Assembly (NCBI GenBank): GCA_021845665.1
Contig: JAJZVO010000005.1
Span: 17,422 to 81,421, forward strand
DNA length: 64,000 nucleotides
Reading direction: 5' to 3'
DNA from: Bacteroidota bacterium
GTDB taxonomy: Bacteria > Bacteroidota > Ignavibacteria > Kryptoniales > JAKASW01
In this document: positions 1-64,000 of the stretch, piece by piece
Layout of the letters: every line of letters begins with the position of its first letter
Position numbering within the stretch: position 1 is the first letter of the stretch
Position numbers and translations under genes: made by a program
Notes under the pieces: generated by a model
Databases searched by the model: none
The model's input: only the letters and a program-made list of their open reading frames with translations
What the model was told of the DNA's origin: nothing

Positions 1-833
1 CACGTGCTATCCGGCCCAGGGACAACTGCGGATGAGTGATTCGGGGAGGGAAAAGACGACATCGCTCTCTCTGTGGAATGACCGTTGAAGAAGTCGCCGA
101 GGTTCTGCCAGGAGGTCGAGTCGGATGTAAGCGTGCGGCTTCGGAAGATTCTCTGACCGGCATAGACGTTTATTGCGAAGCAGTAATAATAGTAGCCGTC
201 GTGTTTCCACATCACCGGCCCTTCGGCCCAGCTGTAAGGATGAACGGGCGCCGGATTCAGCCAGCAGAGGTTGTAGATCGCTCCAGCCGGTTGACCGTCC
301 GGTCCAAGCTGCAGTATCCAATTATTCGACTGTCCGTTCTTAACGAGAAGGTACCACTTATGTCCGTCGATAAATATCGAGTTGTCCATGCCGAGTCCCG
401 GCACGCTCTTCGGACAGTTCATCTCGACAGGTTCGCTCCAGGGTCCCTCCGGCCTCTGAGCGCTGACGAAATACATTTTTGAGGCGTGCCCGAAAAAGTC
501 CCAGTATTTGTTTTCGTAATAAACCAGGTCGCCCCCCCAGCATCCGTCGGTCGGTGTCCATTCAAAACCTTTCCAAGAGTTCGGGACGGGGTGACATATC
601 GGTTCCCAGTGAACGAGGTCTGTCGAGCGATAAATTGTCGGAGAAGTGCTGAACGACGAGCCTGTGGTGTAATAATACTTGCCGACCTTAGTCAGCGTGC
701 AGTCGGGATGGTCGCCGGGGAAGACCGGATTAGTATAAGTCCTGCCTGAAGGAGCCTCCGGCAACGACGGAGATCGACCGAACGCCACGGCGGATAGAAA
801 CAGAACAAAGCCGAGAAGCACGACGATTCTCAT
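1..833 (-). CDS. Glycoside hydrolase family 43 (beta-xylosidase/alpha-L-arabinofuranosidase-like), N-terminal part only; the gene runs off the left edge
   Basis: Absent from the supplied ORF track because it has no stop inside the window. The reverse complement from ATG 833-831 reads MRIVVLLGFVLFLSAVAFG (signal peptide), then NPVFPGDHPDCTLTKVGKYYYTTGSSF..STDLVHWEPI..WGGDLVYYENKYW, and stays open to position 1. This is the GH43 N-terminal signature. Confidence 0.75.
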   Translation of the reverse strand, partial: MRIVVLLGFVLFLSAVAFGRSPSLPEAPSGRTYTNPVFPGDHPDCTLTKVGKYYYTTGSSFSTSPTIYRSTDLVHWEPICHPVPNSWKGFEWTPTDGCWGGDLVYYENKYWDFFGHASKMYFVSAQRPEGPWSEPVEMNCPKSVPGLGMDNSIFIDGHKWYLLVKNGQSNNWILQLGPDGQPAGAIYNLCWLNPAPVHPYSWAEGPVMWKHDGYYYYCFAINVYAGQRIFRSRTLTSDSTSWQNLGDFFNGHSTERAMSSFPSPNHSSAVVPGPDST

Positions 834-1028
834 TGGCCTTCCTTTCCAGATGTGATAATGAAGAAACGGAAGAGAAGTTCAAACGACATTTTCTCACCGT
901 CTCTCTCACTGTAAATTCGGCTCCCATCCTCGTAAATGCAAAAAGCATCGGGCGCTGAATGTTCCGGAATCACATTCTCGTTGTCCGTGTTCCATTCTCC
1001 ATTAATGATCGACGCGAAAACTCCACCG

Positions 1029-4000
1029 TCATCTTTCGTTCATCACGTCCCTGTGAAAACTCTCCGGTGGACCAAGATAGCTCTTTCTCATGTTGACGAA
1101 CCGCATGAAAGGTCTCTTGCCATTGGCGGGCTTCGGTTTCGGATGAGGCTGCGGCCCGCATTTCACAACGATCTTTTCCAGCACAAGGCCGGGATTGACC
1201 ATCCAGATCTTGAGAGTATGATAGCCAGGCTTCGCCAGCTTGAGGGATGTATCGCTGTAACGGGCGTTGTCCATAACCGACAGAGCCCAATTGAAGTTGA
1301 AACCCCAACTGTTGTAATTCTTCGGAACGACGGTTACGATCTTCGGCGGCTGGTTATCGAATGCGATGGCATACTTGAGTCCGTGCGCCGGATTGAAATT
1401 GAGCGAAGGGCCGAAAATCCCTTCCACGTTCACCTTGCCCGAATCGAACAGGTACATCCTGTATTCCAGACAGGGAGCGTTCTTGCCGGGGACTGCGGCC
1501 GGGTAATCGACAGGCGACGTCGCTCTCATTCCGGAGAGCGTGCGCCCGTAGTCCTGGACGTTAATCCAGCGATTCTTTCCCTGACCGGTAAGCGCAGTAT
1601 AGTGCGCCGCTTCGATCGACACGAAGCCATCTCCCTCGACAAAACCCTTGACATCGTTTCTCTTCGGGTATGACGGATCGCTCACTTTTGCATAAACGAT
1701 GACGCTATTTCGGGTCCCGCTTTGTGTGATCTCGATGGGCACCGTATGTGTCCCCTCCGGCGCTTTCTTCCAGTCGACGGTTACGTGGACACGGCGCTGG
1801 CCCGTCACTTCCCCATCCTCAGCAGAGATTTTCACATAGGGCTCGCCGGATCGTATCGTGTAGTGAAACGGAACCTTCCCTCGATTGAATACGTCGATGT
1901 GGTAGGTCTGCCGGTTAAACGGATCGAATTGGGGAAGTACCGGTTTGGCTTGCGGCGTTGGCGTTCCGCTGTCCACTCCAGGCCACGCGTCGCCCGATCC
2001 CTGGATCGCTACTCCCATCAGAGCCGAATCCGGCGGGTTCACCTTTACAAGGTGAATCGCCCGAAGGCTGTTCTCACGAGGCTGGTTCCAGCTCGTGTAG
2101 CCGAGCACCGGCTGGTCCATGAAGCCATGCCACTCGCCATGAGCCAGGGTGTCGTTGAAATAGTTGATCAGGCTCATTTCCTTATCGAACAGCTGGTGCG
2201 TTCTCGATGCCATGTCGTCAGCCGTCGCGCGGCCCTGTTTGGCATAGAGTTCGTTCCTCCCTGCCGCATAGTAAAGATCGTTCAGTATGCAGCTCGCTTT
2301 GGTCGGGAAAAGTACCGTCTCGTAAAATGCGTCTCTCTCATCCGCAGGAAGCTCTGCGTAGGTCTTCTCGGCCTCTTTCGTCAGAGCCTTGTAGTCCCTG
2401 ACCACATTCTCAGCTTCGTTGTAATTTACGATGCTATAGGTTGTGGGACTCAGGAGCTCCGGTTTCTTACGCGCGTTGTACTTGCTGTACATCATCAGTA
2501 TGTGTGCAATCTCGTTCTCGTACCTGGGGCCAAACTGCTGCCTCGCCCACAAGCGTGCGAACTCGACTATGTTGCTGTTCGTCCACCTCTTTGCATCCCA
2601 GGCAAGATTCATGAAGTACGAGATCGGGAGTGAGTAACCTTTCAGATGACCAACATTTACGATCCAGATCCTGTTAGCGCCGTACTCGTTCGCGAGCGTC
2701 ATCTGATCCCATATCTTCGGAAGCGCGTTTGTGTTGATCCATTCGTAGCATCTCGGTCCGCCGTGAAGATCGAAGTGATAATAGATGCCTGCCCCGCCGC
2801 TCCATTTTCTCTCCGCCGGTGTCGGAAGCCTTCGCAGGTCTCCATAGTTGTCGTCCGGCCAGAGTATCGTCACATAACTCGGCACGCGGAACCCGGCGTT
2901 GAAATAACTCAGCACTTCATCGTACGGGCACCATAACTGGGGAATCTTTGCGGGATCAGGATTCATTTCGTCCGCGAGGATCCCTTCCTGCACCCTTACA
3001 ATCTTTCCGAGGAGGGTCGTGTCCTGTTTGAGCGTTCCTCCTGGAATCATCGGCGTATCGTTCTCGCCGCGAAGTCCGATTGTCACGATCTCCCGGTAAT
3101 TCTTATTCCGCTCTATCCCAGCCTTCCAGAAGTCCGTGAGCGTATCGGGATATTTCGCAAAATTCCAATTCCCGAGAGTCTTCATGTACCGCCTGTCCCA
3201 CTCCTTCTGTGCCCGCATCATGGGTTCCTGGTGAGACGTTCCCATGTAAATGCCGTACTTGTTCGCCAAGACCGGGTTCAGGGAATCGTCCTCGTTGAAG
3301 GCGTTGTTCCACATAGCGGGCCAAAGGTAGTTCGCCTTCAACCGCAGCAACAGGTCGAAAACATGCTCGTAGAACTTGTGACCGTAGTTCGCAACTCCCG
3401 GCGGTATCGGAGGGTTCTTGCTCGGCTTGACAAATCCGTAACGGTGAATAACCCAGTTCGTCAGATCGGGGGCCTCGTCGTTCAGGAATATTCCCCGGAA
3501 TTTCACTGTAGGCGGACCTTCCTCGAAAGTTCCAGGCTTCACATACAGAGCGGCGTGATGCTGAGGTGGAACGTTGTCCCACCAGTACCACGGCGAAACT
3601 CCGATCTTCTCGGACACATCATATATACCGTAGATTGTGCCGAGCATGTCGCTTCCGACAATTACAAGCGCCCGATCGACTCCGGGAAAAGGACGGTTGA
3701 CAACTTCTATTATGAACGACTCCCATTTCCCATCGATCTGACGAACGTTAATCTTCCTGTTTTTTATCAGTTCGTCAATCAGACTGCTTTTGCTTATCGT
3801 GCCTGCAACGACAATCTCCTTCGCCTTGGGCGGGATCCCCGTAGAAAACTGCGGCTCACATCCTGTCACCTTCCTAATATCCGACTGCAGATCCATCAGA
3901 GCGTGCTTGACGCCCCAGTGGTCGTTTTCACTGACACAGAGAGGCGCCGACTTGCCAGATGCGGAGAGTACAAACTCACCCGGTTCCATCTTCGCCGTTA

Positions 4001-4094
4001 TATACGATCTTGCGCCAAGTGCAAAAGAGTTCTTTACAGAGAAAGCAATGATCACAAGGACAATCGAATAGATGAGCCCGACATCTCTTCTCAC
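1029..4094 (-). CDS. GH115 xylan alpha-1,2-glucuronidase, paralog 1
   Basis: Motifs FRGIFLNDEAPDLTNWV, LRLKANYLWPAMWNNAF, GIYMGTSHQEPMMR and GGAGIYYHFDLHGGPR. The track ORF extends to 4295, but a signal peptide (V/M)RRDVGLIYSIVLVIIAFSVKNSFA follows an in-frame GTG at 4094 and aligns with the N-terminus of paralog 2. The start is uncertain. Confidence 0.85.
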   Translation of the reverse strand: MRRDVGLIYSIVLVIIAFSVKNSFALGARSYITAKMEPGEFVLSASGKSAPLCVSENDHWGVKHALMDLQSDIRKVTGCEPQFSTGIPPKAKEIVVAGTISKSSLIDELIKNRKINVRQIDGKWESFIIEVVNRPFPGVDRALVIVGSDMLGTIYGIYDVSEKIGVSPWYWWDNVPPQHHAALYVKPGTFEEGPPTVKFRGIFLNDEAPDLTNWVIHRYGFVKPSKNPPIPPGVANYGHKFYEHVFDLLLRLKANYLWPAMWNNAFNEDDSLNPVLANKYGIYMGTSHQEPMMRAQKEWDRRYMKTLGNWNFAKYPDTLTDFWKAGIERNKNYREIVTIGLRGENDTPMIPGGTLKQDTTLLGKIVRVQEGILADEMNPDPAKIPQLWCPYDEVLSYFNAGFRVPSYVTILWPDDNYGDLRRLPTPAERKWSGGAGIYYHFDLHGGPRCYEWINTNALPKIWDQMTLANEYGANRIWIVNVGHLKGYSLPISYFMNLAWDAKRWTNSNIVEFARLWARQQFGPRYENEIAHILMMYSKYNARKKPELLSPTTYSIVNYNEAENVVRDYKALTKEAEKTYAELPADERDAFYETVLFPTKASCILNDLYYAAGRNELYAKQGRATADDMASRTHQLFDKEMSLINYFNDTLAHGEWHGFMDQPVLGYTSWNQPRENSLRAIHLVKVNPPDSALMGVAIQGSGDAWPGVDSGTPTPQAKPVLPQFDPFNRQTYHIDVFNRGKVPFHYTIRSGEPYVKISAEDGEVTGQRRVHVTVDWKKAPEGTHTVPIEITQSGTRNSVIVYAKVSDPSYPKRNDVKGFVEGDGFVSIEAAHYTALTGQGKNRWINVQDYGRTLSGMRATSPVDYPAAVPGKNAPCLEYRMYLFDSGKVNVEGIFGPSLNFNPAHGLKYAIAFDNQPPKIVTVVPKNYNSWGFNFNWALSVMDNARYSDTSLKLAKPGYHTLKIWMVNPGLVLEKIVVKCGPQPHPKPKPANGKRPFMRFVNMRKSYLGPPESFHRDVMNER

Positions 4095-4298
4095 GAATCC
4101 GAGCGGACGCAAGCATCGCCACCTCTCTGTGTTTCTCTGTGCTCCCCCGGTGAATCTCCCGATGGGTCCTTCGAACTGTGCAATTGTTGTCTTCTTACAC
4201 CGGGTCAGCCGGAAATCCGCGGATTTCCACGGCGAATCCGTTCTGAGCTCCCCATTGTCCGCCTTCGTCGCTCTTTCCATCGCGCAAGTTCTCAAATC

Positions 4299-7295
4299 TC
4301 ATCTCTCATTTCTGACATCACGGTGAAAACTCTCCGGCGGACCGAGATAGCTCTTCCTCACTCCACCGGCGTTAACCACAATTTTCTCGAGCACAACGCC
4401 CGGGTCGACCATCCAGATCTTCAGAGTGTGATATCCCGGTTTGTCGATTGTGAATGAAGTAAAACTCTTTCTGACATTGTCCTCGACCGTCTTGTTCCAG
4501 TCGGCTCCCGAGCCGGCGTCATAATCGGCGGGGACGAGCGTGACGGTTTTGGGAGTGCCGTTGTCGATGGAAATCGCATACTGAAGTTCGCGGCCCGGCA
4601 TAAAATTGAGAGTCGGGCTGAAAATTCCTTCCACACCGACCTTACCCGCTTTAAGCAAAAACATTCTATACTCGATGCATGGAGAATCTTTTCCCGGCAC
4701 CGCAGGCGGCGCATCGACCGGCGATATCGCTCGCATACCTGAATGCGTGTTTCCATAACCCTGGATATTTATCCACCGGTTTTTGCCGGCATCGGTGAGC
4801 CTGGAATAATGGGCCGCTTCAATTGAGACGCATCCGTCCTCTTCAACAAAACCTCTCAGCGTGTTCCGGGTAACCGCGGCAGGATTCATTACGTTTACCC
4901 TGACCGGCACTTCCTCATTGGTTCCGCGGATCGTAACGGTACCTTGCGATGAACCTTCAGGGACCCTGCCCCAATCTATTGCCACCACTATACGGACTTG
5001 TCCTCGGACCTCTCCCTTAGGATGAGTAACCGTTATCCACGGTTTGTCGGCGACGGCGGTATACTCGAAAGGCTTTTTACCTTTGTTGAACACTTCTATA
5101 TAATGATGAGTCTCGTTGAACGGATCGAAACCCGGGAGGACGGGCTCAGCGGCCGGTCCCGGCCATGCCGATTCGGAACCGTCGATGGCAACTCCCATCG
5201 ATGCGGCATCAGAAACGGTGATATCCTTGAGGTCGACCGCATCGAGATTGTTCTCGCGCGGCTGATTCCAGCCGGTGTACCCGATGAACGGCTGGTCCAT
5301 GAAACCGTCCCATTTCGCGTGATCGAAAGTATGATTGAAATATCCCATCAGGCTCGTGTCGGCGGCGAACAGCTCGCGGGTCTTCGCAGCCATCTCGTTG
5401 GTAGTCGCACGGTCCTGACTGGCGTATAGCTCGTTCCGGCCCGCTGCGTAGTACATGTCGTTCAGGATGTACGATGCCTTCGTCGGGAAGAGGACGAGCT
5501 CATAGAATGCCTTCCGCTCGCCGGAAGGGATTTTCCTGTAAATGTTTTCGGCCTCGTCCGTGATCTTTTTGAAATTGCCGATTACATTTGCCGCTTCGTG
5601 GTAGTTGACGATACTGTAAGTCGTGGGGCTGAGAAGTTCAGGTTTGCGTCTGCTGTTGTATTTCGAATATTTAAGGAGGATATTCGCGATCTGACCGGCG
5701 TATTTCTCACCAAACTGCTGCCTCGCCCACATGCGGGCATACTCGTCGATATTGTTATTCGTCCACCGGTTCGTGTTCCATGCGAGGTCCATGAAATATG
5801 AAATGGGCAGCTCATATCCTTTCAGATGTCCGACGTTGACGATCCAGATTCGGTCGGCGCCGTATTCTTTCGCGAGAGACATCTGATCCCATATTTTGGG
5901 AAGGGCATTCGTGTTGATCCACTGGTAGTTTCTCGGCCCGCCGTGATAATCGAAATGATAGTAGATTCCCGCTCCGCCGCTCCGTTTTCTTTCGGTCGCA
6001 TCGGGAAGGCGGCGGAGGTTTCCGTAATTGTCGTCGGTCCAGAGAATCGTGACGTAGTCCGGGACGCGGAAGCCGGCGTTGTAGTAACTCAGGACTTCTT
6101 TATAAGGACACCAGAGTTGGGGGATCTTTGCGACTTCCGGGTTCATCTCATCTGCCAGTATCTTCTCCTGAACCCTGACGATCTTACCGAGAAGAGTAGT
6201 GTCCTGCGTCAGCGTACCGCCGGGAATCATAGGAGAGTCGTTCTCGCCCCTGAGTCCGATCGTCACGATCTCGCTGTAGTTTCTATTCCGCTCTATGCCG
6301 CGCTTCCAGAAGTTTATGAGCGTGTCGGGATACTTTGCGAAGTTCCAGGGTCCGAGCGTTCTCATATACCGCCTGTCCCATTCCTTCTGCGCACGCATCA
6401 TCGGCTCCTGGTGAGATGTGCCCATGTAGATGCCGTACTTGTTTGCCATGACGGGATTCAGAGTGTCGTCCTCGTTGAAGGCGTTGTTCCACATTGCCGG
6501 CCAGAGGTAATTGGCTTTCAAACGGAGAAGAAGATCGAAGACTCTTTCGTAGAACCTGTGACCGTAGTTCGCTACCCCCTGCGGCACGGGCGGGTGAACG
6601 CTCTGTTTCGCGAAACCGTAGCGATGGATAACCCAGTTCGTCAGGTCGGGCCACTCGTCGTTCAGGAAAATGCCGCGATACTTGACTGAAGGGGGGCCCT
6701 CTTCGAAAGTCCCGGGCTTAACGTAAAGAGCGTCATGGTGTTTCGGCGGGACATCTGCCCACCAGCACCATGGCGAGACTCCGATTTTTTCAGACACGTC
6801 ATAGATGCCGTAGATGGTTCCGAGTTTATCGCTTCCGGCGATCACCAGCGCACGCGCAATGCCAGGGAAGGGCCTGTCGACAACTTTTACTATGAACGAC
6901 TCCCATTTCCCGTCGATTTCCCCTACGTCGATTTTCCTTTGATCGATCAGCCTGGTTATGAGCGGACTTTTGCCGATCGTACCTGCGACGACAATGTCGT
7001 TCGCCGATGGAAGTTTAGCCGTCGAGAGTCCGGGCTTCGCGCCCGTCACTTTAGCGATGTCGGACTGCAGATCGGTAAGCGCATGAATGACTCCCCAGTA
7101 ATCATCCGGGCTCGCATAAAGCGGCGCCGATTTACCCGAAGCTGAGAGTACAAATTCGCCGGGCTCATTCCGTGTAGTGATGTAGCTCTTCGCGCCCAAA
7201 GCAAACGAGTGAAGGGGGAAAGAGAGGATTATCGCGACGGTGATGACGGACGAAGAAGAAGAAAAGACATTCTGAATTTTCATTTTCGTGCTCAA
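4299..7295 (-). CDS. GH115 xylan alpha-1,2-glucuronidase, paralog 2
   Basis: 998 aa, colinear with paralog 1 and carrying the same motifs. Signal peptide VITVAIILSFPLHSFA. The C-terminal tail RKSYLGPPESFHRDVRNER is nearly identical to that of paralog 1. Confidence 0.9.
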   Translation of the reverse strand: MSTKMKIQNVFSSSSSVITVAIILSFPLHSFALGAKSYITTRNEPGEFVLSASGKSAPLYASPDDYWGVIHALTDLQSDIAKVTGAKPGLSTAKLPSANDIVVAGTIGKSPLITRLIDQRKIDVGEIDGKWESFIVKVVDRPFPGIARALVIAGSDKLGTIYGIYDVSEKIGVSPWCWWADVPPKHHDALYVKPGTFEEGPPSVKYRGIFLNDEWPDLTNWVIHRYGFAKQSVHPPVPQGVANYGHRFYERVFDLLLRLKANYLWPAMWNNAFNEDDTLNPVMANKYGIYMGTSHQEPMMRAQKEWDRRYMRTLGPWNFAKYPDTLINFWKRGIERNRNYSEIVTIGLRGENDSPMIPGGTLTQDTTLLGKIVRVQEKILADEMNPEVAKIPQLWCPYKEVLSYYNAGFRVPDYVTILWTDDNYGNLRRLPDATERKRSGGAGIYYHFDYHGGPRNYQWINTNALPKIWDQMSLAKEYGADRIWIVNVGHLKGYELPISYFMDLAWNTNRWTNNNIDEYARMWARQQFGEKYAGQIANILLKYSKYNSRRKPELLSPTTYSIVNYHEAANVIGNFKKITDEAENIYRKIPSGERKAFYELVLFPTKASYILNDMYYAAGRNELYASQDRATTNEMAAKTRELFAADTSLMGYFNHTFDHAKWDGFMDQPFIGYTGWNQPRENNLDAVDLKDITVSDAASMGVAIDGSESAWPGPAAEPVLPGFDPFNETHHYIEVFNKGKKPFEYTAVADKPWITVTHPKGEVRGQVRIVVAIDWGRVPEGSSQGTVTIRGTNEEVPVRVNVMNPAAVTRNTLRGFVEEDGCVSIEAAHYSRLTDAGKNRWINIQGYGNTHSGMRAISPVDAPPAVPGKDSPCIEYRMFLLKAGKVGVEGIFSPTLNFMPGRELQYAISIDNGTPKTVTLVPADYDAGSGADWNKTVEDNVRKSFTSFTIDKPGYHTLKIWMVDPGVVLEKIVVNAGGVRKSYLGPPESFHRDVRNER

Positions 7296-7401
7296 CTCGT
7301 TTACCTGAATTCAATAACGGGAGAATATGTCAGCTACAGCGTGTACCATCATTTTAATTTTCCAAGATTTCCTTTGCCGCGATGCTTCTTTCAATTTTGG
7401 A

Positions 7402-8676
7402 CTATTTCATCTTGTCACCTGGCAAGTATATTCTGAAATTCCCGCTGACCTGGAGCATGCCGAGCATGTAAAGCATACCGTCGTAGTAACGGTAATAACC
7501 AGACGGCACAGGTGCGTCCCACAAAGCTTTCACAAAGTCCTTCCGGTCTTTGTTCGTAGACGCCAGCGCGGCAACTGCGTTCATAGACACGAGACCGGTG
7601 CTGTGATCCTTCCCAAGCTCCTTGCCTTCAAGAGTGTACTGGTTTCCGTACGTATCTATTCCATGGCTGCTGAAGAAATGGAGAAGCCTGTTACACTCGG
7701 TGACTTCCCACGGGTCTGCCGCAAACCATTCATGATCGACGGCTACGTTCATTCCGACGCGCCATGCATCGAAGCGGAAATCGTTATGCCCGCCGTACCA
7801 TGATGTGACAGGAGTCCCATTGAAATTGCAGTAGTCAGGGCACAAGCCGGTTTGAGGATTCGCCGCTTTCTTCAGGAGTCCGCGGCTCGAATCGGCGGCT
7901 TCTCGCCAAAAACTATTGTCCCTATCTGCAAATCTCGCCCAGAGGTCATAGAAATGCGGAAGCTGGTACGATGGATCAGTGAACCTGTCGGCGCGTTTCG
8001 CCGGAACGAACACGACGAGCTTCTTCTTTCTGTTGAACATGTCGGTCACTCTTCCGTGATCCGGCTGAGAGTCTTTGCGGAGCATCATGTTGAGAATGTC
8101 CTGCGCCTGCTTCCTGTAATCGTAAATTCCTTTCCCGTTCCCCCATCTCGCGGAAGCGAAGAAGAGCGACATGACAAACCACGACTCGCCGTCCGACGCC
8201 GCATTCGAATCGAGCACGGCTCCGTCCGACTTGCAATGCCATGCGAAGTATCCCTTGTGCGGACCGCTCTTGTTCTGCATGTAAAGCTTCGCCCATTTCC
8301 ATATCCGATCGAATATGTCCTGCCTATTCATCTGAACGGCGATCATCATCCCGTAGGACATACCTTCGGTCCGGACATCGTGGTCGCTGACGTCTTTGAT
8401 ATATCCCATATTTGTCCCCACGGGATAGTAGACCCGCTGCGTTGAATCGTTCCCGAAGAAAAGCTGATGAAACGCAGCGTCAATCTTCCCCTTCACTTCG
8501 CTTTCGCTCTTATGGAGAAGGCTGACAAAAAGATCGGGATACTTCCCGGTAGAAATCGATCCCATGCCCCTGCTGTCGGACAAGACCGACGCGCGCACGG
8601 TTTTGCACATGGAGAAAGAGGCGACGACGATCAAAAGACACAAGGCAAAGTGTTTGGCGAGAGTTTTAGTATTCAT
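7402..8676 (-). CDS. GH8 reducing-end xylose-releasing exo-oligoxylanase (Rex-like)
   Basis: 424 aa with a signal peptide. Motifs DVRTEGMSYGMMIAVQMN, WKWAKLYMQ, GYFAWHCK, SYQLPHFYDLWA, DAWRVGMNVAVDHEWF and YYDGMLYMLGMLQVSGNFRIY closely follow the Rex8A-type GH8 pattern. Confidence 0.88.
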   Translation of the reverse strand: MNTKTLAKHFALCLLIVVASFSMCKTVRASVLSDSRGMGSISTGKYPDLFVSLLHKSESEVKGKIDAAFHQLFFGNDSTQRVYYPVGTNMGYIKDVSDHDVRTEGMSYGMMIAVQMNRQDIFDRIWKWAKLYMQNKSGPHKGYFAWHCKSDGAVLDSNAASDGESWFVMSLFFASARWGNGKGIYDYRKQAQDILNMMLRKDSQPDHGRVTDMFNRKKKLVVFVPAKRADRFTDPSYQLPHFYDLWARFADRDNSFWREAADSSRGLLKKAANPQTGLCPDYCNFNGTPVTSWYGGHNDFRFDAWRVGMNVAVDHEWFAADPWEVTECNRLLHFFSSHGIDTYGNQYTLEGKELGKDHSTGLVSMNAVAALASTNKDRKDFVKALWDAPVPSGYYRYYDGMLYMLGMLQVSGNFRIYLPGDKMK

Positions 8677-8797
8677 GCTTTCGATGTGAAGTACGATAGA
8701 TTTTATTGTTATCCGTGGAGAAGAAAAATCCCACCCCTAAAACGTACACCGGCTCCGGACGGAGCCGAAGCCGGTATACTAACCATAGGGAGGATAC

Positions 8798-11700
8798 TTA
8801 TTTGATTAACATCATTTTGTCCATGTGGACGTAACTCCCAGCGACCATCCTGACGAAATAGACGCCGCTAGCGTAGCTGTCCATATTGAACGATAACCGG
8901 TACACTCCGGCAGATTCTTTGGCGTTGACCAAAGTTGCGACTTCCTGACCGAGAACGTTGTAGACCTTCACCGTTACGTTCACCGCCTTCGGCAACTGGT
9001 ATTCGATAGTCGTCGACGGGTTGAACGGATTCGGATAGTTCTGCAGCAGGGCGAATGTCCTCGGAATGTTCGAGGACGGGTTGCTGGCCACTGCGGTTAG
9101 TGTGGTATCCGAGCTAACCGGCGGAGCCAACTCCGCCTGCACATTCGTGATGTCCAGCCCGGTCGTCGCGTTTCCACCCTGCAGGCCGAAGATCAACGAA
9201 TTGAATGCGGTCGCTGAAAGCGGGCTGTGCGAATCCATGATCGAAGCTGTCCAAACGTAACTGCTGTCGGGTTTGTACAGAGTCGCGCCGACAAGCTGTG
9301 ATCCGTTCCCTTCCGGAGCCACGGATATTGCAAATACGTAATTGCCAGTGTCAATTACCGCGCCCATCGGGGACTGATGCACGGCGGCCATCACATAGCT
9401 TCCTTTTCCGTTCGTGCTTTCCCACGGCTGGCTGACGACGGCACCGGCGTTGCCTTGCTCGGAATTCGTTACCTGCCAAATCGGCGACTGGGCGTTGCCA
9501 CTCGGCGGGATAAACAAGTAGCCGTTGTCCATATCGTTTGCGCCTGTCCACTGATAACCGACGGTCTGTGTGGAGTCGAGGTTACCCATGCTCGTATTGT
9601 ATAGACCGAAACTAAAGGAATTCGCTGCTTGGATGGGGCCACCGACGACCGCCAGATCACCGGTGATGTACAGGGTCGAATCCTTACCGTTGCGTCCCGA
9701 GGTAGGCGTAACGAGCGCGCCGAGGACCGCTGCGTGCTGGAAGTTCGGAATCTTCGAAGCACCGGAGATTGTGGTGTTACCGATTATCGAGCCGGGGGTC
9801 AGAGTCCAGCCGCCGGTGTTCTTTCCATAAATGCCCCACTCGCTTATGTAGTAATTGGACCAAGGCTCCTCGGGGATGCTTATGTCCGGACCGAGACTGT
9901 CGACCACGTCGGAGAAGATCATTCCGGTCATCTTTGGACCGCCTTCGACGCCGAACTCGATGGAGTTCAACGTGTCCGACCTAGTCTGAGAGGTGGTGTC
10001 TGTAAGGGTGGCAGCGTCCCAGTAAACGATTTGACCTGACGAGTTCTTCTGGATCAGGTAGTAACTGACCAGTTTTGAGCCGTTGGCCTGCGGATGAACT
10101 GAGAAAGCGAAATCATAGGTGTTGGTTCCCGTGGGCATAGCGGCCCGTGCCGGTGCCTGCTGGACCACATACGGGCCGAAGCCGACTGCACCGCCGTAAC
10201 TGCTGAGCCAGTCTCCACCCATAACTATCCACTGCGCTGCACCAGAACCGCCGAACGAATATGAGGACGGGAGTTCATCCGTACCGGACTGAGGTGAGAA
10301 CGTGTAGCCATAAGAGGCTGTGCTCTGTCCTTTCCAGTACGCAGAGTCACCGCTCGCGCCAGTAAGGACACCGGGGGTCAGAGTGTTGTAAATTCCGTAC
10401 CGCATTCCGCTGGGAACATCGGGACCTTCGCCGACGAAGGTCACTTTACCGGAAACAACTATGGCTCCGCTGGGGGCAGTAGTGCCGACAAGGGGATGCT
10501 TGAAGGCTCCACGGATGCCTGCCCAGGCTTTAACGACACCGCCGTTGAAGTTGGCGGAATCGCCGTTGTCGGTCACATTAAGAATCCATCCCGGAGCGTT
10601 CCAACTCGGGTCGATACCCCACAATGTCAGTGGGCTTGCTGTTGAGGTGTTCTGGACGAGCTGGACATTCTGGGCGTACCAGATAGTCCTAAGACCTGAG
10701 GAAGAGCCGCTAGCGTTGATGCCGAAAGTAATATAAACCGTATCAGTCATGGAAAAGCTCCCGTTAATCGGGATGCTGATGTTTTCCCACCCGGTAGAAG
10801 CGGTTTGAGAGGAGCGATAATAGCTGCCGATGGTGTAGTTAGTGTCTGCACCATTGTCAAACGGACCAGATGGCATCGTACTGGTAGCCTTCACAAGGAA
10901 GGTCTTCTGGCTCACATCGCCTTGTGCCATAAATAGTTGGAAATTGAAACTGTTGTAGTCGGCCATTGTTTTCCCCGCAGGGAGGACAACCTCGAGAAAA
11001 GGAGCCGAATTATAGTTTCTGTTGATGAATTTGAGTATATGGTTGGTCGGCGCATTGTCCTTGTTAATGGTGTCCTGAACGACGACAGCCGCCGCGTTTC
11101 CAGAGCCCCAGCTCATTACATTTAGCGAATCTCCGAGGCTGTCAGCTTTGAAGTTCCAGAGTTCGTTATTTCCGCTTGCGATCGCCATTGGAGTTCCCAT
11201 CGCATAGCCATGGGCTGCCACATTGCCGACGTAGAGATACTTCGACGTGCTGGTAGTGCTGGTCGAGAGCCAGGGATACACTCTAACGTAAAGGGTATCG
11301 CCAGCATTCAGGACCGTGTCCAACGCGAAGCTTGTGTCCATCACTGCGTCCTGGGGAAGCGGGGATATCTCTCCGAGCATTGTGGAATCCGCGAAACTGC
11401 TCTTGCCGGAATAAAAGACGGCTGCATTCATCTTGTTTATTCCTTTTGCTCCTATCAGCATCGATATTGAATCCAGGTGCATGCTGAAACCCATCTGAGC
11501 TGTGACCATGAACTGCACATACTGGGCGGAATCCGGCCCGGTCAGATTGAACCATGTTCCGGTTCCCGACGTTGTGCTTGTTGCCGCATTGGGGAGCAGC
11601 TTCTGAATGGGCGACGTCGCCCCGGTGGGCAGGGGCGCCGATGTCCCTCCAGACTGATAGTCTGCGGTCAAGCCGGCTACGGCTTCCGTGTCTGCAGTTA

Positions 11701-11833
11701 CGTTGCTCATGACCATCACGCTCGTGGTGCTATCGAGTGGCCAGGTGGCCAATGTCGTCTGCCCAAACGATAACCCGGCAGTGATCAGGACCATGGTAAC
11801 TGCTGTTAGAAGTGAACTTAAAAACGATTTCAT
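8798..11833 (-). CDS. Large secreted surface protein with T9SS (Por) type-A C-terminal sorting domain; function unknown, candidate glycan-binding protein
   Basis: The likely start is ATG 11833, preceded by GGAGG, with signal peptide MKSFLSSLLTAVTMVLITAGLSFG. The C-terminus NYPNPFNPSTTIEYQL..VYNVLGQEVATLV..GVYFVRM is a TIGR04183-type tail. The protein is rich in S/T/G and contains an internal duplication of about 250 aa. Confidence 0.75.
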   Translation of the reverse strand: MKSFLSSLLTAVTMVLITAGLSFGQTTLATWPLDSTTSVMVMSNVTADTEAVAGLTADYQSGGTSAPLPTGATSPIQKLLPNAATSTTSGTGTWFNLTGPDSAQYVQFMVTAQMGFSMHLDSISMLIGAKGINKMNAAVFYSGKSSFADSTMLGEISPLPQDAVMDTSFALDTVLNAGDTLYVRVYPWLSTSTTSTSKYLYVGNVAAHGYAMGTPMAIASGNNELWNFKADSLGDSLNVMSWGSGNAAAVVVQDTINKDNAPTNHILKFINRNYNSAPFLEVVLPAGKTMADYNSFNFQLFMAQGDVSQKTFLVKATSTMPSGPFDNGADTNYTIGSYYRSSQTASTGWENISIPINGSFSMTDTVYITFGINASGSSSGLRTIWYAQNVQLVQNTSTASPLTLWGIDPSWNAPGWILNVTDNGDSANFNGGVVKAWAGIRGAFKHPLVGTTAPSGAIVVSGKVTFVGEGPDVPSGMRYGIYNTLTPGVLTGASGDSAYWKGQSTASYGYTFSPQSGTDELPSSYSFGGSGAAQWIVMGGDWLSSYGGAVGFGPYVVQQAPARAAMPTGTNTYDFAFSVHPQANGSKLVSYYLIQKNSSGQIVYWDAATLTDTTSQTRSDTLNSIEFGVEGGPKMTGMIFSDVVDSLGPDISIPEEPWSNYYISEWGIYGKNTGGWTLTPGSIIGNTTISGASKIPNFQHAAVLGALVTPTSGRNGKDSTLYITGDLAVVGGPIQAANSFSFGLYNTSMGNLDSTQTVGYQWTGANDMDNGYLFIPPSGNAQSPIWQVTNSEQGNAGAVVSQPWESTNGKGSYVMAAVHQSPMGAVIDTGNYVFAISVAPEGNGSQLVGATLYKPDSSYVWTASIMDSHSPLSATAFNSLIFGLQGGNATTGLDITNVQAELAPPVSSDTTLTAVASNPSSNIPRTFALLQNYPNPFNPSTTIEYQLPKAVNVTVKVYNVLGQEVATLVNAKESAGVYRLSFNMDSYASGVYFVRMVAGSYVHMDKMMLIK

Positions 11834-12022
11834 TGTTCCTCCGAAGTTAATGTTGTGTTTACTACAATCGAGAAGAAGCCCGGTTTCCCCGAACCGTGTG
11901 GGTTGTACCAGGCCCAGACCAAACACAAGTCAGCAACAACTTCTCTCTACACCCGAGAGTAGGAAAGAGTTGCTCATCGTTATGTAACCTTGTTTCGTAC
12001 CACCTCCCTATAATTAGTGAAA

Positions 12023-12051
12023 GTGTAACTCGCTTCCGCAGCGAGTTACAC
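12023..12051 (-). terminator. Perfect 11-bp stem hairpin downstream of the beta-helix protein gene (terminator or attenuator candidate)
   Basis: GTGTAACTCGC-TTCCGCA-GCGAGTTACAC lies 13 nt past the stop at 12064. Only a short, interrupted T tract follows on the minus strand. Confidence 0.45.
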
Positions 12052-12063
12052 TTCACGACTTGT

Positions 12064-13932
12064 TTACTTCAAAAGCACAAGCTTCCTGGTTATTGAAACG
12101 CTGCCTGCCTGCAGGCGATAGAAATAGACTCCGCTTGCAAGATCGTTTCCGTTGAATGTCGCCGAATAATTGCCGGGTTGTTGCACACCGGAAACCAGCG
12201 TGGCAACTTTTTGACCCAGGACATTATAGACCGTAAGCGTAACCATCGCTCGCTTCGCTACGGAGTAATCGATCTGTGTAGTCGGGTTGAAAGGATTCGG
12301 ATAGTTCTGGCTCAACTTGAAAGTTGACGGAAGCGAGCTCCCGGGTTGCGGCGCTACCGCAGTTACAATCCCGGTCATGTCGCCGGTCATCTCAGCATTT
12401 GCGAGCAGCGTGTTTTCGGAAGACTCCTGGGCCTTCCATTGAGCATAATAGTCCGTCGTCCCGTTGCTTCCGTTCCACCAGTGATACAAGTCGCCCAACG
12501 GCAGTCCGTCGGTTCCGGCATGCATCAGTGTATCATTGGTGTAAGCCAGGTTTCCGGGGAGAGGCCATATCTGGTTGAGATCGCTGTCGGGATCGAACGC
12601 CCAATCGGCATTGTTGTCGGCACTCCAGTGATCGTAGAGATATGCCTCGGCGGAATCCACGTTCGTCAAAGGAGTAATGAAATCTGGATTGACGCCGTCG
12701 TAACGTCTGACGTTGGCCAGGTTCATTGTTGGAAATGCCTTTCCTCCGGTGCTTAAGGTGTCTGTGAAAAAATGCATCGTCGAGGCAATGATCTCCGTAT
12801 CGGGTTGGGGGACCTCGTCATTTAGCCTGTTTGAAATAAGACCCTGGCTGTAAGGGTTGTTCGTCATGTAGTTCAGGAGCCACGGCTCATAACAATAACT
12901 CGAGTTGACGAACAGGATGTGCCGCTGTTGGTCCGTGAACGGAACTGAGAATCCGAAGGTCGATACGCTGTCGATTGAAAATGCGCCGCTGGTCCCGCCT
13001 GCGGTGTCTTCGGCGGCATATTCTCCGAACATCCAGGGATTATCAAAAACGCAGTTCGCAACCACCAGGTTTTTCCACCAGCCGGATTCGAGAGGATACA
13101 TCATGATGTTTTCGAAAGTGCAGTGGTTGAACCAGACGTTGTTGCTGTATTCGGCACCTTCCTGCATCAACACATATCCCATATTGGCAAATGTGCAGTT
13201 GGTGAACGAAACGCTGTCAGTCTGCCAGCCGGTCGAATTGTACGGGAACGAGACCGCTCTTCCGTAATACCGGAGGTGGGTATCGATATCGTTTCTGAAG
13301 AAGCAGTTCGTGAAGGTTCCCTTGAAGTCCTTGGCCGTGACGGTCACAGCTCCGCCGCCGTTGCTCGCGACCGGGCAGTAGTCGAAAATCACATCGTCGA
13401 AGGTTCCGTGTTCGCCGACGCCGGAGAGGTCTGCGAGGGAATCATCTTCGATCTCCAGTGCGGAACCTACCTGAGTTCCTTCCGCCTGGTTGTTGGTCGT
13501 AGCATACAGCAGCCAGATGTTTTTCAAATAGATATTCCCGAAACAATCGAAGTTGAAGTTCTCGGTCACATTCCCCGTGGAAGTCCAGAGTATCATCGGG
13601 AGAGAGCCGGCTTGAGTGTTGCCGGGTTCCGGCCCGACGACGTTGAGAGTTTCTCCGGCAGGAATACTAATTGTGCCTGTCAGAACATATTGATCGTTGG
13701 CAAGCAACTTGAAGACCGTATTCGACAAATTATTCGTGTGATTCACCGAATCGGCATGCTCTACGACGCTGATGGAATCGTTGAGGGTCCCTTCCACGCC
13801 GTTCGGATTAGCCGTACTGATCGTGGCAAAGAGGCCCGGGACTGTCACCGTGTCCATGGCGGCAGACTGCGCAAACACCGACGCGGGAATCATAGCTGCC
13901 GTAAAGAGCAGCAGGTAGATAACCCTTTTCAT
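12064..13932 (-). CDS. Secreted right-handed beta-helix-like protein with T9SS type-A C-terminal sorting domain
   Basis: The likely start is ATG 13932, with signal peptide MKRVIYLLLFTAAMIPASVFA. Repeated NC(T/F)F.N turns (TNCFFRND, FTNCTFANMG, NHCTFENIMM, VANCVFDNPW) suggest parallel beta-helix coils. The C-terminus is NYPNPFNPTTQIDY..VYNVLGQKVATLV..GVYFYRL. Confidence 0.72.
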   Translation of the reverse strand: MKRVIYLLLFTAAMIPASVFAQSAAMDTVTVPGLFATISTANPNGVEGTLNDSISVVEHADSVNHTNNLSNTVFKLLANDQYVLTGTISIPAGETLNVVGPEPGNTQAGSLPMILWTSTGNVTENFNFDCFGNIYLKNIWLLYATTNNQAEGTQVGSALEIEDDSLADLSGVGEHGTFDDVIFDYCPVASNGGGAVTVTAKDFKGTFTNCFFRNDIDTHLRYYGRAVSFPYNSTGWQTDSVSFTNCTFANMGYVLMQEGAEYSNNVWFNHCTFENIMMYPLESGWWKNLVVANCVFDNPWMFGEYAAEDTAGGTSGAFSIDSVSTFGFSVPFTDQQRHILFVNSSYCYEPWLLNYMTNNPYSQGLISNRLNDEVPQPDTEIIASTMHFFTDTLSTGGKAFPTMNLANVRRYDGVNPDFITPLTNVDSAEAYLYDHWSADNNADWAFDPDSDLNQIWPLPGNLAYTNDTLMHAGTDGLPLGDLYHWWNGSNGTTDYYAQWKAQESSENTLLANAEMTGDMTGIVTAVAPQPGSSLPSTFKLSQNYPNPFNPTTQIDYSVAKRAMVTLTVYNVLGQKVATLVSGVQQPGNYSATFNGNDLASGVYFYRLQAGSVSITRKLVLLK

Positions 13933-14019
13933 TTTTCGTTTCTCCTCTTGGTTTGGTTGCCGAAGGAATCGCTTCGGCATGTTTGTGAAAATTTTTGAAA
14001 ACACATTTGCTCCAATCTC

Positions 14020-17000
14020 CTATAGTTGATACCGGACACCGAGATCTGCAGTGAGACCGTAGTTCACTTCGTTCGTGAAACCGCCTATGGACGGTTGAGC
14101 GGATCTGTCGAATTCGTCGTTTATGTTGCTTGCATCGAAATAGACCTGCAGCCCTTTCCACGGGAGGTCCTGCCTGACCTGTGCATCGATCCTGAAGTAG
14201 TTTTCGGTATAACCGTCCGCTACGGGATAATTCGATACGTAGCTGACGGAATTTCCCTGGAACAGGAAGGAAACTCTGGCTGCGAATCCTTCGTAATCAT
14301 ACCCAACGTATGCGTTCATTATATTGTTGGGCTGGTCGATCAGCCGTCCCGCAACTGAAGTATCCACGATGGCGATGGACCGGAGATGTGTGGTCGCGTT
14401 CACGAGAGTCACCTGGTCGATCACCGGATATCTGGCTGACGACGAGATTAAGGTGTAGTTAATGCCGGCGAGCAAACCGCTAAACGCACCGGGCAGGTAC
14501 CAGAAACGGGTCTCGAATTGAAAGCCGAGGCCTTTTACGTAAGCCAGATACTTGCTGTTCACATCTGTGTAGAAAATCGCGCCCTCGTTCGGTGTCACGC
14601 CTGTGACGTTGAATTTCGGGTTGGTATAACCCAGGAATCCGGGAGGCGGTGTGGCGAGGAGCGGGTACTGCGTGCCGTAGACAAAGTTCTTCAGGGTCTT
14701 GTAGAAACCATCCACTGAAAAGAGGCCCAGACTACTGCTGTACGCGGTAAGTATAAGGTCGTTATTGTAAGCCTGGCCCGGAGTAAGATATGGATTGGCT
14801 CCGTAAACTTGTTGCCGTGTGTAGCCCATGACGATATGCGGCGACAGGTCGGAGTAAGCCGGGCGTGCAAGTGTTTGAGTGTATGCAAAACGGAGGTTGA
14901 GCCAGTTCGTTATGTCGAACTTCGCCTGTACCATTGGAAGCCAGTAGTGATTCTGAGGATAGGCGGTCACCGTGTCTACGGGCTGAATCTTCGGATTGCG
15001 GGAGTCGACCATGTTGAACGCCTGGTACAATCCCTTATCCTGCTCAAAGCGTGCGCCTCCGACCACCATTAGAGGTCCTGCGTTTACCTGGGCCATCGCG
15101 TAGGCTGCATAGTACCTGTCGACATATTTGTAGTTATTCGCCAGGGTCTGATAAAGTCCGTCAAACCATCCGCCTGGCTGCGCGGAACTGAACAGTGGAC
15201 CACTTGCACTGAATAATGGATTAGAGGCGATATAGTTGACGATGCTGTTCATCAAACCGGAATTTGCCGCCCAATAGAAGGGACCGAATTCGTTGTTCAG
15301 GAAAGAACTGTACAAACTCGAATTGGTCGAGGTGAAGCTGGTTGCAGGGAACTTCCCCGCGGCGGAATCGAAAACGGCGTTAAATGTACGCGCGACGCCG
15401 GCCGTCATCGAGTCGGAAATAGCCACTCCGTTCGTCATAGTGGCGTACGGAGTATTCTGTGCATTCGTGATATAGTTGTAGTCATACTCTCCACCGAACT
15501 TGAAGTACCCGGAGACATCCGGTCCTGCAGTAAGAGGGATCTTGAAATCCGCCTTGTAGTGCTGCTTGTTTTCTTTGTAATCGGAGCTGAACAAATTGAC
15601 CGTCGTCAGATAATTCTGGGACGGGCCGAAATACGTATCCAGGCCGGTGAGATTCTGTGGCAGGACGTCCGCACCTACTCCTCCCGGCGCAACTCCTCCG
15701 GTCTGGTTGAATTGGAAATTCGGCTCCGGAGGAAGTAGATTCCGCGAATAAGTATTTGCAGCGAGCAGGTCCGCGGTCATGAATCCGAAATTGTTTTGCC
15801 ACTCCAGCGAGTTGACCGCTTCTGTAACCGAGTTTTTTGAATTGGAGTAGCTGAAATCCATGGGATGATTCTGATAATCGAGCTCCTGAGTATAGTCCTG
15901 AGCATTCGATGCCAGTTCACTGTACATGTTGACCGACCTGATAAGCCCGTCTGGGAGCTTGTAGTCGAGGATAGCGTTTGCACCATACCGGTTCCTGGTT
16001 TCAATGTGGCGGTCGAACGTAACATTCAGGACTTCCACCGGGGGATATCCGGTAGTAAAACCCGACTGAGTGGCCACACCGTAGCTGGCGTTCATGATGT
16101 CAGCATTTCGGTTGTAAGACTCGGCATCACCGAGGACATAGACTCCGAGCATATTATTGAAAAACCGGTCGCTCATCGACGCCACCGCCCTGTAGTTCCC
16201 GTAGGTGTTGGCCTTCTGACCGTACCCCGACTGCCAGAGGAGGTTGGTATGAAATCCCCGGGGAGCTTCCCTGAGCTGCATGTTTACAAATCCGCCTACG
16301 GCGTTTGCGTTCATGTCCGGCAGCAGGTCTTTGTAAACTTCAATCGTCTTGATCATATAAGGCGACACCATGGCGAGGTCGACGCTTCTGTCGTTGCTGA
16401 CTCCACCGGCTGTGAATCCCTGTGAGCTGACGCCTATCTGGTCGCTCCCGGTCGACGCCATAGTGACTCCGTTGACGGCTACCTCGTTGTACTGAGGCTG
16501 TATTCCGTTGATGACAACCTTCTGTGCCTCTCCGTCGCTGCGGGTGACAGATACTCCGGGCAGGCGGCCGATTGCGCCGGCGGCATTGAAGTCGGGCAGC
16601 GCCTGAATTTTTGCCGACGATACTATGTTGACGATCTTATTCGAAGCCAACTGCTCGTTGATTGCCTGCATCTGGCCTTCAGCCTGCGCTGTAACGACGA
16701 CGACCTTACCCTGAACCGCCGTGGCAGTAAGGTAAAAGTCCTTGGTGATCGTTTGGTTAGCAGGCACGTCCATTTTCTCGCTGGATGGGGAGTAACCGAC
16801 ATACTGCACTACTACGGTCTGCTCCCCTGATGGAACGTTGTGTATGACGAATCCGCCGTTGAGATCGGTCGATGCGCCGATGCTTGTCCCTTTGACGAGC
16901 ACCGTTGCACCCGGAAGGGCCTGCTTGGTTTCTTTATCGAACACCCTTCCTTGAAGTGTCGCGGACCCGGCTGCGAAAACCGTTTGAGCGGCGATGAATA

Positions 17001-17058
17001 TTACCAGACCTGTCGCGATCTGAAGTCTTGTGAGCAATTGCCTGAACAGCTTTGGCAT
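14020..17058 (-). CDS. TonB-dependent outer-membrane receptor with N-terminal carboxypeptidase-regulatory-like domain (SusC-like architecture)
   Basis: 1012 aa with a signal peptide. The CarbopepD_reg-like segment is LQGRVFDKETKQALPGATVLVKGTSIGASTDLNGGFVIHNVP, followed by a plug region (GRLPGVSVTRSDGE) and a long beta-barrel with alternating aromatic/Gly strands ending in GVRYQL. Confidence 0.9.
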   Translation of the reverse strand: MPKLFRQLLTRLQIATGLVIFIAAQTVFAAGSATLQGRVFDKETKQALPGATVLVKGTSIGASTDLNGGFVIHNVPSGEQTVVVQYVGYSPSSEKMDVPANQTITKDFYLTATAVQGKVVVVTAQAEGQMQAINEQLASNKIVNIVSSAKIQALPDFNAAGAIGRLPGVSVTRSDGEAQKVVINGIQPQYNEVAVNGVTMASTGSDQIGVSSQGFTAGGVSNDRSVDLAMVSPYMIKTIEVYKDLLPDMNANAVGGFVNMQLREAPRGFHTNLLWQSGYGQKANTYGNYRAVASMSDRFFNNMLGVYVLGDAESYNRNADIMNASYGVATQSGFTTGYPPVEVLNVTFDRHIETRNRYGANAILDYKLPDGLIRSVNMYSELASNAQDYTQELDYQNHPMDFSYSNSKNSVTEAVNSLEWQNNFGFMTADLLAANTYSRNLLPPEPNFQFNQTGGVAPGGVGADVLPQNLTGLDTYFGPSQNYLTTVNLFSSDYKENKQHYKADFKIPLTAGPDVSGYFKFGGEYDYNYITNAQNTPYATMTNGVAISDSMTAGVARTFNAVFDSAAGKFPATSFTSTNSSLYSSFLNNEFGPFYWAANSGLMNSIVNYIASNPLFSASGPLFSSAQPGGWFDGLYQTLANNYKYVDRYYAAYAMAQVNAGPLMVVGGARFEQDKGLYQAFNMVDSRNPKIQPVDTVTAYPQNHYWLPMVQAKFDITNWLNLRFAYTQTLARPAYSDLSPHIVMGYTRQQVYGANPYLTPGQAYNNDLILTAYSSSLGLFSVDGFYKTLKNFVYGTQYPLLATPPPGFLGYTNPKFNVTGVTPNEGAIFYTDVNSKYLAYVKGLGFQFETRFWYLPGAFSGLLAGINYTLISSSARYPVIDQVTLVNATTHLRSIAIVDTSVAGRLIDQPNNIMNAYVGYDYEGFAARVSFLFQGNSVSYVSNYPVADGYTENYFRIDAQVRQDLPWKGLQVYFDASNINDEFDRSAQPSIGGFTNEVNYGLTADLGVRYQL

Positions 17059-17743
17059 GTGCTTCTCCCTTTTTTGAATTGTAAAACAAACAACTTAGGT
17101 CAAAATCAAATTCTGATGTACCCGGCAGCGTAACTTCATAAAACGGCGCCGATGTTGCTGAATCTTAATTCAAGCCTCAATCAAATCTCGTGCAGCCTTT
17201 CCTTTCGTCATGTGTTTTCATAAATCGCACTCGCCTGTACCTCGACGCCACGGAGAAAGAATCAGCCCTTCCATTTCCCGGCTGAGATATATTACGAGGA
17301 TCTATTTGCCTGCGACAAAAAAGTGCCCGCCGCATCGACTCCGAACAGTTCAAAAGGGTGAGATGCGTATGGTGAGAAATTTCAAAGGGAGGGGTTTTAT
17401 CGTCATTCTCCCGGTCAGCCGTGGGGAGGTCTTTTTGCTCGATCATCGAAGCGACAAGGCAATCCGTGCCGTGGCCTTGGCCCAATAAAGCGGCGACAAC
17501 GGATTTGCTCTCCGCTGCCATGGTGCCGTCCATCCTTCGGGGAAAACCCGCCGGGGTTTGCGGATTAAAGAATCGCGGTAAACTTCTCCAAAGGACCGGT
17601 CCGGCTGTCTTTTCCGTGAATGTGGTGCTTGGACCTGTTGCGTGTTGCAGATGCATCGTACTTGCTGCTGCTCCATTTAGTTGGTGCGCTGTCGAATTCA
17701 ATCACGCACAATGGTGCACATATAATATTTATTTCCATGAAGG

Positions 17744-19297
17744 TCAACTTACTTCGAAAGCCTTATGTCTTTCTGCCAGCTCGTTCTGGATCTGAAGGTT
17801 CAGTTTCTTGTCGATGCCGTAGAAGAAGATCGCGACGACGCCGATGAAGAATGTCAGGGCCGGGTAAATGCTCGACGCCATTCGGATTCCGAACAAGGCG
17901 TGAGCCGTCTGTGCGACATTAGGCACATAGCCGTATGCAGAGAGTATCCAGCCGCAGATTGCGCCGCCTAACCCGAGCCCAGCCTTCAGACCGAAAACTA
18001 TTCCCGCGAATACCAGCCCCGTAGCCCGCCTGTTGGATTTCCATTCGGAGTAATCCGCGACGTCAGCCATCATGGCCCAAAGGAGCGGGATTGTTGGCCC
18101 GTAAGCGAGTGACTTCAGAATGTTGAACAGAAACGCCATACCGATGGCCTGGGCGGGTAACAATATGAACAAACCTGTGAAGAGCGCCGTGAAGAATAGC
18201 CCGATCATGAATACAGCTTTCTTGCCGAAGCGTGCTGCAAGGGCAGTTGAAACGATGACGCCGATTATGGTTACGAATTGTCCTGCCATGTTGAACAGGC
18301 TGAATCCCACAGATGCGGTATTGCTCCCGTCTTTGCTTACGATCAGCCCGAAAGCGTTCATGATGCCGTACACAAACCCGCCGTGTCCCGAACTGACTTT
18401 TCCGAGACCGATCGACTGGAGGAAATTAAAGAGCGCGTTCTTGTCGGCGTAGTATGTGAAATAGTAGAACATCCCGCTTCCCCACATCGCGAGCGTGATG
18501 AAGACGAACAACGTGGCGACAAACATCGAAATCCACGGTCCGGTCTTCAGCAGTCCCAGGAGATCCTTCTTCGGAGAGGACTTCTGCCTGGGATCCGGTT
18601 TTATTCTCTCTTTGGCCGAAAGGAAGGTTATGAAAAGAAAGACAACTATTATGATACCATAGACGCCCATCGTCATCGACCATCCCTTCTGGGCATCTCC
18701 ATGGCCGAACTTATCGACCAGCGGAAGTGTCAATCCCTGGACCAGGAAAGCAATCGACATTGAAAAGAAGAAGCGGAAAGAAGACAGAGATGTCCTTTCA
18801 TTTACATCGCCTGTCATTACGCCGTTGAGCGCGGAGTAAGGCGTGTTGTTCATCGAATAAAAAGCCATCAACAGGATGTAAGTCACATAAGCATAGACGA
18901 GTTTTCCCGTGGCGCCGAAATGGGGTGTAGTAAATGCGAAGATGAAAACAGCGGCAAACGGAACGGCCGTCCATAAGACCCAGGGACGGAACTTGCCCCA
19001 CTTCGTCTGTGTCTTGTCGGCCATGATACCGACGAAGGGATCAAAGAACGCATCCCAAAAACGTCCGACCAGCAATAGTATTCCTGCCGAGACAGCGCTA
19101 ATGCCGAAGACATCTGTGTAAAATGGAAGCTGGAATATCAACATCGTCTGGAAAACGAAATTCGCCGCACCGTCCCCTAGACCGTACCCGACTTTTTCCC
19201 TTACCGAAAGTTTACCGAACGCCTCGCGCACGGCGGCTTCTGCCGCGTTTCTCTTCGCGTCATCGCCCGGAAACAGTCCTTCAGTGCTATTCTCCAA
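17744..19297 (-). CDS. GPH-family glycoside/pentoside/hexuronide:cation symporter (xyloside transporter-like)
   Basis: 517 aa, about 12 TM. Contains the LSVREKVGYGLGDGAANFVFQ signature of the MelB/XynT/YicJ family. The track start is a TTG; an in-frame GTG just before REAFGKLSVREK would give a more typical N-terminus, so the start is uncertain. Confidence 0.85.
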   Translation of the reverse strand: MENSTEGLFPGDDAKRNAAEAAVREAFGKLSVREKVGYGLGDGAANFVFQTMLIFQLPFYTDVFGISAVSAGILLLVGRFWDAFFDPFVGIMADKTQTKWGKFRPWVLWTAVPFAAVFIFAFTTPHFGATGKLVYAYVTYILLMAFYSMNNTPYSALNGVMTGDVNERTSLSSFRFFFSMSIAFLVQGLTLPLVDKFGHGDAQKGWSMTMGVYGIIIVVFLFITFLSAKERIKPDPRQKSSPKKDLLGLLKTGPWISMFVATLFVFITLAMWGSGMFYYFTYYADKNALFNFLQSIGLGKVSSGHGGFVYGIMNAFGLIVSKDGSNTASVGFSLFNMAGQFVTIIGVIVSTALAARFGKKAVFMIGLFFTALFTGLFILLPAQAIGMAFLFNILKSLAYGPTIPLLWAMMADVADYSEWKSNRRATGLVFAGIVFGLKAGLGLGGAICGWILSAYGYVPNVAQTAHALFGIRMASSIYPALTFFIGVVAIFFYGIDKKLNLQIQNELAERHKAFEVS

Positions 19298-19959
19298 TGA
19301 TTCACCCTGGATAAGTTTGAGTTACTGAATTGTATTTGAATCTATAAATACGACCGCTATTTCTGCGTGACGAGTGACAAATGCGCCGCCATGATACGTG
19401 TTGGTCCAAGGGGATCTTGATGCCTCGTTCGAATGTGGCCTGGCGAGAACCGCTCAGCTCGCGCGTAGCGGGCTTAGCATTGAAATGAAAAAGAAAATCG
19501 CGGGGAGTATAGAACGCAGAGCTTAGAAACGCCTTAGCAGACGAGACGGATAGACCGGCACCACATCTTTTTGATCCGGTACGAACGCCGCTGTTCGTGG
19601 GATGAGACCGTGGGGTGCTGAGACACGAACCCATCTCTACATGGAACGCCAACGTCACCTCTCTTCCCCCGATGCTAAGCATTTGCGCTTCTCCTCCTTC
19701 GATGGTCTCTTAGTTCAATGGATCGGCATCACCACCTCACGGTACTTTCAGCCGAGCATCTCTTGAATTATCAGTATCTTACCGTGCTATCAGAATCGAC
19801 GACTGTCCACACCGTCACCTCTCTTGATTCTCACGATCGAATCCTCATTGGGCGACAGAACCGAGTAAGGTCATCCTTGATCAATCACCTGCATCATTAC
19901 TACATACAGGCCTTAGAGCAGACTTGCTACAACAGTTCAATTCTAATTGAACCGGTTTA

Positions 19960-19988
19960 ATTATACAAATATTAAAATCTAATGTCAA
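19960..19988 (-). promoter_or_regulatory. Consensus sigma70-type promoter TTGACA-N17-TATAAT, pointing toward the GPH transporter gene about 650 nt downstream
   Basis: The minus strand reads cttgTTGACAttagattttaatatttgTATAATtaaacc. The -35 is the complement of 19983-19988, the -10 is the complement of 19960-19965, and the spacer is exactly 17 nt. Both hexamers match the consensus perfectly, within an ORF-free gap. Confidence 0.55.
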
Positions 19989-20239
19989 CAAGAAACCGCC
20001 GGATGCTTCGCAAGATCATGTGTTCAGATAGGGAAGGAAGACTGTTTGTGGGAAACCAGCAAATCGACTTCTTTCTACCGGCGATGTTCATCATTCAGAT
20101 TTTGAAAAACAAAAGGTCTCAAGATTCGGCCGAACAAATTGAAAGGCAAGTCGTACCATCTTTGGTTAACTGCGTATCATAGTAACAACAGGAACCCTTG
20201 ACTGGTGCCCGATACCTATCCTCCCCGAAAGAAATTGAA

Positions 20240-20286
20240 AAGGCCGGGGCGACAGAGCGCTCCGGCGCATGTGTCGATCCGGCCTT
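20240..20286 (-). terminator. Terminator candidate after the ROK kinase gene
   Basis: On the minus strand, AAGGCCGG..(31-nt loop containing the GCGCCGGAGCGC mini-hairpin)..CCGGCCTT is followed by TTCAATTTCTTT. The large loop lowers confidence. Confidence 0.4.
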
Positions 20287-20320
20287 ATTACGGCTGTTGG
20301 TCCGGCTAACCCGGGTCTGT

Positions 20321-21424
20321 TTATTTGTCCATTGAATTCAAAGCAAAGGCGTAGGCACCGATCGCTATGGCTTTACTGGTGCCGATCTTTGAAATACCGA
20401 CTCCAATCCTCATCTCCGAGTCATATTTAACCTTTTTCTTTGAACCATAGACGGCTATCTCCTTCGTTGAGCCGCGCACAAATCTCTCCCGGTCTGCTTC
20501 GTTCTCGAGGTTATAAACGTTGGCGGCAAGGCGACGGAACTTGCTGCCGTTAGGACTTGTGAACGTGCCGTTCATCTCGTCAACCAAATAGGGAAGGAAA
20601 ACGGATGAAGCGCCAGCGAGGCCTCCGCCTATCACTACCAATCCATCGATCAGCGTTATCGCATTCGATATCGCGTCGCCCGTCGCCTCAGCCATTTCTC
20701 TAAAGGCTGATATTGCGGCTTGCTTATTACCTTTCTTTTCTCCGATTGCTATTTCATATATGTCCTTCGGCTCGGGGGTTTCTTCGAATTTGATATTAGC
20801 TTCTTTAGCGTAACCTCTTTTCACACCTCTTATACTAGCGTGCTCTTCGACATTCATAACCGGATTGAGTTTGTCCCTGAGAAGCCAGACCTCTCCGGCG
20901 ATCGAATTATCTCCGACGAAGAGGGTGCCGTCTCGCACGATGCCCCCTCCGAATCCGGTGCCAAGAGTCAGACCTAGAAGGTTCTTGTATCTCTTTGGAC
21001 TTTCTCCTTTTTCGAGAAGTTGGTTGACGTAAGGGAGAAAACCCGCGATCGCTTCGCCGTAAGCGTAAAGGTCGCCATCGTTATTTATGAAAACGGGGAG
21101 GCCAAATTTCTCCTCGAGCATCGGGCCAAGCGCAATGCCGCCTCGAAACGCGGGGAGGTTTGGAAGATCTCCGATTATTCCGTTCGGATAGTCTGCCGGA
21201 CCGGGGAAGGCAAAGCTGACCGCCACGGGTTTTTCTTTCAATCCGGACTTCACCCGGTTGAATCCCTCCACGATGGCAGCCATGCAGCGATCCAGATTGT
21301 CCGCATTGGAAGGGAGAGTGATCTCTTCCAGAACTTGCTTGTTTCCACTTATCGCCGTGAATACCAGATTCGTTCCCCCTGCGTCCAGGGTCATTACTGT
21401 TCGTTTATCATTATCGTACTTCAT
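20321..21424 (-). CDS. ROK-family sugar kinase (glucokinase/hexose kinase-like)
   Basis: 367 aa. Motifs LDAGGTNLVFTA (phosphate-1), GLTLGTGFGGGIV and VIGGGLAGA. No N-terminal HTH, so it is a kinase rather than a repressor. Confidence 0.85.
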   Translation of the reverse strand: MKYDNDKRTVMTLDAGGTNLVFTAISGNKQVLEEITLPSNADNLDRCMAAIVEGFNRVKSGLKEKPVAVSFAFPGPADYPNGIIGDLPNLPAFRGGIALGPMLEEKFGLPVFINNDGDLYAYGEAIAGFLPYVNQLLEKGESPKRYKNLLGLTLGTGFGGGIVRDGTLFVGDNSIAGEVWLLRDKLNPVMNVEEHASIRGVKRGYAKEANIKFEETPEPKDIYEIAIGEKKGNKQAAISAFREMAEATGDAISNAITLIDGLVVIGGGLAGASSVFLPYLVDEMNGTFTSPNGSKFRRLAANVYNLENEADRERFVRGSTKEIAVYGSKKKVKYDSEMRIGVGISKIGTSKAIAIGAYAFALNSMDK

Positions 21425-21434
21425 TTTACAGCCT

Positions 21435-22607
21435 TCATGCTTGAGATGTTCTTAAATTCTTGATTGAGGTCCATGCTATATAAAGGAAAGCAATGAGAGG
21501 GACAAAGAAGCCGTACTCCAGCTTCGTCTGATCCGCGATAAATCCCATCAAAGGCGGGAGAAATGCTCCACCGACGATCGCCGTCACCATAAGGCCAGAC
21601 AGCTCGTCTGATTTGTCAGGCATCGCATCCACCGTAATCGAGAATATCAGCGGGAAAACGTTTCCGAAAGCGAGACCCGTTACAATCACGCAAGCTACGA
21701 CTACCCCGGCGATGCCGGTAAACAAACCGAGTATTGCCAGGATAGAGATCGCGACGGTGCTTATGAGAAACTTCTTCGGAGACATCCAGTTTAGTATCAC
21801 GCCGCCGAGGAATCTTCCGATCATCAAACATGTGAAGAAGAGTCCGGTACCGAGTAATCCGACTTTTTCCACGTTCACGCCGAACTTCGAGTGGAGATAA
21901 AGGGGTATGCCGGAGCTCATGCAGACTTCCGAGCCGACGTAGAGGAATATCGCCGCGACCATCATGGCGACATAACCGTTCTTAAGCAGGGCAAGACAGG
22001 ATTTTAACGTCACCGGCGCCTTTTCGTTTTCCGCTTTCTCTTCGACTTTCAGAGTCGCGACGAAGATGATGGTTATTATCACGAGTATCGAGTAGATCGG
22101 GAAGAGGACTTTCCAGCTTGCTCCGGAATAGTAAGCAGTGATCGCCGGAATCGAGACGGCTATGGTCGGTATGACCGGGCCGGTCAGGGATCCGATCGCC
22201 TTCACAAACTGTCCCAGAGACAAATTCCTCGAATATTTCCCTTCAGGAGAGACATCTCTCATTATTGGGTTGCCTGCTACCTGAAGTATCGTCGCACCCG
22301 CGCCGAGGAAAAGGACCGTCACGAGCAGAACGCCGAACGACGACAGGCCGAAGTTTGGTATGAGGATCCCGAGAAGCATGACCGATAGTCCGAGCAGAAG
22401 GATGAACTTTCTTCCCTTCTTTGCTTGGTATACGCCCATCGGAACGGAAATTATGCCGAACATTATGAAACCCATAAACGCCGTAAGGAAAGCAACGGTG
22501 TTGGAAAGATGGAACTCGCCCTTGGCAAGTGAAACGAATGGGCCGACCGCGTCGCCGAATCCCATTGCGAGAAAAGCGAGAAAGACGGGAAGCGTCTTAT
22601 TTTTCAT
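21435..22607 (-). CDS. MFS permease of the FucP/GluP (fucose:H+ / glucose-galactose) type
   Basis: 390 aa, 12 TM. The N-terminus LAFLAMGFGDAVGPFVS is typical of the FHS family. The gene lies 10 nt upstream of the ROK kinase, forming an uptake-plus-phosphorylation pair. Confidence 0.8.
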   Translation of the reverse strand: MKNKTLPVFLAFLAMGFGDAVGPFVSLAKGEFHLSNTVAFLTAFMGFIMFGIISVPMGVYQAKKGRKFILLLGLSVMLLGILIPNFGLSSFGVLLVTVLFLGAGATILQVAGNPIMRDVSPEGKYSRNLSLGQFVKAIGSLTGPVIPTIAVSIPAITAYYSGASWKVLFPIYSILVIITIIFVATLKVEEKAENEKAPVTLKSCLALLKNGYVAMMVAAIFLYVGSEVCMSSGIPLYLHSKFGVNVEKVGLLGTGLFFTCLMIGRFLGGVILNWMSPKKFLISTVAISILAILGLFTGIAGVVVACVIVTGLAFGNVFPLIFSITVDAMPDKSDELSGLMVTAIVGGAFLPPLMGFIADQTKLEYGFFVPLIAFLYIAWTSIKNLRTSQA

Positions 22608-22670
22608 GTGTTACTCCGTTCAGTTTTGTATGTTTGATATGGTTTTCATTAATAAGCGTGATCTTCAGCG

Positions 22671-23395
22671 TCAGCGATCTCTCGCCAGTTCCACCTTTAT
22701 CATGCTCGTGTCAGAAACTGTTCCGGAAGTTATCAAAGTGTAAATGCTCGTCCTTTCCGGATGTACAACCAACGAATCTGATTCGTTCACCTTCCGACCG
22801 TCGAGGGTCACGCCGGATCCATTCGTCGTTTGCCAGTACAACGTCACCGGGCCTGCGCTCGTCAACCTGTACCTGCCTGCACTGAAATCTCTGATTATCC
22901 CGGACGGACTTTTTTCGATCGCGTTGTTGACAATCCGGGCCAGAATTGAATCTCCTATCGAATCGGGATGGACTCCATCGAAGAAATCTGCGCTATCCTT
23001 CCTCATGTTGTCGTAAAAATCTATCAGCGAAGTGTTCGATGAAATTTGTATTTCCAGTTCCATGGCTTGCTGTCGTTCGTGCCGAGACAGATCGTGACTA
23101 TTTCAGGCTTGAAGGCGAGGGCTTCTCTGTAAAATTTCTCTTTCCAGTAGGGGTAGTCGCCTTTCTTCAACATAGTCCTGCCGCCGACTCCGAAATTCCT
23201 GACGTCGTACCCGTTGCCGAGCAGCCTCCCAAGCTGCTGAGGATAGGCGCTGTTCCGATCGGGGAGGCCGTACCCTATCGTTATACTGTTCCCGATACAA
23301 GCTATACGGACCGGCGGCATCTGTGCCGCCGCCGTTATAAAGCTCACCAAGGAAAGAGCGACGACTGTCTTGGCAACACTTAGCATCTTGACCAT
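22671..23395 (-). pseudogene. SGNH/GDSL esterase (candidate acetyl-xylan/carbohydrate esterase) split by a 1-nt frameshift
   Basis: Frame A runs from ATG 23395: signal peptide, block I ACIGNSITIGYG, block II GVGG, block III GTNDSKPWNWKYK, then a stop at 23024. Frame B (23063..22671) continues with SSNTSLIDFYDNM..DGVHP (block V, D-x-x-H) plus a C-terminal beta-rich domain. The switch maps to the AAATTT run at 23042-23047. Confidence 0.7.
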
Positions 23396-23445
23396 ATTCA
23401 CCTTTAGCTGTTTCCTGATCAATGCAAGACTATTGAACTGCCGGT

Positions 23446-24771
23446 TTATTGAAGGACGACGATTCTCTCGAGTTCTTCCAGCGATTTCCCCTTCGTCTCC
23501 GGCATCACTTTCCAGACAAAGAAGAAGAACGGTATCATCATCACGGCGAAGAACATGAACACGTTTCCGCCTCCGACGCCGGCAAGTGCGATGGGAAAAA
23601 GGAGACCTATCACGGCATTCATTATCCAGTGTGTGAAAGAACCGAGCGCCTGTCCTTTCGACCTCACTTTGTTTGGGAATATCTCGGCAAGGAAAACCCA
23701 TATGACGGCTCCCTGCGAGAACGCGAAGAACGCTATGAAGCCGACTATAAAAGCGACAATCCCCATGCTGCCGAAGAGTGTCCCGTCATAATAGTGAATC
23801 GCCGCGCCTGCGAGCGAGAGAAACATTCCGACAGCTCCAATCAGTAGCAGGTTCTTACGTCCAAACTTGTCGATAAAAAACATCGCGACTATCGTAAAGA
23901 TCATATTCGTAACGCCGACCGCGACCGCTTCCAGCATTGCGGCGTTGGTGCTCGCGCCAGCCTTCTCGAAAATCATCGGCGCGTAGTACATTATAACGTT
24001 TATGCCGGATAGCTGGTTGAAAGCGGCAAGAAGCATTGCACACATTATCACAAAACTGTATTTCTTCTGAAGGAGCTTAGCGGCATTCTGTCCGGCTTCC
24101 TCCCGAAGCGAGCTCACGATCTCCGATATTTCGTTGTCGACGTTGCCGGCTCCGACGCTTTCCAGTACACCTCGCGCTTCGTCCACGCGCGATTTCTTAA
24201 CGAGCCAGCGCGGGCTTTCGGGTACGAAAAAAAGGAGAAGGAAAAAGAGTGCGGATGGAATTGCCATCACGCCGAACATCCACCTCCAGCTGTCGGGCCC
24301 AATCCCGAGGAGAAGATAATTGGAGAAAAACGCCACGAGTATTCCCAGCACAATATTGAACTGCGCTACCGCCACGAGCCTCCCTCGAAGGCGTCCCGGC
24401 GCCAGTTCAGCAATGTACATCGGTGCCATCACTGAGGCCGCTCCGATAGCCAGACCGCCGGCGAACCGGGAAATGAGAAGGGTATGCCACCCCGAGGAGA
24501 AAGCGCAACCGAGAGATGAGAAGAAGTACAACACCCCGCATATCGAAAGAAGTCTTTTGCGGCCGAGCACGTCGCCCGGCTTCCCGACCGCTATCGCGCC
24601 GATGACCGTTCCCCAGAGAGCAATGGAGACCGTTATTCCGAGCGTCGCATCGGTGAGATGAAAATAACCGGTAATGAATTTTGTGGTTCCAGATATGACC
24701 GCCGTGTCGAAGCCAAATAAGAAACTGCCCAACGCCGACACGACCGTCGCAAAAAGAAGCTTACGGCTCAT
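23446..24771 (-). CDS. MFS sugar porter (XylE/AraE/GalP-like sugar:H+ symporter)
   Basis: 441 aa. Sugar-porter signatures GRKRLL, PESPRWL and PETKGKSLEE. 12 TM. Confidence 0.9.
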   Translation of the reverse strand: MSRKLLFATVVSALGSFLFGFDTAVISGTTKFITGYFHLTDATLGITVSIALWGTVIGAIAVGKPGDVLGRKRLLSICGVLYFFSSLGCAFSSGWHTLLISRFAGGLAIGAASVMAPMYIAELAPGRLRGRLVAVAQFNIVLGILVAFFSNYLLLGIGPDSWRWMFGVMAIPSALFFLLLFFVPESPRWLVKKSRVDEARGVLESVGAGNVDNEISEIVSSLREEAGQNAAKLLQKKYSFVIMCAMLLAAFNQLSGINVIMYYAPMIFEKAGASTNAAMLEAVAVGVTNMIFTIVAMFFIDKFGRKNLLLIGAVGMFLSLAGAAIHYYDGTLFGSMGIVAFIVGFIAFFAFSQGAVIWVFLAEIFPNKVRSKGQALGSFTHWIMNAVIGLLFPIALAGVGGGNVFMFFAVMMIPFFFFVWKVMPETKGKSLEELERIVVLQ

Positions 24772-25028
24772 GAGGTTCTCCGCTCGATAACGAGATAAAA
24801 TTTACCACATTTGAACGTCAATTCAACGTGTAAAAACTTGCATCCGAAGGATAGAAGCAGAGGTCCTGTGTCTGAACTACTGCAAGCGCCAAGGAAATGC
24901 TAACCGCTCACTTAATATCGCCGTAAATATCGGATTACGAGAACGACTATTCTGCTGCGAAATTCCGAGTCACCCCGTGGATTGTGCGGAGAACGGATCG
25001 AACAACGCACACCATTCAGGAGAACCGC

Positions 25029-26903
25029 TCATTCCCCGTTCTGCGGGTCCACTGTTGCGAAAAAGTTCTTTATGTTGCTGGCGGCCTTCATGCCGACGAC
25101 CTCGGAGAGCCGCTCAACCGAAGCTTCACGAACAGCCTTCACCGAACCGAACTCGCGAAGCAGCTTTGTGGCTTTCGTCGGGCCTACTCCTTCGATATCG
25201 GTCAGCTGAGTAGAAATAACCCGCTTCTCTCTCAGCGAACGGTGGAACGTGATCGCGAATCTGTGTGCCTCGTCGCGGATATGCTGGAGAAGCTTAAGTG
25301 CGGACGACGTGCGCGGAAGGAGTATCGACTCGCTTTCGCCCGGGACGAAGACTTCCTCGAGCCTCTTCGCAAGACCGACGATCGGCTGGTTCGGGAGATC
25401 GATAGAGTGCAGCGTCTCGACTGCCGCAGAGAGCTGTCCCTTGCCGCCGTCGACGACGACGAGATCGGGGAGCTGACCTCCCTCGCGCATTACTCTCGTA
25501 TACCTGCGCTCGATGACTTCCGCCATGCTGGCGAAATCGTCCGCGCCGACCACCGTCTTTATCTTGAACTTCCTGTAATCGCTCTTACGCGGCTTGCCGT
25601 CGACGAAGACAACCATCGACGCGACGGGATCGCTTCCCTGTATGTTCGAGTTGTCGAAGCACTCGATGCGCCTCGGTGGTGCAGGTAAACGCAGGTCGCG
25701 TTGAAGCGCCTGTAGAGTATGCGGGACAGTCTCCTTTCCCTTTTCCTTCTGGATCTTCAGTTCGTCGAGCATGAACTTTGCGTTTGCCCGGCACATCCGG
25801 ATCAGCTTCAGGTCCTCACCCTGTTTGGGAACAGTAATCTTGACTTCGCCGCCGCGCTTCGTCGTGAGGAGCTGCTCCACCATTTCGATATCGGTCGGCT
25901 CGGCGGAGAGAAAGAGTTCCGGAGGGACGTAATCGGCATTTATGTAATATCTCTCTATAAGAGTCTCTATCATTTCCGACTCGGTACGTTTCGATACGTT
26001 CGAGAGATAGAAGTGCTGCTTGCCGATGAGCTTTCCGTCACGAACCTTGAAGATCACCCCGCAGCCGTCGTCGTCTTCGCTGACAGCGGCTATTATGTCC
26101 CGCTCGATCAGCTCGAACGACACCATCTTCTGCTTATCTGTGTAAACTTTGACGGCCGAGATTTTCTTTTTGGTCTCGCCCGCCTTTTCGAACTCGAGCC
26201 TATCTGAATACTCCTGCATTTTCTCCGTAAGCTGGCCGATAAGATCTCGCGACTTCCCCTTTAATAGCCGCTCGACCTGTGAGATCATCTCGTTGTATTC
26301 TTCGAGTGAAACCAACCCTTCGCATGGTCCGCCGCATTTTCCGATATGGTAATCGAGACAGACTTTCCACTTCTTTCTGGCGATTCCCTCCTCGGTCAGT
26401 GGAAGTTTGCAGCTTCGTATCTGGAAAATGTCGCGGACCGACTTCAGTGCGAACCTCATAGTCTTGACGTCGGTATAAGGCCCGTAATATCGGGAACCGT
26501 CCTGCCTCACCTTCCGAGTCACGTAGACTCTCGGAAAAGGCCCATTGGTCACGACTATATAAGGATAACTCTTGTCGTCCCGGAGATCGATGTTGTAGCG
26601 CGGCTTGAGCTTCTTTATGAGGGTGTTCTCGAGAATGAGCGCTTCCATCTCCGAATCTGTCACGATGACTTCGAGGTCCGCAATTTTGGTCACGAGCACC
26701 TTCGTCTTCGGATCGTGGTTATGGCCTTTCTGGAAATAGGAGCGAACACGGTTTCTTAGAATCTTCGCCTTACCCACGTAAATGATTTTACCGTCGGCGG
26801 TCTTGAATTGGTAGACACCCGGCAGACGCGGCAGGTTGTCGAGCTTCTCCTTAAGTCCGAAACCGACTTCCTGGATCTCTATGTCCTCAAAAATCCCCGG
26901 CAT
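25029..26903 (-). CDS. uvrC: Excinuclease ABC subunit C
   Basis: 624 aa. GIY-YIG N-terminus (GVYQFKTADGKIIYVGKAKILRNRVRSYF), UVR domain, RNase H-like endonuclease domain and C-terminal (HhH)2 (LTDIEGVGPTKATKLL). Confidence 0.95.
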   Translation of the reverse strand: MPGIFEDIEIQEVGFGLKEKLDNLPRLPGVYQFKTADGKIIYVGKAKILRNRVRSYFQKGHNHDPKTKVLVTKIADLEVIVTDSEMEALILENTLIKKLKPRYNIDLRDDKSYPYIVVTNGPFPRVYVTRKVRQDGSRYYGPYTDVKTMRFALKSVRDIFQIRSCKLPLTEEGIARKKWKVCLDYHIGKCGGPCEGLVSLEEYNEMISQVERLLKGKSRDLIGQLTEKMQEYSDRLEFEKAGETKKKISAVKVYTDKQKMVSFELIERDIIAAVSEDDDGCGVIFKVRDGKLIGKQHFYLSNVSKRTESEMIETLIERYYINADYVPPELFLSAEPTDIEMVEQLLTTKRGGEVKITVPKQGEDLKLIRMCRANAKFMLDELKIQKEKGKETVPHTLQALQRDLRLPAPPRRIECFDNSNIQGSDPVASMVVFVDGKPRKSDYRKFKIKTVVGADDFASMAEVIERRYTRVMREGGQLPDLVVVDGGKGQLSAAVETLHSIDLPNQPIVGLAKRLEEVFVPGESESILLPRTSSALKLLQHIRDEAHRFAITFHRSLREKRVISTQLTDIEGVGPTKATKLLREFGSVKAVREASVERLSEVVGMKAASNIKNFFATVDPQNGE

Positions 26904-26993
26904 ACATTAGCTTAGTGCAAAGCGCATAGAGCAAAGGGCGCCGGGTTTCTTTCTGCGCCATGCGCTCTGCTCTTTGCGCCACGCTGTTCCTCT

Positions 26994-27401
26994 TTAGTCT
27001 TGTTTTTCGCTTAGCTCCACCAGGACTCCTCCGGTAGTCCTCGGATGTAAGAACGCAATCAGGTGTCCGTCGGCTCCGAGCCGCGGCGCCTCGTCTATGA
27101 GCTGGAAACCGGCTCCCTTCAGGCGGGCGAGCTCCGCCTTGATGTCCGAGACTTCAAAGCAGATATGATGTATCCCCTCGCCATGCTTCTCAATGAACTT
27201 AGCTATCGTCGATGCGGAATCGGTGGGTCCGGCGAGTTCGAGACGAGACTCGCCTATCGGGATCATTCCGACTTTAACTTTCTGGTCGGGCACCTCTTCG
27301 ACGGCCTGTACCTTGCTGCCGACGAGAGTTTCGAACGCTTTCTTTGCCGTCTCAAGGTCTTCGACGGCAATTGCTATGTGGCTTATCTTCAGGAAACTCA
27401 T
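26994..27401 (-). CDS. mce: Methylmalonyl-CoA epimerase (VOC/glyoxalase fold)
   Basis: Start ATG 27401, preceded by GGAGG. Sequence MSFLKISHIAIAVEDLETAKKAF..RLELAGP..IAKFIEKHGEGIHHICFEVSDI..FLHPRTTGGVLVELSE matches the epimerase pattern. Confidence 0.8.
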   Translation of the reverse strand: MSFLKISHIAIAVEDLETAKKAFETLVGSKVQAVEEVPDQKVKVGMIPIGESRLELAGPTDSASTIAKFIEKHGEGIHHICFEVSDIKAELARLKGAGFQLIDEAPRLGADGHLIAFLHPRTTGGVLVELSEKQD

Positions 27402-27471
27402 CTCAAGACCTCCGGGAAAATTTAGCCGATTCGCCTGCCAAAGTCTATGATAGCGCAACTACAAAAAGGGT

Positions 27472-27504
27472 CGTCCTTTTTCTATGACGACCCTGGATCA
27501 GGAA
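27472..27504 (-). terminator. Rho-independent terminator of ssb
   Basis: Minus strand: AGGGTCGTC-atagaaaaag-GACGACCCT followed by TTTTTGT, 17 nt past the ssb stop. Confidence 0.7.
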
Positions 27505-27520
27505 ATATTTCTTTCAAGAA

Positions 27521-27955
27521 TCAGAACGGCAGGTCATCTTTTTCTTCCGAAACCGACGGAGGCGCGCCCGGGGCGGATTCCTCCTTTCCGAACGATCCAC
27601 CTGCCGATTCTCCGCGCTCCTGGCGTGAACCGAGCATGACCAGATCGTTGGCAACTATCTCGGTGATGTATCGCTTGTTGCCGTCCTTACCCTCATAGTC
27701 CCTGTATTGGATTCGTCCTTCTATGTATATCTTGTTCCCTTTCTTCAAGTACTCCGCCGCGATCTCGGCGAGTTTTCCCCACATCACGATGTTGTGCCAT
27801 GAAGTCTTTTCCTGCGGATTTCCTTCCTGATCCTTCCACTGCTCGCTCGTCGCAAGACTGAAGTTGACGACTGCGGCCCCGCTCGGAGCATAGCGCAACT
27901 CCGGATCCTTGCCGAGATTGCCGATCAGAACAACTTTGTTCACACTACGAGCCAT
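27521..27955 (-). CDS. ssb: Single-stranded DNA-binding protein
   Basis: 144 aa. Sequence [22 protein letters not shown] (OB fold), a Gly/Ser-rich linker and the acidic C-terminal tip DDLPF. Confidence 0.95.
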
Positions 27956-28073
27956 TACTACTCCTTCCTGTTTTGAATTTAGGCCGTTTAAAAATAACAG
28001 CGGACCATTTCTTAACCAAACGGAAGAGCGTCGACAACCGCGCGCTCTCCCGTCTGCCGCTATTCAGATCGAA

Positions 28074-28301
28074 TCAGAAATTGACTCCCAATTCCGGCGC
28101 GACTTTCTTGAGTGCGTCCAGGACTGGCGTCAGCCCCTCCTTGAAGATGATGATTCTTTGGCGATCAAACTTCCCATCCTGATTCTTCCGGCTTTCAGTG
28201 AGAACCAGGTACTTGGAGCCAGTCTTCGCCTCCTTCACATCAAGGAAATAGTTTCGCTGACCCGCCTGAATTCTGATGGCTTCTGATTTCTCGTCAGACA
28301 T
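28074..28301 (-). CDS. PUR-alpha-like nucleic-acid-binding protein (DUF3276)
   Basis: Start ATG 28301, preceded by GGAGGG. AGQRNYFLDVKEAKTGSKYLVLTESRKNQDGKFDRQRIIIFKEGL matches the DUF3276 repeat pattern common in Bacteroidota and Ignavibacteriota. Confidence 0.7.
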   Translation of the reverse strand: MSDEKSEAIRIQAGQRNYFLDVKEAKTGSKYLVLTESRKNQDGKFDRQRIIIFKEGLTPVLDALKKVAPELGVNF

Positions 28302-28651
28302 TTTCCCTCCAGTTTTTCTTTCCGTTTTTGAATTAGGCCCTAAATCGCGGATTTTCACGATTTTTCTATCCTACACCGGTTTCCGAAGCACGATTTCAGG
28401 GACCCGTTAACAGCAGAAACTAAGCTACATGATTTTTAAAGTCAACTCGATTGTAGGAAAGATATCTCCGGCAAATTACATGACAGGTCCATCATGTGAA
28501 AACTCAACTGGTCTCGATAGAAACATGCACGCACGATATACCGGTCTATGGAATCCTTTTACAGCAAGTATCCGTTCGGCCGGCAACGGAGCTTTGAGAT
28601 GAAGTCATGTGCCGCCAGAATCGGCGCTGTACCACGACATAAGCAGATCAC

Positions 28652-28681
28652 AAAAAACCCGCCGGCAATCTCTGCGGCGGG
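28652..28681 (-). terminator. Rho-independent terminator of the polysaccharide export gene
   Basis: Minus strand: CCCGCCG-cagagattgc-CGGCGGG followed by TTTTTTG, 27 nt past the stop at 28708. Confidence 0.7.
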
Positions 28682-28707
28682 CTCTTGATCACACTTGTAG
28701 TGGTTGT

Positions 28708-30444
28708 CTACTTACCCTGCAATGTCCGTATCAGTAGGATTGCGGTAACGGCTACCGATGCAACGGAACCGACTGTACCGATTATGTCCTTGAAGAGATT
28801 CCACGAATACAATTCAGGTTTTATTGAAATGCGTGGCACGAAGACTAAATCGCCGGGTTCAATGTGAGTCTCACCTGGCTTGTACCACTGGTAGGTTCCC
28901 TGCTTGAGAATCCTGACTTCGGTCTCGGCTCCTTCTTTGGCGCCTCCGGCAGCAGCGATGTAATCTTCCGAATTCCAGCCGCTGTGATAGCTGATGTATC
29001 CCGGATAGCGAACCTGACCGAACACGTAAACAGCACGCTGACTCTGCGGAACATATATGCTGTCTCCGGCGCGCAGGGTGACATTATATTTTTCTTCTTT
29101 GTCGACAAACAATTTCAAAAAGTCCGTGGAGACAACTTCTCTTCCGGCCCTCATGGAAAGCTCTTGTGAAGCATACGAAAGATCTTCCTGGGTTACGTCC
29201 GCGGCCCGATTCGTGAAGAAGGAGGGATTCGTCGGCTGGGGAGGAGTAAAGGCATTCGGCTCCCTCGTTCTGTAAATCACCGCAGTCGGAAGCGAAGCCC
29301 ATTTCGTAAATCCTCCGGCCATCTTGATGATCTGAGTAAGCGTCGTAGTGTCGGGAGAAATGGGATAGATCCCCGGGACGTTCACCTCTCCATCCACATA
29401 CACATAGTAATTATCCATCTTATTCCTGTCGATGGGAACTACGACCCTCGTATTCGCGGGGAGCGGCATGTAGATCGCAGAAGAATCATCTAGGTTTACA
29501 ACCTTCTCGGCGTATCCTCCGCGCCCGTTCGGTTCGAAGACTTCGACGTGGGAAGAGTCGGCGATTCGCGTGAGACCCTGCGATATCTCGAGAAGGTCTT
29601 TTATCCTGTCGCCGTGAACATATTCGTAAGTCCCGGCCATCTTCACTCCTCCGGAGATGCTTAGACTACCAAGCGCGAAGTCTTCCCTGGGAACAACCAC
29701 GGCATCTCCCTGCTGAAGGTATGGATCATCAGAGACGTCGCCTGACTGATAGAACTTCAGCAAGTCGACGTTCTGAACCTTGCCGTCCGGGTGAACGAGT
29801 TCTATTCTTCTCAATGAAAAGGGGGGGAGTGGAGATGCGTCGCCGGCAAACTTCGGGAGGTTTGCCAAAGTGAAGACCCGGTCGACGCGGTCGAAAGCAT
29901 TCACCATGTAGCGGGCAGGGGTTTTGACCTCGCCTGCTACGATCACATAAAATGTCCTCGGGTAAACGAGTGTCAAAGTGATCTTTGCGTTCTTGTACTG
30001 CTCGCCAAGGAGCTTGACTGCGCGGTCTTTCGCCGCCGCTATCGTCATCCCGCCTACTCTGAGAATGCCGTAAGCCGGAATAACGAGAGTTCCTTCCGGA
30101 GTGATGCTGAGCGTATAAGACATCGGCGTGGCGCCCCAGATCCCTATATTCACGAGATCGCCCGGACCGAGGACGTACTTGTTGGTATCAACCGGAGCAT
30201 CATATGCCGGCGGCTGAATGGTAACACCTTGACTCTGCAGGTTGCTGTACAATTCGGCACTGGATGTAAACATGCTGGTACCCGGGATCCCCATTCCCTG
30301 AGTCTGTCCAGTGGTGCCACCGTACGGCGATTGGAGGACGTTCATGGCGTTTTGCTGCTGTTGCTGCTGACTATTCTGAGTCTGAGCAAACGCGATGGAA
30401 GAGTAGACGGCACAAATAGCCACTACAAGGATGATTCTTTTCAT
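28708..30444 (-). CDS. Polysaccharide export outer-membrane protein (Wza/BexD-like, Poly_export plus SLBB repeats)
   Basis: The likely start is ATG 30444, with signal peptide MKRIILVVAICAVYSSIAFA. There is a Q-rich linker, LGPGDLVNIGIWG (Poly_export), several SLBB-like units (GDAVVVP, GDSIYVP, GDLVFVP) and a C-terminal TM helix. The 74 aa upstream in the track ORF were rejected. Confidence 0.8.
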   Translation of the reverse strand: MKRIILVVAICAVYSSIAFAQTQNSQQQQQQNAMNVLQSPYGGTTGQTQGMGIPGTSMFTSSAELYSNLQSQGVTIQPPAYDAPVDTNKYVLGPGDLVNIGIWGATPMSYTLSITPEGTLVIPAYGILRVGGMTIAAAKDRAVKLLGEQYKNAKITLTLVYPRTFYVIVAGEVKTPARYMVNAFDRVDRVFTLANLPKFAGDASPLPPFSLRRIELVHPDGKVQNVDLLKFYQSGDVSDDPYLQQGDAVVVPREDFALGSLSISGGVKMAGTYEYVHGDRIKDLLEISQGLTRIADSSHVEVFEPNGRGGYAEKVVNLDDSSAIYMPLPANTRVVVPIDRNKMDNYYVYVDGEVNVPGIYPISPDTTTLTQIIKMAGGFTKWASLPTAVIYRTREPNAFTPPQPTNPSFFTNRAADVTQEDLSYASQELSMRAGREVVSTDFLKLFVDKEEKYNVTLRAGDSIYVPQSQRAVYVFGQVRYPGYISYHSGWNSEDYIAAAGGAKEGAETEVRILKQGTYQWYKPGETHIEPGDLVFVPRISIKPELYSWNLFKDIIGTVGSVASVAVTAILLIRTLQGK

Positions 30445-30782
30445 GTTTTGTCTTACACTCAGTTCTATAGGTGATAGAAACATTCGTTGAGGATTAATTA
30501 TAGTAAGAAACAAAAAGGGTTTACTCAAGGTATTTCTGCTCTGGCCTGCCTTGTTCCGGCAAACATCGTAACCCGGTGAAGAGGCTTTCACCCATTCTCC
30601 AACCATAATATTAACTGCCCGCAAATTCAGGATAACACGAAGAAGTCTACCGGCCATCCAATCCATGCGAACTTTAGACCGACTCGCTTCATTTGCGTCG
30701 TTAGTGTCCCAGCGGTCACATATTTCCTCTTTGCCAAATGCATTTTGCGGGGGTTATATTCTCAAATCAACCGGAGACAAAA

Positions 30783-31127
30783 ATGTACGAGCATCGAAAC
30801 GATCCGCTCCTGCCACGCAGGAAATACGTCAAGAGAGTCGCCAGACATGGTATGTTCTCATTCGCGCTGATAACAGTATCGCTGGGAATAGGTATAATCG
30901 GATATCATTTCTTAGAAGGACTCAGATGGATTGACGCCACCGTAAACGCTGCGATGATACTCGGCGGCATGGGACCGGTGAACCAGTTGCACACTACAGC
31001 GGGAAAGTTGTTTGCGGCGGCTTACGCATTGTTCTCGGGAATAGTTTTCCTCGCTGCAGTCGCAGTTCTTTTCGCCCCTATGTTCCATAGGTTTCTTCAC
31101 AGGTTTCATCTTGATTCAAAGAAATAG
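30783..31127 (+). CDS. Small two-TM membrane protein (pore-loop/ion-channel-like); function unknown
   Basis: Start ATG 30783, after GGAGA. Two hydrophobic helices (FSFALITVSLGIGIIGY and LFAAAYALFSGIVFLAAVAVLF) flank a short re-entrant-looking AAMILGGMGP segment. A possible TTGCCA-N18-TATATT promoter lies at 30731-30760. Confidence 0.5.
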   Translation: MYEHRNDPLLPRRKYVKRVARHGMFSFALITVSLGIGIIGYHFLEGLRWIDATVNAAMILGGMGPVNQLHTTAGKLFAAAYALFSGIVFLAAVAVLFAPMFHRFLHRFHLDSKK

Positions 31128-31244
31128 CGGGACACATTTTTCCGGGAGTCCTCTCTCCCGATCGATGAAACGGTGATCTCTATTATTTATATTCCAACAG
31201 CAGAAATTTTCAGATAATAAGAGTTCCGAAGGAGGAAAACAGAA

Positions 31245-32927
31245 ATGAAGAGCGTTTTGAATAAATACAGCTCGGAGTTGACGCAGAAGACATCGCAGCC
31301 TGCCTCTCGGGCGATGCTGTACGGCGTCGGCCTGAAGGACAACGACATGGTAAAGCCGCAAGTCGGCATCGCGAGCATGGGATGGGAGGGGAACACATGC
31401 AATATGCACCTTAACGATCTCGCGAAAGTCGTAAAGCAGGGAGTTCAGGAAGCCGGGATGGTAGGGCTGATTTTCAACACGATCGGTGTGAGCGACGGCA
31501 TTTCGATGGGAACGGAAGGAATGAAGTCCTCGCTTCCATCAAGAGAGATTATCGCGGACTCGATCGAGGCGGTGATGAGGGCACAGTGGTACGATGCGAA
31601 TATTTCGCTTCCGGGGTGCGACAAGAATATGCCGGGCTCCGTTATGGCGATGGGGAGATTGAACCGTCCGAGCCTGATGATCTACGGCGGTACAATAAGA
31701 GCAGGACACCTCGGTCAGCGAAAACTGGACATAGTTTCGGTCTTCGAATCTTATGGGGAGTTCATTGCCGGGAATATAAAGGAGTCCGAGATGAACGAAG
31801 TCGTGAAGCATGCGTGTCCCGGCCCCGGCGCTTGCGGAGGAATGTATACGGCAAACACGATGGCTACCGCCATCGAGACGTTGGGCATGTCTCTCCCTTA
31901 CAGCTCGTCGCTTCCCGCAGACAGCGAAGCGAAGAAGAAGGAGTGCCTCGCCGCAGGAAATGCCATCCTGGGCCTGCTTGAAAGAGACCTCAAGCCGCGC
32001 GACATCATGACGAAACAGTCTTTCATCAACGCAGTCACCATGGTGACCGCTCTTGGCGGCTCGACAAACGCCGTGCTCCATCTAATAGCCATCGCCAAGT
32101 CCGTCGGCGTCAGGCTGACCATCGGCGACTTCCAGAACGTCAGCAACCGCGTACCTTATATAGCGGAGCTCAAGCCGAGCGGCAAATTTGTGATGGAGGA
32201 CGTAAACGACATCGGCGGGATACCGGCGGTGCAGAAGATGCTCCTGAAGGAAGGTCTCCTCGACGGCAACTGCATGACCGTGACGGGAAGGACGCTCGGA
32301 GAGAATATCGAGAAAGTTGCGGACCTCAAGGCCGGGCAGAAGATCGTTCACCCGCTCTCCGACCCGATCAAGAAGACAGGTCACCTGCAAATTTTGTATG
32401 GTAACCTGGCTAAAGAGGGCGCGGTTGCAAAGATTACGGGCAAGGAAGGACTGCGCTTTTCCGGGCCCGCAAAGGCGTTCGATTCGGAAGAGGACACTTT
32501 GAAGGCGCTCGAAGAGAAGAAAGTCGCACCGGGGGATGTGGTAGTGATCAGGTATGAAGGACCAAAAGGCGGACCCGGAATGCGTGAGATGCTGACTATC
32601 ACATCCGCCATCATGGGCGCAGGGCTCGGGAAGAGCGTCGCTCTCATCACAGACGGCAGATTCTCCGGCGGCACTCACGGGTTCGTAGTAGGACACATAA
32701 CTCCCGAAGCCCAGAACGGTGGAGTGCTCGCCGTTGTCCGGGATGGAGACAGGATAACAATCGACGCCGAGAAGAACACGATAGTTCTCGAAGTCCCCGA
32801 CGCCGAAATAGAGCGGCGTCTGAAAGCATGGCGCGAACCTCCATACAGATTCAAGAGCGGGATGCTTTATAAGTATATCAAGAACGTTTCCTCCGCTTCT
32901 GAAGGCTGCGTGACGGACGAAGGCTGA
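31245..32927 (+). CDS. ilvD: Dihydroxy-acid dehydratase
   Basis: 560 aa. Motifs [57 protein letters not shown] and [12 protein letters not shown]. Confidence 0.95.
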
Positions 32928-32986
32928 GCTCAGATGAAGATTCGAGCGCTCAGCAGAAGGCCATGGCGGCGTTGAAGGTGACCTTC

Positions 32987-33682
32987 AACTGAGACCACGC
33001 GCCCGCGTGGGGCGCGACTTCTTGACGGCGCCTTTTTCGACTTGCATTTGCTGTTTCAATCCACGCGCCCGCGTGGGGCGCGACCTGCAAGGGCCACAAG
33101 GCAAGCGACAAGTGTGCTGATGTTTCAATCCACGCGCCCGCGTGGGGCGCGACCTCATTACTGATTCTCCGTTTCGTTTTGAGTTACGTTTCAATCCACG
33201 CGCCCGCGTGGGGCGCGACAACGGCGGCTGGTTCATGACGAGCAAGGACGCGGGTTTCAATCCACGCGCCCGCGTGGGGCGCGACTGCAATATTATCCGA
33301 TACTCCCGATGGTTTCGTGTTTCAATCCACGCGCCCGCGTGGGGCGCGACACCGTCAACGGAACGGCCGTGAGTTCGTTTGCGGGGTTTCAATCCACGCG
33401 CCCGCGTGGGGCGCGACATATACAAACCCCGTGTTTAAACTGACAGAGTGATCGTTTCAATCCACGCGCCCGCGTGGGGCGCGACTCGGATGCTGTAAGT
33501 ATGCCGCCGCTTGTAACCTGTTTCAATCCACGCGCCCGCGTGGGGCGCGACCGCTTCGCAGGGTAACTTAACATGGAACCAAGCGTTTCAATCCACGCGC
33601 CCGCGTGGGGCGCGACACTGTTTCATTACATAGCCTCCGACATTTTGTATGTTTCAATCCACGCGCCCGCGTGGGGCGCGAC
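32987..33682 (-). CRISPR. Type I-C CRISPR array, 11 repeats and 10 spacers, transcribed on the minus strand
   Basis: The 32-nt repeat GTTTCAATCCACGCGCCCGCGTGGGGCGCGAC (plus strand) starts at 32987, 33053, 33122, 33188, 33254, 33319, 33386, 33454, 33520, 33585 and 33651. Spacers are 33-37 nt and all unique. The reverse complement GTCGCGCCCCACGCGGGCGCGTGGATTGAAAC is the classical I-C repeat with an ATTGAAAC 3' end. The 32987 copy has 8 degenerate nt and marks the trailer end, distal to cas2. Confidence 0.97.
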
Positions 33683-33852
33683 TGCCCTCCTAAAAGGGCT
33701 TCTAATTATACTACATCTGCATATTTCTTGCCTCGCGGCGCTTAACACAGACTTGTCAAAGGACTTCATGATGGAAAGAACGAAAAGATACCCTTCTAAT
33801 CCAATTTGCGACTGCTAACCTCACGAGGTTTTCATGTGAGCTTCGGTCAGCA
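33683..33852 (-). promoter_or_regulatory. CRISPR leader (between cas2 stop and first repeat) with a TATAAT -10 element
   Basis: This 170-nt, AT-richer segment carries TATAAT on the minus strand (complement of 33705-33710), 22 nt upstream of the first repeat. A TTGACA (complement of 33754-33759) is 43 nt away, too far to be its -35. Confidence 0.5.
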
Positions 33853-34143
33853 TCAGAAAATCAACGGCTCTTCTATGTCCGCTATGCCTGCCTTCCCGTG
33901 ATGCTCGACCCTCCGTTTCCAGTTCGATCCGAGGAAATAAAACCTCAGGCTGTCGTTCTCTTCATCGTACAACGACAGGAGCCTGTCTTTCAACATCTCC
34001 CACCCGGCAGGGTCTACGTTGCACTCGAATACCGAATACTGGACGCGCAATCCGTAGTCCAGACATGCCTCCGATATCTTCCGAAGCCGTCTGGTTCCGG
34101 CTCCGGTCTTTGTGGAAACGTCGTAACTTACCAGTACCATCAT
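33853..34143 (-). CDS. cas2: CRISPR-associated endoribonuclease Cas2
   Basis: Start at the MM pair (34143). MMVLVSYDVSTKTGAGTRRLRKISEACLDYGLRVQYSVFEC shows the typical Cas2 ferredoxin fold start. Confidence 0.9.
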   Translation of the reverse strand: MMVLVSYDVSTKTGAGTRRLRKISEACLDYGLRVQYSVFECNVDPAGWEMLKDRLLSLYDEENDSLRFYFLGSNWKRRVEHHGKAGIADIEEPLIF

Positions 34144-34153
34144 ATCGTTTGTC

Positions 34154-35176
34154 CTATTTGATGTAAAAAGGCGGATACTCCGCAATGTCTCCGCGGACGT
34201 ATCTCGCCAGCAATTGCGCCTGTATGTGCGGCAGAAGCCCCACCGTCATTTTCTCTCCGAGGAAAGGATGTGTTGTTTCCTCCTGCTTTCGCTTCTGGTA
34301 CGCTTCCAATACCGTCTTCCTCGCCTCGTCCGACATCCTCACCTCTCCGGATTCCCTGACGTCGAAATCTTTCTTAGTCACCTGTTTGAGGTTAATCAAA
34401 TTCAACATGACTCGATCGCCCAGATATGCCCGGAACTCCTCCATTATGTCGAGAGCAAGACTGGGTCTGCCGGATCTCAAACCGTGAAGGAATCCTACCT
34501 GCGGATCCAGCCCTGTGGTCTCGATGGCCGATCTTACGTCGTTCGCAAGGATTGCATACAGAAACGAGAGGATCGCGTTCGCCGGATCGAGAGGCGGACG
34601 CTTCGATCTTGCCGTGAATTCGAAGTCTTTGTTCCCTATCAGCGATGACAGGACGCCAAAATACATCGCTGCACATTCACCTTCGATGCCCCGCAGTTGG
34701 TCGAGCGTCTCTGCCTTTTGTATGTCCGGCAGACGCTCCCCCATGGTGGCGGCAACCCCTTCGATCGAATCGGAGTATTCCTCCGGGTGATTCCTCTGGT
34801 GTCGAAGCAGCAGGTTGCGGTAGTTCGCCACCTTTGCGGCAATGATCGGCCTCGCAATGGCAAGCGACTGAAGCTCGCTGTCGGACATTACATACTGCGC
34901 CTTGCGAAGCAGAACGTTTCCCTTTTGAGCGCCCGATACTCTCGCCAGGAACCTGCCGTTCGCGGACAGGTAGCTGATGCCGACGTTGTTCTCTGCACAA
35001 AACGACATGATCGCTGGAGACAGCGCCTTGAAGCCGAAACAGACGATGTTCTCGATGGAATGCACCGGCGCCTGAAATACCTTTTTGTTTTCTACTTCTA
35101 CCACGAACGTCTCACGCTCCTTATGAACGTAAGCGTCGTCTGAAGTGATGTAAAGCGTGTTAAGATGTCTTTTCAT
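34154..35176 (-). CDS. cas1: CRISPR-associated integrase Cas1 (I-C type)
   Basis: Start ATG 35176 after GGAGG. Motifs MKRHLNTLYITSDDAYVHKERETFVV.., LRGIEGECAAMYF, DPANAILSFLYAIL and GFLHGLRSGRPSLALDIMEEFR. Confidence 0.95.
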   Translation of the reverse strand: MKRHLNTLYITSDDAYVHKERETFVVEVENKKVFQAPVHSIENIVCFGFKALSPAIMSFCAENNVGISYLSANGRFLARVSGAQKGNVLLRKAQYVMSDSELQSLAIARPIIAAKVANYRNLLLRHQRNHPEEYSDSIEGVAATMGERLPDIQKAETLDQLRGIEGECAAMYFGVLSSLIGNKDFEFTARSKRPPLDPANAILSFLYAILANDVRSAIETTGLDPQVGFLHGLRSGRPSLALDIMEEFRAYLGDRVMLNLINLKQVTKKDFDVRESGEVRMSDEARKTVLEAYQKRKQEETTHPFLGEKMTVGLLPHIQAQLLARYVRGDIAEYPPFYIK

Positions 35177-35256
35177 GATCCTCCGATGAAGGTTACCTTC
35201 CACTGGGCCCAGCCAACGGAGAAGGTAACATTCTCCCCCGCTGCTAAGTCTTGTGC

Positions 35257-35889
35257 CTAGCCTCCACTCTGCAAATAGAGCTCCTTGAGATACCTCTTTA
35301 GTTTTCTATCGCTCATCGCTTTCGGCAGGCAGATGCCCTCCAGCGAGCAATTCCTGCACTTTGCTGAATACTCCGCCGCCGGAGTCCGCTTGTTCGTTAT
35401 CAGCTCCCTGACGCGCGCGACGATCTCTTCTGTTTGTCTTCGAAGCTCCGAGTCAATTTCCACTTTCACGCGCCGGCGAATTTTTGCATAGAAGAATTCT
35501 CCTCGTGCTACAGTGGTATTCAACATTTCTTCCAGACAGAGCGCCTGGGCGCAGAGCTGTACCTTGTCGCTGATATCGTCCTTTGGCTGACCGGCTTTGA
35601 ACTCGACCGGTACGACAGACATTTCTGTCTGTCGTCTAACAAACTCCACCACATCGCATCTGCCCGAGATTCCGAGCCTAAACGAATGAATCTTCAGGCC
35701 ACGGACTGTCTTTACCGTCCCGCGCGACTCATACGTATCCGTGTCCACTTTCTCGTGAAGGATGTCGCCGCGAACAGTGAAGACATTCTCCCTCCATGCG
35801 TCCTCGACGTGTATGAGCGCGCACTGCCTCGGACAGTAGACGTAATGCTGCAGAGCGCTTAACTGAAAGAAGTCGTCTTCAGTAAACAT
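35257..35889 (-). CDS. cas4: CRISPR-associated exonuclease Cas4 (RecB-like, Fe-S)
   Basis: 210 aa. Motifs LQHYVYCPRQCALIHVE, DVVE..VPVEFK (PD-D/ExK) and the C-terminal cysteines CRNCSLEGIC. Confidence 0.9.
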   Translation of the reverse strand: MFTEDDFFQLSALQHYVYCPRQCALIHVEDAWRENVFTVRGDILHEKVDTDTYESRGTVKTVRGLKIHSFRLGISGRCDVVEFVRRQTEMSVVPVEFKAGQPKDDISDKVQLCAQALCLEEMLNTTVARGEFFYAKIRRRVKVEIDSELRRQTEEIVARVRELITNKRTPAAEYSAKCRNCSLEGICLPKAMSDRKLKRYLKELYLQSGG

Positions 35890-35897
35890 AAAATCTC

Positions 35898-35957
35898 AGT
35901 GCGACAAACATTCTTGTTTGTCGGGGACATTCAAGAATGAATGTCCGACAACTATTC
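35898..35957. repeat. REP-like repeat copy A (two hairpins) downstream of the RAYT gene
   Basis: Sequence AGTGCGACAAACATTCTTGTTTGTCGGGGACATTCAAGAATGAATGTCCGACAACTATTC. Stems are CGACAAAC/GTTTGTCG (35902-35923) and GGACATTC/GAATGTCC (35925-35946). The repeat overlaps the RAYT stop codon. Confidence 0.7.
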
Positions 35958-36404
35958 TTCATCATTCAAATACCAGCCGACATACTTCTCCGGTTCTTCT
36001 GTCAGTCCTTTCTTTACCGGATTATTGTACATATAGTTCAACTCATTCTTGAACTCGACGTCATTACGGACTATTCGATCATACGACTCGTCCTGCCAAA
36101 TCTGTCCATTAGTCCCTCTGTGCAGATTGATCTTATGTGCCGACACGCCCTTGAGGCCGTGCATAACGCGGTTGAGAGTCATTCGTAGATTCGGCTGAAT
36201 GAGAAGATGCACGTGATCCGGCATTACGATGGCGGCATAGCAATGATAGAATGTCCCATTTCCTTCTTTGATATGCTTCAGAACGATCCCCTGCTCTTCT
36301 TCGTTGAACACTATTCCCCACGTAGCACGGAACGTAACGAAATAGACAGCCCCTTCCAATGTCCAGTGCGGCAGATGCCGCCGTGTGATTTTCAACTCAG
36401 TCAT
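35952..36404 (-). CDS. REP-associated tyrosine transposase (RAYT; IS200-like Y1/HUH family)
   Basis: The likely start is ATG 36404, giving 150 aa. Motifs are ITRRHLPHWTLEGAVYFVTFR, the HUH motif VMPDHVHLLIQP, the catalytic Tyr motif IWQDESYDRIVRN and the C-terminal YMYNNPVKKGL. The track ORF's extra 24 aa overlap repeat copy B. Confidence 0.8.
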   Translation of the reverse strand: MTELKITRRHLPHWTLEGAVYFVTFRATWGIVFNEEEQGIVLKHIKEGNGTFYHCYAAIVMPDHVHLLIQPNLRMTLNRVMHGLKGVSAHKINLHRGTNGQIWQDESYDRIVRNDVEFKNELNYMYNNPVKKGLTEEPEKYVGWYLNDEE

Positions 36405-36432
36405 AAATTTCAAATGTGTGACATATATTCTT

Positions 36433-36532
36433 AGTGCGACAGACATTTGTGTCTGTCGAAAGGGACACTCCGACAATCATTCAATGCAACAAACGCTCAC
36501 ATGCGTTGTTCGACAGACATTTTTGCCTGTCA
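36433..36532. repeat. REP-like repeat copy B plus a partial third copy and an extra hairpin, upstream of the RAYT gene
   Basis: Sequence AGTGCGACAGACATTTGTGTCTGTCGAAAGGGACACTCCGACAATCATTC (36433-36482) has the same orientation as copy A, with stem CGACAGAC/GTCTGTCG. A bulged hairpin lies at 36486-36511. A partial copy CGACAGACATTTTTGCCTGTCA lies at 36511-36532. Confidence 0.7.
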
Positions 36533-36589
36533 TAGAATCGCTATGTGGGACAGTCCATCAATTGCCAAATCCATTATCAGCGATGACTA

Positions 36590-37447
36590 TCATTGAACCG
36601 GGACAGTTTTGAAGGTTTCCGAATAAGGCTGCCCATCCAGCAGTATCTCATAATCCGAAAAGTCTCTCGCTGGGCCTTCCGTCGTCCGCTTATATGTTAC
36701 GCGCGCGAAGAGCTCATGAGCCGGTTTGTTACCGAGAGCAGTTTTGTGTTCGAAGACAACCAGCTTCCTCGTGCTCATCAGTCCGCGGGCAGCAGAATGA
36801 TCATGCTCAAACATCTCCTGCATTGCCTTCCAGAATAGGTCAAGGTCATCCTGGGAAAATCCGGTCTGTTCCGCCAGGTGTGCAGACACGAACCCGTGTG
36901 CACGATACAGACCATAAGGAATTGTGTATTTGCGGCCCATTGTCCTATTATCGCCACTTTGTTTTTCGGCTTCGGCCTCGGTTGCAACCGCCATTCGTGT
37001 AATACTATGTTCCAGTGCGACGACTGGTTCAACAGAGCGGGCAAACGTCAGCTGAATGGGGCCGCGAACCTGACCGGCGTTCCTGCCAGTACTCATTACG
37101 GCTCCAAATGTTCTGACATCATAATAGTTCTTGCACATCCATTGTCTTGCAGCTTCAGTTTTCTCCCCTTTTTCTTTCTCTGCGACCTTCTCATCATCAT
37201 GGGCTTCGTCAATGAGCTTGTTGAGCACCGCTTTCTCTTTGATGAAAATATCGTAGGGACGTTTGCCGCCATTAGTCAATAAAACATAATTCCTCACCTT
37301 TCTTTTCAGACAGACATCTGTCACCAAACCCATTCCCGTTTCAGCATCAACACGAGGAAGATTGCCGGCATCAGGGTCACCGTTCGGGTTGCCATCTTTT
37401 ACATCAAAGAAGAAGACAAAGTCATAGCGTTTAGTAACCGAAGACAT
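36590..37447 (-). CDS. cas7: Cascade backbone subunit Cas7 (Csd2, I-C)
   Basis: 285 aa. The sequence [49 protein letters not shown] is the Csd2 signature. Confidence 0.92.
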
Positions 37448-37468
37448 ATAATACTCCTTTCCAGTTAA

Positions 37469-39211
37469 TCAAGACTGTTTGTTGTCATTAGTAGTTTTCT
37501 TGCTCGTAAAGAAATCCTGCCGTTGATGGTAGTACCCCACAGAAAAGTTTGCTTGATCGTTCAAGGTGAGATTAGCAGGCAGTGCGGATATTTCAGACAT
37601 GACTTCCCCAATCAATTTCTCGAAGTTCACTTTTCTGCCGGGATTTTCGATCTTCGCTAAATGATGATTCTTTAACTTTAGCAATTGAGAGAATACGGCA
37701 ACGGGACTAGTCGATGCTGCACCGTAAAAACGGTCCCGTATTGTCGCGTTGATTCCCGGGTTCGCCTCCTCTTGGATTTTCTCCAGAACCGCAAAAAGAC
37801 GTCCCAAGCGGTAGCCCGTGTTTGTGTTTGTTGGATCGAGTGCCACAGTGATCTCCTTTTCAAATGATTTGTGAACACGTTTTAAACGATTAATGGCAGC
37901 CTTCAGGATTGCCGCACGTGCGCGGGTGACGTTCCGCTCCGCTCTAATTCTCCTCATACACTGTTGGAGAAGAGTTGACGGATATGGCGTCCCATCAAGA
38001 ATGCTCTCGACAACACCGCCAGCCAGGTTTGGTGGAACATTCTGCATTTTGTACTCCAATGCTGTCGATGTAAGGATCCGGAAGAGCGAGAGATATTCCG
38101 GGTCTTTGGGCCCTCGCACAATTTCGAAGTCGTCAAAGTGCCTCTTTATGTTTTCGCCAACCTCTCGTACGGTCCCCTGTCGAAAAAACCTAACCGATAT
38201 ACGTGCTGCATTCGGAGCAAGACCGAGGACGTAAAAGCGGTCACCGCTCTGTGAAAGGCGCCCGGTATTAACTGACTCATACAGACTCCTGACCGCCTGC
38301 ACACCACGGTCTGGATCGTCTTTCTGGTCCGCTATGTACCACGCGAAGTCCTTTTCCAGATCGTATGATCCTTTATCGTCTTTTCGTTTTTCACCCCAAA
38401 AAGCTATCGTTGCATCGCCTACGGAAACCTTGTTGCGAGAATCCTTCCCGAGCAAAAGATTCAAAGCTGTCGTGTAGGCAAATGTTGCCCTCTCGCTTAT
38501 TGGGGAATTGAAACTTTGTGTTTTGCCAAATGAATTGAATGCGGGAAGATTGAACGACACAAGCGAACCCCCTTGCGTGTTTGTTCCCCGAACCCCTTTT
38601 ATAGAGGGATGAAGTCGTGCGACCTCGACATTCTTCTCCCCTGTGACCAGGCAAATTCCAATTACCGAATCCCCGGATGAAGGTCCAGGTATTTCATGCT
38701 GGAGATCGTCGCAGATTGTGCTATGCTTCTCTCCATCAAGCTTGAATGTAACGAACGGATTTTCTTCCAAGATTCGATTCCATAGATCTGAATAACCGGA
38801 CCCCTCAATCTGCTTGACAGGATCCTTTGAGAGAAACTGCAGTAACGCATTGACAGAGGGGACTTCTTTTCCTTCTACATCGTTCCCTATTCTTTCTATG
38901 AACGCCTTGTGTCGCTGGGAGACATCTTTTCTTTTCCTTGGATTGGCTCCGAGCGCATATTCGATATTATCCCAGAGTAAGTTTGCCTTGATTCCCGACG
39001 CTCGCTTAGCAGATTGAGGGACAAGGAATGGCCTCGCTCGTTTCACCTTTCCTTCCCCCTCTCTCGTATCGTTGATCGCAACGAAACGACCCTCCTTATT
39101 AATGACAATCAAATAGGGTATCTCTTTCCATTCCCATCCTTCAGGAGCGACCGTGCTTTCCGGGTCGGCCGCTTTTCGTTCGTAGTAGTCGTATAACGCC
39201 TGCAAAATCAT
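37469..39211 (-). CDS. cas8c: Cascade large subunit Cas8c (Csd1, I-C)
   Basis: 580 aa. The N-terminus MILQALYDYYERK..EGWEWKEIPYLIVINKEGRFV is typical of Csd1. The gene overlaps the cas5 stop by 4 nt. Confidence 0.9.
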   Translation of the reverse strand: MILQALYDYYERKAADPESTVAPEGWEWKEIPYLIVINKEGRFVAINDTREGEGKVKRARPFLVPQSAKRASGIKANLLWDNIEYALGANPRKRKDVSQRHKAFIERIGNDVEGKEVPSVNALLQFLSKDPVKQIEGSGYSDLWNRILEENPFVTFKLDGEKHSTICDDLQHEIPGPSSGDSVIGICLVTGEKNVEVARLHPSIKGVRGTNTQGGSLVSFNLPAFNSFGKTQSFNSPISERATFAYTTALNLLLGKDSRNKVSVGDATIAFWGEKRKDDKGSYDLEKDFAWYIADQKDDPDRGVQAVRSLYESVNTGRLSQSGDRFYVLGLAPNAARISVRFFRQGTVREVGENIKRHFDDFEIVRGPKDPEYLSLFRILTSTALEYKMQNVPPNLAGGVVESILDGTPYPSTLLQQCMRRIRAERNVTRARAAILKAAINRLKRVHKSFEKEITVALDPTNTNTGYRLGRLFAVLEKIQEEANPGINATIRDRFYGAASTSPVAVFSQLLKLKNHHLAKIENPGRKVNFEKLIGEVMSEISALPANLTLNDQANFSVGYYHQRQDFFTSKKTTNDNKQS

Positions 39212-39969
39212 CGCCGCACCTCCTCACTGTCACGCACCGGAATGCTCACGGCACCATTCTTCATCTCTGCACGAAAGAACATCGGTTGAGGATTTTCCAG
39301 ATCAGTGAAATCCATATCGTACAGCATAAACCCAAGATCGCGCGTTTCGGAAATCGCTTCCTGCTCCACCTCATGATTCTCAACGAGGCGAAAACTGCAG
39401 CTGAATTCCCGCGTACCGAGATAGGGCTGATTGAAGCACTGCCCCTTTTTTCCTCTCCGCTCGAACATTGCCAGATATTTCCCGGGTGTTTCATCATTTG
39501 TTGTGCTGCCGCTCTTTGTTTCCCAGTCTTTGATCTCCTCTTGCATGAATTGCTTCTCCTCGGGATCCCAAAGGAATTCCGGTACAACAGTATGCCTGTT
39601 ATTCTTTCTCTGATCGACCGGGATATATTCGATCACAGCGTAGAAACGGTATCTAACGTCACGCAGGAACAAACCCGCACGCTGCTGCCGATTATCCTCG
39701 ATCAAAAGCCCCTCGCTTCGGTCGCTCATGACCGCACCAACTTCATTGCGCCGTACCGAAATCCACTTTATCGGATTGAGAACTTCTATCCGAGTGGGCT
39801 GCCACCGGACAGCCGGTTTCCAGAAAATGGCTTCGAACACTGCGCGCACAGCCGATGGTGTGGGAACATCGTAGCTGACGCGTTCCACCTTCATTTCCGG
39901 TCGGGTGAAGCATGCGTAGTCCCCCCATACCTCAAGGCAAAAAGGTTTGTGGTCATACCTTTGATTCAT
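39208..39969 (-). CDS. cas5: Cas5 (Cas5d/Cas5c, pre-crRNA-processing subunit of I-C)
   Basis: 253 aa. Sequence FCLEVWGDYACFTRPEMKVERVSYDVPTPSAVRAVFEAIFWKP..RQQRAGLFLRDVRY. Confidence 0.92.
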   Translation of the reverse strand: MNQRYDHKPFCLEVWGDYACFTRPEMKVERVSYDVPTPSAVRAVFEAIFWKPAVRWQPTRIEVLNPIKWISVRRNEVGAVMSDRSEGLLIEDNRQQRAGLFLRDVRYRFYAVIEYIPVDQRKNNRHTVVPEFLWDPEEKQFMQEEIKDWETKSGSTTNDETPGKYLAMFERRGKKGQCFNQPYLGTREFSCSFRLVENHEVEQEAISETRDLGFMLYDMDFTDLENPQPMFFRAEMKNGAVSIPVRDSEEVRR

Positions 39970-39996
39970 AGTCGTTCCTCCAATATTTTTCGATCC

Positions 39997-42318
39997 TTAA
40001 ACAACTCCGGAACCATATACCCAATCACTTTCATTACCGAGAAGGCCCAAACCTGGTCTGTACAGGCTCTCATCCTTTTGTACCCAGTATCCATTGACTT
40101 CTTCTATGTAATTATTCTTTTGAATCCGATCGAACATCTGCACCGGGACATTCACGAGAAATCTCTGCAATCTGCGGATCCTGTCCCTTGACGGCCCCTT
40201 ATACCGCAGCTCGTCAGTCAATTCCCGGCTGTCAATCCCCGTCCTTTCGTTCTTATACCAGACGATTATGCTTCTCTGCGCCGCGTCATCAATCATGTGA
40301 AAATCCTGAGCGAGGGTTCGGAATTGAAAGCTGAAATCACCCGCGTCTCTGACCATCCGCTCGTGGAACATCGGCTTGTCAAATCCATTGAGACTTGTGA
40401 AGAGATGTTGAAAGTATTCGGTAAAAAGGGTCGGAGTTAACTCAAGTGCGGATTTGGTTCGCAGGATCATCCTGCAGGCATCTTCACCTTTCCGCAACAT
40501 TCCGGTGGGCGTCGCCTTTGGAGGATTAAACACAATGACCTTCCCGAGCTTTCCTTTCTCAGCCAATCTATTCTCCCGGTTACAGCGACCAGCCGCCTGC
40601 GCTATCGAATCGAGCCCGGCAAGCGCGCGATACACGACCGGGAAATCAATATCGACTCCGGCCTCAACGATCTGCGTGCTGATAACACGTATCGGGTCGC
40701 CATCTCTGAGTCTTGCCTTGATTTCCGATATGACTTGACTTCGTTCTTCCCCGCACATAAACGCCGAAAGATGGACCGTCCCTTCCGGCATGATGGCATG
40801 AAGTGTCCTGCAGTCGGAGCGAGTATTCACGATGCAAAGGACCTGTTTATGCTTTCGGAGTTCAGCAGCAACGTCGCCCCATTCCGACCGAATATTCAAA
40901 TCGGGTGGGGTTATCTCAACCCGCCGGAAATCAATTGCGAGGGATTCAGGATCATCTACGATGTGCTTAATATCCAAAATGCCTTCGAAGGCATTCGGTG
41001 CAGATCCGATGCGCCCCTCCAAAGCAGGTTGTGTCGCAGTCATAAGAACAACCGTAACACCGAAGTGTTTTACCAATCCTCGCAGTACTGAAACGATTGG
41101 CTTCAAGTACTCGGGCGGCAGCATCTGTGCTTCATCAAGGATGATGATACTGTTGACCAAGTTGTGGAGCTTCCTGCAAGACGATGTTCGACTCGCAAAC
41201 AGAGATTCAAAAAGCTGAACGTTAGTCGTGACAATAACAGGCGCATCCCAGTTTTCAGAGGCAAGCCGGCTTCTGCTATCTTCTTTATCGGGATCAAGAT
41301 TACTGTGGTGTTCGACAACCTGGTCTTCGCCGAAAAGAAATCGCCCGGTGTTTCTTCTCTCTTCAATCTCTTCGTTGTCGTCAGTCCCGTACTTAAAAAC
41401 CTTCGCGGTCTGCTCAATAATGCTCGTGTACGGGATTGCCATAATGATCCGTCTCTTTTCCTTTCCCGGTTGCAGTGCGTGTTCGAGTGCAAACGCCATG
41501 GAAGAAAGTGTCTTGCCGCCGCCGGTGGGTACATTGAGAGTAAAGAATCCCGGTGAGAGCTTTGCCTTCAGCCTGCATTGCTCAAGAATCCCGTTTCGCT
41601 TCTTGTTAATCTCGGTATCCGATTTTTTCTCCCCCATGAACTTGTCAAACCGGTTCTTCAATTGAGAAAGCGACAGGTACTTTCCTCTTTCTTCATGCTG
41701 TTCCGGATTCATGAATTCTTCAGTATCAAGAAAGTCAGCGTCGACGAGACAGGAGAAAAGCATTCGCACCCACAGGTGCATATGCTCTTTGCTCCTTGTG
41801 GCCGCCGGTGCAGATTCGGGGAATGTCTTTTCAAGGAATTGTCTTGCTTCCGGTATCCTTCGGATCCCATCGAGTTCTTCTTTATCGAGGACCGCTTCCA
41901 GGGGATTCCTATAAATCCTGTTCTGAAGGTCTCCACCCGCACCGTCAGGATGCCAATCCGGAAGCCCGGCGTGATGTCCCGCGATTCCATAGGCAACTAG
42001 TTTCGCTACGGGACGGCTCTTGAGATTATCAAAAGCTAATACTGCACCTGAAGTGCTGTGATTTGGCCTGGCGTTTCGCCCCTCAATGCAGGCCTCGGAA
42101 TCATACCCCGTCTCTCGGCGGATATATTTCTGCCAGGCAGGAAGAAATTTCCCAAGGTCATGCCAGTATCCCAGCAATTCACCCCAATCACGGTTGCCGA
42201 ATTCGGAAGCAAATTTGCCCGATAATTTTGCGGTTCCGTTCAAATGATCTTCCAGCGATTGGGTGACCCAAACGCCGTCCGGTTCTTGTCTTGCGTGCGC
42301 AATGAATTCGCCCTTCAT
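39997..42318 (-). CDS. cas3: Cas3 HD-nuclease/SF2 helicase fusion
   Basis: 773 aa. HD domain (YWHDLGK..NHSTSGA..IAGHHAGLPDW) followed by helicase motifs VPTGGGKT, IILDEAQ, MTATQP and AGRCNR. Confidence 0.95.
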   Translation of the reverse strand: MKGEFIAHARQEPDGVWVTQSLEDHLNGTAKLSGKFASEFGNRDWGELLGYWHDLGKFLPAWQKYIRRETGYDSEACIEGRNARPNHSTSGAVLAFDNLKSRPVAKLVAYGIAGHHAGLPDWHPDGAGGDLQNRIYRNPLEAVLDKEELDGIRRIPEARQFLEKTFPESAPAATRSKEHMHLWVRMLFSCLVDADFLDTEEFMNPEQHEERGKYLSLSQLKNRFDKFMGEKKSDTEINKKRNGILEQCRLKAKLSPGFFTLNVPTGGGKTLSSMAFALEHALQPGKEKRRIIMAIPYTSIIEQTAKVFKYGTDDNEEIEERRNTGRFLFGEDQVVEHHSNLDPDKEDSRSRLASENWDAPVIVTTNVQLFESLFASRTSSCRKLHNLVNSIIILDEAQMLPPEYLKPIVSVLRGLVKHFGVTVVLMTATQPALEGRIGSAPNAFEGILDIKHIVDDPESLAIDFRRVEITPPDLNIRSEWGDVAAELRKHKQVLCIVNTRSDCRTLHAIMPEGTVHLSAFMCGEERSQVISEIKARLRDGDPIRVISTQIVEAGVDIDFPVVYRALAGLDSIAQAAGRCNRENRLAEKGKLGKVIVFNPPKATPTGMLRKGEDACRMILRTKSALELTPTLFTEYFQHLFTSLNGFDKPMFHERMVRDAGDFSFQFRTLAQDFHMIDDAAQRSIIVWYKNERTGIDSRELTDELRYKGPSRDRIRRLQRFLVNVPVQMFDRIQKNNYIEEVNGYWVQKDESLYRPGLGLLGNESDWVYGSGVV

Positions 42319-42492
42319 GCAAAAGCTCCATTTGTTTCACATGCCCTGCTTCTCTAAATGCGGAACGAGAAGCCGTACCATAGTCTATTTCCGTAAACGC
42401 GACCTCCAGTTCCTGCCAACCGCTTTTTTGAAATTCTGCAATCGGCGATCATCTTCCTGCGCTCGCGGCGTCGGCTGCTCCGTCCGGTGTCA

Positions 42493-43569
42493 CTATCGCC
42501 TTCCCCCTCCGCCCTGGTTCATCATAAAATCCAGCATCTCGTTCTTCATCTCTTCAACCGCGTCGAGCCGACCACGGCTGCGGAGTGCAATGCCGAGTAC
42601 ATTACCGAGCGGGGCAAGGGCATCGACATATTCACCTTTCCTCACTGAAATGGACTCCGGCTTCAGTCCCGACTTTCCTACGGCTGAACATACAACGTCG
42701 GCGAGCAACTGATGTTGAGCCGTCTCGGGGGGTGCCGTCTCCATGTCGAACACGAATCCCGATTGCCTCTGGCACACCACTGCCGTCCGGACATAGTAGG
42801 GCCGTTCGCGATCCATGATAGGCATGGGCATGAAAAACACATCCGCCTCCCACCCAGTGTCGGGTTTCAACTTCTTCCGTTTAATTGCATCGATAGCGGC
42901 AAGATTCAAAATCGGGGGGAGCGGCCGTTTTCTTTCATACACAGGGAGAGGCTCCCACCCGGAAGTGAACTCTCCAGGTGCCTCCTCCGCCGCTGTGTAA
43001 ACGAGGCATTCGTTTTCCCGGAATGACTCGACCACTTCCCTTCTTATCAGCCGCTCAAAGTGCAGGCAGGCTGCATTGATGCCGAGCGTAAGAAATCGCG
43101 CCTCGTCCTCCGTCAGGAACCACGGGGCGTATCCGGGCAGCATGCTCCTGAACTGAGGCCAGGCATTCTTTCCTCTGAACGTGAGGCCTAGCTCTTTCAA
43201 TATGGCGAGGTCCTCCGGGGTCATGTCCTTCCGCGGGCCAAACTCAAGCAGTAGGCAGTTCTGCATGGCGAAGAGGTCGTCAGCCTCCGGTTCAACTTCT
43301 CCCTCAATCGTCCGGCGGTATACATCGAAACCTTCGTCGCCGCGGTACAAGCAGAAACCGAAGACCGACCCGCCGCTCCCCATCACTACACCGCATCCGG
43401 TTTCCCGGCTCCTCGGATCGCGGGCACAGACGAGGTCGATATCGTCGAGGACATTCCAGGGTTGAAGGATATTGAATTTCTCTGCTGCCAGATATAGATC
43501 TTTCCAGACGTTGGTCGGGACTTTCGGCGCTTTTTGTCTCATCTCTCCCTGCTTTCGTTCATCTTCCAT
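42493..43569 (-). CDS. Hypothetical cytoplasmic protein, no family recognised; co-oriented with cas3 and immediately upstream of it
   Basis: The ORF is open from 43626, with candidate starts at ATG 43569 (MEDERKQ) or 43542 (MRQKAPK). No TM segment or signal peptide. No catalytic motif could be assigned by eye. Confidence 0.6.
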   Translation of the reverse strand: MEDERKQGEMRQKAPKVPTNVWKDLYLAAEKFNILQPWNVLDDIDLVCARDPRSRETGCGVVMGSGGSVFGFCLYRGDEGFDVYRRTIEGEVEPEADDLFAMQNCLLLEFGPRKDMTPEDLAILKELGLTFRGKNAWPQFRSMLPGYAPWFLTEDEARFLTLGINAACLHFERLIRREVVESFRENECLVYTAAEEAPGEFTSGWEPLPVYERKRPLPPILNLAAIDAIKRKKLKPDTGWEADVFFMPMPIMDRERPYYVRTAVVCQRQSGFVFDMETAPPETAQHQLLADVVCSAVGKSGLKPESISVRKGEYVDALAPLGNVLGIALRSRGRLDAVEEMKNEMLDFMMNQGGGGRR

Positions 43570-43802
43570 GGGTAGCGACAACTCTCCACGATAATTACCC
43601 CTCACCGCCGCAACACCTGAGATCATCAGTTATTCATTCTCGCAATGTAATTATCCGTGCAACAATTCCTGGTGAAATATACGCGGTGCTTCCTGCCAAG
43701 TCAAAAGGAGGGCGTGCGCCCGCTGTGTTTACGGAACGGCAGTGAACCTTTACTCAAACCATGCAGCTTTATTATATTGCTTTCAAAGTCAGAGGCGCAA
43801 TC

Positions 43803-44255
43803 ATGGAACTCAGTCAACTCCTTCACGGGCATATGGACGAGATCCTCTCGGAGGCAGAGAGCTCTCTTTCGCGGTCTCATCTTGCCCACTATCAGAAAGA
43901 GGGATCGGAACATAACCGGCAGAAATTGAAGGCGCTTTACGTTCTCGCTGTCAGGGCGATCGCGGAGAAAAATCTCGGGCCGATGCTTTCATACTCGGAG
44001 ACCATCGCTAGGGAACGATACGAGACAGGTTTCGATCTTTCGGAAGTCCAGACCGCGTTCAACGTGCTCGAAGAAGCGGCGTGGAGATTCGTCGTGAAAA
44101 ACCTGCCGCCGGTCGAATACGGCGAAGCTATAGGAATGGTCAGCACGGTCCTCGGAGCAGGCAAGGATATGCTCGCCAGGACGTACGTCATGCTCGCGAG
44201 CAAGTCAAGGGCACCGTCTTTCGACCTCCGCTCCATGTTCGCTGGTACGTACTGA
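43803..44255 (+). CDS. Small all-helical hypothetical protein (possibly RsbR-N/globin-sensor-like; weak call)
   Basis: Start ATG 43803 after AGAGG, 150 aa. The helical heptad-like sequence (MELSQLLHGHMDEILSEAE..AFNVLEEAAWRFV) gives only a vague resemblance to RsbRD N-terminal domains. Confidence 0.45.
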   Translation: MELSQLLHGHMDEILSEAESSLSRSHLAHYQKEGSEHNRQKLKALYVLAVRAIAEKNLGPMLSYSETIARERYETGFDLSEVQTAFNVLEEAAWRFVVKNLPPVEYGEAIGMVSTVLGAGKDMLARTYVMLASKSRAPSFDLRSMFAGTY

Positions 44256-44421
44256 CCGGTTCCGGGACGGCTGTCGGAACATCGTGCTCACTCTTCCGGC
44301 GCTGACGAGGGCAAATCCGTGGCCGTTTGGCACAATGGAATTCTCTATCCTGCCGGATAAACTCTCGGGGCGTCTTTTGTGTTAGGTAACGAGACACCCT
44401 AACCATCGAAAGACGAACAAT

Positions 44422-45379
44422 ATGGCAGCCGATAAACAGCGGTTGGCAATTCTCGGAAGCGGTTTCGCATCCCTGAGTCTTGTCAAAAGGATCGACCTCT
44501 CTCTGTACAAGATCGCAATCGTGAGTCCGCGCAATCACTTTCTGTTCACGCCTCTCCTTCCCAGCACTACTGTCGGGACGATCGAATTCCGAAGCATAAT
44601 CGAACCGATAAGATCCTCCAGGAACGAGATAAGATACTACCAGGCGGAATGCATTTCTGTAGATCCGGAGAAGAGCGTTGCGAAATGCGAGACGGTACAG
44701 AGCAAGGAGGTTTTCGACCTCGAGTACGACCATCTTGTCGTCGCGGTCGGAGCAGTAAACAACACATTCGGGATACCGGGAGTTGAAAAGCACGCATTGT
44801 TTCTCAAGGAGCTTCACGATGCCCGGAAGATAAATCGACATCAGGACCAACTCCCCTGTGAAGGAAGTCCAGGAAAGAACCATACTGCTCCACGACGGCA
44901 CGACTATCCCGCACGGTCTTGTCGTGTGGTCGACGGGGATCGGGCCCACGAAACTTCTTCAGTCGCTTCCATTTCCGAAGAACCGCGTTTCCCGTCTCCT
45001 CACGGACGAGTTCCTCAGAGTCCCCGGCACAAAGAACATCTACGCTGCCGGAGATTGCGCGACGTCCGAAGACGAGAATTATCCGGCCACCGCACAGGTC
45101 GCCCAGCAGGAAGGGAAATATCTCTCCTACTCTTTCAACCACATCGCTCGCGGAAAAACGCCGGAGCCGTTTCGCTACAAGAACCTGGGTATGCTCGCGT
45201 ACATCGGAGACAGACGCGCTCTTGCGGACCTCCCGAATGTCAAAGGGAGAGGTTTTGCCACTTTCTTATTCTGGAGATCGGCCTACCTCACTCGGCTCGT
45301 GAGCATGAAGAACAAGATTCTCGTGCTCTTCGACTGGATCAAAGCTTCGATCTTCGGAAGGGATATAAGCAGCTTCTGA
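44422..45379 (+). pseudogene. Type II NADH dehydrogenase (NDH-2, Ndi1-like) with internal deletion and frame change
   Basis: The N-terminal FAD Rossmann fold (LAILGSGFASLSL..RNHFLFTPLLPS..LVVAVGAVNNTFGIPGVEKHALFLKELHDARKI) is in the frame of 44422. After about 44830 the protein continues only in another frame (IDIRTNSPVKEV..LVVWSTGIGP..AAGDCA..TAQVAQQEGKYL..GMLAYIGDRRA..FLFWRSAYL, ending at 45379). The second dinucleotide-binding motif (GGGPTGVE region, about 100 aa) is missing. Confidence 0.7.
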
Positions 45380-45476
45380 CAAGCGCTAAGTGGGCAAAAG
45401 TATATCGCCTGTTTGATTTTTAGCAAGCCGGATTGCAACTTTCACCGTCAGGGAAAGAAATCTCGAGGGGACGGAC

Positions 45477-48400
45477 ATGAAATGGAAATCTGCGCTGGTG
45501 GTGTGGATGGTGACGAGCGTGGGCTACGCACAAGTCGTGATCGACGAACTCATGTATGCGCCGTCCGGCGGACAGCCGGAATGGGTGGAACTCTGCAACA
45601 GCGGCCCCGACAGCGTCAACATAAAAGACTGGACTATTTGCAACAAGACCGGCGTCCGATACGCCGTCAGACGCTCGGATCGTTTTATTCATTCTCATTC
45701 ATATCTTGTCTTAACCAATTCAAATTCATTCGCAGACTACCATCCTGAAGCAACAGGCAGTTTCATCGTAGTCGGCTGGTCGCAGTATTTCCTCGTCAAC
45801 ACCGGCGACACCGTCGTTTTGCGCGACGCTTACAACCGGACGGTCGATTCAGTTTACTACGCCACGTCATGGGGCGGCAGCGGAGGCAAATCGCTGGAGC
45901 GCAGGTCCGCATCGGGCTCATCGAGATCACAGACCAACTGGGGTACGTCCGTTGATCAGGAGGGATGCACTCCGGGAAGAATAAACAGCATCGCTTTGAG
46001 AAGAATCGACCTGAAGATATCCTCCTTTTCGGCTTCCTATTCTTCGGATGAATCGGAATTCCTGTTCGATGTGTCTGTCAAAAACATCGGCGCGGAATCT
46101 GTGAATTCATTTTCCGTGAACATATCCATCGATTATAACGGCGATTCAATCGCGCAGCCACAGGAACTGATGACTTCAACTTCAGGTCGTGCGTTGAATC
46201 CAGGAGATTCCGTTCACATCCAGGTGACTGAAAAGGCCGGTTATTCAGGAAGATCGAATGCCATCGCGGTGGTAAACCTTGATTCTGATGAGTACACACC
46301 GAACAACGATGCGATCACGAAAATTAACATATCATATCGACCCGGCTCGGTCGTGGTGAACGAAATCATGTATGCCCCCACAAGTCCGGCGCCCGAGTGG
46401 GTCGAGCTGTATAACACTTCACCCGATTCCATTTCATTCGAGAGTTTCACGATCGGCGATAATTCCGGAACGATATCGCGAGTGAAAGAAAAGGATCGTG
46501 TCCTGCCTCCGTCAGGATATATTGTGATCGCCGACGACTCGATATTCTTTAACTATCATCCCGGCCTTTCCGCTTGCGTAATCGTTCTGGCAATCCCTTC
46601 GCTCAACAACTCGGGCGATGCCGTTATAGTACATGATCCTTCCGGCAAGACGATGGACAGCGTAGCGTATTCGCCTTCGTGGGGCGGCAACTCGGGCGGG
46701 AAGTCTTTGGAGAGGATCCTGCCGGGCGGGAGCTCAAACGACCCTCAGAACTTCGAGACGTGCATTGATACATCAAAGAGCACACCTGGAAAAGTGAACA
46801 GCGTGACCCCGCGCGATCACGACCTTGCAGTCGGCACTATCAGCTGGTCGCCGTCACCGCTTCAATCCGGAGGCACCGCCGTGATAACCGCAAACATTCT
46901 CAATGTTGGGCTACTGGCGAACGGGGAGTCAGTCGCCGTTCTCTTTCAAGACACCGACAACGACTTGAAACAGGATGCGGGCGAAATACGCGACTCGGTC
47001 GAAATCGGAACCATTCTTCCGGGTGATTCGCTCGCGGTCAGTCTCAGAACTAACACGCTGACATTTGGCTCTCACCGTTTCGGAATTGTGGTCAATTATC
47101 CCGGCGACGAAAGAACATCCAACAATTCGAAGAGCTTCATTCTAAGAGTGGGCCTCCCTGCCGCCACTGTCGTGATTAACGAGCTGATGTATGCCCCCGT
47201 GAGTCCCGAAGCCGAGTGGATCGAGCTGTACAACACGAGCGGTGCGCCCGTCGATCTTTCCGATTTCAGGATCTCGAGCCACACAAGCGCGGCGAGAATC
47301 AAGTCGGCAACAGTCATCGCGCCGGCCGGGTTTCTGGTGTTATGCAAGGATTCGTCCGTCCAGCGGCTACATGACAATGCAAGAAACTTGGTCATCCAAT
47401 CCGTGCCGACGCTGAACAACGCCGGAGCGGGCGTTGGGCTTCACGACAATCTCGGAAATCTCGTGGACACCATCGACTACCGTCCGTCTTTCGGCGGAGA
47501 CACGGGACGCTCTCTCGAGAGGATAGACTTTCTTGCGGGGAGCGACTCTACTAACTGGGCAGAAAGCATGGACACAACAGGCGCAACCCCCGGAACTCAA
47601 AATAGCGTCGCCATTCTCCCGTTCGACGTAGCGATCAAGCGGCTCGACTTGTCGTCCGCTTCCGTCGCTCCGGGGCGAGCCGGGACAATCTCGGTTATCG
47701 TCGTGAATCGCGGAAGGAATGCGGCTGCAGACGTGTCGGTAGCTCTTCGAATCGAACGAGATTTGGATTCGGCCCAGGATTATTCCGAAACCGTCCGCAT
47801 CGCTCGACCTATCGCTCCAAGGGACAGCGCTTCGATTCAGTTCGTTTTCTCCCCCGGAGGTCCGGGCGCCCGCACAGTCTTTGCTCGCCTCCGTCTCGAT
47901 AACGACATGCGATACTGGAACGACACGCTGTCCGCGAAACTGAACGTCCGGTTCGATCCGCAATCGATCGTCATAAACGAAATCATGTTTACAAAAGGGC
48001 CGATGGGCGAATACTTCGAAATCTGTAATAAGTCTCCAGGCCCGATCGATCTCACGGGGTGGGGATTTCACACTCTCTCTTCGTCACTGAAAACGTTCAG
48101 CCAAACCAATAATCCATCATTCCGACATTCCACCATTCCCCGGCTTCCGCCCGGAGGCTATTTCGTGACTGCCTCCGACTCTTCTATCCTCGCCGTCGTT
48201 CCGGACACAAGCGCTGTCGACGTCGTGAAGTCCCTCTCACTTCGCGATGACGGTGATTGTGTCGTCCTTTACGACCCGTCCGGCAACATGGTCGACAGCG
48301 TCTATTATCTCCCATCATGGCACAACTCCGACATCGCAAACACGGCGGGTCGTTCGCTGGAAAAGATTAACCCAACCCTCCCCTCCGGCGAGAAGACAAG

Positions 48401-48800
48401 CTGGTCTACATGCGTTTCGAAGTCAGGAGGCACGCCCGGAAGCAGAAACAGTCTCTTCATAAGCCCTTCACAGATAAGCGGCAGCATCTCCGTTTCTCCG
48501 AATCCTTTCTCGCCGGACGGCGACGGGCATGACGATTTCACATTTGTCACCTACACCTTCCCTGTCACCTCAGTGAAAATCCGCATCAGGATATTCGACA
48601 CGATGGGACGATTGATCGCGACTCCCGCGGACAATATTGTAGTTCCATCCACGGGAAGACTGGTGTGGGACGGCAGGGACGGATCCGGGAAGATTGTTAA
48701 GTTCGGATTGTATATTATGTTCATGGAAGTAACCGGTCCCGATGGAAATTCGCTGGCGACATACAAGAAACCGCTGGTGGTGGCGAAAAGGATGAGGTGA
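45477..48800 (+). CDS. Secreted protein with four lamin-tail domains (LTD), intervening CARDB/Ig-like modules and a C-terminal FlgD-Ig/T9SS type-B-like sorting domain
   Basis: 1107 aa, signal peptide MKWKSALVVWMVTSVGYA. There are four repeats of V(V/I)(I/V)NE(L/I)M(Y/F)AP..PEW(V/I)ELYNTS...GKSLER...TPG..NS. The C-terminus is NPFSPDGDGHDDFTFVTY..IRIFDTMGRLI..LVWDGRDGSGK..GLYIMFMEV. Confidence 0.85.
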   Translation: MKWKSALVVWMVTSVGYAQVVIDELMYAPSGGQPEWVELCNSGPDSVNIKDWTICNKTGVRYAVRRSDRFIHSHSYLVLTNSNSFADYHPEATGSFIVVGWSQYFLVNTGDTVVLRDAYNRTVDSVYYATSWGGSGGKSLERRSASGSSRSQTNWGTSVDQEGCTPGRINSIALRRIDLKISSFSASYSSDESEFLFDVSVKNIGAESVNSFSVNISIDYNGDSIAQPQELMTSTSGRALNPGDSVHIQVTEKAGYSGRSNAIAVVNLDSDEYTPNNDAITKINISYRPGSVVVNEIMYAPTSPAPEWVELYNTSPDSISFESFTIGDNSGTISRVKEKDRVLPPSGYIVIADDSIFFNYHPGLSACVIVLAIPSLNNSGDAVIVHDPSGKTMDSVAYSPSWGGNSGGKSLERILPGGSSNDPQNFETCIDTSKSTPGKVNSVTPRDHDLAVGTISWSPSPLQSGGTAVITANILNVGLLANGESVAVLFQDTDNDLKQDAGEIRDSVEIGTILPGDSLAVSLRTNTLTFGSHRFGIVVNYPGDERTSNNSKSFILRVGLPAATVVINELMYAPVSPEAEWIELYNTSGAPVDLSDFRISSHTSAARIKSATVIAPAGFLVLCKDSSVQRLHDNARNLVIQSVPTLNNAGAGVGLHDNLGNLVDTIDYRPSFGGDTGRSLERIDFLAGSDSTNWAESMDTTGATPGTQNSVAILPFDVAIKRLDLSSASVAPGRAGTISVIVVNRGRNAAADVSVALRIERDLDSAQDYSETVRIARPIAPRDSASIQFVFSPGGPGARTVFARLRLDNDMRYWNDTLSAKLNVRFDPQSIVINEIMFTKGPMGEYFEICNKSPGPIDLTGWGFHTLSSSLKTFSQTNNPSFRHSTIPRLPPGGYFVTASDSSILAVVPDTSAVDVVKSLSLRDDGDCVVLYDPSGNMVDSVYYLPSWHNSDIANTAGRSLEKINPTLPSGEKTSWSTCVSKSGGTPGSRNSLFISPSQISGSISVSPNPFSPDGDGHDDFTFVTYTFPVTSVKIRIRIFDTMGRLIATPADNIVVPSTGRLVWDGRDGSGKIVKFGLYIMFMEVTGPDGNSLATYKKPLVVAKRMR

Positions 48801-48863
48801 CCATGTGTCTCGAAGCGATCCACGATATGTCGGCCAACTGCACTAACACCGGATGGAGGCGCC

Positions 48864-49142
48864 ATGAAACCGAGCCATGAATCGATCTCGCCAGAAGAAA
48901 TCGAGAGGAGAATATACATAATCCGAGGGAGACGTGTAATGATCGATTCGCACCTCGCGGAAATGTATGGGCTGCCTACAAAGCTTCTTAACCGCGCTGT
49001 CTAGCGGAATTTAACTCGCTTTCCTGACGATTTCATGTTCAGACTCAGCAAGGAAGAGAACGACCGTTTGAGAGGAGCTTTGAGGTCCCAAATTGAAACA
49101 GATAGAGATGAAACTCGAAAAATCGGATTTACAAGAGAATAG
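48864..49142 (+). pseudogene. ORF6N (KilA-N-like) domain gene with an in-frame TAG and a truncated C-terminus
   Basis: MKPSHESISPEEIERRIYIIRGRRVMIDSHLAEMYGLPTKLLNRAV-TAG(49002)-RNLTRFPDDFMFRLSKEENDRL..LRSQI follows the ORF6N consensus (..LNQAVKRN..RFP.DFMFQL), with the conserved Lys codon replaced by a stop. It ends after 92 codons instead of continuing into the usual C-terminal half. Confidence 0.65.
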
Positions 49143-49148
49143 GGAATC

Positions 49149-51722
49149 ATGAACCTAACAGGAAATCACGCGGATCTTCAAAAGCGAATCTCACTTTACA
49201 TCACGGCCCTCCAAAATGAAATCGAGGCGCTGAGAAACTATTCTTCACGAAATTACTCGCTCATAGCGGGCAAATTCCTCGGCCATGCCGACACGGAGTT
49301 CCTTTACGAGTTCAGGCTCGAAGATGAAGTCAGGATAGTCGAGGACATGCCGGTCGAGATCGAAGTCGGTGGGGACATCACTCATGGCACCGTCGTATCC
49401 GTCGACGGCGACAGGATAGTTTTGCTATTGCAGAACGACATCGGAGACAACGCCGAACAGGCAATGCTCCGTACTGCGCCCTTCTTTCTCCTTGAACAGC
49501 TTATCGAACGCCTGGACAGTCTTGAAGACAAAGATGTGGGGACCCTCGCAACCCTCTTCAGCGATGACGACGACAACACGTATGAGGACGATCTAACGGT
49601 TGACCCGAAACAGCTGAACGAGTTTCAGGTCGAAGCTGCGCGCTCAGTGGTAAAGAAGCCCGTTTCGTTCGTGTGGGGACCGCCGGGTACAGGAAAGACA
49701 CAGACGCTCGCGTTTGCCGCCGCTAACCTGGTCGCGCTCGGAGAAAAGGTCCTTATCATTTCGAACACCAACATTGCGGTGGACGTCGCACTGCAGAAGA
49801 CGCTCGAATACCTTCAGGAGGAAAACGAATACTTCGAGGGAAAATTCGTCCGACTCGGAATACCGCGTCTCCCCGACCTGGCGGATTTCCCGTGGTCGCT
49901 GCCGCAATACGTGTCGCGCGACAAGAATCCAGGACTTTACGCGACAATAGAGAAGATCGAGACCGACATCCGCGGTGTCATGACACGCATGAGAAATCCC
50001 CGGTCGAAGCGGGGCCCAAACCAGGAGAAGCTCGCCAATATGCGCGAGGAGCTTTACTCGCTTCGCGAGGAAGCTTACGGGAAAGAAAGCAAGATTGTCC
50101 AGCAGGCCAACCTCGTCGCCTCCACCGCGGCAAAGGCCGCCATTTCTTCCCAGGTTTCCTCGCGGAAGTTCGACACTGTCCTGATCGATGAAGCGAGTAT
50201 GTTGTATGTGCCCTATGTAGCCTTTGCCGCGTCGCTCGCGAAGAAAAGGGTGGCAATTTTCGGCGACTTCATGCAGATCCCGCCGATTACGCAATCGTCG
50301 ACGAAGGTTCTGAACGTGCTGGCAAAGGACATCTTCCGCGAAACGAAGATGCACCGTTACACGGCGAAGCAGCATCCGCGTATGAGCACGCTGGAGATTC
50401 AGTACCGCATGCAGCTCGCGATCATGGACCTCATAAACGACAGGATTTACGCCGGGAAACTGAAAGCCAGTCAGCAGATAAAGTCTTCCGAGCCGAAACA
50501 GGAGCCGGTCGTCTTCTATGACACCTCGAAGTTAGATTCGAAGGCTTTCCGCGAAGCCACATCGAACAGCCGCGTCAACATTCTCTCTGGAATTACGGCG
50601 ATAGACCTGGCGGTCGACGCTCTGAAGCACGGTGCGAAAACAGTCGGCATCATAACGCCATACCGGGCGCAGGCGAGATTCCTGCGCGGCGTTCTTAATA
50701 GCATGAACCTCGACAGCGCCGTAATCTCCGCCGCCACCGTCCATACCTTCCAGGGTAACGAGCGCGACGTAGTCGTGTTCGACTTCGTCGACGACAACCC
50801 GCTCCCTCTCGGCGTTCTACTCGCGACATACGAACGCGAGGACCCCGACGACATCTCCGAGGGCGAGCGGCTCCTGAACGTCGCGATGACCCGAGCGAAG
50901 AAGCGGCTCCTCTTTGTCGGAAATTTCGAGTACCTTTCCAAGAGATCCACCGAAGGCTCGCTCCTCGCGTTCGTTCTCGACAAGCTCATGCGCGACAAGG
51001 TCGTTAACACCGTTCAGATCGACGACAGCAAGGCGAAAGCCTACATCGGGAAGAATTTCCCCGGACTCGCAATCCACCATGGACTCGTCGACAGCACCGT
51101 ACCTCTCCTGAGGGACATACAGGAATCTTCGGAAGAGTTGCGACTCGTACAGCCGATCAAAGCGAAGCTTCAGTTCTTCAAGTATGTCCTTAACAAAGAA
51201 GTGGAGTCCTCCAAAGACTTCAAATCGTTGGAGATGAGTCTCCTTCAGCAGAAGTTAAAGAACACAAACCTCGTTACGTCGGACAAGTCGGAACTTTTCT
51301 TCTGGCTTATCGATAAAAAACGCCTCTATGTCTTCGACATTTTGGACAAAAAGGATCCGGTCAGCATAAGGATCGACATCCCTGAGATAGCGAGGACGTT
51401 CAATTACATTTTGCCGAGGAAGAGCTCAAAGCTGTCGGGTACAGGACACCGGGAAGTGGACGCCCATTGCGCCGTATGCGGCGGGAAGATGGAGCTTAAA
51501 GAAATGAAGGGAATGATCGTGGCACAGTGCGCCGACAACCAGTGCGTCACGGTGCCGGCGGACGGAAAGATTATCGAGGCGGTTCTCGAGGAGAACGGAC
51601 AGAGCTGTCCCATCTGTGCCGGGAAGATTCGAGTGAAGAAAGGACGCCGCGGGTTCTTCGCCGGGTGCGCAAACTACCCGGGATGTACATGGACAGCGGA
51701 GCTGAGCGAAATCCTGAGATAG
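49149..51722 (+). CDS. Superfamily-1 (Upf1/DNA2/NAM7-like, AAA_11/AAA_12) helicase with an N-terminal barrel-like domain and two C-terminal topoisomerase-type C4 zinc ribbons
   Basis: 857 aa. Motifs are I VWGPPGTGKT, II VLIDEASM, V TVHTFQGNERDVVVF and VI LNVAMTRAKKRL. The C-terminus is CAVCGGKMELKE..AQCADNQC and CPICAGKIRVKKGRRGFFAGCANYPGC. Confidence 0.85.
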   Translation: MNLTGNHADLQKRISLYITALQNEIEALRNYSSRNYSLIAGKFLGHADTEFLYEFRLEDEVRIVEDMPVEIEVGGDITHGTVVSVDGDRIVLLLQNDIGDNAEQAMLRTAPFFLLEQLIERLDSLEDKDVGTLATLFSDDDDNTYEDDLTVDPKQLNEFQVEAARSVVKKPVSFVWGPPGTGKTQTLAFAAANLVALGEKVLIISNTNIAVDVALQKTLEYLQEENEYFEGKFVRLGIPRLPDLADFPWSLPQYVSRDKNPGLYATIEKIETDIRGVMTRMRNPRSKRGPNQEKLANMREELYSLREEAYGKESKIVQQANLVASTAAKAAISSQVSSRKFDTVLIDEASMLYVPYVAFAASLAKKRVAIFGDFMQIPPITQSSTKVLNVLAKDIFRETKMHRYTAKQHPRMSTLEIQYRMQLAIMDLINDRIYAGKLKASQQIKSSEPKQEPVVFYDTSKLDSKAFREATSNSRVNILSGITAIDLAVDALKHGAKTVGIITPYRAQARFLRGVLNSMNLDSAVISAATVHTFQGNERDVVVFDFVDDNPLPLGVLLATYEREDPDDISEGERLLNVAMTRAKKRLLFVGNFEYLSKRSTEGSLLAFVLDKLMRDKVVNTVQIDDSKAKAYIGKNFPGLAIHHGLVDSTVPLLRDIQESSEELRLVQPIKAKLQFFKYVLNKEVESSKDFKSLEMSLLQQKLKNTNLVTSDKSELFFWLIDKKRLYVFDILDKKDPVSIRIDIPEIARTFNYILPRKSSKLSGTGHREVDAHCAVCGGKMELKEMKGMIVAQCADNQCVTVPADGKIIEAVLEENGQSCPICAGKIRVKKGRRGFFAGCANYPGCTWTAELSEILR

Positions 51723-51910
51723 CCCGTCAATAATCCGTTGTCGCCACGGTTACAAATAAATAACGGCGAAGTCCTTACCGGATGGGATGCGACTGGGAAA
51801 CTTGCTTGAAACAGTCATTCGTGTCGCTATTTTGACGGCAGTTTAAGGTTCATTACGGCTTGTGTACCATGAAGAGGTGAGCGGCATTTACACATTGCGG
51901 GAGGTGAAGT

Positions 51911-52447
51911 ATGAGAATCATATTGGCAGTATGTGTTTGTTTTCTCATGATGTCCGTACCGGACGAATTAGCTTTGGCCCAACCTGGCCAAGGTTCGGGT
52001 GTCGACAGCACGGTTACCATACGCCAGAAGAATCAACAAGTCATCGCGGCTTCTTTAGCCATCTTAGGCACGGCGTTCGATGCTTCGCAGTGGGGAAAAA
52101 CATATCGCTCTTTGTGCTTCTTCGGCGCCGGGCATTTGCTTCAGGAAGACTGGTTGACAGGCGCCGGCTTTCTTGCCGGCGAAGCGAGTCTTCTTGTTCT
52201 GAGAAACAACCTGGTCCGGGAAGCAGGAACACTGGACAGACTGCAGTACCCGTATATCTCCAATGACCTGGAATTTCAGAGAGAGGGACGAAGTCCTTCT
52301 TCTTACGCAAACCTTATCAACGCTTCCTCGACAGACCTGCTACTCGGTGATTTAAACTGGGTGGACATGTACACCGCCTTCAGAATCGCGCACGATAAGA
52401 GTTCCGCAATTAACAAGGTTAACTTCCATGATGACGGAGTAGCGTGA
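51911..52447 (+). CDS. Membrane protein; apparent N-terminal half of the downstream CPBP protease (same frame, separated by one TGA)
   Basis: Start ATG 51911 after GGGAGG. It has a signal/TM segment plus 2-3 TM helices and ends at TGA 52445-52447. Confidence 0.5.
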   Translation: MRIILAVCVCFLMMSVPDELALAQPGQGSGVDSTVTIRQKNQQVIAASLAILGTAFDASQWGKTYRSLCFFGAGHLLQEDWLTGAGFLAGEASLLVLRNNLVREAGTLDRLQYPYISNDLEFQREGRSPSSYANLINASSTDLLLGDLNWVDMYTAFRIAHDKSSAINKVNFHDDGVA

Positions 52448-52492
52448 CTTTTTCTCTCACCGTTTAAACTGAAGTATATCACAAACCCGTGG

Positions 52493-52966
52493 GTGTTTGT
52501 TCCTGTTATTGCGGGCTGCGCGGCCGGCATCTTTTCGACTCTTCACAACCGGCATCTCTCTGCGGCTTCAACCTTGATGGTGTTCGACAAAACACTCTCG
52601 CCGATTCAGGCAGCCGTAGTACAATCTGGCGGAACGGCTCCGCGGTTCTTAATGGTCGCGGTCGGCGAGGAAATGTTCTTTCGCGGAATGCTGCAGACCG
52701 AGCTCACCGAGCTTACCAACCCGATCGTTGCAATCGGTGCAAGTTCAATCGTCTTCGGACTTGCCCACGTGGGTAACGGCGGGCAATATTGGGAGGTGCC
52801 GACCTTTCTCGGACTCTATTTGGGCTACCGTTTCCAGGCAAACGGATACGACCTCGGCGAGACTATAGCCACCCACTTCTGGCTCGACTGGCTGGGACAA
52901 GTCGTTCAAATCATTTGTGATCCCCGCGGCTCACAGTTCGTATACTCGATCAGCTGGAAGTTCTGA
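52493..52966 (+). CDS. CPBP-family intramembrane glutamic endopeptidase (CAAX protease/Abi-type) core
   Basis: Motifs are EEMFFRG (motif 1), FGLAHV (motif 2) and ATHFWLDW (motif 3). The frame is already open from 52448, directly after the TGA of the upstream ORF. Confidence 0.75.
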   Translation: MFVPVIAGCAAGIFSTLHNRHLSAASTLMVFDKTLSPIQAAVVQSGGTAPRFLMVAVGEEMFFRGMLQTELTELTNPIVAIGASSIVFGLAHVGNGGQYWEVPTFLGLYLGYRFQANGYDLGETIATHFWLDWLGQVVQIICDPRGSQFVYSISWKF

Positions 52967-53042
52967 GTTGGCCCCCTTGTCGGATATTTCTGCACTGACA
53001 CATTGAGCGGGATATTTTGTATCTTATTTCGTCAGGCTGGGA

Positions 53043-53261
53043 ATGAGAAAGAAAGTATCAGATATACTCAGGGAAATCGAAGACCTTCCTCTCCAGGACC
53101 GTATCCTGGTAATTGAAAAAGCTCTCAAATCGCTTAAGAAAGAGGGAAATAAGAGAGAACTCCGCCGTGCCGCCAGGGAACTCCTCGAGGAATATAAGAC
53201 TGACAAAGACCTCACTTCGTTCACAGATCTCGATCTGGAGAACTTCTATGAACCAAGGTGA
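53043..53261 (+). CDS. Putative antitoxin (short helical addiction-module component, not AbrB/MazE-like)
   Basis: 72 aa. The sequence VSDILREIEDLPLQDRILVIEKALKSL is of the helical addiction-module type. It overlaps the toxin start by 14 nt. Confidence 0.6.
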   Translation: MRKKVSDILREIEDLPLQDRILVIEKALKSLKKEGNKRELRRAARELLEEYKTDKDLTSFTDLDLENFYEPR

Positions 53262-53592
53262 TGTCTGGCTCATCACTCTCGACCCAACCATCGGCGCAGA
53301 AATATCGAAGGCGCGTCCCTGCGTGATCGTCAACGACGACAACCTTGGACGGCTCCCGCTCAAGATGGTGGTACCGATCACCGATTGGAAAGACCGCTTC
53401 TCCGTCGCACCCTGGATGGTGAAGATCGAGCCGTCGAACGGCAACGGACTCGACAAGGACTCCGCCGCAGACTGCTTCCAGCTCCGTTCGATATCGGAGC
53501 AAAGGCTAATCAGGCGTATCGGGAAACTTGATGAGTCCCATGTAGAGAGAGTCAAAGCCGCACTCGCGATCGTCCTGACTATAAAGGGATGA
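53248..53592 (+). CDS. MazF/PemK-family endoribonuclease toxin
   Basis: Start ATG 53248. MNQGDVWLITLDPTIGAEISKARPCVIVNDD..VVPITDW..DSAADCFQLRSISEQRL matches the PemK fold pattern. Confidence 0.85.
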   Translation: MNQGDVWLITLDPTIGAEISKARPCVIVNDDNLGRLPLKMVVPITDWKDRFSVAPWMVKIEPSNGNGLDKDSAADCFQLRSISEQRLIRRIGKLDESHVERVKAALAIVLTIKG

Positions 53593-53700
53593 AGAATATG
53601 AACTCGTTTTCTTGTCCCCTCCTGGTGCAATGTAGCTTCAAAGGAACGTATCCGTCGTAACCAGCGTCGGGATTGCGGCCTGCAATTTCATATTCACGGG

Positions 53701-54582
53701 ATGTTGGATTCCATGGAATTATCACAAACTAATCGGAGCGTAAGAATAATGGATAACGCCGGTTCCAAGGGATCTTCCGGGCGGCGCATCACGTATGTCA
53801 TTGCTGCGGTTGCAGTCGCCGAAGTACTGGTCCATCTTTTCTCGAACGTGTTCGCACATTACGGCTACTTCCGCGACGAGCTTTACTACATCGCCTGCAG
53901 CAGGCATCTCGCCGCCGGTTATGTGGACCAGCCGCCGCTCTCGAGCTTCATACTATACATCAGCATCAAGCTCTTCGGCGACTCGATATTCGCGTTGAGA
54001 CTCCTTCCTGCGCTGGCATCCGGCATCACCGTGTACCTGACCGGGCTCATCGCGCGAAAGCTCAACGGCGGAACATTCGCGGTCACGCTCGCCTGCCTGA
54101 CGATGGCAATCGCACCGCAATTCCTCGGAACAAACACGGTATATTCCATGAACGGCTTCGACTGGCTCTTCTGGTCGCTAGGGGCATACATCGTTTTGCT
54201 AATCGTTCAATCGGAAGAGTCCATCCCGCGAACGAAAAGATTGTGGATTCTCCTTGGTGTGGTTCTCGGTCTTGGATTGCTTAACAAGATAGACATGCTC
54301 TGGTTCGGATTCAGTTTTCTCGTTGGACTCCTGTTGACGCCGCAGAGAATTCACCTCAAGACGGTGTGGCCGTACATCGCAGGGCTCATTGCCTTCATCA
54401 TATTCAGTCCGTACATCGTGTGGAATATTACACACAACTTCGCGACGCTCGAGTTCATACATAATGCTTCATCAATCAAATATGCATCTCAAAACCCGCT
54501 GAACTTTATATCGGACACGATACGCAAATTCTCTGTGGAACATTCGCATGAGCTGGAAACCGTGAGGCTATCGCGAGCTTGA
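53701..54582 (+). pseudogene. ArnT/GT39-like (PMT_2) membrane glycosyltransferase, apparently truncated at the C-terminus
   Basis: FRDELYYIACSRHLAAGYVDQPPLS, ALRLLPALASG and GLGLLNKIDM..IVWNITHNFATLEF follow the family pattern. The ORF stops at 293 aa, soon after the point where homologs continue for about 200 more residues. Only about 190 nt remain before the next gene. Confidence 0.6.
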
Positions 54583-54773
54583 TAATCTCGCCGAATATTC
54601 TTAGCGTGATTTCGGAGAGGAGAGATGCGACAAAGTACCAGCTTACGCCCGCGCTGCGGGGGACGATTCGTCCGATAGAACGCTCAATCTGCTATTTGCC
54701 TTTCATCTTGTCCACGAAGGCGAAATGATTCTTCGAATTCATCCAGAGTCGACGTCGAAAGATGGGAGGCTGA

Positions 54774-56000
54774 ATGACTGAATCGCGCCGCTGGCCGAGG
54801 CCGTGGGCTTTCGGACTTCTCATACTTCCGGTGGCAGTGTACGTCGGGTTTACGGCTACGCCGCTTCCATTTCTTCTCAGCAGAGTAGGTGTTTCGGTAT
54901 ATGAAATAGGAACGATCGGCTCGGTCCTGCAACTCCCGAACATCCTTGTTTTCCTCTGGGCACCGCTTGTAGATGTAAAGCTTCGCCGGAGAACATGGCT
55001 GGTAATCTCGTCGGTCGTTACGGCGGTTTGTCTCTGGATCGCTCTACCGCTTGTAGGCGCGTCCAGCCTTGTGGTAATGGCGGCTCTGCTCCTCGCAGCC
55101 GGGACGACTGTATCGCTGGTGCTCGCATCGTCCGGCGGACTCATGGTCACGACTCTCCTGGTTGACGAACAATCAAAGGCGGCGGCCTGGAATCAGGCCG
55201 GTTATCTTGCCGGGGGCGCATTGGGCGGAGCACTGATACTCTGGCTGGTGACTCGTCTCCCCTTTTTCGTAAGCGGTCTGATCGCAGCGCTTGTCCTTTG
55301 TGTCCCCGCTTTCCTTGCACTCTCGCTTCCCGAGAAAGAGCCCGCGGCTTCCCATTGGTTCAAGGGACGCCTAACCGCGATGAAGCGAGAAGTTAGTAGT
55401 GTTTTCAGGAACCCGGTTCGTAGATGGACTGCTCTTCTTCTGATGGCACCGGCCGGTACGGGAGCCGCACAAGTCCTTCTCCCTGCGATCGCGTCCCACT
55501 ACGGCGTCGGCGCCTCAGGAGTCATCTGGATAAACGGGCTCGGAGGCGGAATCGCGCTAGGTGCAGGCTCGCTACTCGGCGCGATGGTTCCCGGCGGTTG
55601 GGACGGACGGGTCGTTTATGCCGCGGCAGGATTTCTGAACGGCATTGCGGCCATTGTACTCATGTCGGTGATCGGACCGACAGGATATCTCATCGGAACG
55701 ATCATATACCTTATAACGCAGGGGCTTTGCTGGGCAAGATTTACCGGGCTCATCGTGGAGATTGTCGGACCGGACACCCGGGATGCGAGCACGCTTTACA
55801 GCGCTCTGTCTGCCGCCGGGAGTATTCCGCTCGCCTACATGACATGGCTCGACGGGTTTGGATATTCGAAGTTCGGCACGCACGGGCTGCTGATGACGGA
55901 TGCCGCAGGGAACTTGATCGTGTTCGGAATAGTGTTGGGAATATTTTTGAGTTACGGGCTTTCTTTCCGGCATAAGCCGGGGAACGTGACGGCAGAATAG
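54774..56000 (+). CDS. MFS transporter, AmpG/PAT-like
   Basis: 408 aa, 12 TM. The segment LQLPNILVFLWAPLVDVKLRRRTWLV resembles the AmpG family motif. Confidence 0.7.
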   Translation: MTESRRWPRPWAFGLLILPVAVYVGFTATPLPFLLSRVGVSVYEIGTIGSVLQLPNILVFLWAPLVDVKLRRRTWLVISSVVTAVCLWIALPLVGASSLVVMAALLLAAGTTVSLVLASSGGLMVTTLLVDEQSKAAAWNQAGYLAGGALGGALILWLVTRLPFFVSGLIAALVLCVPAFLALSLPEKEPAASHWFKGRLTAMKREVSSVFRNPVRRWTALLLMAPAGTGAAQVLLPAIASHYGVGASGVIWINGLGGGIALGAGSLLGAMVPGGWDGRVVYAAAGFLNGIAAIVLMSVIGPTGYLIGTIIYLITQGLCWARFTGLIVEIVGPDTRDASTLYSALSAAGSIPLAYMTWLDGFGYSKFGTHGLLMTDAAGNLIVFGIVLGIFLSYGLSFRHKPGNVTAE

Positions 56001-56366
56001 CGGAATTGCCAAGCGATTTCCGATGATGGGAAGTCGATATTGCGGCAAAATGTGTCTACCATCGCATGAACGGAAGAGGCCGAATGGAAGATAGATAAGG
56101 ATATGGAGCATTTTCGGTGAGATCCTCGCACCTTGAGATAACAAGGGAACTCACCACAAACCAGGACGAGCAACACGTCGCACAATGATTTTCTGAGGAG
56201 CTCCGCTCGATATTTCTGAAACACGGAATTGACACCCCCGATCTGGGAACCGGGGAATAAACCGGCGGGAAAACGTCTTAATCGACTCTCCCATCGACCA
56301 ATCGATTTTCAGCCTGCGGCTGATCAGCAGAACCTTAAACTGCGCCTTCGAAACCGCTTACAACAA

Positions 56367-56753
56367 CTATCCCAGCTCAGCTCCGTGCTCGAGAAGCAGC
56401 TCACGCAACACCGACCGGTGACAGTGATTCTCATTTTCGCAGTAGCAGCCGACAGAGAAATTGGTGGTGTGAGACAATGCCGCAAGAAGCTCGATTGCGT
56501 GACTATTCTCCGGAGTCGACATTTCCGAGCGGTATTTCCTTTTGAAGGCGTTCCACTGTGCCGGCGTCTCTGCCGCCTGAGCAAGCTTCACAGTGCTGTC
56601 GCTCGGCGCCAGGTTGGGAAACCACACGTCGTAGAAGTTTCTGGATGCGAACTCCGACTTCAGCACACCGCGCGGCGGACGCCGAACGGTTCCGATGCGG
56701 GTCCCCTCGCCTTTCTCACGCGGACTACCGAGCCTCACAATGCGTATAGCCAT
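56367..56753 (-). CDS. DUF488 (YeaO-like) protein
   Basis: 128 aa. Motifs IRIVRLGSPREKGEGTRIGTVRRPPRGV, DVWFPNLAPS and CYCENENHCHRSVLRELL. Confidence 0.75.
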   Translation of the reverse strand: MAIRIVRLGSPREKGEGTRIGTVRRPPRGVLKSEFASRNFYDVWFPNLAPSDSTVKLAQAAETPAQWNAFKRKYRSEMSTPENSHAIELLAALSHTTNFSVGCYCENENHCHRSVLRELLLEHGAELG

Positions 56754-57015
56754 ATCTCATCTCTCCCTAATCCAGTTATCTTTTAGAGCCGGATCACTTA
56801 GGACAAGTCCTGTACCAGGACAATTTACAACGTTCCCCCGTCGTCGCCAAAACATCCAAGTAAGCCCCCATTGCTGCGGAACCTCCGGCTGTTTTCCCTG
56901 CCCGACAATTACCTAAACCGTGGCCCGAATTCCCTCCCCTGAGATCTGTCGAGAATATAATAATCCTGTCAATTTTCCGGTTGCGCGACCGCTTACGATA
57001 GAATTAGATTGATGC

Positions 57016-57624
57016 ATGAAAACCGATACGACACTTTGGAACGAAGACACAATGTATGACGCATTCATGAGACGAAACGTGTCATACGAAGGAATCTTCT
57101 TCGTAGGCGTGAAGACGACCGGCATTTTCTGCCGTCCGACATGTCCGGCGAGAAGAGCGAAGAGAGAGAACACCGAGCTCTTTCAATCGGCCAAAGACGC
57201 GCTGCTCAACGGTTACCGGCCATGTAAAACATGCAAGCCGCTCGGCGCAACTCCCGATTACATTCAAAAACTCATCGACCAGGTCGCGGCAAACCCGCCG
57301 AAGAAAATCACCGACTACGATCTTACCAAGATGAACATCGAACCAAACAAAGTTCGGCGATGGTTCAAGGCAAATCACGGATTATCGTTCCAGGCATACC
57401 AGAGAATGCTCAGGATCAATGGCGCGTTGCATCAGATCAAGAACGGCGGAGATGTTACCGAGGCCGCCTTCGAAAACGGTTACGACTCCGTCAGCGTGTT
57501 TTCAGACGCTTTCAGGAAAATCATGGGGACAAATCCCTCCAACGGAAAGTTCGTTAACGTCATAAACATTCACCGCATCCTGACTCCGCTCGGACCGATG
57601 ATCGCCTGCACCACCGACAAATGA
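57016..57624 (+). CDS. Ada-type regulator fragment: Ada Zn-binding domain plus AraC HTH, ending just inside the MGMT N-terminal domain
   Basis: FFVGVKTTGIFCRPTCPARRAKRENTELF..YRPCKTCKP is the Ada_Zn_binding domain, followed by an AraC HTH (AAFENGYDSVSVFSDAFRK). The last residues, ILTPLGPMIACTTDK, match the start of the Ogt/MGMT N-terminal domain and are then cut off by a stop. Confidence 0.8.
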   Translation: MKTDTTLWNEDTMYDAFMRRNVSYEGIFFVGVKTTGIFCRPTCPARRAKRENTELFQSAKDALLNGYRPCKTCKPLGATPDYIQKLIDQVAANPPKKITDYDLTKMNIEPNKVRRWFKANHGLSFQAYQRMLRINGALHQIKNGGDVTEAAFENGYDSVSVFSDAFRKIMGTNPSNGKFVNVINIHRILTPLGPMIACTTDK

Positions 57625-58940
57625 AGGTACCCATTCCCTTTATCGCGGCAACGGTGGCCGTCATTTCGGGGATAAGTCGGCTCTCGATCGCCCAATCGTA
57701 TTCCACGCCCGAACAAGCCTTCGCGGCATTCTTCGAAGAAGCGCGGGCCGCCGAAAGTAAGCACTTCAATCTTTGGGACAGGGACATGTACGGCCCCATC
57801 CTCGTGGTGAACCCGCAGACAAGGGAGGTTTACGCCAACTTCCCCGACGCTGGCGGTGCACTCACCAGGAGCGGAGACATATTTGAAGGGCATCTTCCGG
57901 AAGAGATCAACATCAACAATACAATCGTGTACTGGAACGGGAGAGAGTGGGCAATGGTAATGCTCCCGCTTCCAAACTACCGGAAGGTACGCATCGGCCT
58001 TTTCGCGCACGAACTGTTCCATGTCGTACAGCCTTCCCTCGGTTTCCGAGGATACAGTCCGGACAACAGCCATCTCGATGAAAAGAACGGACGAATCCTT
58101 CTGAGACTAGAGCTCGAGGCACTCAGGAAGGCGCTGGAGACACCGTCTACGAACGGAATGAAGAAATGTCTTACCGACGCCATGACTTTCAGGGAATACC
58201 GTTACCTCCTTTATCCGCAGGCGAAGTTCACGGAGAATCTCCTCGAACTCAACGAAGGGCTCGCCGAATATACCGGGCTGATCGTCAGCGACATGACGAG
58301 AGAGGAGGCAGTCTATTTCTTCGAGAGAAGCATAAACGCCTTCGTGAGATACCCCACGTTCGTCAGGTCCTTCGCTTACGAAACGTTCCCGGTATATGGT
58401 TACCTCCTCAGGCAGACGGACAGATACTGGAACAAAGATATTACTCCGAACACCAACCTCTCTGATTACTTCATACACGCTTTCGGGCTGAATATTCCAT
58501 CCCATCTCCCTTCGGCCGAACGCGCCATCGAGGACAGATATGATGGGATGCTAATCCGCGCCGAAGAGACAAACAGGGAGTCGATACGCATTCAACAGAT
58601 AGCAACTTACAGGAAGGAATTCATAAACCAGTCTCATGTCGAGATCAAGTTCGAGAAGATGCACCTTACGTTCGATCCCCGCGACGTTATCCCTCTCGAT
58701 GACAAGGGCAACGTATACCCGACAATCAGGGTCATCGACGAATGGGGGATCCTCGACGTGCAGAACGGGGCTCTCATGAGCCCAAGATGGGATAAGATCA
58801 TCGTAAGCGCCCCGACAAACATCGACGGACCGGACGCGAGCGGAAACGGCTGGACGCTAAAACTGAACAGCGGCTACAGGTTAGTGGAAGATTACGCGAC
58901 GGGTAATTACATTTTGACGAGGCAGAAGAGCATTCCATAG
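57621..58940 (+). CDS. Secreted hypothetical protein with an HExxH motif (putative metallopeptidase-like)
   Basis: 439 aa, signal peptide MKVPIPFIAATVAVISGISRLSIA. It has a single FAHELFHVVQ motif. Its start overlaps the stop of the upstream gene (ATGA). Confidence 0.6.
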   Translation: MKVPIPFIAATVAVISGISRLSIAQSYSTPEQAFAAFFEEARAAESKHFNLWDRDMYGPILVVNPQTREVYANFPDAGGALTRSGDIFEGHLPEEININNTIVYWNGREWAMVMLPLPNYRKVRIGLFAHELFHVVQPSLGFRGYSPDNSHLDEKNGRILLRLELEALRKALETPSTNGMKKCLTDAMTFREYRYLLYPQAKFTENLLELNEGLAEYTGLIVSDMTREEAVYFFERSINAFVRYPTFVRSFAYETFPVYGYLLRQTDRYWNKDITPNTNLSDYFIHAFGLNIPSHLPSAERAIEDRYDGMLIRAEETNRESIRIQQIATYRKEFINQSHVEIKFEKMHLTFDPRDVIPLDDKGNVYPTIRVIDEWGILDVQNGALMSPRWDKIIVSAPTNIDGPDASGNGWTLKLNSGYRLVEDYATGNYILTRQKSIP

Positions 58941-59033
58941 GACAAAATCATGGTAATGGTGGACAGCAAGAATAAGAGCGTGTCCCGTCCCGGGCGCCGC
59001 ATCCGCAGATGCGAGAATGCATTGGATGGTTGA

Positions 59034-59396
59034 ATGACAGAAGAATTAAGGGAGAATATCCTCGGCCTGGAAGAACGATTGCTGCAGCCGGAGGTCAGAA
59101 ACGACCCTAAGGAACTCTCGGAACTCATTGCCGACGACTTCATCGAATACGGGAGCTCGGGAACGGTCTACGGGAAAAAGGATATCCTCAAGATACTTCC
59201 CTCCGATCCCGGTCTCGAAATGGAGATAGAAGAATATCATGCGAGGCCACTTTCACCTCAGGTAGTTCTTATCAATTACAGGGTTTACACGAAACGGAGG
59301 GATAACGGCCCGCCGACACGTTCAGAACGGAGTTCCATCTGGAGACTCACCAACGGTCGGTGGCAAATCGTATTTCACAAGGGAACCAATATTTAA
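59034..59396 (+). CDS. DUF4440 / NTF2-like (SnoaL fold) protein
   Basis: 120 aa. Motifs LIADDFIEYGSSGTVYGKKDIL..SSIWRLTNGRWQIVFHKGT. Confidence 0.7.
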   Translation: MTEELRENILGLEERLLQPEVRNDPKELSELIADDFIEYGSSGTVYGKKDILKILPSDPGLEMEIEEYHARPLSPQVVLINYRVYTKRRDNGPPTRSERSSIWRLTNGRWQIVFHKGTNI

Positions 59397-59495
59397 ACGG
59401 CGGGGAGTGTAATCGGGCGCGTCCGAACTACGCGACATGATTATGACGACAACGATGTCCATGATTACCCGCCATCATTGTGTAGGAAGAAGAAG

Positions 59496-60479
59496 ATGCA
59501 GTACCGTGAATTAGGAAGGACCGGCTGGAACGTGTCAACAATCAGCTTCGGCGCCTGGGCAATCGGAGGAACATGGGGAGAGGTCGACGACAAAGAATCA
59601 CTGGCGGCCCTTCACCGCGCGCTCGAACTCGGTGTAAATTTCTTCGACACCGCGGACGTTTACGGTGACGGCAGAAGTGAACGTTTGCTGGCACAGCTCC
59701 GTAGGGAACGAAAAGAAGAGTTTCACATCGCAACGAAAGCGGGGCGAAGGCTCGATCCGCATGTCGCATCCGGTTATAATAGGCAAAACCTGACCGCGTT
59801 TGTCGAACGAAGCCTGAAAAATCTCGACACCGAAGCGCTCGATCTCCTCCAGCTTCACTGCCCGCCGACGGAGGTTTACTACATGCCGGAAGTGTTCGGC
59901 GTTCTCGACGATCTCATCAAGGACGGCAAGCTGCGGTACTACGGCGTCAGTGTCGAGAAGGTGGAAGAGGCCCTGAAGGCAATCGAGTACCCGAACGTTC
60001 AAACCGTCCAGATCATCTTCAACATCTTCCGGCAACGCCCTGCGGATCTGGTCTTCGAACAGGCACAGCAAAAAAAGGTGGGAATACTCGCGAGAGTGCC
60101 GCTTGCCTCGGGATTATTGACCGGAAAGCTTACGAAATTCAGCAGGTTTGCCGACGACGATCACCGCAAGTTCAACAGGCACGGCGAGGCATTCGACCGT
60201 GGCGAAACATTTTCCGGAATCGACTACGAAAAGGGATTGAAGGCGGTTGAGTCTTTGCGCCGACTCGTACCCGCGGGGCAGACCATGGCACAGCTCGCGC
60301 TGAGATGGATACTCATGTTCCGTGCAGTGTCATGCGCGATTCCCGGCGCAAAACGCCCGGCCCAGGCTGAAGAAAACATAAAAGCCGCCGATCTCCCGCC
60401 GCTGACTCCCGAAGCCTCGATGGCAATCAAGAAACTCTACGATGATCAGATAAGAGAGTCGGTTCACCATTTCTGGTGA
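59496..60479 (+). CDS. Aldo/keto reductase
   Basis: Starts MQYRELGRTGWNVSTISFGAWAIGG. Contains FFDTADVYGDGRSE and IPGAKRPAQAEEN. Confidence 0.9.
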   Translation: MQYRELGRTGWNVSTISFGAWAIGGTWGEVDDKESLAALHRALELGVNFFDTADVYGDGRSERLLAQLRRERKEEFHIATKAGRRLDPHVASGYNRQNLTAFVERSLKNLDTEALDLLQLHCPPTEVYYMPEVFGVLDDLIKDGKLRYYGVSVEKVEEALKAIEYPNVQTVQIIFNIFRQRPADLVFEQAQQKKVGILARVPLASGLLTGKLTKFSRFADDDHRKFNRHGEAFDRGETFSGIDYEKGLKAVESLRRLVPAGQTMAQLALRWILMFRAVSCAIPGAKRPAQAEENIKAADLPPLTPEASMAIKKLYDDQIRESVHHFW

Positions 60480-60496
60480 GCCGGTAATGGCGATCC

Positions 60497-60539
60497 GGTG
60501 ACCGTCACTTGCATTAGACTCAGATAGTGACAGGTCACC
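60497..60539. repeat. Inverted repeat GGTGACCGTCACT-N16-AGTGACAGGTCACC between the AKR and phosphoesterase genes
   Basis: The arms are 13/14 nt with one bulge, and no T tract follows. It may be an operator or an RNA hairpin. Confidence 0.4.
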
Positions 60540-60620
60540 AAGCTGTCATTCCGGCAGTGCAAACGCAGGGTATTTCGTGTAATTTGTTCGCGTTGAATTC
60601 TCAGAAAGAATGGTGAACCC

Positions 60621-61769
60621 GTGACCCGAACCGTAATCTTCATACTTGTCGCATCCCTGATATTTTCCATATACGGACTGGCAAATTACTATATCTTCAT
60701 CCGCGGACTTCACGCCCTTCGGCTGACGGGCGGAGTTCGCATCTCCTATATCGTGGTCTTCACTTTCCTTGCCGTATCCTTCATCGCGGCAATGTTCCTC
60801 GAGCGCGCGGACATAATCGCACTCGGCAAACCGCTCAGCTGGATCGGATCGTTCTGGCTGGCAGCGTTCGTTTACTTTCTACTGATCCTCGCGGCGATCG
60901 ACCTGACCAGACTCGCCAATCATTTCATCCATTTCTTCCCTTCGTTCATGACATCATATCGAGCGCATGCCGCAAATATCACGGCGATATCGGTGATTTC
61001 GCTCGTCGCGGCCGTTGTAATCTACGGTTTCATAAATGCACATATCATACGTGTCCGAACGTTCGACATAAATGTCCCGAAGCAGGCGGGAGGAAGGAAG
61101 AACGTGAACATCGTCATGGCTTCGGACATTCACCTCAGCTCCATCATCAACAACGGTCGCATAAGGGCCATCGTCGACAGAATTAATTCGCTCTCACCCG
61201 ATATCGTCCTCCTCCCAGGCGACATATTGGACGGCGATCTCAATCCCGTCGTCAGGCAGAACCTCGGCGAAGGGCTCAGGCAAATCAAGGCACCCCTGGG
61301 AGTTTACGCGGTCACCGGCAATCACGAATACATCGGAGGTGTCGAGAAGGCGTGCAAATACATCGGCGATCATGGCGTGAAGCTCCTGAGGGACTCGACG
61401 GCCTTCATCGACGGCAGCTTCTACGTCGTCGGCCGTGAGGACCGCTCGGCACGGAAGCGGACCCCCCTCTCCGAACTCATGTCCGGCGTCGATAAGAAGT
61501 ATCCCGTTATACTCATGGATCACCAGCCGTTCCATCTTGAAGAAGGAGAAGCGAACGGCGTCGACCTCCAGCTTTCGGGCCATACTCATTACGGGCAGAT
61601 GTGGCCTTTCAACTACATAACGAAGATGGTCTATGAGCTGGCGTACGGCTACCTCGTGAAGGGAACGACGCACATTTATGTCTCATCCGGCGTCGGTACG
61701 TGGGGACCGCCCGTCAGAATTGTTGCGAACCCTGAGATTGCACAATTCCGCCTCACCTTCGCCGAATGA
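60621..61769 (+). CDS. Membrane-anchored metallophosphoesterase (YkuE/calcineurin-like)
   Basis: GTG start. Four N-terminal TM helices, then the motifs MASDIHL, LPGDILDG, GNHEY and LSGHTHYGQ. Confidence 0.85.
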   Translation: MTRTVIFILVASLIFSIYGLANYYIFIRGLHALRLTGGVRISYIVVFTFLAVSFIAAMFLERADIIALGKPLSWIGSFWLAAFVYFLLILAAIDLTRLANHFIHFFPSFMTSYRAHAANITAISVISLVAAVVIYGFINAHIIRVRTFDINVPKQAGGRKNVNIVMASDIHLSSIINNGRIRAIVDRINSLSPDIVLLPGDILDGDLNPVVRQNLGEGLRQIKAPLGVYAVTGNHEYIGGVEKACKYIGDHGVKLLRDSTAFIDGSFYVVGREDRSARKRTPLSELMSGVDKKYPVILMDHQPFHLEEGEANGVDLQLSGHTHYGQMWPFNYITKMVYELAYGYLVKGTTHIYVSSGVGTWGPPVRIVANPEIAQFRLTFAE

Positions 61770-61785
61770 AAAAGGAGAATTCGTT

Positions 61786-62451
61786 ATGGTTACCTACGAT
61801 GAAATCGCCGGAATGATCGACCACTCACTCCTTAAACCCACTCTCACTGACCGGGAGATAAAAGACGGATGTGAGCTGGCGGCAAAGTACAGGGTGGCTT
61901 CAGTGTGCGTGCGACCCTCGGACGTCATCCTCGCCAGTGAGATTCTGAAAGACACCGCAGTGCTCGTCACAACTGTGATCGGTTTTCCGCACGGGACGAC
62001 TACGACAGCCGCGAAAGTCGCCGAGGCGAATGAAGCTATCGGCAACGGCGCGATCGAGCTCGACATGGTACTCAACATCGGAAAACTCAGGTCGAAGAAT
62101 TACGAATACGTAAAGCAAGACATCAGAGCCGTGACCGATGCTGCGCACGCGAGGAAGGCCCTCGTCAAAGTAATTTTCGAAAATTGCTATCTCAGCGAGG
62201 AAGAAATCATCGAGGCGTGCAAAATATGCAACGAAGTCGGCGTCGACTTCGTCAAGACTTCCACCGGATACGGGTCCGGGGGGGCAGAAGACAAAGACAT
62301 CAGGCTGATGAGAAAATATGCCGACTCCAGGATTCAGATCAAGGCAGCCGGCGGAGTACGCACGCTCGAGAGAGCAATAGAGATACGTGAGCTCGGATGC
62401 ACGAGATTCGGCTGCACCGCAACCGTTGGCATTCTTGAAAGACTGAAATAA
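61786..62451 (+). CDS. deoC: Deoxyribose-phosphate aldolase
   Basis: Start ATG 61786 after AAGGAG. Motifs IDHSLLKPTLT, VCVRPS, IGFPHG, ELDMVLNIG, VKVIFE and FVKTSTGY. Confidence 0.9.
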   Translation: MVTYDEIAGMIDHSLLKPTLTDREIKDGCELAAKYRVASVCVRPSDVILASEILKDTAVLVTTVIGFPHGTTTTAAKVAEANEAIGNGAIELDMVLNIGKLRSKNYEYVKQDIRAVTDAAHARKALVKVIFENCYLSEEEIIEACKICNEVGVDFVKTSTGYGSGGAEDKDIRLMRKYADSRIQIKAAGGVRTLERAIEIRELGCTRFGCTATVGILERLK

Positions 62452-62481
62452 CATTTCCTTAGAGACGCGACCGAAAAGTCC

Positions 62482-62587
62482 AACCACAAAGAGCACGAAG
62501 ATTTTTCACGAAGGACACGAAGGGCTCTATTCATTTATCGCTCTTTCTTTGTGCTCTTTGCGCCCTTTCTTCGTGACCTTTGTGGTT
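62482..62587. repeat. 106-bp imperfect palindromic intergenic element (MITE/REP-like)
   Basis: The 20-nt arms AACCACAAAGAGCACGAAGA (62482-62501) and TCTTCGTGACCTTTGTGGTT (62568-62587) match at 18/20 positions. The interior is built of CACGAAG/CACAAAG-type words. It shares the 12-mer GCTCTTTGCGCC (62553-62564) with the intergenic hairpin at 26969-26980. Confidence 0.45.
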
Positions 62588-62660
62588 AAATAGTTTTGCG
62601 GCGGGTTTTCGGCCACGTCCCTAGGCGCATGCGCGCCGGAGACAGGAGGTATGTTAGCGT

Positions 62661-62837
62661 ATGCAAGCGGGGACTATTACTTCGATCATGATAATTACCA
62701 TGCTCGTCCAATCCTATTTCATCCGACTGGCAAACGCAGGGAAAGAGAACAGTAGACTTGATCCCGAAGGCGTGGTCATACTGACTGATGCCATTTACCT
62801 GGCTCCGTCGTTCCTGACAATGCTCTGGGTCCATTAA
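62661..62837 (+). CDS. Candidate 58-aa two-TM small membrane protein (below the ORF-track size cut-off)
   Basis: AGGAGG lies 11 nt upstream of ATG 62661. The sequence is MQAGTITSIMIITMLVQSYFIRLANAGKENSRLDPEGVVILTDAIYLAPSFLTMLWVH, with two hydrophobic helices joined by a charged loop. No homology could be assessed. Confidence 0.3.
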   Translation: MQAGTITSIMIITMLVQSYFIRLANAGKENSRLDPEGVVILTDAIYLAPSFLTMLWVH

Positions 62838-63019
62838 ACGGGACACTTCACGATGGCCGTTCTCTCCGGAGCGCAAGATCCCAGGATGGGACTGTATAGA
62901 GTCGTGGAAGTAAGCCCCTATAGTACACACACTGAAATCGGCTGGATGGAAAGGTGTGCCCCTGCCTGTCCATCTTCCATTCCATATTTCCGGCATTCCA
63001 TTTTTCCTTCAAGTTCCTC

Positions 63020-63050
63020 TTGCCCTGACGCGGCGTCATAGTTGTATATT
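63020..63050 (+). promoter_or_regulatory. MerR-type promoter: TTGCCC-N19-TATATT with palindromic operator TGACGC-G-GCGTCA in the spacer
   Basis: The -35 is at 63020-63025, the -10 at 63045-63050 and the 19-nt spacer at 63026-63044. A perfect 13-nt palindrome lies at 63026-63038. The promoter sits 17 nt upstream of the MerR-family gene. Confidence 0.55.
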
Positions 63051-63066
63051 ACTACCGGAGATTGAA

Positions 63067-63816
63067 ATGAAAGAATACACCGTTCAGCAACTCGCGAAGA
63101 TTGCAGGAGTAAGCGTCAGGACGCTTCATCACTACGACCACATCGGACTCCTGAAGCCTGCTTCACGCAACCACGCGCGATACAGATTTTACGGAGAAGC
63201 GGAGCTTCTCAGGCTTCAACAGATACTTTTTTTCAGGGATCTCGACTGCAGTCTCGATGACATTGCAAGGATCCTCGACAGTCCCGGTTTCGACCCGGTG
63301 GAAGCGCTTGAAGCTCACAGGATAGAGTTGAAGAAACGAGCGAAGCGGCTCGACGCCCTGCTGAACACGATCGACAAAACAATAAAGAAATTGAAAGGAG
63401 AGGAAATAGATATATCTGACCAAGAATTATACGGCGGCCTTTCGAAGAAACAGGCCGAAGCTTACGCGGAAGAAGCAAGACAGCGCTGGGATCCGAAGCT
63501 CGTCGACGAAACCAATGCGAGAGTGAAGAAATGGTCGAAGGAAAAATGGGCGGCCGTTAACAAGGAGCTCGACGACATGATGCGACAGCTCGCACCGCTT
63601 ATGGGAACGCCCGTGGGAGATAAGAGGGTACAGGCTCTCGTGGCCCGGCATCATGCTTACCTGAACAACTTCTACGAGGTCAAGCCAAACATGTACCGCA
63701 GCCTGGGGAAAATGTATATCGAAGACCCGCGCTTCCGGTCATACTTTGAGAAGTACCGAACGGGTCTGGCGGGATATCTTGCGGAGGCCATAGAATTGTA
63801 CTGCAACTATAAATAA
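63067..63816 (+). CDS. MerR-family transcriptional regulator with TipAS-like C-terminal antibiotic-recognition domain
   Basis: Start ATG 63067. YTVQQLAKIAGVSVRTLHHYDHIGLLKP is the MerR HTH, followed by a coiled coil and the TipAS-like tail (WSKEKWAAVNKE..YIEDPRFRSYFEKY). Confidence 0.85.
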   Translation: MKEYTVQQLAKIAGVSVRTLHHYDHIGLLKPASRNHARYRFYGEAELLRLQQILFFRDLDCSLDDIARILDSPGFDPVEALEAHRIELKKRAKRLDALLNTIDKTIKKLKGEEIDISDQELYGGLSKKQAEAYAEEARQRWDPKLVDETNARVKKWSKEKWAAVNKELDDMMRQLAPLMGTPVGDKRVQALVARHHAYLNNFYEVKPNMYRSLGKMYIEDPRFRSYFEKYRTGLAGYLAEAIELYCNYK

Positions 63817-63845
63817 CTCACGGGAACAATAGAACCGAGACTGCA

Positions 63846-64000
63846 ATGGACGACAAGAACGTAAGTGGCGAAATATACGGCATGCCTTCTTTCGTGATAC
63901 TGAGGGTTGCCGATCCGGCACAATCGAAAAGCTGGTACGAAATGGTGCTCGGATTCAAACACATCTTTTCAATGCCAGGGCCGCGCGGAATTCCGTTGTT
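63846..64000 (+). CDS. VOC/glyoxalase-family protein, N-terminal fragment (runs off the right edge)
   Basis: ATG 63846. PSFVILRVADPAQSKSWYEMVLGFKHIF resembles the first beta-alpha-beta-beta-beta module of VOC proteins. Confidence 0.45.
   Translation, partial: MDDKNVSGEIYGMPSFVILRVADPAQSKSWYEMVLGFKHIFSMPGPRGIPL

Follow-up and report, generated by a model that had tools for sequence, protein, structure and literature searches.

A probable SusD-independent outer-membrane module in a glucuronoxylan locus: a TonB-dependent receptor probably paired with a T9SS-exported beta-helix protein

How might a glucuronoxylan locus that encodes a TonB-dependent receptor and no SusD bring its substrate across the outer membrane? 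The preliminary description of this DNA proposed that two proteins with T9SS C-terminal domains (CTDs), here called P2 and P3, replace SusD/E/F beside a stand-alone, SusC-like receptor. In the 64-kb window, that is, the whole stretch of DNA analysed, the genes for the receptor, P2, P3, GH8, two GH115 enzymes and GH43 all lie on the minus strand; the coordinates place 87 nt between receptor and P2 and 230 nt between P2 and P3. The gene order, strand, gaps and hairpin described previously agree with the coordinates and the RNA fold, and the downstream GH8, paired GH115 and GH43 genes with the Pfam matches. The features are as follows.

23446-24771, minus strand: Sugar_tr family monosaccharide (xylose-type) transporter (PF00083, E 7.3e-118)
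21435-22607, minus strand: MFS_1 transporter (PF07690, E 5.4e-29)
20321-21424, minus strand: ROK-family regulator or kinase (PF00480, E 5.6e-21)
17744-19297, minus strand: GPH/MFS_2 oligosaccharide:cation symporter (PF13347, E 1.2e-89)
14020-17058, minus strand: TonB-dependent receptor, 1012 aa (PF13715, PF13620, PF07715; TIGR01782, 288 bits)
12064-13932, minus strand: P2, 622 aa from ATG (AF2 model, PF13229 in homologs, Foldseek/BFVD, CTD matches, receptor linkage)
12017-12056, minus strand: hairpin of 17 bp with one bulged base and a 5-nt loop (RNA fold of 11820-12075)
8798-11833, minus strand: P3, 1011 aa from ATG (AF2 model, Foldseek/PDB, homologs at the equivalent place in xylan loci)
8749-8768, minus strand: intrinsic-terminator-like hairpin, 8 pairs (6 G-C) with a T-rich tail (consensus scan only)
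7402-8676, minus strand: GH8 glycoside hydrolase, 424 aa (PF01270, E 1.4e-35)
4299-7295, minus strand: GH115 alpha-glucuronidase, 998 aa (PF15979, E 1.3e-141, and PF17829)
1029-4295, minus strand: second GH115 alpha-glucuronidase, 1088 aa (PF15979, E 6e-133, and PF17829)
3-833, minus strand: GH43, N-terminal part only, the gene running out of the window (PF04616, E 1.1e-31)

The receptor consists of a signal peptide, a CarboxypepD_reg N-terminal domain (PF13715 at residues 35-122, E 9.6e-22), a plug (PF07715 at 140-256) and a TonB-Xanth-Caul-like barrel. The carboxypeptidase-regulatory-like domain ahead of the plug is shared with the SusC family. The barrel, however, falls outside that family: the match to the SusC model TIGR04056 extends no further than residues 34-244, namely the CarboxypepD_reg domain and plug, where it scores 55.2 bits (cut-off 368.25). 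The best-fitting barrel model is TIGR01782, which covers residues 120-1011 (model positions 4-867 of 868) with a score of 288.2 bits, below its threshold of 310. Database relatives are labelled simply 'TonB-dependent receptor', never SusC. With the TIGR04056 match confined to the N-terminal region and far below its cut-off, the earlier assignment of the receptor as SusC-like was rejected.

The tandem susC-susD pair that marks a canonical PUL does not occur at the locus, and a six-frame search of the whole genome with PF07980 and PF14322 matched only contig C86, which bears out the reported lack of SusD. The C86 matches adjoin the only two genes of the genome that exceed the TIGR04056 cut-off, so that the same genome holds two genuine SusC/SusD pairs; these SusD genes have SusC neighbors of their own, and none was found that pairs with the present receptor elsewhere. 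Because this receptor is not of the SusC type, the rule that a SusC needs a SusD does not apply to it, and the absence of SusD is no anomaly in itself.

The receptor had been supposed to stand alone, but P2 is its dedicated partner. Full-length receptor paralogs number 21 in this genome, and full-length genes of the P2 superfamily 20. A P2 gene lies downstream of 18 of the 21 receptors, and the three unpaired receptors sit at contig ends. In 16 of these 18 loci the two genes are 5-300 nt apart; in one of the others a 359-aa ORF intervenes, and in the last P2 follows one gene further on. The paralog identity matrices of receptors and P2 cores are correlated (Mantel r=0.78; 0 of 5000 permutations as high). 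The same linkage extends to other genomes. The C-terminus of a receptor homolog adjoins P2 in all 20 foreign loci that were fetched with 1.5-kb flanks, and at least 66 of 79 foreign receptor matches are followed by a P2 match in the same orientation, at a median distance of 145 nt. In a class-wide survey of 151 genomes, the receptor clade was present in 29, every one of which also encodes P2 (Fisher p=5e-28); among the 122 genomes lacking the clade, P2 matches appeared in just 3, all weak and partial. The co-occurrence check suggested along with the original proposal thus gave a positive answer. One MAG each of Marinimicrobia and KSB1, and further MAGs besides, show the order receptor, P2, large CTD protein, glycoside hydrolases as well. 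In the literature that we searched, no description of a receptor-P2 module was found.

Adjacency in carbohydrate loci could in principle carry no functional meaning, with the receptor, P2 and P3 acting as independent surface proteins. Such a reading can draw on the two P2-superfamily genes of the genome that have no adjoining receptor (C30:93317-96253 and C124:893-2626) and on the sheer abundance of T9SS-tailed proteins, more than 150 CTD-bearing ORFs in this genome. Nevertheless, the counts across genomes, the correlated divergence of the two families and a gene order that is alike in three phylum-level lineages make chance adjacency highly improbable. P2 is a member of a superfamily without a name, whose proteins constantly accompany the receptor clade.

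Both P2 and P3 begin with an N-terminal signal peptide that lacks a lipobox cysteine; the P2 N-terminus, MKRVIYLLLFTAAMIPASVFAQSAAMDT, contains no cysteine, and the protein has a type-A CTD instead. The CTDs of P2 and P3 score 45.2 and 41.9 bits, respectively, with TIGR04183 (cut-off 23) and are also matched by PF18962, in agreement with the Sec signals and type-A tails reported before. The genome encodes the secretion machinery, with SprA_N (148 bits) and the PorU sortase (905.6 bits) both above their cut-offs. This combination of CTD, Sec signal and machinery marks P2 and P3 as predicted type-A T9SS cargo. T9SS cargo may be released instead of anchored, so surface attachment of the two proteins is stated here as a probable outcome.

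In P2, the SPI signal peptide is followed by a right-handed beta-helix at residues ~70-300, by an alpha/beta region at ~300-520 and by the CTD at 539-620. In the AF2 model (pLDDT 84.7, pTM 0.79), stacked strands occupy residues 72-299. Foldseek matches in BFVD are pectate-lyase-superfamily and tailspike proteins, among them a 'Pectate lyase superfamily protein' (E 9.9e-4, probability 1.0). PF13229 matches the window protein weakly (20.9 bits, cut-off 25.9) and is found in 31 of 50 P2 homologs (best E 1e-7). The top 50 Foldseek PDB matches included no solved structure similar to the P2 body, the CTD alone being matched; similarly, neither P2 nor P3 had a PDB sequence match outside the CTD. Together with the model, these matches support a right-handed beta-helix fold for P2, in line with its first description as beta-helix-like, though not its placement in a specific family. 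No SusD-family profile matched P2, and its modelled fold, a beta-helix with an alpha/beta region, is unlike the alpha-helical, TPR-like fold of SusD. One distant P2 paralog shows a weak DUF4957 match (E 0.0033), which we mention as a lead only.

The right-handed beta-helix fold typically serves polysaccharide binding and often cleavage, and the modelled body of P2 resembles that of pectate-lyase-superfamily proteins, phage tailspikes and CASH-type carbohydrate-binding/hydrolase domains among them. P2 might thus act enzymatically at the surface and represent a new beta-helix family, as an endo-depolymerase, lyase or esterase that, like SusG, makes transportable oligosaccharides beside the receptor. 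The fold is common among glycan-cleaving enzymes, many charged and aromatic residues are conserved in the xylan subfamily of P2, and searches with Pfam and NCBIfam profiles found no T9SS-tailed endo-xylanase belonging to the window locus. However, no catalytic Pfam or NCBIfam family matched P2 or P3, so that neither turned out to be a known enzyme unrelated to capture. P2 further differs from the pectate-lyase superfamily in its additional conserved alpha/beta C-terminal region, its strict transporter linkage, and its lack of sequence family membership and of a recognised conserved catalytic constellation; its invariant residues occupy rung positions ~25-30 residues apart and form no obvious catalytic cluster.

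The glycan range of the pairs also bears on this question. Receptor-P2 pairs head loci that encode GH10, GH43-CBM6 and GH30; GH13; GH94; a heparinase II/III-like lyase; CE15; GH92; GH76; and GH2, and these loci are directed at xylan, starch (alpha-glucan), mannan (alpha-mannan), cellodextrin and uronate glycans. Given that the pairs head loci with different CAZymes, P2 is not bound to any one substrate, and we know of no beta-helix CAZyme family that covers all five of these glycan classes. Several of the loci, moreover, already have CTD-tailed endo-enzymes (GH10, GH76, CE15). On balance, an enzymatic role for P2 appears unlikely.

Strict 1:1 linkage and co-duplication irrespective of substrate would also be compatible with a substrate-independent role for P2 in structure or biogenesis, as a cap, stabiliser or tether to the T9SS-anchored enzyme layer that does not recognise glycans. 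The conservation pattern is partly of this kind: positions kept across the superfamily lie mostly on beta-helix rungs (N214, D239, T247, H270, T272, N293), and the C-terminal P..GD..W motif is kept superfamily-wide as well. Between loci, however, P2 cores diverge more than the receptors (14%-63% against 28%-73% identity), and they form substrate-correlated subfamilies with conserved aromatics of their own, as expected of a specificity determinant and unlike a generic accessory; ~25 aromatic positions are conserved solely within the xylan-locus subfamily. We consider a purely accessory P2 unlikely.

The two CTD proteins are not equal: P2 accompanies the receptor constantly, and the occupant of the third position changes, with other loci having there P3-family, RCC1-repeat, Big_5 or FG-GAP/ASPIC proteins. 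P3 has an SPI signal peptide and then an S/T-rich linker modelled with low confidence, followed by four beta-sandwich domains (~76-212, 223-394, 404-648 and 665-903 in the AF2 model, pLDDT 83.6) and a type-A CTD (928-1009). Its last two sandwiches, D3 and D4, are a duplication (31% identity, E 6e-20). Against the PDB, Foldseek matched P3 to SGBP-B (7kwb, E 1.8e-5), legume lectins, CBM11, an alginate lyase CBM and YwfG, and P3 homologs occupy the equivalent position in xylan loci. By fold and position, with tandem CBM-like sandwiches encoded downstream of the transporter pair, P3 would qualify as a surface glycan-binding protein (SGBP), and it is a probable xylan-specific one of the lectin/CBM-like kind.

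Set against known systems, the module shares features with two of them. As in SusC/SusD (RagA/RagB) loci, the transporter gene is followed at once by the gene for a partner, here presumably surface-exposed; the two genes have been copied together, many times per genome, and stand at the head of loci for various glycans; and the variable third position includes multi-domain beta-sandwich proteins that, judging from their fold, may bind glycans as SusE/F do. Unlike SusD and SGBPs, P2 and P3 are T9SS type-A CTD cargo and not lipoproteins. The CUT loci of Xanthomonas and Caulobacter likewise combine a TBDR with an inner-membrane MFS/GPH transporter, a regulator and glycoside hydrolases and have no SusD; here the TBDR, GH8, two GH115, GH43, MFS_2, MFS_1, Sugar_tr and ROK genes lie on one strand, and the barrel aligns best with TIGR01782, at a score just short of the cut-off. 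To our knowledge, CUT-locus receptors have no dedicated surface partner and no CarboxypepD_reg domain, whereas the receptor described here is accompanied by a T9SS-exported beta-helix protein.

By this analogy, the receptor and P2 are probably the counterpart of the SusC/SusD uptake pair, and we lean towards a reading of the locus as a SusD-independent outer-membrane front end for glucuronoxylan utilisation in an Ignavibacteria-class bacterium, with P3 capturing the substrate and P2 handing it over. Points that weigh against it are the two P2-superfamily genes with no adjoining receptor and the established ability of TonB-Xanth-Caul-type receptors in Proteobacteria to function with no partner at the surface. 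The idea that the CTD proteins replace SusD/E/F survives in this form, backed by the linkage of P2 and the folds of P3 and stripped of the SusC-like and stand-alone premises. The transporter would combine a Xanthomonas/Caulobacter-type barrel with an N-terminal CarboxypepD_reg domain typical of Bacteroidota. P2 would be exported by Sec and then by the T9SS, PorU would cleave its CTD, and the protein would then probably be tethered to the surface. Its body may be a conserved scaffold on which surface residues vary between substrate-specific subfamilies. In a putative physical complex with the receptor, P2 would bind xylo-oligosaccharides at the transporter entrance and pass them on, as SusD does for SusC, and P3, anchored through the T9SS, would catch xylan chains at the surface in the manner of SusE/F-type SGBPs. 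After import, GH8, the two GH115 copies and GH43 would trim the oligosaccharides, MFS_2 and Sugar_tr would take the products over the inner membrane, and ROK would exert control.

A bolder version of this scheme, possible although we regard it as doubtful, is that a T9SS-anchored P2 forms a stable 1:1 complex with the transporter as a substrate-selecting extracellular lid, a convergent, non-lipoprotein and non-TPR counterpart of SusD. The pair would then represent a second general architecture of TonB-dependent glycan import, replacing most SusC/SusD pairs in Ignavibacteria, KSB1, Marinimicrobia and some other FCB lineages.

The arrangement of transcription signals is a further feature of the module. 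The consensus scan found no terminator between receptor and P2. The hairpin at 12017-12056, between the pair and P3, starts 7 nt past the P2 stop codon and has no U-tract; it is possibly a partial terminator or an mRNA-stabilising element. The hairpin at 8749-8768, 30 nt past the P3 stop, is likely to be the end of a receptor-P2-P3 transcription unit.

Every gene of the glucuronoxylan locus lies on the minus strand, with a TonB-dependent receptor followed by P2, a beta-helix protein, and P3, a multi-beta-sandwich protein, both ending in a type-A C-terminal sorting domain (CTD) for type IX secretion (T9SS). The coordinates agree with the 87-nt (receptor/P2) and 230-nt (P2/P3) gaps reported previously.

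Genes of the xylan locus, in transcriptional order
23446-24771, minus: Sugar_tr transporter (first)
21435-22607, minus: MFS_1 transporter
20321-21424, minus: ROK protein
17744-19297, minus: GPH/MFS_2 symporter
14020-17058, minus: TonB-dependent receptor, 1012 aa
12064-13932, minus: P2, 622 aa
8798-11833, minus: P3, 1011 aa
7402-8676, minus: GH8
4299-7295 and 1029-4295, minus: two GH115 genes
3-833, minus: GH43 (last; extends beyond the window edge)

The preliminary description regarded the receptor as SusC-like, a label that does not hold over its full length. The SusC model TIGR04056 covers only residues 34-244 (CarboxypepD_reg and plug) with 55 bits against a cut-off of 368, and the TonB-Xanth-Caul model TIGR01782 spans residues 120-1011 with 288 bits, just below its cut-off of 310; judged by these profile matches, the receptor is not a SusC. 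Its close relatives, found in MAGs of Ignavibacteria and Bacteroidota, bear no other names than 'TonB-dependent receptor' or 'carboxypeptidase-like regulatory domain protein', and about 38 other receptors in the genome resemble SusC in the N-terminal region only. Within the genome (4.64 Mb, 135 contigs), the window corresponds to C30:17422-81421. Across this whole genome, exactly two SusC genes exceed the TIGR04056 cut-off, both on contig C86, and each adjoins one of the genome's only SusD-like matches. Because the only two SusD-like genes thus sit beside their own SusC genes, we found no SusD elsewhere in the genome that pairs with the present receptor and rejected the possibility that it is an orphan SusC borrowing a distant SusD. 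The absence of SusD noted earlier is real, but it is no anomaly for a receptor that matches SusC only N-terminally and has a TonB-Xanth-Caul-like barrel. The two genuine SusC genes, which score 485 and 466 bits, stand in tandem within about 10 kb (C86:60028-70516), and the SusD-like neighbour of each is a weak match. The same contig also carries a receptor-P2-GH76 locus, so that both architectures coexist in one genome.

Instead of a SusD, the receptor has P2 as its dedicated partner, as demonstrated by gene linkage. In the whole genome, we identified 21 full-length receptor paralogs (phmmer E <= 1e-121) and, after one HMM iteration, 20 full-length members of the P2 superfamily, together with two fragments lying at the ends of contigs. 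A P2 gene lies downstream of 18 of the 21 receptors, at a distance of 5-300 nt in 16 of these 18 loci; in the remaining two pairs, P2 is separated by a 359-aa ORF or located a gene further on. The three partnerless receptors end 0.6-1 kb from a contig edge. When the pairwise identity matrix of the 18 receptors is compared with that of their P2 cores, CTD removed, the two are correlated (Mantel r=0.78, with none of 5000 permutations as high), which indicates that the pairs duplicated and diverged as units. The intervening 359-aa ORF (C41:24224-25303; L145:11224-12303) has no Pfam match and belongs to a locus with a heparinase II/III-like lyase; no other pair of the genome has a gene inserted between its partners. 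One P2-superfamily gene outside the window (C30:93317-96253; L158:5317-8253; 978 aa) is an orphan with no adjoining TonB receptor, and its beta-helix core is fused to fn3/Ig-like domains ahead of the CTD.

The same linkage is evident in other genomes. Homologs of P2 number in the hundreds at about 50% identity, with named sources among Ignavibacteria, Marinimicrobia, KSB1 and Bacteroidota MAGs, and no annotation apart from the CTD was found among these database hits. In all three genomic contexts inspected, from different lineages, a receptor (CarboxypepD_reg and plug) is followed by a P2 homolog, a CTD protein of 885-1305 aa and then a glycoside hydrolase (GH30, GH8 or GH10), and two further contexts reached from P3 homologs show the identical gene order. 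The co-occurrence expected from the preliminary description was borne out in 20 of 20 foreign loci, two of them from other classes of the phylum, where a receptor homolog, visible by its last 250-450 residues within the 1.5-kb flanks, adjoins the P2 match. A contig scan using the P2 alignment as its profile said nothing about the P2 body because the CTD motif LxQNYPNPF drove the matches, which were nearly CTD-only; genome searches for the P2 body were therefore performed with CTD-less queries. Among 151 genomes sampled evenly from the class Ignavibacteria, the P2 superfamily was detected in 32 and the receptor clade in 29, all 29 of which are P2-positive (Fisher p = 5e-28); the three additional P2-positive genomes show weak partial matches only. 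At least 66 of the 79 foreign receptor hits are followed on the same strand by a P2 match no more than 3.5 kb away (median gap 145 nt). These linkage statistics exclude adjacency of receptor and P2 by chance.

As previously described, both P2 and P3 possess N-terminal signal peptides and type-A T9SS tails. The tails score 45.2 and 41.9 bits, respectively, with TIGR04183 (cut-off 23), and neither signal peptide has a lipobox cysteine. The AlphaFold2 model of P2 (pLDDT 84.7, pTM 0.79) consists of stacked strands forming a right-handed beta-helix (residues 72-299), a mixed alpha/beta region (300-520) and the CTD sandwich (539-620). The Beta_helix family PF13229 is sub-threshold in P2 of the window; of 50 family members it recognises 31 (best E 1e-7), and of the 19 P2 paralogs in the genome it recognises 10. 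When P2 and P3 were compared with the PDB by sequence and by profile, only the CTD matched, and the best 50 of 1070 Foldseek matches of P2 in the PDB (E <= 10) were all small CTD/Ig-like domains. Foldseek against BFVD retrieved 'pectate lyase superfamily' and tailspike beta-helices, the top match with E 9.9e-4 and probability 1.0 over 327 aligned columns. Outside the CTD, the residues invariant among 20 P2 paralogs occupy mostly helix rung positions (N214, D239, T247, H270, T272, N293), along with a C-terminal P..GD..W motif (478-485), and about 25 aromatic positions are conserved only inside the P2 subfamily of xylan loci. This pattern of conservation suggests that P2 combines a conserved scaffold with a subfamily-specific surface.

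Annotation by Pfam of the genes next to the other pairs in the genome shows that the receptor-P2 pair is not bound to a single substrate.

Neighbours of other receptor-P2 pairs in the genome
C54: GH10-CTD, GH43-CBM6-CTD
C4a: P3 paralog, GH10-CBM4_9-CTD, GH30
C135: GH13 alpha-amylase
C129: MFS and GH94 phosphorylase
C41: heparinase II/III-like lyase
C4b: CE15 glucuronoyl esterase-CTD
C56: GH92
C86: GH76-CTD
C134: GH2
C68, C26: RCC1-repeat CTD proteins
C107: Big_5 CTD protein

The nearest relatives of P2 (48-55% identity) come from xylan loci, in this genome and in other MAGs; identity to the GH13-locus paralog is 33-40%, and to the remaining paralogs about 20-26%. The pairs thereby resemble SusC/SusD, in that a constant two-gene core heads loci for many glycans and sequence subfamilies track the substrate. 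That P2 is a new beta-helix enzyme is unlikely given the breadth of substrates across the paired loci, several of which already contain CTD-tailed endo-enzymes; a xylan-specific enzyme was rated low, since paralogs of P2 occur in loci for six or more further types of glycan. A structural accessory, indifferent to substrate, is less likely as well, considering the faster, subfamily-structured divergence of P2. Because of its position, substrate-tracking subfamilies and fold class, we infer that P2 binds substrate and passes it on to the transporter.

Several neighbours of the pairs merit mention. The RCC1-repeat (beta-propeller) T9SS-CTD proteins (C68:14754-18014, L146; C26:28954-31623, L154) are roughly at the position of P3, directly after P2 in C26 and with one CTD gene in between in C68. 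A group II intron reverse transcriptase/maturase (RVT_1 and GIIM; C101:36-1472, L147) directly downstream of a receptor-P2 pair occupies the spot expected for a third surface protein or enzymes. In the CE15 locus, the protein encoded directly after P2 has 639 aa and PPIase domains of the PPIC type (SurA/PpiD-like; C4:43001-44920, L148:10001-11920); next to a pair for outer-membrane uptake, such a neighbour is unusual.

The model of P3 (pLDDT 83.6) comprises an S/T-rich low-confidence linker, four beta-sandwich domains, the last two of which are a duplication (31% identity, E 6e-20), and the CTD. Its Foldseek matches in the PDB include SGBP-B of Bacteroides thetaiotaomicron (7kwb, E 1.8e-5), legume lectins, CBM11, an alginate lyase CBM, the mannose-binding YwfG and TtX122B. 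The P3 family is far narrower than that of P2, with 144 homolog clusters at E <= 1e-30 in an exhaustive HMMER search, some via the CTD alone; the duplicated C-terminal half is the best-conserved part, and a 52%-identical paralog holds the equivalent position in the second xylan locus of the genome. More than 150 CTD-bearing ORFs are present in the genome, together with the SprA translocon (148 bits) and the PorU sortase (905.6 bits; cut-off 420); the GldM profile TIGR03517 found no match in the genome, a result that is uninformative since control genomes were equally negative. In Bacteroidota, surface attachment of type-A cargo follows cleavage of the CTD, and by analogy the CTD cargo of the present organism is probably attached likewise.

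Taken together, the best-supported reading of the locus is a SusD-independent outer-membrane module for glucuronoxylan, in which a non-SusC receptor would act with its cognate, T9SS-delivered beta-helix partner P2, and P3 would serve as a multi-CBM surface binder. Behind this module would stand periplasmic or cytoplasmic trimming enzymes and inner-membrane transporters.

The SusC/SusD paradigm currently guides how glycan uptake in the FCB group is interpreted, and since tools for PUL prediction start from susC/susD pairs, receptor/P2 loci are invisible to them. With two SusC/SusD pairs against about 20 receptor/beta-helix pairs, most of the polysaccharide-uptake capacity of this genome would be missed or misannotated. 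We found no description of the receptor-P2 pair in the literature searched on TonB-dependent uptake, T9SS, SusD or Ignavibacteria; in the genome paper on Melioribacter, a single SusCDE operon and Por-tailed CAZymes are all that is mentioned (PMC3534657). We place the locus among TonB-dependent glycan-utilisation loci, from which it differs by a partner family that is undescribed and by its route of anchoring. Should the pairing prove functional, the two genes can serve as markers with which to predict glycan-utilisation loci in Ignavibacteria, KSB1, Marinimicrobia and uncultured lineages related to them, which are important in sediments, sludge and soils, and P2 represents a new family of proteins that probably recognise glycans by means of a beta-helix scaffold. 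In that case, the surface components of a TonB-dependent import machine are supplied by T9SS and not by lipoprotein export.

The hairpin reported earlier in the P2-P3 gap is indeed present, a 17-bp stem with one bulge and a 5-nt loop (12017-12056, minus strand), 7 nt past the P2 stop and with no U-tract after it; through partial termination or protection of the transcript from 3' decay, it may determine how much receptor and P2 is made relative to P3. Beyond the P3 stop is a terminator-like hairpin with a T-rich tail (8749-8768), and no comparable signal was found in the receptor-P2 gap. Upstream of the receptor, a 174-aa ORF without a Pfam domain (17177-17701, minus strand) takes up most of a 685-nt gap; alternatively, this gap may be a long leader.

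Follow-up and report, generated by a model that had tools for sequence, protein, structure and literature searches.

A REP-associated tyrosine transposase and its hairpins between cas7 and cas4 of a type I-C CRISPR-Cas operon

What is a transposase gene doing inside a CRISPR-Cas operon, and does it serve the immune system that surrounds it? The question is raised by a type I-C locus in the 64-kb window (the whole stretch of DNA that was analysed), where the 700-nt interval between cas7 and cas4 holds an open reading frame (ORF) co-oriented with the cas genes. The first-pass annotation took this ORF for a REP-associated tyrosine transposase (RAYT) of the HUH/Y1 type, and offered two options for its presence, a REPtron-type insertion or a recruited accessory gene. 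RAYTs are, to our knowledge, a long-standing puzzle: conserved, single-copy, 'domesticated' transposases with no host benefit that we know of.

The operon and its transposase

The coordinates and gene content of the operon agree with their first description:

39997-42318, minus strand: cas3, strong type I-C HMM match
39208-39969, minus strand: cas5c, strong type I-C HMM match
37469-39211, minus strand: cas8c, strong type I-C HMM match
36590-37447, minus strand: cas7/csd2, 285 aa, TIGR02589 at 400 bits
35952-36404, minus strand: RAYT coding sequence, 150 aa, matching NF047646, Pfam Y1_Tnp, and 4ER8
35257-35889, minus strand: cas4, 210 aa, TIGR00372 at 139 bits
34154-35203, minus strand: cas1c, 349 aa as the listed ORF, TIGR03640 at 470 bits (gene callers: start at 35176, 340 aa)
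33853-34185, minus strand: cas2, by HMM (gene callers: 33853-34143, 96 aa)
32983-33684, minus strand: CRISPR array, 10 good repeats of GTCGCGCCCCACGCGGGCGCGTGGATTGAAAC and a degenerate terminal repeat (11 repeats)

Every subtype-specific model for cas3, cas5c, cas8c, cas7, cas4, cas1c, and cas2 scores above its cutoff, which together with the repeat array places the system in type I-C, and the HMM searches found the cas genes full length throughout. The array, missed by TRF and picked up by a separate repeat search, has its leader between itself and cas2. Between near-identical strains whose RAYT is identical, the leader-proximal spacers differ completely, a sign that the CRISPR system is probably still working. 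Judged from its sequence, the operon is intact and apparently active, and the RAYT unit lies exactly at the junction of its effector and adaptation modules.

The assignment of the ORF was borne out by family models, sequence, and fold. It scores 37.3 bits against Pfam Y1_Tnp (cutoff 23) and passes the NCBIfam RAYT equivalog model NF047646 (REP_Tyr_transpos; 84.3 bits, cutoff 80), whereas it fails the IS200 equivalog model NF033573 (27.1 bits, cutoff 55). Its sole sequence match in the PDB, 4ER8, is the Escherichia coli TnpA_REP, which is also the top Foldseek match of its AF2 model (pLDDT 90; 4er8_A, E 1.8e-8, TM 0.67), followed by the TnpA proteins of ISDra2, IS200, and IS608. The HUH motif is H64-V-H66; both histidines, Y124, and N128 are invariant across 42 homologues and align with H59/H61, Y115, and N119 of 4ER8. 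The catalytic tyrosine is most likely Y124, with N128 as a metal ligand, both within LNYMYNNP. It had initially been placed in IWQDESYDRIVRN, a misassignment, as the tyrosine there varies among homologues. Across seven loci the protein is always 150 aa long, with a dN/dS of 0.09-0.15. The ORF belongs with the RAYT-class HUH/Y1 transposases, keeps its catalytic residues, and evolves under strong purifying selection. No PADLOC family matches it. It is found on one contig per metagenome in four metagenomes and is fixed in 18 of 18 contigs of the species.

Hairpins in and around the operon

The RAYT gene is bracketed by short hairpins, listed here without strand:

36511-36532: degenerate upstream REP hairpin B', TGACAGGCA-aaaa-TGTCTGTCG, one G.T mismatch (fold)
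36460-36482: remnant of inverted hairpin A, TTGTCGGA/GTGTCCC (read from the sequence)
36437-36458: upstream REP hairpin B, coding strand CGACAGACA-caaa-TGTCTGTCG (fold and pattern search)
35925-35946: downstream inverted REP hairpin A, GGACATTCA-ttct-TGAATGTCC (fold)
35902-35923: downstream REP hairpin B, CGACAAACA-agaa-TGTTTGTCG (fold and pattern search)
35613-35634: REP hairpin within the cas4 coding sequence, in frame, coding for RQTEMSV

Their stems are 9 bp long, not 8 bp as first described, and enclose 4-nt loops (RRAA). The upstream repeat had been described as a copy of about 50 nt; its B hairpin is indeed intact, with the 5' tag GTGC at 36434-36437 on the plus strand, but 13 nt are missing from the interior of its A hairpin when it is set against the intact copies of related loci (L012, MFD, and L106). 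The third, partial copy that had been noted is present as B', about 57 nt past the cas7 stop codon. Downstream, A and B form an inverted doublet of the REPIN/BIME kind (ssDNA folding z = -5.5/-6.3), and B ends 12 nt upstream of the cas4 ATG. A further copy inside cas4, initially overlooked, is identical to the one at 36437 at 21 of 22 positions and falls in the variable loop between PD-(D/E)XK motifs II (DVVEF) and III (VPVEFK). The pattern CGACARAC-N6-GTYTGTCG occurs three times in the window (at 35902, 36437, and 35613) against 0.01 expected, and no hairpin copy in the window lies outside 35613-36532. Rfam returned no family over 32800-36700.

Related loci repeat this picture. A hairpin occupies the cas4 loop in MFD, L134, and L138 and lies within the cas1 coding sequence in L012 and MFD, and others are found in the cas4-cas1 and cas1-cas2 spacers. 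The hairpins have multiplied locally, both between genes and in frame within cas4 (variable loop) and cas1. Rickettsia palindromic elements (RPE) and other intragenic REPs similarly insert in frame at surface loops and keep the ORF (Di Nocera et al., 2013, PMC3733652). As with RPE, the palindromic units here are in frame, in the motif II-III loop of Cas4 and in Cas1; unlike RPE, their cognate transposase is encoded a few hundred bases away and their targets are cas genes.

The same hairpins also bracket RAYT homologues of 50-79% identity outside cas loci, in Chlorobiota (L131), Thermoguttaceae (L060), Caldithrix (L071), and L215/L217, confirming the earlier view of the flanking repeats as REP hairpins. 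Three unconstrained base pairs are perfectly complementary in 52 of 61 motif frames, against 1 in 64 by chance, and the covariation score of 0.352 (0.082 in shuffles) was not reached in any of 500 shuffles. These comparisons show that the hairpins are the cognate REPs of this RAYT family, maintained by compensatory change. Here the gene is flanked on both sides by tagged hairpins, with an inverted A+B pair downstream. The tags follow GTNS overall and are exactly GTAG in L136, L138, L157, and L214-217; those in the window are the variants GTGC, GTTC, GTAC, and GTCG.

A classical RAYT maintains a population of REPs or REPINs throughout the genome. When the 68-nt REP doublet was searched against four whole metagenomes holding the organism at 11-28x, it matched only the cas-locus contig and one related I-C variant, although single 22-nt hairpins may escape such a search. 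By this measure, and in the 64-kb window, REPs or REPINs are not dispersed in many host copies. Among the matches listed in a scan of genome contigs, several other MAGs carry the hairpin as a dispersed repeat; the species of the window is absent from those listed matches, and the scan is informative on other genomes only. The first-pass annotation had reasoned that a repeat occurring nowhere else would point to a local duplication. The doublet is indeed undispersed in the host metagenomes, but its hairpin flanks RAYT homologues across phyla, so this is no mere local duplication. The idea that a chance ORF and a local duplication make up the locus, with no REP/RAYT relationship, would explain why the repeat is only local in the window and host metagenomes; it is refuted by the HMM matches, the fold, the covariation, and the pairing of hairpin with RAYT across phyla, and its probability is negligible.

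The unit resembles the TnpA_REP (YafM)/REP/BIME system of E. coli and the RAYT-REPIN systems (REPtrons) of Pseudomonas. It shares their HUH, Tyr, and Asn active site, a gene bracketed by short imperfect or perfect hairpins with a 5' tetranucleotide tag (GTAG in sister loci), REP/iREP pairs, strong purifying selection, and long residence; like TnpA_REP itself (4ER8), its best match in sequence and fold, it is about 150 aa long and apparently single copy. It differs in that the doublet search found no dispersed REPs or REPINs, the copies being confined to the cas operon, coding loops included, and in its variant tags. H123 of TnpA_REP is replaced by Lys, and the gene lies inside a CRISPR-Cas operon, recurrently next to cas4.

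Recurrence beside cas4

The same RAYT lineage, 81-93% identical, occupies the cas7|cas4 joint in at least seven diverged loci. Across the RAYT-bearing loci compared for linkage, the RAYT is 81-91%, Cas4 75-84%, and Cas1 79-82% identical, whereas in most of them the effectors have diverged much further (Cas7 27-54%, Cas8c 27-39%, and Cas3 32-36%; L011 is a mosaic). The RAYT goes together with a conserved cas4-cas1-cas2 module, whose effector partners differ greatly from locus to locus. The RAYT was rejected as the cause of this shuffling, since in relatives without it similarity also drops between the effector and the adaptation genes.

At four-fold degenerate sites, identity over the same locus pairs is 0.63 for the RAYT, 0.45 for Cas4, and 0.34 for Cas1, with pairs that are few and non-independent. 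The difference between RAYT and Cas4 gives a Fisher p of 1e-9, subject to that same limit on the pairs, and is not explained by base composition. At synonymous sites the RAYT has diverged less than the genes beside it, which hints at some lateral exchange, and it has therefore not simply co-evolved with the cas genes. Had the cassette moved in one piece with the 5' end of cas4, synonymous identity should change along cas4; no such trend was found.

Other Y1 genes recur at the same place. One lies beside cas4 in 17 of 80 Cas4-related metagenomic loci, representing at least six lineages, and about 63 of the 80 have none. The cas7|cas4 or cas4|cas1 joint is also home to additional members of the RAYT family and to at least two Y1 families that are more distant. 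Five of the eight RAYT family members with sampled context adjoin cas4, more than a generic 'permissive slot' would easily predict, so the link may yet be one of function or of targeting. P0015 and P0017 lie at cas4|cas1; P0006, P0048, and P0118 lie outside cas loci. Members from cas and non-cas contexts are interleaved in a neighbor-joining tree. The RAYT is absent from close Cas4 relatives (74-78% identity), and some joints are empty, at about 10-60 nt, a patchiness typical of a mobile element.

The slot itself is often filled. The first-pass annotation had held that nothing stands at this position; that is true of canonical I-C operons, but of 55 relatives in this clade, just 14 leave the cas7|cas4 junction empty. 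Genes for Bro-N/PDC-S13, HicAB, GIY-YIG, DUF559, RhuM, and DUF7309 proteins occupy the same slots in relatives, and IS200-like genes of 153 aa sit there at other loci. The cas7|cas4 and cas4|cas1 joints of I-C operons are cargo hotspots that collect selfish elements and candidate defence genes.

Resident, partner, or regulator

Among the explanations considered, the locus is best accounted for as a persistent REP/RAYT unit, a REPtron tolerated as a selfish resident of the I-C adaptation module; this reading is probable, well short of certain, and a role in adaptation is not supported. Of the two options first offered, the REPtron-type insertion fits best. The unit would consist of a single-copy gene for an HUH/Y1 ssDNA transposase and the short tagged hairpins that the enzyme recognises. 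Expressed by read-through of the cas operon, the RAYT would bind and cleave ssDNA hairpins as E. coli TnpA_REP does, and this cleavage may seed and maintain copies close to its own gene. The cassette may occasionally have been moved or exchanged between related I-C loci, as its lower synonymous divergence suggests, and it probably rides on the horizontally shuffled adaptation module. Its persistence would come from the setting: the joints on either side of cas4 are transcribed and permissive, and other selfish or defence cargo gathers there too. The explanation would need no part for the RAYT in spacer acquisition.

One rival is a recruited accessory nuclease. The Y1/HUH enzyme would then be a partner of Cas4-Cas1-Cas2: it could, for instance, nick or process ssDNA or hairpin DNA so that prespacers are supplied or trimmed, or it could resolve intermediates of integration. 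The hairpins of the operon would be by-products or regulatory sites. Y1 enzymes at both flanks of cas4 are recurrent, co-oriented, and polyphyletic, purifying selection is strong with no dispersed REP population to maintain, and linkage of the RAYT is to the adaptation module, not to that of the effector. Accessories such as Cas4 itself, RT-Cas1, and DnaQ-Cas2, as well as casposons, also place a nucleic-acid enzyme of mobile-element origin next to cas1, cas2, or cas4. Unlike them, the RAYT shows neither fusion nor strict co-occurrence and is patchily distributed among close Cas4/Cas1 relatives; casposons, moreover, rely on Cas1 for their own integration, and the Y1 transposase of this locus is instead carried as a passenger by a genuine CRISPR operon. 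Given also the many Cas4-related loci without a Y1 gene, the unrelated genes in the same slots, sister RAYTs with identical hairpins in housekeeping contexts, the lower synonymous divergence, and the lack of a PADLOC family match or of any report found in the literature, such recruitment is unlikely. A broader form of the idea, that Y1/HUH transposases (RAYTs and IS200-like) are specifically drawn to, or selected in, the cas4 flanks of a widespread clade of I-C adaptation modules, seems similarly doubtful; the association may then reflect generation or trimming of ssDNA or hairpin prespacers with Cas4-Cas1-Cas2, or homing onto structures made during adaptation.

The hairpins might instead be what the host retains. 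REPs set protein ratios in some E. coli operons, and stem-loops in the polycistronic cas mRNA could act as decay barriers or processing sites that set a high ratio of effector to adaptation proteins, the RAYT being kept to renew them. The hairpins are sited precisely in the cas7|cas4, cas4|cas1, and cas1|cas2 spacers, their structure is conserved by covariation, and their orientation relative to transcription is biased 40:12; relatives without a RAYT carry unrelated palindromes, even a solo CRISPR repeat (L212), in the cas7-cas4 spacer. Against this, covariation is equally expected of ssDNA substrates of a RAYT, copies in coding loops have no obvious role at an mRNA boundary, and many relatives have a cas7-cas4 spacer of about 10 nt with no hairpin. 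The hairpins lack a T-tract, and no terminator-like site was found on the coding strand of the cas7-cas4 interval; nor did a sigma-70 promoter scan of that strand, which did not extend to Bacteroidota-type promoters, return anything convincing. In three metatranscriptomes of one study (X21-X23), only repeat-spacer-repeat contigs with foreign spacers appeared, and the cas genes and RAYT received no coverage. An exapted role for the hairpins is accordingly given a low probability, on a par with recruitment. The earlier suggestion that they could attenuate transcription and uncouple adaptation from interference is not supported: with no terminator signature and with divergent leader-proximal spacers, there is no sign that adaptation has been uncoupled or shut down.

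Still less probable is an ordinary autonomous insertion sequence of the IS200/IS605 type that recently hopped into the operon. The Y1 HUH fold is shared with IS608, ISDra2, and IS200, whose ssDNA chemistry the RAYT would presumably follow; the gene has directly oriented hairpins on either side, like the subterminal LE/RE of these elements, synonymous divergence is below that of the neighbouring genes, and true IS200-like genes occupy this slot elsewhere. Unlike such elements, the RAYT fails the IS200 model while passing its own, is not multicopy (one copy per metagenome), and has no tnpB. It is fixed in the species and stands at one orthologous site in seven diverged lineages (dS 0.4-1.1), and is therefore old, not recent.

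The literature search found no description of a RAYT, IS200, or HUH enzyme in such an arrangement with CRISPR, Cas4, or type I-C genes. What is new here is a RAYT family resident beside cas4 across I-C loci, with its hairpins scattered through the operon. The locus offers a compact system of about 9 kb in which to ask what a RAYT does locally, to mRNA, to ssDNA at the replication fork, or to spacer acquisition. Were the link functional, an HUH nuclease would join the adaptation toolkit, and were the cas4 flanks to attract or select such enzymes, a previously unrecognised partnership between transposases and CRISPR adaptation would emerge. If the link is not functional, the locus would show clearly how a mobile element can hitch a ride on an immunity module that is shuffled horizontally.

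The RAYT gene and its operon

The type I-C operon of the window is complete and all its cas genes are intact, each far exceeding its own subtype-specific HMM cutoff in a profile search. It is followed on its 3′ side by a leader and a CRISPR array with 10 good repeats and a degenerate terminal repeat. An additional ORF fills the gap between cas7 and cas4, exactly as the first-pass annotation had described.

33853-42318, minus strand: type I-C operon (cas3, cas5c, cas8c, cas7, extra ORF, cas4, cas1c, cas2)
36404..35952, minus strand: RAYT ORF, 150 aa, occupying the 700 nt from the cas7 stop to the cas4 start
42493-43626, minus strand: DUF7309/DUF6930 protein, 377 aa, directly upstream of cas3

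The ORF scores 84.3 bits in the NCBI equivalog model for REP-associated tyrosine transposases (RAYTs), above its cutoff of 80, and just 27 bits in the IS200 model, whose cutoff is 55. Its sole PDB sequence match is Escherichia coli TnpA_REP (4ER8), which is also the top structural match of its AlphaFold model (pLDDT 90), followed by the ISDra2, IS200, and IS608 transposases. Together with the hairpins described below, these matches bear out the earlier identification as a RAYT accompanied by REP hairpins, an element of a known kind. The HUH motif is H64-V-H66. The catalytic tyrosine had been placed in IWQDESYDRIVRN, but the tyrosine there is not invariant among 42 homologues, whereas Y124 and N128 are. 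Alignment to TnpA_REP, in which Y115 is catalytic and N119 is a metal ligand (PMC3479197), makes Y124 in LNYMYNNP the most likely catalytic residue.

The DUF7309/DUF6930 gene is a recurrent I-C neighbour. Among the metagenomic loci compared with the window (L-numbers), it lies directly upstream of cas3 in L012 (1141-2202) and between cas7 and cas4 in L149 (3208-4245) and L164 (3850-4887); the protein has no PADLOC match. Elsewhere, an NDH-2-type pyridine nucleotide-disulphide oxidoreductase gene encodes 411 aa in some strains (L004/L005/L007, 748-1983). In others, including the window type (~44188-45379, equivalent to L002 1026-2217), there is a 173-aa fragment, and behind it an unrelated 217-aa ORF runs on the opposite strand; this disruption or replacement is polymorphic among strains.

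Hairpins around the gene and within cas coding sequences

Two hairpin types occur in the window, both with a stem of 9 bp closed by a 4-nt loop. Type B is (C/T)GAC-NNN-CA agaa TG-NNN-GTCG when read on the coding strand; type A, GGACAYTCA ttct TGARTGTCC, belongs to the same class but is inverted.

36511-36532: hairpin B′, upstream of the RAYT gene, degenerate
36460-36482: hairpin A, upstream, with a 13-nt internal deletion
36437-36458: hairpin B, upstream, intact
35925-35946: hairpin A, downstream, adjoining B
35902-35923: hairpin B, downstream, adjoining A
35613-35634: hairpin B inside cas4, perfect, overlooked in the first-pass annotation

The downstream pair forms a REP/iREP doublet (ssDNA fold z = -5.5 to -6.3) resembling a BIME or REPIN. 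When the hairpins are oriented by their loops, a conserved 3′ tail S-N-A-C emerges, equal to a 5′ tag GT-N-S on the other strand. The tag is exactly GTAG in many sister loci and GTGC, GTTC, GTAC or GTCG in the window copies; GTAG characterises the GTAG REP superfamily and E. coli REPs (PMC3733652). The hairpin structure is maintained: among 61 frames, selected on the fixed motif positions only, 52 show full complementarity at the three inner pairs left unconstrained, using 13 different triplets (chance 1/64). The covariation score of 0.352 compares with 0.082 in shuffles (0/500 as high), and every slid control collapses.

The same hairpins also flank homologues of 50-79% identity in non-CRISPR neighbourhoods (Chlorobiota, Thermoguttaceae, Caldithrix, and other MAGs); they are the cognate REPs of this RAYT family. 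A genome-wide search for the hairpin consensus had been suggested by the first-pass annotation. Among the matches listed, the motif is spread over many contigs in several genomes of other phyla. In the host, however, the 68-nt A+B doublet, sought at 80% likeness in all contigs of four metagenomes with the organism at 11-28x, a search that single 22-nt hairpins may escape, was found on the cas-locus contig and one related I-C variant contig and nowhere else. The two species-representative genomes with a cas-embedded RAYT carry the motif at the cas locus alone, among the matches listed in the genome scan. In the window it occurs three times in 64 kb (0.01 expected) with all copies at most ~900 nt apart, and the remaining 63 kb hold no copy. 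Classical RAYT systems are defined by a dispersed REP population, unlike what is seen in the host of the window RAYT.

The hairpins instead concentrate locally. The I-C loci, 516 kb in all, contain 52 perfect hairpins, nearly all of them inside the cas operons. Some occupy the cas7-RAYT, RAYT-cas4, cas4-cas1, and cas1-cas2 spacers. Others are in frame within cas4, in the window, L134, L138, and the L025+L019 locus on contig CAWBQQ010000002.1 (MFD). Still others lie within cas1, in L012 (9694-9713) and MFD (reverse-complement, 9413-9432), whose Cas1 alignments exceed the window protein by 16-30 residues. Within cas4 the site is the loop that separates nuclease motifs II (DVVEF) and III (VPVEFK), a 9-residue turn R-E-T-K-x-G-x-E-V in 48/80 relatives. 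In the window this loop, VRRQTEMSV, is hairpin-encoded; in MFD B, a degenerate B, and A all fall within it, in frame. In L135, L137, L168/L205, L172, L179, L198, L211, and L012, insertions that keep the frame add 12-32 residues and give loops of 21-41 residues. Among the insertions checked, the majority come from unrelated palindromic DNA, such as ATTCCGAA...TTCGGAAT and GCCCCGGCC...GGCCGGGG, so the loop would serve small palindromic elements in general as a landing site. These in-frame hairpins recall the Rickettsia palindromic elements and other intragenic REPs (PMC3733652).

The flanks of cas4 across related loci

An identical RAYT protein is encoded on 18 same-species contigs (mine-drainage and sediment metagenomes; host label Bacteroidota MAG), always in the order cas7-RAYT-cas4. 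Six loci that have diverged further (L011, L012, L013/14, L019+L025, L106, L134) have homologues 81-93% identical at the cas7|cas4 joint. Relative to the window, Cas4 (75-84%), Cas1 (79-82%), and Cas2 (60-81%) are conserved in these loci, whereas in most of them Cas7 (27-54%), Cas8c (27-39%), and Cas3 (32-36%) are very different. RAYT therefore travels with the adaptation module, at the effector/adaptation recombination joint. Module shuffling can be explained without it, since the joint behaves alike in relatives that have no RAYT. The mosaic effectors of L011 (859-3800) match the window at 84% in Cas5 and 39% in Cas8c, and its Cas7 at 70% in the N-terminus, with an ~85-aa insertion, and 91% in the C-terminus, pointing to recombination within the effector genes too, not just where the modules join.

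The gene is 150 aa long in all seven cas7|cas4 lineages, with dN/dS of 0.09-0.15 at dS 0.3-1.1. Likeness at four-fold degenerate sites in the same locus pairs, which are few and non-independent, is 0.63 (pooled) for RAYT, 0.45 for cas4, and 0.34 (near saturation) for cas1, while chance likeness from base composition is equal for the three (0.25-0.32). Because RAYT is the more alike at these sites, we read the cassette as having probably been exchanged laterally, or re-inserted, between related I-C loci once their modules had diverged. A gradient of synonymous identity along cas4 was looked for and none was found.

In a metagenome scan with Cas4, a co-oriented Y1-family gene adjoins cas4 in 17/80 related loci, representing at least 6 lineages.

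Y1-family lineages beside cas4
Window type
Three cas4|cas1 branches (57-71% identity) within the RAYT family of the window
A more distant pair
A true IS200-like family, 153 aa
A Y1 family of 221-228 aa

Of eight sampled database homologues (P-numbers), P0001, P0004, P0005, P0015, and P0017 lie next to cas4, and P0006, P0048, and P0118 do not. Cas-embedded and free members are interleaved in a neighbour-joining tree; the context of RAYT has thus changed several times.

The cas7|cas4 slot is a cargo hotspot. Comparison of related I-C loci, another proposal of the first-pass annotation, recovered a Y1 gene in 10 of the 55 relatives in which the joint is fully covered (6 of these also with a Bro-N protein) and found the joint empty in just 14. 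Its commonest occupant in the I-C clade of the window, though absent from the window, is a 282-aa protein with an N-terminal Bro-N domain (28/55; seen in L187 3635-4483, L216 2462-3301, and ~28 further loci) matching the PADLOC phage-defence candidate PDC-S13 (E 2.6e-125); no recurrent link of Bro-N/PDC-S13 to type I-C was found in open-access papers and preprints. Other cargo (RhuM, DUF7309/DUF6930, DUF559) occupies 9/55. At cas4|cas1, 55/71 joints are empty and 7/71 hold a Y1 gene. Between RAYT and the intact cas4 of MFD (reverse-complement, 7605-8210) lie a degraded second copy of the cas4 5′ end and, in antisense, a toxin-antitoxin pair resembling hicA/hicB (HicA, Pfam E 1.9e-10; HicB match weak). 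The cas7-cas4 spacer of L212 (within 4791-5030) contains a solitary CRISPR repeat, GTCGCGCCCCACGCGGGCGCGTGGATTGAAT, which, if transcribed, would be a Cas5c processing site within the cas mRNA. Several loci carry other small palindromes in this spacer; in L176, L178, and L193 (regions of ~200-300 nt) these are arrays of GTCCC-N3-5-GGGAC and ATCCC-N4-GGGAT without a transposase gene.

Adaptation and the role of the element

The hairpins had been proposed to attenuate transcription and uncouple adaptation. They lack T-tracts, and a scan of the interval's coding strand found no terminator-like site. Array polymorphism between strains, which the first-pass annotation had wished to see compared, is indeed present: leader-proximal spacers are entirely different between L001, L004, and L006 on one side and the window, L002, and L003 on the other, strains with 100% identical RAYT and Cas proteins at least 97.5% identical, except an indel-bearing Cas5 in L001. 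Metatranscriptome contigs of ~96 nt (RNA runs X21-X23) consist of repeat, novel spacer, and repeat, with the exact window repeat (cf. 33650-33684, the leader-side first repeat). They carry four spacers absent from the window and are crRNA precursors of other strains or species with the same repeat; transcripts of cas4-cas1-cas2 did not appear in these runs. The spacer differences and the repeat-spacer RNAs argue against an insertion that uncouples or silences adaptation.

An autonomous IS that hopped in recently and a chance duplication are effectively excluded. The hairpins could have been exapted as mRNA decay barriers or processing sites setting the effector-to-adaptation ratio; this we consider unlikely. 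That the HUH nuclease genuinely assists adaptation seems similarly improbable. Both are compatible with the best-supported reading, which we regard as somewhat probable: a REP/RAYT element that persists as a resident of the I-C adaptation module. Such a RAYT would be expressed along with the cas operon and act in cis on its own hairpins, which would account for their local spread and compensatory turnover. The cassette would now and then be exchanged between loci and be tolerated in a permissive joint that also gathers other selfish and defence genes. A search of open-access papers and preprints found no account of RAYT or Y1 genes lodged next to cas4. The niche appears to be new in three respects: the residence at the cas4 flanks of I-C systems is recurrent and polyphyletic, a genome-wide REP family is absent, and the hairpins colonise cas coding loops.
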